From positions 1 through 18,734 of the forward strand of contig JAEOTX010000176.1 in the NCBI GenBank assembly GCA_016839605.1: a stretch of DNA of 18,734 nt. Direction: 5' to 3'. The notes under the pieces are model-generated. The model did not search any database. It was not told where the DNA came from and saw only the letters and a list, made by a program, of their open reading frames with translations. Of this stretch, positions 1-18,734 are shown piece after piece. The stretch comes from Candidatus Thorarchaeota archaeon. GTDB lineage: Archaea; Asgardarchaeota; Thorarchaeia; Thorarchaeales; Thorarchaeaceae. The translations under genes were made by a program, and so were the position numbers. The stretch's first letter is position 1, and each line of letters starts with the position of its first letter.

Positions 1-113
1 CCACACTGATAGCAGCTCTGAATATTGGGACCGCCTATTCTCTTGATCATGTCAACAAACTCTGTGTCGACTTCATCAATCACATGCACATCTGGCTGGT
101 CTGCGCTAGTCAT
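1..113 (-). CDS. 5' fragment of an HdrC-like 4Fe-4S dicluster protein (runs off the window edge)
   Basis: Manual translation from the ATG at 113 gives MTSADQPDVHVIDEVDTEFVDMIKRIGGPNIQSCYQCG. This aligns with the N-terminus of the HdrC at 1398 (EDIDPQFTERIVEAGADRIRTCIQCG) and begins a CxxCxxC motif. A GGTG RBS lies 7 nt upstream. Not in the ORF track. Confidence 0.8.
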   Translation of the reverse strand, partial: MTSADQPDVHVIDEVDTEFVDMIKRIGGPNIQSCYQC

Positions 114-222
114 GGTGATGCACCGACTACCCGCGGTGCTAAGATTCCAGACTTAAATCCATTGTCAAAAGGTCGTTTCACTTGAGGCAAAGACTCATTC
201 CCCTATGCGTCCATCATGACCT

Positions 223-1305
223 ATGCTCTGTCCGAATCATGAACGTGAAAGAAGAATTGTATCAAAGGCTATTGGGCAATGTTCACTTTGTCTGGATGCC
301 AATGATAGTGCACTTCATGCAGCAATGGAAAAGCATGAGCAGCTCAGGATTAGGCAGAATCTAGTTTCTCGTATTCCCAATGATGGCAGGGTTGTATGCC
401 CAGACTGTGGTAATCATTGTAGATTGGATGAGGGCGTGATTGGCTTCTGTAACCTTCGTATTGCTGAACAGGGAGTAGTTGCACATCGATTTCCAGGAAG
501 GGCAATAGCCTCCTGGTATTTCGACCCACTTCCAACTAACTGTGTTGCGGATTGGGTCTGTCCTATCACAAAAGGCGACCCAACTTTCACGTACGCCAGA
601 CGACTCAGTAATCTTGCAGTCTTCTACGGTTCATGCAACTCAGATTGTCTGTTCTGTCAGAACGATAGTTTCAGGGAGATGATGGCTAAAGGCGGCCCAC
701 TGATGACTCCAAGGGAGCTTGCTGCAGTAGCAAATGAAAGGACTGCTTGTGTGTGTTATTTCGGGGGCGATCCAGCTTGCAATCCAAGTCACTCCTTGGA
801 AACCTCTAAGCTGCTCAATAAAGAGCGCCAAGTGAGAGTATGCTATGAAACAAATGGAAACATGTCACGAAAGTGGCTCAAGCGGATTGCAGATATAGTC
901 ACAAACACAGGAGGGACCATCAAGTTCGACCTTAAGGCAGTATCACCCCGATTGTATACTGCATTCACAGGTATGTCCAATACTGCAGTTCTCAACAACT
1001 TCCGATTCCTCTCGAAGAAGGGATTGGAGCGCGATGGTGAGTTATTGGTAGCTAGCATTCTGCTCGTACCAGGGTATGTAGGAATCAATGAAGTTCGAAA
1101 GCTATGCGAGTTCATCAAAGAGTGCGACCCAACAATACCTACTGCACTTCTCGGATTTCATCCTCACCATGCCATGTCTGATTTGCCTCGCACAAGCAGG
1201 GCTCATGCAAACGCCGCAAAGGATGCTGCCAATGATATAGGTCTTACAAACGTTAGAATTGGAAACATGGGGCTGTTATCAATGAAGGAGTATCCGTATG
1301 ACTAG
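223..1305 (+). CDS. Radical SAM protein (PflA-like / AmmeMemoRadiSam-related archaeal family) with N-terminal Cys-rich metal-binding region
   Basis: CxxxCxxC motif GSCNSDCLFCQN, plus YFGGDP, YETNG and KFDLKA segments. N-terminal CPNH...CSLC and CPDCGNHC...GFC clusters. Confidence 0.85.
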   Translation: MLCPNHERERRIVSKAIGQCSLCLDANDSALHAAMEKHEQLRIRQNLVSRIPNDGRVVCPDCGNHCRLDEGVIGFCNLRIAEQGVVAHRFPGRAIASWYFDPLPTNCVADWVCPITKGDPTFTYARRLSNLAVFYGSCNSDCLFCQNDSFREMMAKGGPLMTPRELAAVANERTACVCYFGGDPACNPSHSLETSKLLNKERQVRVCYETNGNMSRKWLKRIADIVTNTGGTIKFDLKAVSPRLYTAFTGMSNTAVLNNFRFLSKKGLERDGELLVASILLVPGYVGINEVRKLCEFIKECDPTIPTALLGFHPHHAMSDLPRTSRAHANAAKDAANDIGLTNVRIGNMGLLSMKEYPYD

Positions 1306-1397
1306 ATTGTTTCCCAGAATCTAGACCCCAAAACCAATCCTTATATCTCCAAAGCATCGGCGTCCAATCAGCATCTAGCACGACCGAGGTAATCGTC

Positions 1398-1946
1398 ATG
1401 ACGAATCCCATCTCAAGTGATAAGATCGAGTCCGAGGACATCGACCCGCAGTTTACTGAGAGAATCGTTGAGGCGGGTGCTGATAGAATTCGGACATGTA
1501 TTCAGTGCGGAACATGTTCTAGTGTGTGTCCGAGCGGTCGTCGAACAGCTTTCAGGACACGAGAGCTGATGAGAAAGGCAGTTCTTGGTCTCAAGGATGA
1601 GGTGCTGGCAAGTCCTGATTTGTGGCTCTGTGCAACCTGCTATACGTGCCTTGAAAGGTGCCCCAGAGAGATTAAGGTGACAGACGCAATAATCATCATG
1701 AGGAATATGGCTGTGGATGAGGGCTTCATGCTTCCACAGCATAGGAAAGCATCACAGAAGCTTATCTCAACCGGCCACGCGGTTCCGATAGATGATGCCA
1801 ATCGTAAGGTACGCAAGGATCTCGGTCTAGATGAATTGCCCCCTACAACGCATTCAAAGAAGAAAGCGCTGAGGGATGTTCAGAAGATAATGAAGAAGAC
1901 TGGCTTCAAGAAACTGATTGAAGGCCAAGCAGAGGAGGGAGCATGA
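1398..1946 (+). CDS. hdrC: CoB-CoM heterodisulfide reductase subunit C (2x[4Fe-4S])
   Basis: CIQCGTCSSVCP and LWLCATCYTCLERCPR motifs; C-terminal TGHAVP...RKDLGLDELPPT typical of HdrC; GAGGT RBS; adjacent to hdrB. Confidence 0.93.
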   Translation: MTNPISSDKIESEDIDPQFTERIVEAGADRIRTCIQCGTCSSVCPSGRRTAFRTRELMRKAVLGLKDEVLASPDLWLCATCYTCLERCPREIKVTDAIIIMRNMAVDEGFMLPQHRKASQKLISTGHAVPIDDANRKVRKDLGLDELPPTTHSKKKALRDVQKIMKKTGFKKLIEGQAEEGA

Positions 1947-1947
1947 A

Positions 1948-2844
1948 GTGACAGAGGCTCAGAAGTACTCGTTCTTCCTTGGATGCGTCATGCCAAATCG
2001 GTTTCCTAATCTCGAGAAAAGCATCAGAGTGGTCATGCCCATGCTTGGCATCGAGCTTGAGGACCTAGAAGGTGCCAGTTGTTGTCCGGCCCCGGGAGTG
2101 GTCAGGTCCTTTGATGAACCAACGTGGCTTGCCCTCGCTGCACGTAATCTAGCCCTCGCTGAGATGGCTGGAAATGACATTCTCACTGGATGCAATGGGT
2201 GCTATGGAACCTTCAAAGAAGCACTCTCAGAGGTTCAAGATCATCCTGATAGACTGAAAGAGGTGCAGAAGGTCTTCGATGGAATGGACATCACATTCAA
2301 TGCGGAGGTTGAAGCAAAGCACATTATAGAGGTCATCTCCAATATGGGCGCAGACCGAATCAGAGAGCTAGTAACCCATCCGCTTAACGGCATTAGAATC
2401 GCAGTTCATTACGGGTGCCATCTTCTGAAGCCAAGCAAGAACAGGCCTTGGAAGAAGACTCAGAACCATACATTCCTTGATGAACTCGTTGAAGCTACTG
2501 GCGCAGAGAGTATAAGATACAAGGATAAGTCGCTTTGCTGCGGTGCCGGCGGAGGTGTCAGGGGAAGCAACGTAGCAATTAGTGTCGATATTGCAAAAGA
2601 GAAGCTTGACAACATATTGTCTGCAGAGGTTGACTGCATTCTTAATGTCTGTTCATTTTGCCATTTGCAATACGAGCTGGCACAGCCTCAGTTGAACAAG
2701 GAGCTTGGAGAGAAGAGATACCAGATTCCTGTGATATACTACACACAGCTTCTGGGCCTTGCTCTTGGTTTAGATTCAGGTGAGTTGGGACTTGACAGGC
2801 ATCTTGTCAGTACTCAGCCACTATTAGACAAGATTTCCAGATGA
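1948..2844 (+). CDS. hdrB: CoB-CoM heterodisulfide reductase subunit B (CCG domains)
   Basis: FFLGC, SCCPAPG, TGCNGC, HYGCH, CCGAGGGVR and VCSFCHLQ motifs. Start placed at GTG 1948, after a GAGGAGG RBS and 1 nt past the hdrC stop; the track start at 1918 lies inside hdrC. Confidence 0.93.
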   Translation: MTEAQKYSFFLGCVMPNRFPNLEKSIRVVMPMLGIELEDLEGASCCPAPGVVRSFDEPTWLALAARNLALAEMAGNDILTGCNGCYGTFKEALSEVQDHPDRLKEVQKVFDGMDITFNAEVEAKHIIEVISNMGADRIRELVTHPLNGIRIAVHYGCHLLKPSKNRPWKKTQNHTFLDELVEATGAESIRYKDKSLCCGAGGGVRGSNVAISVDIAKEKLDNILSAEVDCILNVCSFCHLQYELAQPQLNKELGEKRYQIPVIYYTQLLGLALGLDSGELGLDRHLVSTQPLLDKISR

Positions 2845-2864
2845 AGTCCTGAGATTGTACCACT

Positions 2865-3809
2865 TCAGAACCATTTCTTTGCGGCGTAGTAGACGACAAG
2901 CGCCATTATTCCACTACTCACCAAAAATAACAACAGAAACGCAGCAACCCTTGGATCACCGTTAGGTGGTGGAATTGTGGTCGATGTTGAGTTTGGCAGG
3001 GTAGTTGGTGATGTCACTTCACCAGCAGTGAAAGTAGCATCAGATCTATCTGACACATAATAGATACCATCAGTGACCGATACTTCAATCAAATACGTGT
3101 TGAGCAGGAGACATTCACTGCAATCCCACATAAACCATGTTTTGTTTAGATTGGACGCAATTGACTGGAATGTCGTGCCTGAGTCACGGGATATCAAGAC
3201 CTCGTAGGTTAGAATTTCATCATGATTTGTGTCCCACGCATCCCAAGTGACATTATTGACGCCAGTCCAAGTTTCGCCGCCATTTGGTTTGAGGACAGAT
3301 ACTCTTGGTGTGAAGAAGTTGCCAATGAAGACATTCTCAACAGTTTCACTGTATGCTGAACCATTTAGGAGCCAAACGGTGGCGTTTATTGTGCAGGTCC
3401 CATTATTTCCAAGTGGACGTGTATCTATTTGAACAGAATTTGTAGTTGAGCTGTTGGATATCACCGACGGGATTGCATTTGCATTCACCTCAATTCCTAC
3501 ATTGTCAACCAAACCTGATGGAGTCCAAGTAGCATTCAGTATGACATGGTCACCTTCGATTTTATCACCCGAATTCAGCACTCTGACAGTCGAGTTAGTG
3601 CGAGACCAATATGTCAGATTCAGAACAACTTCTTCTGCGGAAGGATAGGAAATATCATTCGTCAACCTCTCAGGCATTGTATCAGGTAGTGTCTGCATCT
3701 GAAGAAACACTGGCGAGATAAGCATAATCAAAATTAGTAGAGAAAGCAGCTCCACTACTTTGATTCTCAAAGCGACTGTTCGACTCTGACGGTTCCTTCT
3801 TGATGTCAT
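2865..3809 (-). CDS. Cell-surface glycoprotein: N-terminal signal/TM, beta-rich (Ig-like) domains, Ser/Thr/Pro linker, C-terminal membrane anchor
   Basis: Basic N-terminus followed by a hydrophobic stretch. Ten N-x-S/T sequons counted. VLKPNGGETW motif typical of Ig-like modules of surface proteins. TSPTTLPNSTSTTIPPP linker, then a TM helix and AAKKWF tail. ATG at 3809 overlaps the upstream stop (ATGA). Confidence 0.75.
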   Translation of the reverse strand: MTSRRNRQSRTVALRIKVVELLSLLILIMLISPVFLQMQTLPDTMPERLTNDISYPSAEEVVLNLTYWSRTNSTVRVLNSGDKIEGDHVILNATWTPSGLVDNVGIEVNANAIPSVISNSSTTNSVQIDTRPLGNNGTCTINATVWLLNGSAYSETVENVFIGNFFTPRVSVLKPNGGETWTGVNNVTWDAWDTNHDEILTYEVLISRDSGTTFQSIASNLNKTWFMWDCSECLLLNTYLIEVSVTDGIYYVSDRSDATFTAGEVTSPTTLPNSTSTTIPPPNGDPRVAAFLLLFLVSSGIMALVVYYAAKKWF

Positions 3810-4270
3810 TCTGGTTGTTCTGGAAATGGTTGTTCCCTCCAAATGCTTAGTGCCTCATACCATAATACCACACACGCTGATACAAGCAGCAGAATCAGAA
3901 TAATCGAGTACCAACTGCCAAACTGCAATAGCATTGTCATGAGGGCTGCTGTCAGTGAAGTGTAGAAAGTAGCGTAGAAAAGGTAGCGGGGCACCATTGC
4001 TCTTCCTCGACCAATGAAGAGTCGAAGAATACCAACACGCACATCACGTGTGATTTTGTATTCACCATGGGCGTTCTTCTCAACAACCCCAAACTGACGT
4101 AGCTTCTCGAGATGGTGGAGTGAAAGGGATGGGCTGGAGAGTTCTGTTCCACGCTGGACTTCTCGTGCAGTCATAGGTGTAGGATGGCGCAAAAGATACC
4201 AGTAGACCTGGAGTGTCTTGCCTTTGATTTGTTCAGCCAATTCTTCCTCAGTTGGCTCGTTATCAGGCAA
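3806..4270 (-). CDS. Membrane-anchored winged-HTH (ArsR-like) transcriptional regulator with two C-terminal TM helices
   Basis: GKTLQVYWYLL...TAREVQRGTELSSPSLSLHHLEKLRQFGVVEKNAHGEY is a wHTH with wing; two hydrophobic segments follow. TTG start preceded by AAGGAG. Confidence 0.82.
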   Translation of the reverse strand: MPDNEPTEEELAEQIKGKTLQVYWYLLRHPTPMTAREVQRGTELSSPSLSLHHLEKLRQFGVVEKNAHGEYKITRDVRVGILRLFIGRGRAMVPRYLFYATFYTSLTAALMTMLLQFGSWYSIILILLLVSACVVLWYEALSIWREQPFPEQPE

Positions 4271-4459
4271 TGACTACAGCTCCTTTTGCTAATCGATAGA
4301 ATGTACAGGCATGCTTTAAACTATGGCCCTTTATTCATCCACATATAGTCCGCCAAGGTAAGGCTCATATAGCTCGACAGTTCGCCCATGCGCAGGGCAG
4401 TCAAGAGACTGTCTCGGTCAACCCCAAAATAGCATCTAGGAAGGCATCAGGAGAATACA

Positions 4460-4807
4460 GTGGTGTCAGCCGTTCGAAAACCAATAACACCAAAGCCCGC
4501 AAGAGAAAGGGAGAAGGTCTTGGTGATACTAGAGGAGCAATGCAAACAGTGCGGCCTCTGCATCGAGTTTTGTCCAAAGAATGTTCTCTGCTTTGATATG
4601 TCCAAATACAATCGAAAGGGCTACCATCCCGTGACTGCATGTGATATCGATGCATGTGTGAACTGTGAATTTTGTGAGAGGATATGCCCTGACATGGCAA
4701 TCTTTTTGGCCAAAAAGGAAGAGGCCAGGAAAGCGTACGACGCCGGAGCAATGGAGGAGAACACCTCAATTCCCGAGTTCGATCGTGAGTCCAAGGAGGA
4801 GAACTAG
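4460..4807 (+). CDS. korD: 2-oxoacid:ferredoxin oxidoreductase delta subunit (2x[4Fe-4S] ferredoxin)
   Basis: CKQCGLCIEFCP and CVNCEFCERICPDMAI motifs with the NRKGYHP linker of KorD/VorD types; stop abuts the alpha-subunit ATG. Confidence 0.85.
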   Translation: MVSAVRKPITPKPAREREKVLVILEEQCKQCGLCIEFCPKNVLCFDMSKYNRKGYHPVTACDIDACVNCEFCERICPDMAIFLAKKEEARKAYDAGAMEENTSIPEFDRESKEEN

Positions 4808-5944
4808 ATGCCTGAGAGAGTCATGTTCACAATGGGAGACATTGCTTGCGCAGAAGGAGCTCTCAGTGCTGGCTGCAAATACTTCGGTGGATACCCAATC
4901 ACTCCTGCAACTGAGATTGCTGAGTGGATGTCAATACGAATGCCAGAAGTTGGCGGAGCATACGTCCAATACGAGGACGAAATTGCATCAATTACTAGTG
5001 TGATTGGAGCATCATGGACAGGTGCTAAGTCCATGACCGCAACCTCGGGGCCTGGAGTAAGCCTCATGCTGGAAGCTATCGGTCTAGCTGTTATGACGGA
5101 GACCCCACTCGTATTGGTCAACATCATGAGAGGTGGTCCAAGCACAGGGCAGCCTACTAAAGGTCAGCAGGGCGATGTGATGCAACCCAAGTGGGGTAGT
5201 CATGGTGATTATCAGATAATTGCCCTTACACCTGCGTCAGTCCAAGAAATGTTCGACCAGACAGTACAGGCATTCAACCTCTCTGAGAAATACAGAACTC
5301 CTGTGTTTGTCCTTGCTGATGAAACTGTAGGCCATATGCGAGAGCGTCTTGTGATTCCTGCTAAAAAGGACCTCAAACTCGAATATAGGAAGCTGGCTTC
5401 AGGACCTCCTGAAGATTACCTTCCCTTCAAGCCAGGTGATGATCTTGTACCACCAATGGCACTCCTTGGATCGAAGTATCAGTTCTATGCAACCGGCTTG
5501 ACTCATGATGAGCGCGGGTACCCGAGTGACAAAGAACACGTTCAGATAGAATTGATTACGAGACTCAATAACAAGATCATCCACAATGCTGACAAGATAA
5601 TTGATGTCGAGGAATTCATGCTGGACGATGCCAAAATCGGGGTCATTGCGTATGGAACTCCATCAAGAAGCGCTAAGAAAGCCATTAAGGATGCGAGAGA
5701 TGAGGGCATAAAAGTAGGAATGCTGCGTTTCAAGACTGTGTGGCCATTCCCAGAAGAGCAAGTAGCCAGGCTCGCGTCTCAAGTTGATCATATCATAGTC
5801 GCAGAACAGAATCTTGGTCAGATGTACTACATGGTGAAAGCAGAAGCAGCACCGACTCCTGTGCACCTGATGGCAAAGCCTGCAGGCATGCCCCAGCTTC
5901 CAAATGAGATTCTGGACAAGGTTAGAGAAATCAACTCGCTGTAG
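4808..5944 (+). CDS. korA: 2-oxoacid:ferredoxin oxidoreductase alpha subunit (KorA-like)
   Basis: GYPITPATEI, EDEIAS, TATSGPG, RGGPSTGQPT, TGLTHDERG, VWPFP and EQNLGQ motifs. Substrate specificity is inferred. Confidence 0.9.
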   Translation: MPERVMFTMGDIACAEGALSAGCKYFGGYPITPATEIAEWMSIRMPEVGGAYVQYEDEIASITSVIGASWTGAKSMTATSGPGVSLMLEAIGLAVMTETPLVLVNIMRGGPSTGQPTKGQQGDVMQPKWGSHGDYQIIALTPASVQEMFDQTVQAFNLSEKYRTPVFVLADETVGHMRERLVIPAKKDLKLEYRKLASGPPEDYLPFKPGDDLVPPMALLGSKYQFYATGLTHDERGYPSDKEHVQIELITRLNNKIIHNADKIIDVEEFMLDDAKIGVIAYGTPSRSAKKAIKDARDEGIKVGMLRFKTVWPFPEEQVARLASQVDHIIVAEQNLGQMYYMVKAEAAPTPVHLMAKPAGMPQLPNEILDKVREINSL

Positions 5945-6060
5945 CCATTCATACTTAAGCTAAATCCAAGAACAGGCGATGAATCAGATTGCTGCAAAAG
6001 CTCCATACTTCTTTGAGGAAGAGGACAGATTCCTATTCGGATGTGCCATTCACAGAAACA

Positions 6061-6576
6061 TCAGAAAAGCCAGTCATGGATACTTCGGGCGATCAGCTCA
6101 AAGGCTCTATTCACATTCTTGTCAAGTCTGACTGAGCTTTCGATATAGTTCATACCGAGCTTTGTTGCCATGTTCTGGCCTTCCTCGGTGGATACTACCC
6201 GTTCATCAACCAAATCAGTCTTGTTGCCTACTAGGAGTGATTGGTATTCTTCCACATTCTTGTCAACTTCAAGCTTCCAATCAGCAATCCCATTCAGAGA
6301 TTCCCAAGAAGTAACGTCATACATGAAAATGACTCCCTGAGTTCCACCATAGTAGTTAGCTCGAACTCTCTCCAAGAAGTCCTGTGATCCCAGATCCCAT
6401 ATTTGGAGGTTCACCGTGTTGTTGTCTATACGCATCTTCTTGTAGGCAAATCCGGTCCCGAGTGTTGGTGAATAATGCTCACGAAAGGCACCCGTGGAGT
6501 ATCGGATGATAAGGCTGGTCTTACCGACTGACGCGGCTCCAACGGTTACGACCTTGAAGAGATAAGTTGGACTCAT
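6061..6576 (-). CDS. Rab-like small GTPase (Ras superfamily) without a C-terminal prenylation motif
   Basis: G1 GAASVGKTS, G2 PT, G3 WDLGSQ, G4 NKTD, G5 ESSVR. RabF-like segments LGTGF, NLQIW, YYGGT and FMYDVT. ATG 6576 preferred; GTG 6591 possible. Confidence 0.92.
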   Translation of the reverse strand: MSPTYLFKVVTVGAASVGKTSLIIRYSTGAFREHYSPTLGTGFAYKKMRIDNNTVNLQIWDLGSQDFLERVRANYYGGTQGVIFMYDVTSWESLNGIADWKLEVDKNVEEYQSLLVGNKTDLVDERVVSTEEGQNMATKLGMNYIESSVRLDKNVNRAFELIARSIHDWLF

Positions 6577-6677
6577 TATCGGACTTCCCACGCTTTTACA
6601 GTATTCATTGAACAGGTTCTCAGTTAATAATTATCCTGACATATCTAGAATGCAAACTCGAAGTCTAATCGTCTTCT

Positions 6678-8255
6678 TCATCTAAAAATCCCTCTTGGGA
6701 GAGCGATTCCTAGTTGTCTGGAAAGAATCAGGAGAGTTAGCTTTGCAGCTTTCCCCAGCTTTCCATATTCGACCAAGAAACGCTCAAGACTCTCTGTCTT
6801 TTGCCACCCCACCCAGAAATCAGGAGGGATGTCTGCTAGCGGCACTCCAGTTGCATGGCAGATTCGAGAGATGCGCTCGGGCCCATAAATGACCTGCCCA
6901 CGAGTGACAAGGATATAGACCATCTCCTCTACGGCCTCGACATTGGTTGGCTGCAACGACCCAGTCTTGATTACTTTGACCTGAGACCATCTGTCGGCGC
7001 TGAGCTGTTCAAGCCAGAAAGTGAACTCCTCGAATCCTCTAAGGTCATATGAAGCATAACGGTCAATGATCCGATGATAGAAAGTTTGGGTTATACCAGC
7101 GATAAAACCATCTAATCGCTCTCGTTCCAGTCCTCCCACAAATTGGGCTAGCATCTTCATCCATTCACCATAAAGAAGCATGAGTCTACGATGTGTCAGA
7201 CCTTCCAGTAGTTTGAAGTCAAAGTCAACCGACCAACTCTCGTCTATGAATCGGAGCTGGCCTAGAGTTTCAGGAGTATCACTCCTCTTCATCACAGATC
7301 TTAGCACCTCTGTTGCTTGGGTTTGATAATGCTCCTCAGCAACGCGAAGCGCAGATTCCAGAGCTTCCTTCACCAATAGAATTCGCCTCTTCTCGGGGGA
7401 TAAAGCCTCAATGACTTCATTCTCGAGCAGATAGTCCATTACTCTGAGAATCTCTCTCTCGTCATAATATCCTCCGAGCTCAGCCAGGGTTTCTCGAACT
7501 GTTCGCCGTCCATCCATAAGTCCAGCAAGCCTCGGAATGACACCAATCATTTCAGGGTGCAGATTTCTTAGGTCTTCAGTTTCCTTGGATGTTGACTGTA
7601 CGTACCTCAAGAACTGGGTACGTGCACTCACAAAATCGTTGAAACTAAGTGTGTTGCGAAATCGAATGACACGATGAGCCCATAGTGTTGATGTTTCAAC
7701 AATCATCTCTCTTTCATCTATTCCACTCGCTTCTCTGATTTCCCGCACATTTCTAGAGCCATCAATGAAAGGAGCGATTACACTGTCAATGAGGGCAATC
7801 GCATCCGGCTTGATAGTGAAATATGGCACCCAATTATCGGAGAGCTCCTCAAAGGAGAGCTTTTTCATCACGCTCTCTCCGAAGGACTCCAGGTAGGCAT
7901 CAACAAATGATGTACCTAACTCGACCGATTTACATGCTGGAAGCCACTCAAGTTCAAACTCGGCTAGAAGAGAGTCCAAGATATCTGTGGTTTCATGAGT
8001 GAGTCGATGAACGCCAACGGATATCAGATTGGTCTGTACCCCACTTATCACAGTGAAAATTCGAGTTCCATAATCAATCTGGAATTGTGGTGCAGTCTGC
8101 TCAAATACCTCCTTCGAGAACATGTCGATAGCTGCGAAGAAGCTTGATGCCATCACGGGATCCATTCCAAACGCTCGTGGATCAAGCTGCATGTAGAATC
8201 GAGGGCTACCGCTCTTGTCTGTTATTAGAATAGCCTCGATTGAATGACCTGTGAT
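6678..8255 (-). CDS. Longin-domain + tandem winged-helix protein, NPRL2/Npr2 (GATOR1)-like
   Basis: N-terminal IEAILITDKSGSPRF...DPVMASSFFAAIDMFSKE is an Asgard-type longin signature. It is followed by WVPYFT...IAPFIDGSRNVREI and LMDGRRTVRET winged-helix repeats and a helical C-terminal region. Start is uncertain: RBS-supported ATC 8255, or ATG 8381, GTG 8366, ATG 8192. Confidence 0.72.
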   Translation of the reverse strand: MTGHSIEAILITDKSGSPRFYMQLDPRAFGMDPVMASSFFAAIDMFSKEVFEQTAPQFQIDYGTRIFTVISGVQTNLISVGVHRLTHETTDILDSLLAEFELEWLPACKSVELGTSFVDAYLESFGESVMKKLSFEELSDNWVPYFTIKPDAIALIDSVIAPFIDGSRNVREIREASGIDEREMIVETSTLWAHRVIRFRNTLSFNDFVSARTQFLRYVQSTSKETEDLRNLHPEMIGVIPRLAGLMDGRRTVRETLAELGGYYDEREILRVMDYLLENEVIEALSPEKRRILLVKEALESALRVAEEHYQTQATEVLRSVMKRSDTPETLGQLRFIDESWSVDFDFKLLEGLTHRRLMLLYGEWMKMLAQFVGGLERERLDGFIAGITQTFYHRIIDRYASYDLRGFEEFTFWLEQLSADRWSQVKVIKTGSLQPTNVEAVEEMVYILVTRGQVIYGPERISRICHATGVPLADIPPDFWVGWQKTESLERFLVEYGKLGKAAKLTLLILSRQLGIALPRGIFR

Positions 8256-8379
8256 TTCGGCCCACCTCGCTCCAAAATCTGGAATTGAATGAATATTAGC
8301 CTTCTTCGGGGATGCAAAGGAGTCCTCATCAACAACTGTTATATCTTGAAGGTGTCGAGAACGCACTCGTGGCCTCGTC

Positions 8380-9225
8380 ATGACCGAGTCAGACTCAATA
8401 TTACGACATCCGATGTCGAAATACATCAGAGAGGACCGGCAACCTTGGATATACTGTTCTGGGTGTTCGGTGGGTGTAGTCACACAGATGGTTGCTCGTG
8501 CAATTGACAATCTTGGACTCGACTTCACAAAGACCGTTGTGGTCTCAGGCATTGGGTGTACAGGGAGAACTTCTGGCTACTTCAAGACCGGGACCTATCA
8601 CACCACCCACGGAAGAGCCATTGCTTTTGCAGAAGGCGTAAAAATCGCCAATCCCGAATTGGAGGTCATTGTAGTGAGTGGTGACGGAGACCTCGCTGCT
8701 ATTGGAGGCAATCATCTCATTCACGCCTGCCGCAGGAACATCGACATGACGATTGTCTGTGTGAACAATTTCAACTACGGCATGACCGGTGGGCAGTTTG
8801 GTCCCACAACGGAACACGAGAGATATTCCCAGACCAGTCCAAGACCAGTTGGCAATGTTGAGCATCCATTCAACCTCGTAAAACTCGCAGCTTCCTCTGG
8901 AGCAACATTTGTTGCTAGATGGACTGCAGTCCAAGCGAGGAGAGCAACTAAATCGATTGAGACAGGCATTAAGAAGGAGGGCCTATCTTTCATCGAGATT
9001 ATAGGTGCATGTCCTACAGAATTTGGTAGGATGAACAGACTTGGAAATGGAGTCGAGATGCATCAACACCTCCTAGAAGTCGCAGAGATTCAGAATGGGC
9101 TTCCCGCACACGAAGCTGAGCTCCATTATGATACACGAATTGTGTGCGGTGAGTTTGTCAATATCGAGAAACCTGAATATACTGTCGTATTGACTGAGAT
9201 GAATGAGAGACTCAAGAAAGGGTGA
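8380..9225 (+). CDS. korB: 2-oxoacid:ferredoxin oxidoreductase beta subunit (TPP-binding)
   Basis: YCSGC, SGIGC, HTTHGRA, TPP motif GDGD...NNFNYGMTGGQ, and ACPT. Confidence 0.92.
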   Translation: MTESDSILRHPMSKYIREDRQPWIYCSGCSVGVVTQMVARAIDNLGLDFTKTVVVSGIGCTGRTSGYFKTGTYHTTHGRAIAFAEGVKIANPELEVIVVSGDGDLAAIGGNHLIHACRRNIDMTIVCVNNFNYGMTGGQFGPTTEHERYSQTSPRPVGNVEHPFNLVKLAASSGATFVARWTAVQARRATKSIETGIKKEGLSFIEIIGACPTEFGRMNRLGNGVEMHQHLLEVAEIQNGLPAHEAELHYDTRIVCGEFVNIEKPEYTVVLTEMNERLKKG

Positions 9226-9230
9226 TTTCG

Positions 9231-9788
9231 GTGAGTAGGTACGAAATCCGAATTGGAGGATTCGGTGGTCAAGGAGTAGTCACCATGGCTGTGGTGATGG
9301 GAGAAACCGCATCCTTGTTTGACAAGAAGTACGTTGTGCAGACTCAGTCGTACGGTCCTGAAGCCCGTGGGGGAGCAAGCAAGAGCGAGATAGTCATCGG
9401 AGAAGAGGAGATTGACTACCCAAAGGTTCAGGAACCGGATGTGTTCATAGCCATGAGCAGGGCTGCTTATCTGGAATACATCGATGGCCTCAAGGATGAT
9501 GGGATACTCATAATCGATGAAGACCTGGTGACGATAGAGAGCGATCTTCCAGAGGGTGTGACACTCTACAAAATCCCAGCTACCCGGATTGCTGATGAAG
9601 AAGTTGGCACAAAGCAGGCTACAAATGTAGTGATGATTGGGGCGTTCACAGCCATAACAGGAATGCTCTCGGTAAAGGGTCTAAAGAAGCGGATTGAGGA
9701 GCGATGGCCGCGATTCGTTGACACTAACCTCAAGGCGCTAGATTTGGGGATGAAAGCGGGCAAGGCAGCACTGGCTGCAAAGGAATAG
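9231..9788 (+). CDS. korC: 2-oxoacid:ferredoxin oxidoreductase gamma subunit
   Basis: IRIGGFGGQG, TQSYGPEARGGAS and NVVMIGA motifs. GTG 9231 follows a GGGTGA RBS overlapping the korB stop; GTG 9222 is an alternative. Confidence 0.9.
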   Translation: MSRYEIRIGGFGGQGVVTMAVVMGETASLFDKKYVVQTQSYGPEARGGASKSEIVIGEEEIDYPKVQEPDVFIAMSRAAYLEYIDGLKDDGILIIDEDLVTIESDLPEGVTLYKIPATRIADEEVGTKQATNVVMIGAFTAITGMLSVKGLKKRIEERWPRFVDTNLKALDLGMKAGKAALAAKE

Positions 9789-9789
9789 C

Positions 9790-10761
9790 TCAGAAGAAGA
9801 ACCCCAACATCAGTCCTAAGAAATAGGGCAACAATTCTACTGCATTATGTATTGAATGTAGCATGACTGGAAGCAATAGGCTTCTTGTACGTTCCCAAGC
9901 GACTCCGAAGATGAGTCCAATCTGTGCTTGAAAGAGAAATGATTGAGCGAGGGCAAAGCCGAAGATTTCAGGCGTCAAAGCGTAGATGCCATAGTATGAT
10001 TGGAATGCAACAATGTTGGTAAGCATGTGAGCAAAGCCGAAAATCAGTGATGCAATTAAGATGCCCATCAAACGTCCACTGCGCTCGGAAAAGTAAGATT
10101 GCAGCACAGTTCGAAATACTAGTTCTTCAGGTAGTGCTGCTGCGATAAGCGAAAAAAGAAAGCCAAATACGAGTGCAATCGGAATCAGAGCAAATGGATC
10201 GGTTCCCGGCATGAAATCAACAAGGATAAGGAATCTAGTCCATTCCCAGTAACCAATTTGTACGAAGACTAGGATTCCATAAGCTAATGTCAATACCACT
10301 GTGACAATCATATTCCGTTTGGAGCCAAGAGTAAATCCAATAACACTTAGTGATAGTCCCTTTATGTTTCGTAAATAGTAAAGAGGTACAACAAAGCCTA
10401 GTACAAAAACGAGCAGAGCAATAGACACACTGGAGAGGATTTGTCCGATAGGAGCCACAAGCAGACTCATAGAAAAGAACCAGAGTAGTACCAACACTGT
10501 TGTCTTTCCACTCAGACGGGGTATCTCAGAATATGATTGTGGGATTATATGGAGAATAAGGGGAATCAGAATTAGAAGAGGCATTGTCACGCCGAAAGGG
10601 AATATTGTGAAATTTCCCACAAGATAGAATGCCATCAATCCCGCAAGGGTGATGAGTCCGATTGCCACAACAGCCCACAGTATTGTAGCATTGCGCTCCC
10701 TGACCGACAGTTGAGTAATTGACCGACTCAATGGTCTATCGGTTTCGTTCCCTCCAGCCAT
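9790..10761 (-). CDS. CPBP/Abi (CAAX protease-like) intramembrane metalloprotease
   Basis: EELVFR, FGFAH and HSIHN catalytic motifs with many TM helices. ATG 10761 follows GGAGGTG. Confidence 0.88.
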   Translation of the reverse strand: MAGGNETDRPLSRSITQLSVRERNATILWAVVAIGLITLAGLMAFYLVGNFTIFPFGVTMPLLILIPLILHIIPQSYSEIPRLSGKTTVLVLLWFFSMSLLVAPIGQILSSVSIALLVFVLGFVVPLYYLRNIKGLSLSVIGFTLGSKRNMIVTVVLTLAYGILVFVQIGYWEWTRFLILVDFMPGTDPFALIPIALVFGFLFSLIAAALPEELVFRTVLQSYFSERSGRLMGILIASLIFGFAHMLTNIVAFQSYYGIYALTPEIFGFALAQSFLFQAQIGLIFGVAWERTRSLLLPVMLHSIHNAVELLPYFLGLMLGFFF

Positions 10762-10925
10762 GACAACCACCTCCGAAGCTCACACCCGTTCCTGTAATCA
10801 ATCATCCGGTCGAAGGAATGAAAATTGCATCAACCACAAACACCATAGCTCTGAACGCTACACAAACCTGGAGAATTTCGTTAGCTGCGGTGAAGACGTT
10901 ATGAAGAGGGTGAAATAGAGCGGAA

Positions 10926-11714
10926 TCAGACCTCTGCATCCTGCAAAGCTATAATCGCTGCGCCGAGCGCCCCTGTGAGTTGAGGTATTTTCGGCACCCA
11001 GAGTTCTGCCTTCAATATATCTGAAAGATAGTGACGGAAGGCAGGGTTCAGAGCTACTCCTCCAGTCACGCCGATGGGTGTAGCAACTCCTACCCTCTTA
11101 GATAGCGATCCTATCTTCGAGGCCATTGACTGATGAACACCCGCAGCAATATCAGCAGGCGAGTCACCGGAACCTATGCGACCAATGACTTCACTCTCTG
11201 CGAACACAGTACAGGTGCTGCTGATTGAACATGGCGAGTTAGATTTCAGCCCCAGAGGCCCCAGTTCATCCATTGAAACCTCCAATACACGCGCCATCAC
11301 TTCCAGGAATCTACCTGTCCCTGCACTGCATTTGTCATTCAATTCAAAGTCCTCGGGTCGACCATTTGACCCTATCCGAATCACTTTGGAGTCTTGACCC
11401 CCCACATCGATTAGAAGCCGAATGTCAGGATTGAGAGTATTAACGCCAACACTGTGACAGGTGATTTCAGTTACGGTCTTATGGGCCATATCGACTATAT
11501 TTCGACCATATCCGGTACCAATGATACGACATTCATCCCTAGTCTTTTCCGATGTTGAGAGTAGATTTCCCAAGACGTGGGCAACAGCTGAGGCGGCTGA
11601 GGCTCCAGTGCTTTGTAGATGAGTGGCAAGAATGGAACCATCAGAATCAATTATGACTCCCTTAGTAGTTGTCGACCCAACATCAAGACCAATTCCGAAT
11701 GGTTTCTCTGTCAC
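10926..11714 (-). CDS. ATP-dependent activator of 2-hydroxyacyl-CoA dehydratase (HgdC/BcrAD/BadFG ASKHA ATPase)
   Basis: GLDVGSTTTK, TGYGR, TEITCH, IDVGGQDSK, NDKCSAGTGRFLE, STCTVFAESE and GALGAA motifs. Confidence 0.92.
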   Translation of the reverse strand: MTEKPFGIGLDVGSTTTKGVIIDSDGSILATHLQSTGASAASAVAHVLGNLLSTSEKTRDECRIIGTGYGRNIVDMAHKTVTEITCHSVGVNTLNPDIRLLIDVGGQDSKVIRIGSNGRPEDFELNDKCSAGTGRFLEVMARVLEVSMDELGPLGLKSNSPCSISSTCTVFAESEVIGRIGSGDSPADIAAGVHQSMASKIGSLSKRVGVATPIGVTGGVALNPAFRHYLSDILKAELWVPKIPQLTGALGAAIIALQDAEV

Positions 11715-11726
11715 GGTTTCAACATC

Positions 11727-12938
11727 CTAGACGAACATCTCGAGCAGAGCGTCAACACGAGTCTGAATCTGAGCCTCATTGAAGAGTCGACTGTCGACCA
11801 TATCACCTTCAATCACAACACCGGGCACACCTGTCTTTTCGGTGACAATCTCTTTAGAAACTAGCTGACCAAGTGAATATCGCTTACACGATCTTACAGA
11901 AAACATGACAAATCCATCTAGGTCGAAATCCTTTATGAGCTGACACATCTTGTCAACCTTGGCATCCAGATTCTTGTTGAGATAGACATTCGAATAGATG
12001 TCAACAACACCATCGAGAAGTGAATCTGTATCCGTTCCCTCAACTGCTCCAGACCACGCATGTGTGTAAGTGTCTGCAGGGAACACCACACCTCGAGCAG
12101 CTAGCTGATTAAAGAATCTAAGAATGAACCATGGAGGAATATTGTCCCATAGCAGCCGAATCTTCTCCTCACGAATTGCACCAATACTCTGTTTGACACG
12201 GTCTTCGACCTCCGCAAGGAGGACTTCATAGAACTCGGTGCAATGCTCCATTCCGCGACTCGAAACGACCGGAGCCATGGTCAGAAATCGGTCAGCACAG
12301 TTGAGAGGACTCGGTTTGTTCTGGCAGGCCTTGAGTGATTGCGTCCAGAGTTTGATGGCTCTGCTCGATAGATCTGCCACTTCACGGAACTTGTCTTCTT
12401 CCAATGTCGTGTTGAATGTCTTTCCCAAGAACTCGATAAGACGCTCAAGGCCTTGCTTAACGTATGCTCGATGATGTGGCTTTTGCTCAGCTTCAAGTGG
12501 TGGTGTATCAAGTAGAAAAACAGGAGCACCTGTCTGTTCAGAATTCGCATCGTACCACTTCAAAATCGTGCCGCATATGTTGTTGCACCCGAGGAAGGCC
12601 TGCGGCTTTGGTAATGCGCCCATGGCTACATCGTCAGGTCTGTCTGTTGAACCAATGCTCGCCCGAGCATAGGAGCACAACTCCTGCGAGTACCCCAAAT
12701 CTTCCGCAAATCCACAAACTTCTGGACCTATCTTTGTTGCACCAATAATTGCGCCGGATTGCTCGGGATAAGTTGGAAACACGTTCATGGCAACTGGAAT
12801 CTCAACGGGGAATCCCGAAGATACCCATGCCAAGTTCCCTTCTTCAGATGCAGCCATTGCTTCCATTCCATGACGGAAGGCTATCTGTTGCAGTAGGGCC
12901 TGAGTTTCCAGTTTTCTATAGGGCTTCTCGTCGCTCAT
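11727..12938 (-). CDS. 2-hydroxyacyl-CoA dehydratase / benzoyl-CoA reductase family subunit (HgdA/BcrB/BzdO-like)
   Basis: ELCSYAR, NNICGTILKW, RLLWDNIPPW, RSCK, IEGDMVD and QTRVDALLE motifs. ATG 12938 follows GGAGTGA. Confidence 0.88.
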   Translation of the reverse strand: MSDEKPYRKLETQALLQQIAFRHGMEAMAASEEGNLAWVSSGFPVEIPVAMNVFPTYPEQSGAIIGATKIGPEVCGFAEDLGYSQELCSYARASIGSTDRPDDVAMGALPKPQAFLGCNNICGTILKWYDANSEQTGAPVFLLDTPPLEAEQKPHHRAYVKQGLERLIEFLGKTFNTTLEEDKFREVADLSSRAIKLWTQSLKACQNKPSPLNCADRFLTMAPVVSSRGMEHCTEFYEVLLAEVEDRVKQSIGAIREEKIRLLWDNIPPWFILRFFNQLAARGVVFPADTYTHAWSGAVEGTDTDSLLDGVVDIYSNVYLNKNLDAKVDKMCQLIKDFDLDGFVMFSVRSCKRYSLGQLVSKEIVTEKTGVPGVVIEGDMVDSRLFNEAQIQTRVDALLEMFV

Positions 12939-12951
12939 TCTTGTCACTCCT

Positions 12952-14151
12952 TCAACTGGCATTAATGGTCTCTAGAAAGGTCTGAATCCTACCTTCAATC
13001 CGTGCACGGTCCGACAGTTCAGAGTCAAGAGGAAGTTTCACAGTCGCAACCCCAACTTCTTCAGCAGCTTTCTCCAATGAAGGCGCCTCGAACTCATCGG
13101 GATCACAGAAAGACTGCTCACACACGATTAACCCATGAATTGAGAGCTTCGTTAGAACGTCTTTGAGGAATGCGGTGCGTTTTGGTAAGCCTTCTTGAGT
13201 CGGCTCACTATGGGCCCCTAGAATCGACCGCGCTGATTCCCTAAAGGGGTCACCTTCAATGCTTACTGGCGGTGTAAAGACCGTCTTGAATCCAAAAGAC
13301 AACATGTCAAGTACCAATGTTGTATGAGTGATGCCGGGGATGTTTTCCATAAGTCCTGCTAAAGTGCTTGGCTCAACCATTCCTCCAATTACAGCGATTC
13401 TATGATTGGCTGAATCAATTTCAGCTTCAAAATCCGAAAGGTCTTGGTTCAATAACGATTCACGCAGTTGCTCAACCGTGTTCTTCTGATTTGTATCAAG
13501 TTTCTCTACGACCTCCTCCCATTTCCCTTTCATTCGCTCAGATGCCTCTTGTGTGGGTGCAGTCAAAAACTCACCTACAAGATTGGAAAGTGTATTGTAG
13601 GAGATCAAAGACGGATAGAGAAGTCGGACAGTGTAAAACAATTGCAGAACATCTCGTATCTCATGAAGCAACAATGCTGCGGTCCTGAAATTCGATTCGG
13701 AAAAGGCGACACCATATAAGCCAGTAAGTTCGTTAGAGAGAGCTTCGATTTCCATAGATAGAAAGTCAACACTCGCTTCACCAAAGTCCCCAACCGGATA
13801 CGTGAGACGAAGCACCCTATCTTCAGGAAATCGCTTTCGCCAAATATCTCCAACGTTCTGGAGAGCGTCACATGTGTTGCCAGAAAATACTATGCCAGCT
13901 AGCAGAGGAAAGCTACTACTGACTCTTTGACTGAACAGGTTTCGGGTAAGGGAGCAGGAGAAAGTCTGCAGACTTGCTTCATACGCTCCAACTACTGAAG
14001 GATTGGTGCGAACCAGAGAGGGTTTGAGTCCGTGAGCTATGAGTATCTCGTGTGGAGGGTGTGGATAAACATAGCCAATAACCCGTTCTCCTGCGTCAAC
14101 TAGTGCTTGCAGAACCTGATTTGATTGTTCAATGACTTCTGGGAAGCTCAC
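12952..14151 (-). CDS. 2-hydroxyacyl-CoA dehydratase / benzoyl-CoA reductase family subunit (HgdB/BcrC/BzdN-like)
   Basis: PHEILIAHG, LQTFSCS, NTCDALQ, FCDP and RIQTFLE motifs. GTG start follows GAGGTG. Confidence 0.85.
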   Translation of the reverse strand: MSFPEVIEQSNQVLQALVDAGERVIGYVYPHPPHEILIAHGLKPSLVRTNPSVVGAYEASLQTFSCSLTRNLFSQRVSSSFPLLAGIVFSGNTCDALQNVGDIWRKRFPEDRVLRLTYPVGDFGEASVDFLSMEIEALSNELTGLYGVAFSESNFRTAALLLHEIRDVLQLFYTVRLLYPSLISYNTLSNLVGEFLTAPTQEASERMKGKWEEVVEKLDTNQKNTVEQLRESLLNQDLSDFEAEIDSANHRIAVIGGMVEPSTLAGLMENIPGITHTTLVLDMLSFGFKTVFTPPVSIEGDPFRESARSILGAHSEPTQEGLPKRTAFLKDVLTKLSIHGLIVCEQSFCDPDEFEAPSLEKAAEEVGVATVKLPLDSELSDRARIEGRIQTFLETINAS

Positions 14152-14275
14152 AAGGACACCTCAACTATCAATCCTCAACAGCATCATCAATAGCGAACAT
14201 CCCATCTCTGCTTTCTTATTTCTTGTGCTACAAGTCAGCTTGAGGTAAATATTGACGAAAGTGGACAATTCTGTG

Positions 14276-14314
14276 ATTCAGTATGTACATAGTGGATGAG
14301 CAGAAGATTATATC
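14276..14314. promoter_or_regulatory. Imperfect 22-bp palindrome (putative operator) next to a BRE/TATA-like element in the divergent dehydratase / acyl-CoA ligase promoter region
   Basis: ATtCAgTATGTACATAgTGgAT with a perfect 10-bp core TATGTACATA at 14282-14291, followed by GCAGAAGATTATATC. Confidence 0.5.
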
Positions 14315-14407
14315 AAGCACCGTATTCGTAAGATTTTGTCATGTTACCCGCAAAAGCTCAGGCAATTTGCGGCTGATAAATAGAGAGAGAACGGAGTGAA
14401 CAAATCT

Positions 14408-16147
14408 ATGGAAGAAATGCTTTGGCATAAGCATAAGTGGCCTGAAACCGTCAAGAAGTCGTTAGACTATCCCAATGAGCCACTATTTGCTTTATTAGAT
14501 AATATTACTGCAGAACATCCTGAAGCGCCGTCCACGTTATATCGGGGGATTGCGCATCCATTTGCAGAAGTGAAAGATCACGCTGATAGGATAGCCAATT
14601 TCCTCTCAAGCAGAGGTATTGGAAAAGGCGACAAAGTTGCGATTTTCATGCCTAATATGCCCATGTATCCGCCCGTGTTCTTTGGAATCCTGAAGACTGG
14701 TGCAACCGCTGTCACCTGCAATCCATCATACAAGATGGGCGAATTGAACTTCCAGCTTAAAGACTCGGGAGCAAAGGCAGTGTTTGTGTTTGACCATCCC
14801 GTCTTTACGCCCACAGGATATGGAGCGGCTAAAGGCACTGATGTTGAAACAATCGTGATATGTAGTATCAAGAGATTCCTACCCAAGATAACAGCAATTA
14901 TTGGTGGGCTTCTAGGAAAGGTTCCCAAGGGTGATTCATATGAGGAAGGAACTGTCTTCTACGATGACATCATTGAGCAGTACGAGGCGAAGGCACCAGA
15001 TGTGAGCATCGACCCAAAGGAAGATCTTGCGTTGATTCTATACACTGGTGGGACTACTGGGACTCCCAAGGGAGCAATGCTCACTCATCACAACCTGTAC
15101 AGCAACATAATGCAGTTTGACGAATGGGTTCAACTGGAGCCAGAGGGAGGCGGACCACCAGAGAAGCTCAAACCTGGCGTAGAAGTCTTCGTTGGAGCGC
15201 TCCCATGGTATCACAGCTATGGTCTGACTCTATCAATGCTCGCCTCCTATTTCATGGGAAGTGCGCTGATATGCATTCCAGACCCAAGAGCTGGGAAACC
15301 TCCCATGAGTGATCTGCTCGCTGATATTCAAGATAACAAAGGATCTATCCTGCATTGTGTGCCTGCACTATATGCAGGGATGGTGAACAATCCAACTGTA
15401 GGAAAGTACGACCTATCGTCTCTCAGGGGATGTGGGTCAGGTGCTGCACCGTTGCCTCCTGAACTAGCCAAGGTCTTTGAGAGTACTACTGGAGCCACAC
15501 TCTTTGAGGGGTATGGTCTTACCGAAACGGCGCCGATGGCTACAGCGAACCCATCGCTGAAGAGCCTGCGCAAGTTCGGGTCAATCGGGTTACCAATCTC
15601 AGATACCTATGTCACAATCCTCGACTTAGAAACGGGTAATAAGGAGCTGGAACAGGGAGAGACCGGCGAGATAGCCATCAGTGGACCTCAAGTCATGAAG
15701 GGCTACTGGAATCAACCTGATGAAACTGCCGCAGTGATTAGGACCATCAATGGAAAGCGCTACTTCCTCACTGGCGACATTGGCCATCAAGATGAGGAGG
15801 GCTTCTTCGTTGTTTCCGACCGCAAGAAGGACATGATCAACGTCGGTGGTTTGAAGGCCTATCCAAGAGAGATAGAAGATCAGTTCTTTGAACATCCAAA
15901 GGTAGCAATGGCTGCTGTCATAGGTCTGCCCAGAGAAGACGACCCAACCAACGAGTACGTCAAGGCGTACGTCATTCTAAAAGAGGGAGAAACAGCCACT
16001 GAAGAGGAATTCGTCGCTTGGGCCAAGGAGAACATGGCGGGCTATAAGCGTCCAAAGGAAGTGGAGTTTGTTGACACTCTGCCAATGACCTCCGTCGGCA
16101 AGGTCCTACGTCGGGAACTCAAAGAAGCAGAGTTAGCTAAGAAGTAG
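14408..16147 (+). CDS. Acyl-CoA synthetase / long-chain-fatty-acid-CoA ligase (FadD-like), paralog 1
   Basis: YTGGTTGTPKG, EGYGLTE, TGDIG, DRKKDMI and C-terminal VGKVLRR motifs. ATG 14408 is preferred by the GGAGTGA RBS and alignment with paralog 2; GTG 14396 is an alternative. Confidence 0.92.
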   Translation: MEEMLWHKHKWPETVKKSLDYPNEPLFALLDNITAEHPEAPSTLYRGIAHPFAEVKDHADRIANFLSSRGIGKGDKVAIFMPNMPMYPPVFFGILKTGATAVTCNPSYKMGELNFQLKDSGAKAVFVFDHPVFTPTGYGAAKGTDVETIVICSIKRFLPKITAIIGGLLGKVPKGDSYEEGTVFYDDIIEQYEAKAPDVSIDPKEDLALILYTGGTTGTPKGAMLTHHNLYSNIMQFDEWVQLEPEGGGPPEKLKPGVEVFVGALPWYHSYGLTLSMLASYFMGSALICIPDPRAGKPPMSDLLADIQDNKGSILHCVPALYAGMVNNPTVGKYDLSSLRGCGSGAAPLPPELAKVFESTTGATLFEGYGLTETAPMATANPSLKSLRKFGSIGLPISDTYVTILDLETGNKELEQGETGEIAISGPQVMKGYWNQPDETAAVIRTINGKRYFLTGDIGHQDEEGFFVVSDRKKDMINVGGLKAYPREIEDQFFEHPKVAMAAVIGLPREDDPTNEYVKAYVILKEGETATEEEFVAWAKENMAGYKRPKEVEFVDTLPMTSVGKVLRRELKEAELAKK

Positions 16148-16160
16148 AATGTTTGGAAAC

Positions 16161-16205
16161 AGGGGAAGGGAATCAACCCTCCCCTCTACCATCTTTTTCT
16201 TCTTG
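16161..16205 (+). terminator. Putative terminator hairpin plus pyrimidine/T tract after ligase 1
   Basis: AGGGG(A)AGGG-AATCAA-CCCTCCCCT stem-loop followed by ATCTTTTTCTTCTT. Confidence 0.55.
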
Positions 16206-16309
16206 TCACGGGAAGTTTTTGCGTAATTTCTAACTTCCTCAACAATTAAGAGGCACAGATGCAGTATAGGGCAGTCTAACAGCGTTAGGATTTTCTGGAG
16301 AAGGATGAG

Positions 16310-18064
16310 ATGCCCGAGGAGTTTTATTGGCAGAGTGGACCGAGATGGCCTCCTACTGCACGCACGAATCTGGAATACCCATCGGAACCATTGTATGCCA
16401 TGCTTGATAGGTCAGCAGAGAAGAGTGGAAATCTACCTTATACGTGGTATATGGGAAAGTCGAACACCTTTGCTGATGTTCGAGATCATGCTGATAGGAT
16501 TGCAAACTTTCTTATCAGTAAGGGAATCAAGCCTGGTGATCGAGTAGCAGTCTTCCTTCCTAACGTGCCACACTTTCCACCAGTGTTCTTTGGAGCGTTG
16601 AAGACCGGAGCAATGGTTGTCACCTGCAATCCGCTCTATAAGGCAGGAGAGCTGAACTACCAGCTTACAGATACTGGAGCTGTTGCGGTTTTTGTTGTGG
16701 ACCACCCATCATTCACGCCGACATGCTATGAAGCTATCAAAGGAACAGATGTTGAAACAGTAATAGTCTGCAGCATGAAGGACTTTTTGCCGAAGATTAA
16801 GGCAGTTCTTGGCGGACTACTGGGCAAGATTCCAAAGAGCGAGTACTATGAAGAGGACAAGACGTTCTTCTATGAGAATATCATTGCTGAATATGAACCG
16901 AAATCACCTCAAGCAGAAGTCGACCCTGAAGATACTGCAATACTCATCTATACAGGAGGTACTACTGGTACTCCTAAAGGTGCAGAACTGACTCATAGTA
17001 ACCTGATCTCAAACGTTCTCCAGATTGCAGAATGGGTCTACCTCAAGGAGGAGGATGTTGACCGACCTGGCGGAGTCAGGTATGGAGAAGAAGTGTATGT
17101 TGGAGCAGTCCCGTGGTATCACAGCTATGGCTTAACACTGACTCTCTTGATGTCAACATGGTATGCTGGAAAGCTTGTGTGCGTTCCGGACCCTAGAGCT
17201 GGAAAACCACCGATGAGTGATCTTCTCAAAGACCTCCAATCTAGTAAGGGAACTGTGCTTAATTGTGTGCCAGCACTCTATGCCGGGATTGCGAATCATC
17301 CTGATGTATCCAAATTTGACCTGAGTTCAGTCAACATCTGCAGCTCTGGCGCGGCTCCTTTACCTCCCGAATTGGCTAGGAAGTTCGAAGCTGTGACAGG
17401 AGCTATCCTCTTTGAGGGGTACGGACTCACAGAAACCTCTCCTGTAACACACATCAACCCGACCAATAAGAGAGACCGCAAGTTTGGATCTATTGGCTTG
17501 CCGATTTCAGATACTGCCTGTAAGATAGTGGACCCCGAAACTGGGACAAAAGAGATGCCTATTGGAGAGATTGGAGAGATCGCCATTAGTGGCCCCCAAG
17601 TGATGAAGAGCTACTATGGCAAACCCGAAGAAACCGATAATGTGATGCGCACTATAAATAACAAACGTTTCTTCCTTACCGGAGACATGGGGCACATGGA
17701 TGAAGAGGGGTACACCTACATCAGTGATAGAAAGAAACAGATGATCAATGTTGGTGGTCTGAAGGCCTATCCAAGAGAGATAGAAGACATCCTGTTTACT
17801 CATCCAAAAGTGCAGTTAGCTGCTGCTGTGGGAATTCCACGCGATGATGATCCAAGTAATGAGTTCGTCAAGGCGTACATCATCTTGAAGGAGGGCGAAT
17901 CTGCCACTGAAAAGGAGTTCATCGAATGGGCCAGGGAGAAGATGGCGGGTTATAAGAGGCCAAAGGAAGTTGACATTGTAGACTCATTACCCCTCAGTAA
18001 CGTTGGTAAGGTCCTTCGCCGCGTACTAAGAGAAGAAGAAATTAAGAAACGGAGCGCCGTTTGA
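16310..18064 (+). CDS. Acyl-CoA synthetase / long-chain-fatty-acid-CoA ligase (FadD-like), paralog 2
   Basis: YTGGTTGTPKG, EGYGLTE, TGDMG and VGKVLRR motifs; collinear and highly similar to paralog 1. Confidence 0.92.
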   Translation: MPEEFYWQSGPRWPPTARTNLEYPSEPLYAMLDRSAEKSGNLPYTWYMGKSNTFADVRDHADRIANFLISKGIKPGDRVAVFLPNVPHFPPVFFGALKTGAMVVTCNPLYKAGELNYQLTDTGAVAVFVVDHPSFTPTCYEAIKGTDVETVIVCSMKDFLPKIKAVLGGLLGKIPKSEYYEEDKTFFYENIIAEYEPKSPQAEVDPEDTAILIYTGGTTGTPKGAELTHSNLISNVLQIAEWVYLKEEDVDRPGGVRYGEEVYVGAVPWYHSYGLTLTLLMSTWYAGKLVCVPDPRAGKPPMSDLLKDLQSSKGTVLNCVPALYAGIANHPDVSKFDLSSVNICSSGAAPLPPELARKFEAVTGAILFEGYGLTETSPVTHINPTNKRDRKFGSIGLPISDTACKIVDPETGTKEMPIGEIGEIAISGPQVMKSYYGKPEETDNVMRTINNKRFFLTGDMGHMDEEGYTYISDRKKQMINVGGLKAYPREIEDILFTHPKVQLAAAVGIPRDDDPSNEFVKAYIILKEGESATEKEFIEWAREKMAGYKRPKEVDIVDSLPLSNVGKVLRRVLREEEIKKRSAV

Positions 18065-18079
18065 GGTTCGGTGATAGTC

Positions 18080-18685
18080 ATGAATTGGAAAAGAATCGGA
18101 ACTTGGTGTGGAATCCTTGCAGGAATTCAGTTTGTCACCATAACGTTCATTCTGATGGTGTTCTATCCCGAGGGATACTCATTCACGGAAATACCCTTCA
18201 GCGCTTTAGGACTCCTAGTTACACGCGGCTATCCAACGCCGATGAACTGGTTCATGTTTGCCACAGCCACGACCCTGGCTGGTGCACTTTCAATGCCTTT
18301 CTGGCTAACGATCCGAACACTCTTCACAGAAACAAAACCATTGAAGGCAGTTAGTGGTGTGGGAACGATTCTTGGCCTCATTGCTGGTCCTCTGCTTGCA
18401 GGTATAGGGATATTCGCGGGTGATGTGTTCCCAGCACAGCATGGCTTCTCAACGATTTACTTCTTTCTGCTCTTCTCCTCAGCAATCATCATCTTCTCAA
18501 TAGCAATTCTTCTCAACAAGGATTACGAGAATGTGTATGCTCTTATCGGAATTATCGTGGCAATCATCTGCTACACCCATGTCCTTGTTCCCGGATTTGG
18601 CAATGCTGCAATGCAGAAGATAGCAGTCTATTCGCTTGTGCTTTATTCAGTGTTCCAGGGTTATAAGATGAGGAAAGTATTCTAG
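18080..18685 (+). CDS. Multi-pass membrane protein, DUF998-like
   Basis: About six hydrophobic segments, with FYPEGYSF...FSALG and GIF...H patterns resembling DUF998. ATG 18080 follows GGTGA; GTG 18071 is an alternative. Confidence 0.65.
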   Translation: MNWKRIGTWCGILAGIQFVTITFILMVFYPEGYSFTEIPFSALGLLVTRGYPTPMNWFMFATATTLAGALSMPFWLTIRTLFTETKPLKAVSGVGTILGLIAGPLLAGIGIFAGDVFPAQHGFSTIYFFLLFSSAIIIFSIAILLNKDYENVYALIGIIVAIICYTHVLVPGFGNAAMQKIAVYSLVLYSVFQGYKMRKVF

Positions 18686-18734
18686 CAGTCCTAGTCATCT
18701 CTGGATATCGCTGGGGAGAATATAGGCATAGAGC

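Follow-up and report, generated by a model that had tools for sequence, protein, structure and literature searches.

The window analysed here, a stretch of 18,734 nucleotides, corresponds to positions 1-18,734 (forward strand) of contig JAEOTX010000176.1 from a Candidatus Thorarchaeota archaeon (GCA_016839605.1), a metagenome assembly of 259 contigs that is 80% complete. The feature under study spans positions 4460-9788 and comprises the genes of a four-subunit 2-oxoacid:ferredoxin oxidoreductase, arranged on the forward strand as two halves, korD-korA (4460-5944) and korB-korG (8380-9788). They are separated by 2435 bp (5945-8379) holding two genes of the opposite strand, which encode a Rab-like GTPase and an NPRL2-like protein designated X (Table 1). 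This layout and the tight coupling within each half agreed with the original prediction, in which korG was named korC: the TAG stop codon of korD abuts the ATG of korA, with an AGGAGG immediately 5', and korB and korG overlap by GTGA.

Table 1. Features of the split oxidoreductase locus, in window positions
Feature	Position	Strand	Evidence and remarks
korD, delta subunit, two [4Fe-4S]	4460..4807	+	Pfam Fer4_7 3e-12; best NCBIfam models OorD and OGOR_delta, both below cut-off
korA, alpha subunit	4808..5944	+	POR_N 1e-66; PFOR_II 7e-21; NCBIfam NF006412 545.9 bits (cut-off 411)
Convergent gap, korA stop / GTPase stop	5945..6060	.	43-281 bp among relatives; length and sequence unconserved
Rab-like small GTPase, 171 aa	6061..6576	-	Pfam Ras 2e-45; likely start ATG 6576, not GTG 6591
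X / GTPase gap	6577..6677	.	101 bp; GTPase follows X at 60-117 bp where both were seen
X, NPRL2-like, 525 aa	6678..8255	-	Longin domain, two winged-helix-like units, C-terminal helical domain; likely start ATC
Shine-Dalgarno-like GAGGTGG	8262..8268	-	6 nt 5' of the X ATC; AGGTGGGC kept in 7 species with ATC or ATT there
X promoter-like motif	8287..8312	-	TCCCCGAAGAAGGCTAATATTCATTC; TATA-like TAATATT 8298-8292
korB promoter-like motif	8322..8345	+	GTCCTCATCAACAACTGTTATATC; TATA-like TTATATC 8339-8345
korB, beta subunit, thiamine diphosphate binding	8380..9225	+	TPP_enzyme_C 3e-32; PRK09628 2e-73, below cut-off
korG, gamma subunit	9222..9788	+	POR 8e-38

The subunits carried the domains of a four-subunit enzyme, namely POR_N and domain II in alpha, the TPP domain in beta, POR in gamma and two [4Fe-4S] in delta. 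On the equivalog models bearing on substrate class (2-oxoglutarate or another 2-oxoacid), beta reached 247 bits (cut-off 364) and gamma 215 bits (cut-off 235), both below threshold. Domains and gene order are those of the KorDABG/OorDABC type, for which alpha passed model NF006412; that type is contiguous in sister genera and other orders, whereas here alpha and beta lie 2.4 kb apart and beta-gamma have a promoter-like element of their own. Whether alpha and beta belong together had been raised as a point to check. Both were 80-91% identical to subunits of contiguous korDABG operons from sister genera, with matching identity ranks, which indicates that they are cognate partners, orthologous to the contiguous-operon subunits. 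A second, distant korB paralogue was present on another contig.

The open reading frame of X extends to 8552, into korB. Its start was set at 8255 (ATC) from 16 relatives, and the divergent intergenic region between X and korB therefore covers 8256-8379 (124 bp). Starts at 8552 or 8381 were rejected, since relatives had stop codons or lacked a start codon there and the protein sequence was unconserved in that part. No family matched X in Pfam (up to E 10, including NPR2 and NPR3) or in NCBIfam. When its structure model (pLDDT 81.8) was searched with Foldseek, the 14 best matches were all NPRL2, NPRL3, Npr2 or Npr3 chains (best E 2e-6, about 345 columns), with TM values of only 0.20-0.27, so that the domain arrangement differs. 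A profile of X (alignment A2) matched NPRL2 with E 0.002, residues 143-229 aligning with NPRL2 174-265. Residues 3-138 matched longin domains (Z 11-12), their secondary structure following the order strand-strand-helix-strand-strand-strand-helix; as regards a catalytic arginine finger of the NPRL2/NPRL3 kind, no arginine of residues 1-110 was invariant in A2, where R19 and R27 vary to K or L. The C-terminal helical domain, of about 240 residues, reached pLDDT 90 when folded alone; searched alone, it gave a best Foldseek E of 0.25 and a best VIA-align Z of 6.9 (rmsd 3.6 over 73 residues), below the noise of helical folds. By fold and profile, X is NPRL2-like and belongs to a family already reported in Thorarchaeota and Lokiarchaeota (Liu et al. 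2020, bioRxiv 10.1101/2020.10.19.343400), with which its presence in most Thorarchaeota and a few Lokiarchaeota genomes is in agreement. X shares the N-terminal longin domain and the NPRL2-type winged-helix region with NPRL2/NPRL3 (Npr2/Npr3) of GATOR1/SEACIT, but differs by the additional helical domain, which has no clear solved relative.

Among solved structures, the GTPase was closest to Rab1, Rab3 and Rab8 (E 1e-37 to 1e-31) and to 'Thorarchaeota Rab' 7ezb, the match to Gtr1_RagA reaching only E 0.009. In alignment A3 (20 orthologues plus paralogues) the G3 motif WD[LM]GSQDF was invariant, Thorarchaeota and Lokiarchaeota copies were 72% identical, and a C-terminal cysteine (prenylation) motif was absent from every copy; the DxxGQ of a canonical Rab switch II was not found, WD[LM]GSQ being invariant in 20 sequences. 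X and the GTPase were adjacent in nearly all of the 79 loci examined from species-representative genomes. The modelled X-GTPase complex scored 0.73, the best of three controls 0.00; at least 79% of contacts agreed among runs and partner pLDDT was at least 88. Among solved complexes, 58 of 80 came up to this 0.73 mark, as against 2 of 110 mismatched pairs; these counts are rough here owing to custom alignments and ligands. The predicted contact involves the C-terminal helical domain of X and not its longin domain. The two proteins thus seem to form one unit, and the predicted complex supports binding between them. These data bear in two ways on the GATOR1-like module initially proposed for the pair: the NPRL2 likeness of X held, but the GATOR1 analogy failed for its partner, since NPRL2 and NPRL3 of GATOR1 act on a Rag/Gtr GTPase with a roadblock domain, while the neighbour of X is of the Rab type, lacks a roadblock domain and is predicted to be contacted outside the longin domain.

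Upstream of korB, the sequence TTATAT (8339-8344), previously put forward as a possible korB-korC promoter divergent from the NPRL2-like gene, turned out to belong to a 19-25 nt motif kept in about 20 genomes, far above chance. Its BRE/TATA-like core (CATCAACAAC-N2-TTATATC, 8327-8345) lies 35 nt upstream of korB. The motif was kept in all species of the same genus, occurred before korB in unsplit operons whose korA-korB spacer measures 150-641 bp (G023, G022, G024 and G017), and was absent where korA and korB were coupled or overlapping. The korB site was the sole exact match in the genome, with 12 looser matches vs 3 for a reversed control, and two other weak matches (up to 3 mismatches) were present within the window. 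A GCTAATATT-type motif preceded X by about 35-40 nt in split loci, in solo contexts, elsewhere in genomes and in Lokiarchaeota, and was more diverged in lineages where the cassette flanks the metabolic cluster. From their conservation, their position and their likeness to archaeal BRE/TATA elements, we infer that both motifs are promoters. A scan for bacterial-type promoters and terminators, the model of which is uninformative for an archaeon, gave one match, at the 3' end of X and inside its coding sequence.

Non-contiguous operons, in which an opposite-strand gene interrupts a set of genes that nevertheless share a single transcript, have been described in Staphylococcus aureus. The present locus likewise has co-oriented genes of one enzyme parted by opposite-strand genes, and one alternative of the original prediction was a single korD-korA-korB-korG transcript, antisense through the GTPase gene and X and allowing reciprocal control. 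The four kor genes keep their order and orientation on either side of the island; no clear terminator was seen in the korA/GTPase convergent gap (5945-6060), and the stops of these genes are 43-51 bp apart in some relatives, making an overlap of transcripts at their 3' ends likely. However, korB-korG and the island each possess a conserved promoter-like motif of their own, that of korB being found in unsplit operons too and that of X being deeply conserved, and the convergent gap contains no conserved element. Moreover, extra genes present in the interval of other lineages vary in orientation, which fits independent units better than antisense read-through over 2.4-3.5 kb. Overall, nothing favoured the read-through model, and a non-contiguous operon is highly improbable here. 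The other alternative, in which the split operon is served by divergent promoters, is preferred because TTATAT lies within a conserved korB motif divergent from X, which has a conserved motif as well.

The order korA / GTPase(-) / X(-) / korB korG was found in at least 14 genomes of the same genus and in G020, and two further public contigs displayed it with an extra epimerase gene. Among the 79 loci from species-representative genomes, 22 were split, of which 18 were complete and 4 truncated at contig ends. Contiguous korDABG genes with unchanged neighbours were seen in G021, G018, G019, G022, G023 and two other orders (G025 and G035); since other genera and orders keep this contiguity, the split is the derived state. 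All split contexts fell within one clade of the X tree (support 99/99), in line with a single event. Ratios of dN/dS relative to the nearest relative were 0.041 for korA (vs G009), 0.017 for korB, 0.037 for korG, 0.039 for X and 0.034 for the GTPase gene, indicating that all five are functional and under strong purifying selection. Synonymous sites were saturated between more distant split genomes (pS about 0.8), and the persistence of both the arrangement and the korB motif across such distances suggests that the split is old, as well as genuine and conserved within one Thorarchaeota clade. A chimeric contig, alpha and beta subunits from different enzymes, or an enzyme being lost could be suspected from the fragmented metagenome assembly and from the distant korB paralogue. 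Yet the same junctions were present in more than 20 independent assemblies, one of them a single-contig genome, each half has its orthologue in the unbroken operon of sister genera, and dN/dS values are low (0.02-0.04). Such an artefact or decay retains next to no probability: misassembly and non-cognate subunits were rejected, and the arrangement, kept in 22 species, is not peculiar to this genome.

As originally noted, signs of mobile elements were missing: gene calls revealed two genes only in the interval, neither a transposase nor an integrase, and a search for direct or inverted repeats flanking the island returned nothing beyond chance-sized matches of 12-21 nt. Rfam families and tRNAs were searched for and none was found. 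Other inserts occur between korA and korB, including an epimerase gene in G020 and, at a different position, in L077 and L080, a TPR-like ORF in G004 and a 75-aa membrane ORF in G017; in G017 and G024 contigs break at this junction, with overlapping ends. Because such unrelated inserts are found in other lineages, the junction is permissive to insertion. In a ten-protein tree of the cluster (quick search), genera with a korA-korB spacer were sister to the split lineages, so that two orders of events fit: the spacer and its korB motif could pre-date the cassette, or could remain from a cassette that moved out, parsimony on this tree not separating the two. The base of the korB+korG tree was unresolved, with long outgroup branches.

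These observations are probably best explained by an autonomous cassette lodged in a promoter-bearing spacer, as a tolerated insertion, with the enzyme halves transcribed separately. In the ancestor of one Thorarchaeota clade, the two-gene X-GTPase cassette, equipped with its own promoter, would have come to lie between korA and korB on the opposite strand. The korB-korG half would be read from its own promoter (8327-8345) and korD-korA would retain the upstream one, while X and the GTPase gene would be transcribed in the opposite direction from the TAATATT element, leaving a compact back-to-back promoter region of 124 bp. It is proposed that the enzyme survives because korB-korG has its own promoter, and that, promoters being separate, alpha and beta come from separate mRNAs rather than a shared one; the two transcripts are an inference, the anatomy, its conservation and derived state, and the conservation of the motifs being direct observations.

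The anatomy of the autonomous cassette is also compatible with a selected linkage, which adds a function: the X-GTPase switch would be co-regulated with, or act on, an amino-acid fermentation cluster, back-to-back promoters coupling their expression. This cluster, of about 20 kb, comprises the oxidoreductase, a 2-hydroxyacyl-CoA dehydratase and acyl-CoA ligases. The cassette lies inside it or at its edge in two arrangements: in 22 species it separates korA from korB, and in 5 it lies just past the acyl-CoA ligase genes and a hyp204 homologue, a pattern not expected under pure neutrality. By our arithmetic, which leaves a bias towards local moves out of account, a random move within a 3-Mb genome would hit a 20-kb cluster with a chance below 1%. 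The survival of the arrangement beyond synonymous saturation, the mere 40 bp between the TATA-like elements of korB and X, and the established role of eukaryotic NPRL2 in amino-acid sensing (Liu et al. 2020, bioRxiv 10.1101/2020.10.19.343400) point in the same direction. Against this, the two arrangements belong to two X clades that may descend from one ancestral neighbourhood, so that no more than one or two events would be independent, and the whole metabolic cluster is syntenic across the family regardless. Furthermore, about 15 species have orthologous and about 24 paralogous X-GTPase pairs elsewhere, unrelated genes also entered the junction, and the genome-wide motif search revealed no evident korB-motif regulon in this genome. 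The link to 2-oxoacid catabolism drawn by the original prediction is thus reduced to a positional one, traceable to one or two ancestral events, and selected linkage can be regarded as possible but rather unlikely. A regulatory tie between cassette and enzyme, acting via the shared promoter region or via the proteins, is only a possibility. It is more doubtful still that the pair acts in Thorarchaeota as a nutrient switch coupled to the fermentation of amino acids, sensing or controlling 2-oxoacid branch-point flux and co-expressed with the oxidoreductase from the back-to-back promoters.

A comparable neighbourhood is the Asgard operon of LAMTOR1-like, Rab-like GTPase and DENN genes (Liu et al. 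2020, bioRxiv 10.1101/2020.10.19.343400), which likewise joins a small GTPase to a longin/roadblock-type regulator; its regulator family and GTPase subfamily are different, and it is the X-GTPase pair that sits within a metabolic operon. Asgard archaea possess many eukaryote-like GTPases and longin/roadblock proteins, and matching a regulator to its GTPase is hard; in a cultured Lokiarchaeon, such genes are generally not in operons (Tran et al. 2024). Here, strict adjacency, a promoter-like motif kept from Thorarchaeota to Lokiarchaeota and a predicted complex tie X to one GTPase, and in one clade the pair lies inside a well-defined amino-acid fermentation cluster, providing a concrete pair with a metabolic context. 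For operon biology, the locus represents a clean natural case of long-term uncoupling of the alpha and beta genes of an obligate heteromer, apparently enabled by an internal promoter. If the nutrient-switch reading were true, the pair would be a precursor, in prokaryotes, of amino-acid signalling of the GATOR1 type, operating via a GTPase-binding helical domain without an assigned fold.

In the window, an entire 18.7-kb contig from a 3.1-Mb metagenome-assembled genome (80% complete), Pfam and NCBIfam matches confirmed a 2-oxoacid:ferredoxin oxidoreductase encoded in two halves, delta-alpha and beta-gamma. Translational coupling was found inside the korD-korA pair as well as inside the korB-korG pair, and the 2435 bp between korA and korB carry two minus-strand genes, encoding a Rab-like GTPase and an NPRL2-like protein, hereafter X; together these form the cassette. 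The names of close homologues assign the contig to Thorarchaeota, one of the Asgard archaea. Taken as a whole, the window is a neighbourhood of amino-acid fermentation genes. The gene for a CAAX-protease-family membrane protein, located between korG and the dehydratase activase, occurred only in the closest relatives of the window (loci L099 and L010) and was absent from more distant split genomes.

Features of the window and of related loci (L numbers), with positions in the respective contigs
Feature	Position	Strand	Remark
Two CATATAG copies	4330-4380		24 nt apart, in the divergent region of korD and the wHTH gene
korD	4460-4807	+	delta subunit
korA	4808-5944	+	alpha subunit
Rab-like GTPase	6061-6576	-	171 aa
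X	6678-8255	-	525 aa; start placed by comparison with relatives
X, C-terminal helical domain	6678-7400	-	residues 286-525
X, start codon position	8253-8255	-	ATC
X/korB divergent intergenic region	8256-8379		124 bp
X upstream motif	8287-8312		AAGAAKGCTAATATT
korB motif	8327-8345	+	CATCAACAAC-N2-TTATATC
korB	8380-9225	+	beta subunit
korG	9222-9788	+	gamma subunit
CAAX-protease-family protein	9790-10770	-	membrane protein
Radical SAM enzyme			wider window
HdrBC-like proteins			wider window
wHTH protein			wider window
2-hydroxyacyl-CoA dehydratase trio			wider window; best NCBIfam matches HadBC
Two acyl-CoA ligases			wider window
NAD-dependent epimerase/dehydratase-family gene	L065 9217-10197; L077 12190-13152; L078 12229-13251; L080 12185-12955		related loci
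Paralogous split-X module	L069 9461-11661; L070 6996-9149; L074 7617-9782		related loci
X between two small GTPase genes	L071 9067-13143; L083 9329-12183		related loci
Second X paralogue	L072 8932-10689; L073 9034-10632; L081 3017-4606		related loci

Interruption of the kor operon by opposite-strand genes, as originally predicted, was confirmed and proved to be recurrent, being present in 22 of 79 loci of species-representative genomes (18 complete and 4 truncated at contig ends). At least 14 congeneric genomes, one genome of another genus and two further public contigs shared the order korA / GTPase / X / korB korG; the operon was contiguous, with unchanged flanking genes, in further genera of this family and also in two more orders. 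The alpha and beta subunits of the window were both 80-91% identical to their orthologues from contiguous operons and are therefore cognate. Values of dN/dS against the nearest relative ranged from 0.017 to 0.041 for korA, korB, korG, X and the GTPase gene, and synonymous sites were saturated between more distant split genomes, so that the arrangement must be old and its genes in use. The split is a derived state and no assembly artefact. All split contexts fell into one clade of the X tree (support 99/99), which points to a single origin.

The open frame of X extends into korB. This extension was rejected as part of the gene: a TAA stop lies immediately 5' of the start position in one species, and in three others the upstream frame is open and lacks any ATG, GTG or TTG. 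Most relatives share the N-terminus M-T-G/S-H-x-IEAILITD. Its first codon is ATC in the window and ATC or ATT in six close species (L010-L015), whereas ATG, GTG or TTG is found there or close by in other species. Initiation at the next downstream ATG would cut a stretch in which changes are synonymous and the protein is conserved, and a conserved AGGTGGGC (GAGGTGG) lies 6 nt 5' of the isoleucine codon. The gene boundaries adopted for X rest on these observations, and translation appears to start at ATC, judging from sequence comparison.

The length of the korA-korB interval varied widely across the family: 0 bp in genomes G021 and G018, 14 bp in G019, about 150 bp in G022, about 190 bp in G023, about 528 bp in G024, about 641 bp with a 75-aa membrane ORF in G017, and about 3.0-3.5 kb in G004, G020 and loci L077/L080. 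The longest intervals contained extra genes, namely a TPR-like ORF in G004 and an epimerase gene whose side relative to the cassette in G020 is opposite to that in L077 and L080. This NAD-dependent epimerase/dehydratase-family gene, missing from the window, accompanied the cassette in several lineages, its side and strand being variable. In G017 (contigs C25/C48, overlap 55 bp) and G024 (C10/C11, overlap 77 bp), korA and korB lay on separate contigs (loci L093, L061, L092 and L045); the overlapping contig ends imply that the assembly graph branches exactly at the korA-korB junction, and these breaks suggest strain-level structural variation there. The junction is thus permissive. As the original prediction had noted, neither a transposase nor a target-site duplication was found with the cassette, and the same was true of terminal repeats.

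The original prediction offered two readings of the split, a non-contiguous operon transcribed by read-through across the cassette, or a split with a shared divergent promoter, in which a TTATAT could serve korB and its partner gene. The latter agrees with the conserved motifs. That TTATAT belongs to the korB motif, about 35 nt upstream of korB, which was kept in all species of the genus across synonymous-saturated distances. It also preceded korB in unsplit operons with a spacer (G023, G022, G024, G017), and was missing from operons in which korA overlaps or nearly overlaps korB (G021, G018, G019, other orders). On the minus strand, 40 bp from it, lies the X motif GCTAATATT, preceded by CCGAAGAA, which was found about 35-40 nt upstream of X in all contexts examined (split, solo, elsewhere in the genome, Lokiarchaeota), although X itself is only 44% identical in Lokiarchaeota; it was more diverged in lineages with the cassette at the cluster edge. 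That these motifs are promoters is suggested by how well they are conserved, where they lie and how closely they resemble archaeal BRE/TATA elements. Both enzyme halves and the cassette each have their own conserved promoter-like element, which makes read-through unlikely. The CATATAG copies may serve the upstream operon half as promoter or operator. Conservation of the X upstream motif (L096-L147) from Thorarchaeota to Lokiarchaeota exceeds what a generic TATA box needs and may mark the site of a specific regulator.

In five species, the cassette borders the same cluster instead, in unchanged orientation and past the acyl-CoA ligase genes; these species have an unsplit kor operon that includes both a spacer and the korB motif, and their X proteins form a separate clade. 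A ten-protein cluster tree (quick search only) placed coupled genera basally and spacer genera as sister to the group holding the split lineages. On this tree, a spacer with internal promoter arising first costs as many steps as a cassette that arrived first and left a spacer behind. Spacer and internal promoter first, followed by entry of the cassette, is slightly favoured, since insertion at an overlapping stop/start would sever transcription and translation of korB-korG.

The model of X (pLDDT 81.8) comprises a longin domain, two winged-helix-like units and a helical C-terminal domain. Its likeness to NPRL2, already proposed in the original prediction, held: the 14 best Foldseek matches were all NPRL2, NPRL3, Npr2 or Npr3 chains of GATOR1/SEAC (best E 2e-6, about 345 columns), and NPRL2 was the best solved relative by sequence profile (E 0.002). 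This likeness lies in the first 300 residues, where longin and roadblock proteins match the longin domain with Z of about 12; TM values of only 0.20-0.27 against NPRL2/NPRL3-type chains indicate a different domain placement. X had no Pfam match. The family itself is already known, having been reported from most genomes of Thor and from a few of Loki (Liu et al. 2020, bioRxiv 10.1101/2020.10.19.343400). The C-terminal helical domain (pLDDT 90), without clear solved relative, contains the motifs of X that are most strongly conserved, together with the face predicted to bind the GTPase.

In almost every locus, 60-117 bp separate X from the GTPase gene downstream of it, and this also applies to a paralogous family with X as two ORFs. 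Thor and Loki copies of the GTPase share 72% identity; a WD[LM]GSQDF motif is invariant in them and a lipidation cysteine is lacking. The best solved relatives of the GTPase were Rab1, Rab3, Rab8 and a Thorarchaeota Rab. Complex modelling supports a putative binding of the two proteins, with a score of 0.73 against 0.00 for the best among three controls. Of the solved complexes used as a benchmark, 58 of 80 attain this mark, as do 2 of 110 mismatched pairs; these counts are rough here (own alignments and ligands). Runs agreed in at least 79% of contacts, with partner pLDDT of at least 88. In the model, switch I, interswitch and switch II face the C-terminal helical domain of X (359-374, 406-437, 451-455), where the invariant motifs GEWMK-LAQF and DLRGFEE-WLE would oppose switch I and II; the longin domain is outside this contact. 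The label of a GATOR1-like module therefore does not fit, because the GTPase is of Rab and not of Rag type.

Related modules were also observed. Several genera keep a paralogous one, distant from the kor cluster, in which an X-like protein is encoded as ORFs of ~420-435 and ~105-111 aa; the gene after them encodes a paralogous GTPase (50-58% identical). On one contig of Lokiarchaeota and in a deep-branching relative, genes for small GTPases stand on either side of X, and the downstream gene is orthologous to that of the window. A second X paralogue (62-64% identical), without adjacent GTPase gene, occurs in some genomes alongside the split copy; NifU-like and cysteine-desulfurase-like genes flank it on one contig. 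Peptidase and amino-acid-metabolism genes were noticed beside X-GTPase pairs elsewhere; with no base rate for such neighbours, they are treated as a lead only.

A metabolic link between cassette and oxidoreductase, as first proposed, would fit the location of the cassette within or next to one and the same metabolic cluster (27 species, two arrangements), its position kept beyond synonymous saturation, and the 124-bp promoter region common to cassette and korB. However, both arrangements may stem from one ancestral neighbourhood, the entire metabolic cluster is syntenic regardless, many orthologous and paralogous X-GTPase pairs are sited elsewhere, and the korA-korB junction takes unrelated genes. 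Selected linkage of the cassette to the oxidoreductase is accordingly considered unlikely, and its full reading as ancestral amino-acid sensing would be distinctly more improbable still.
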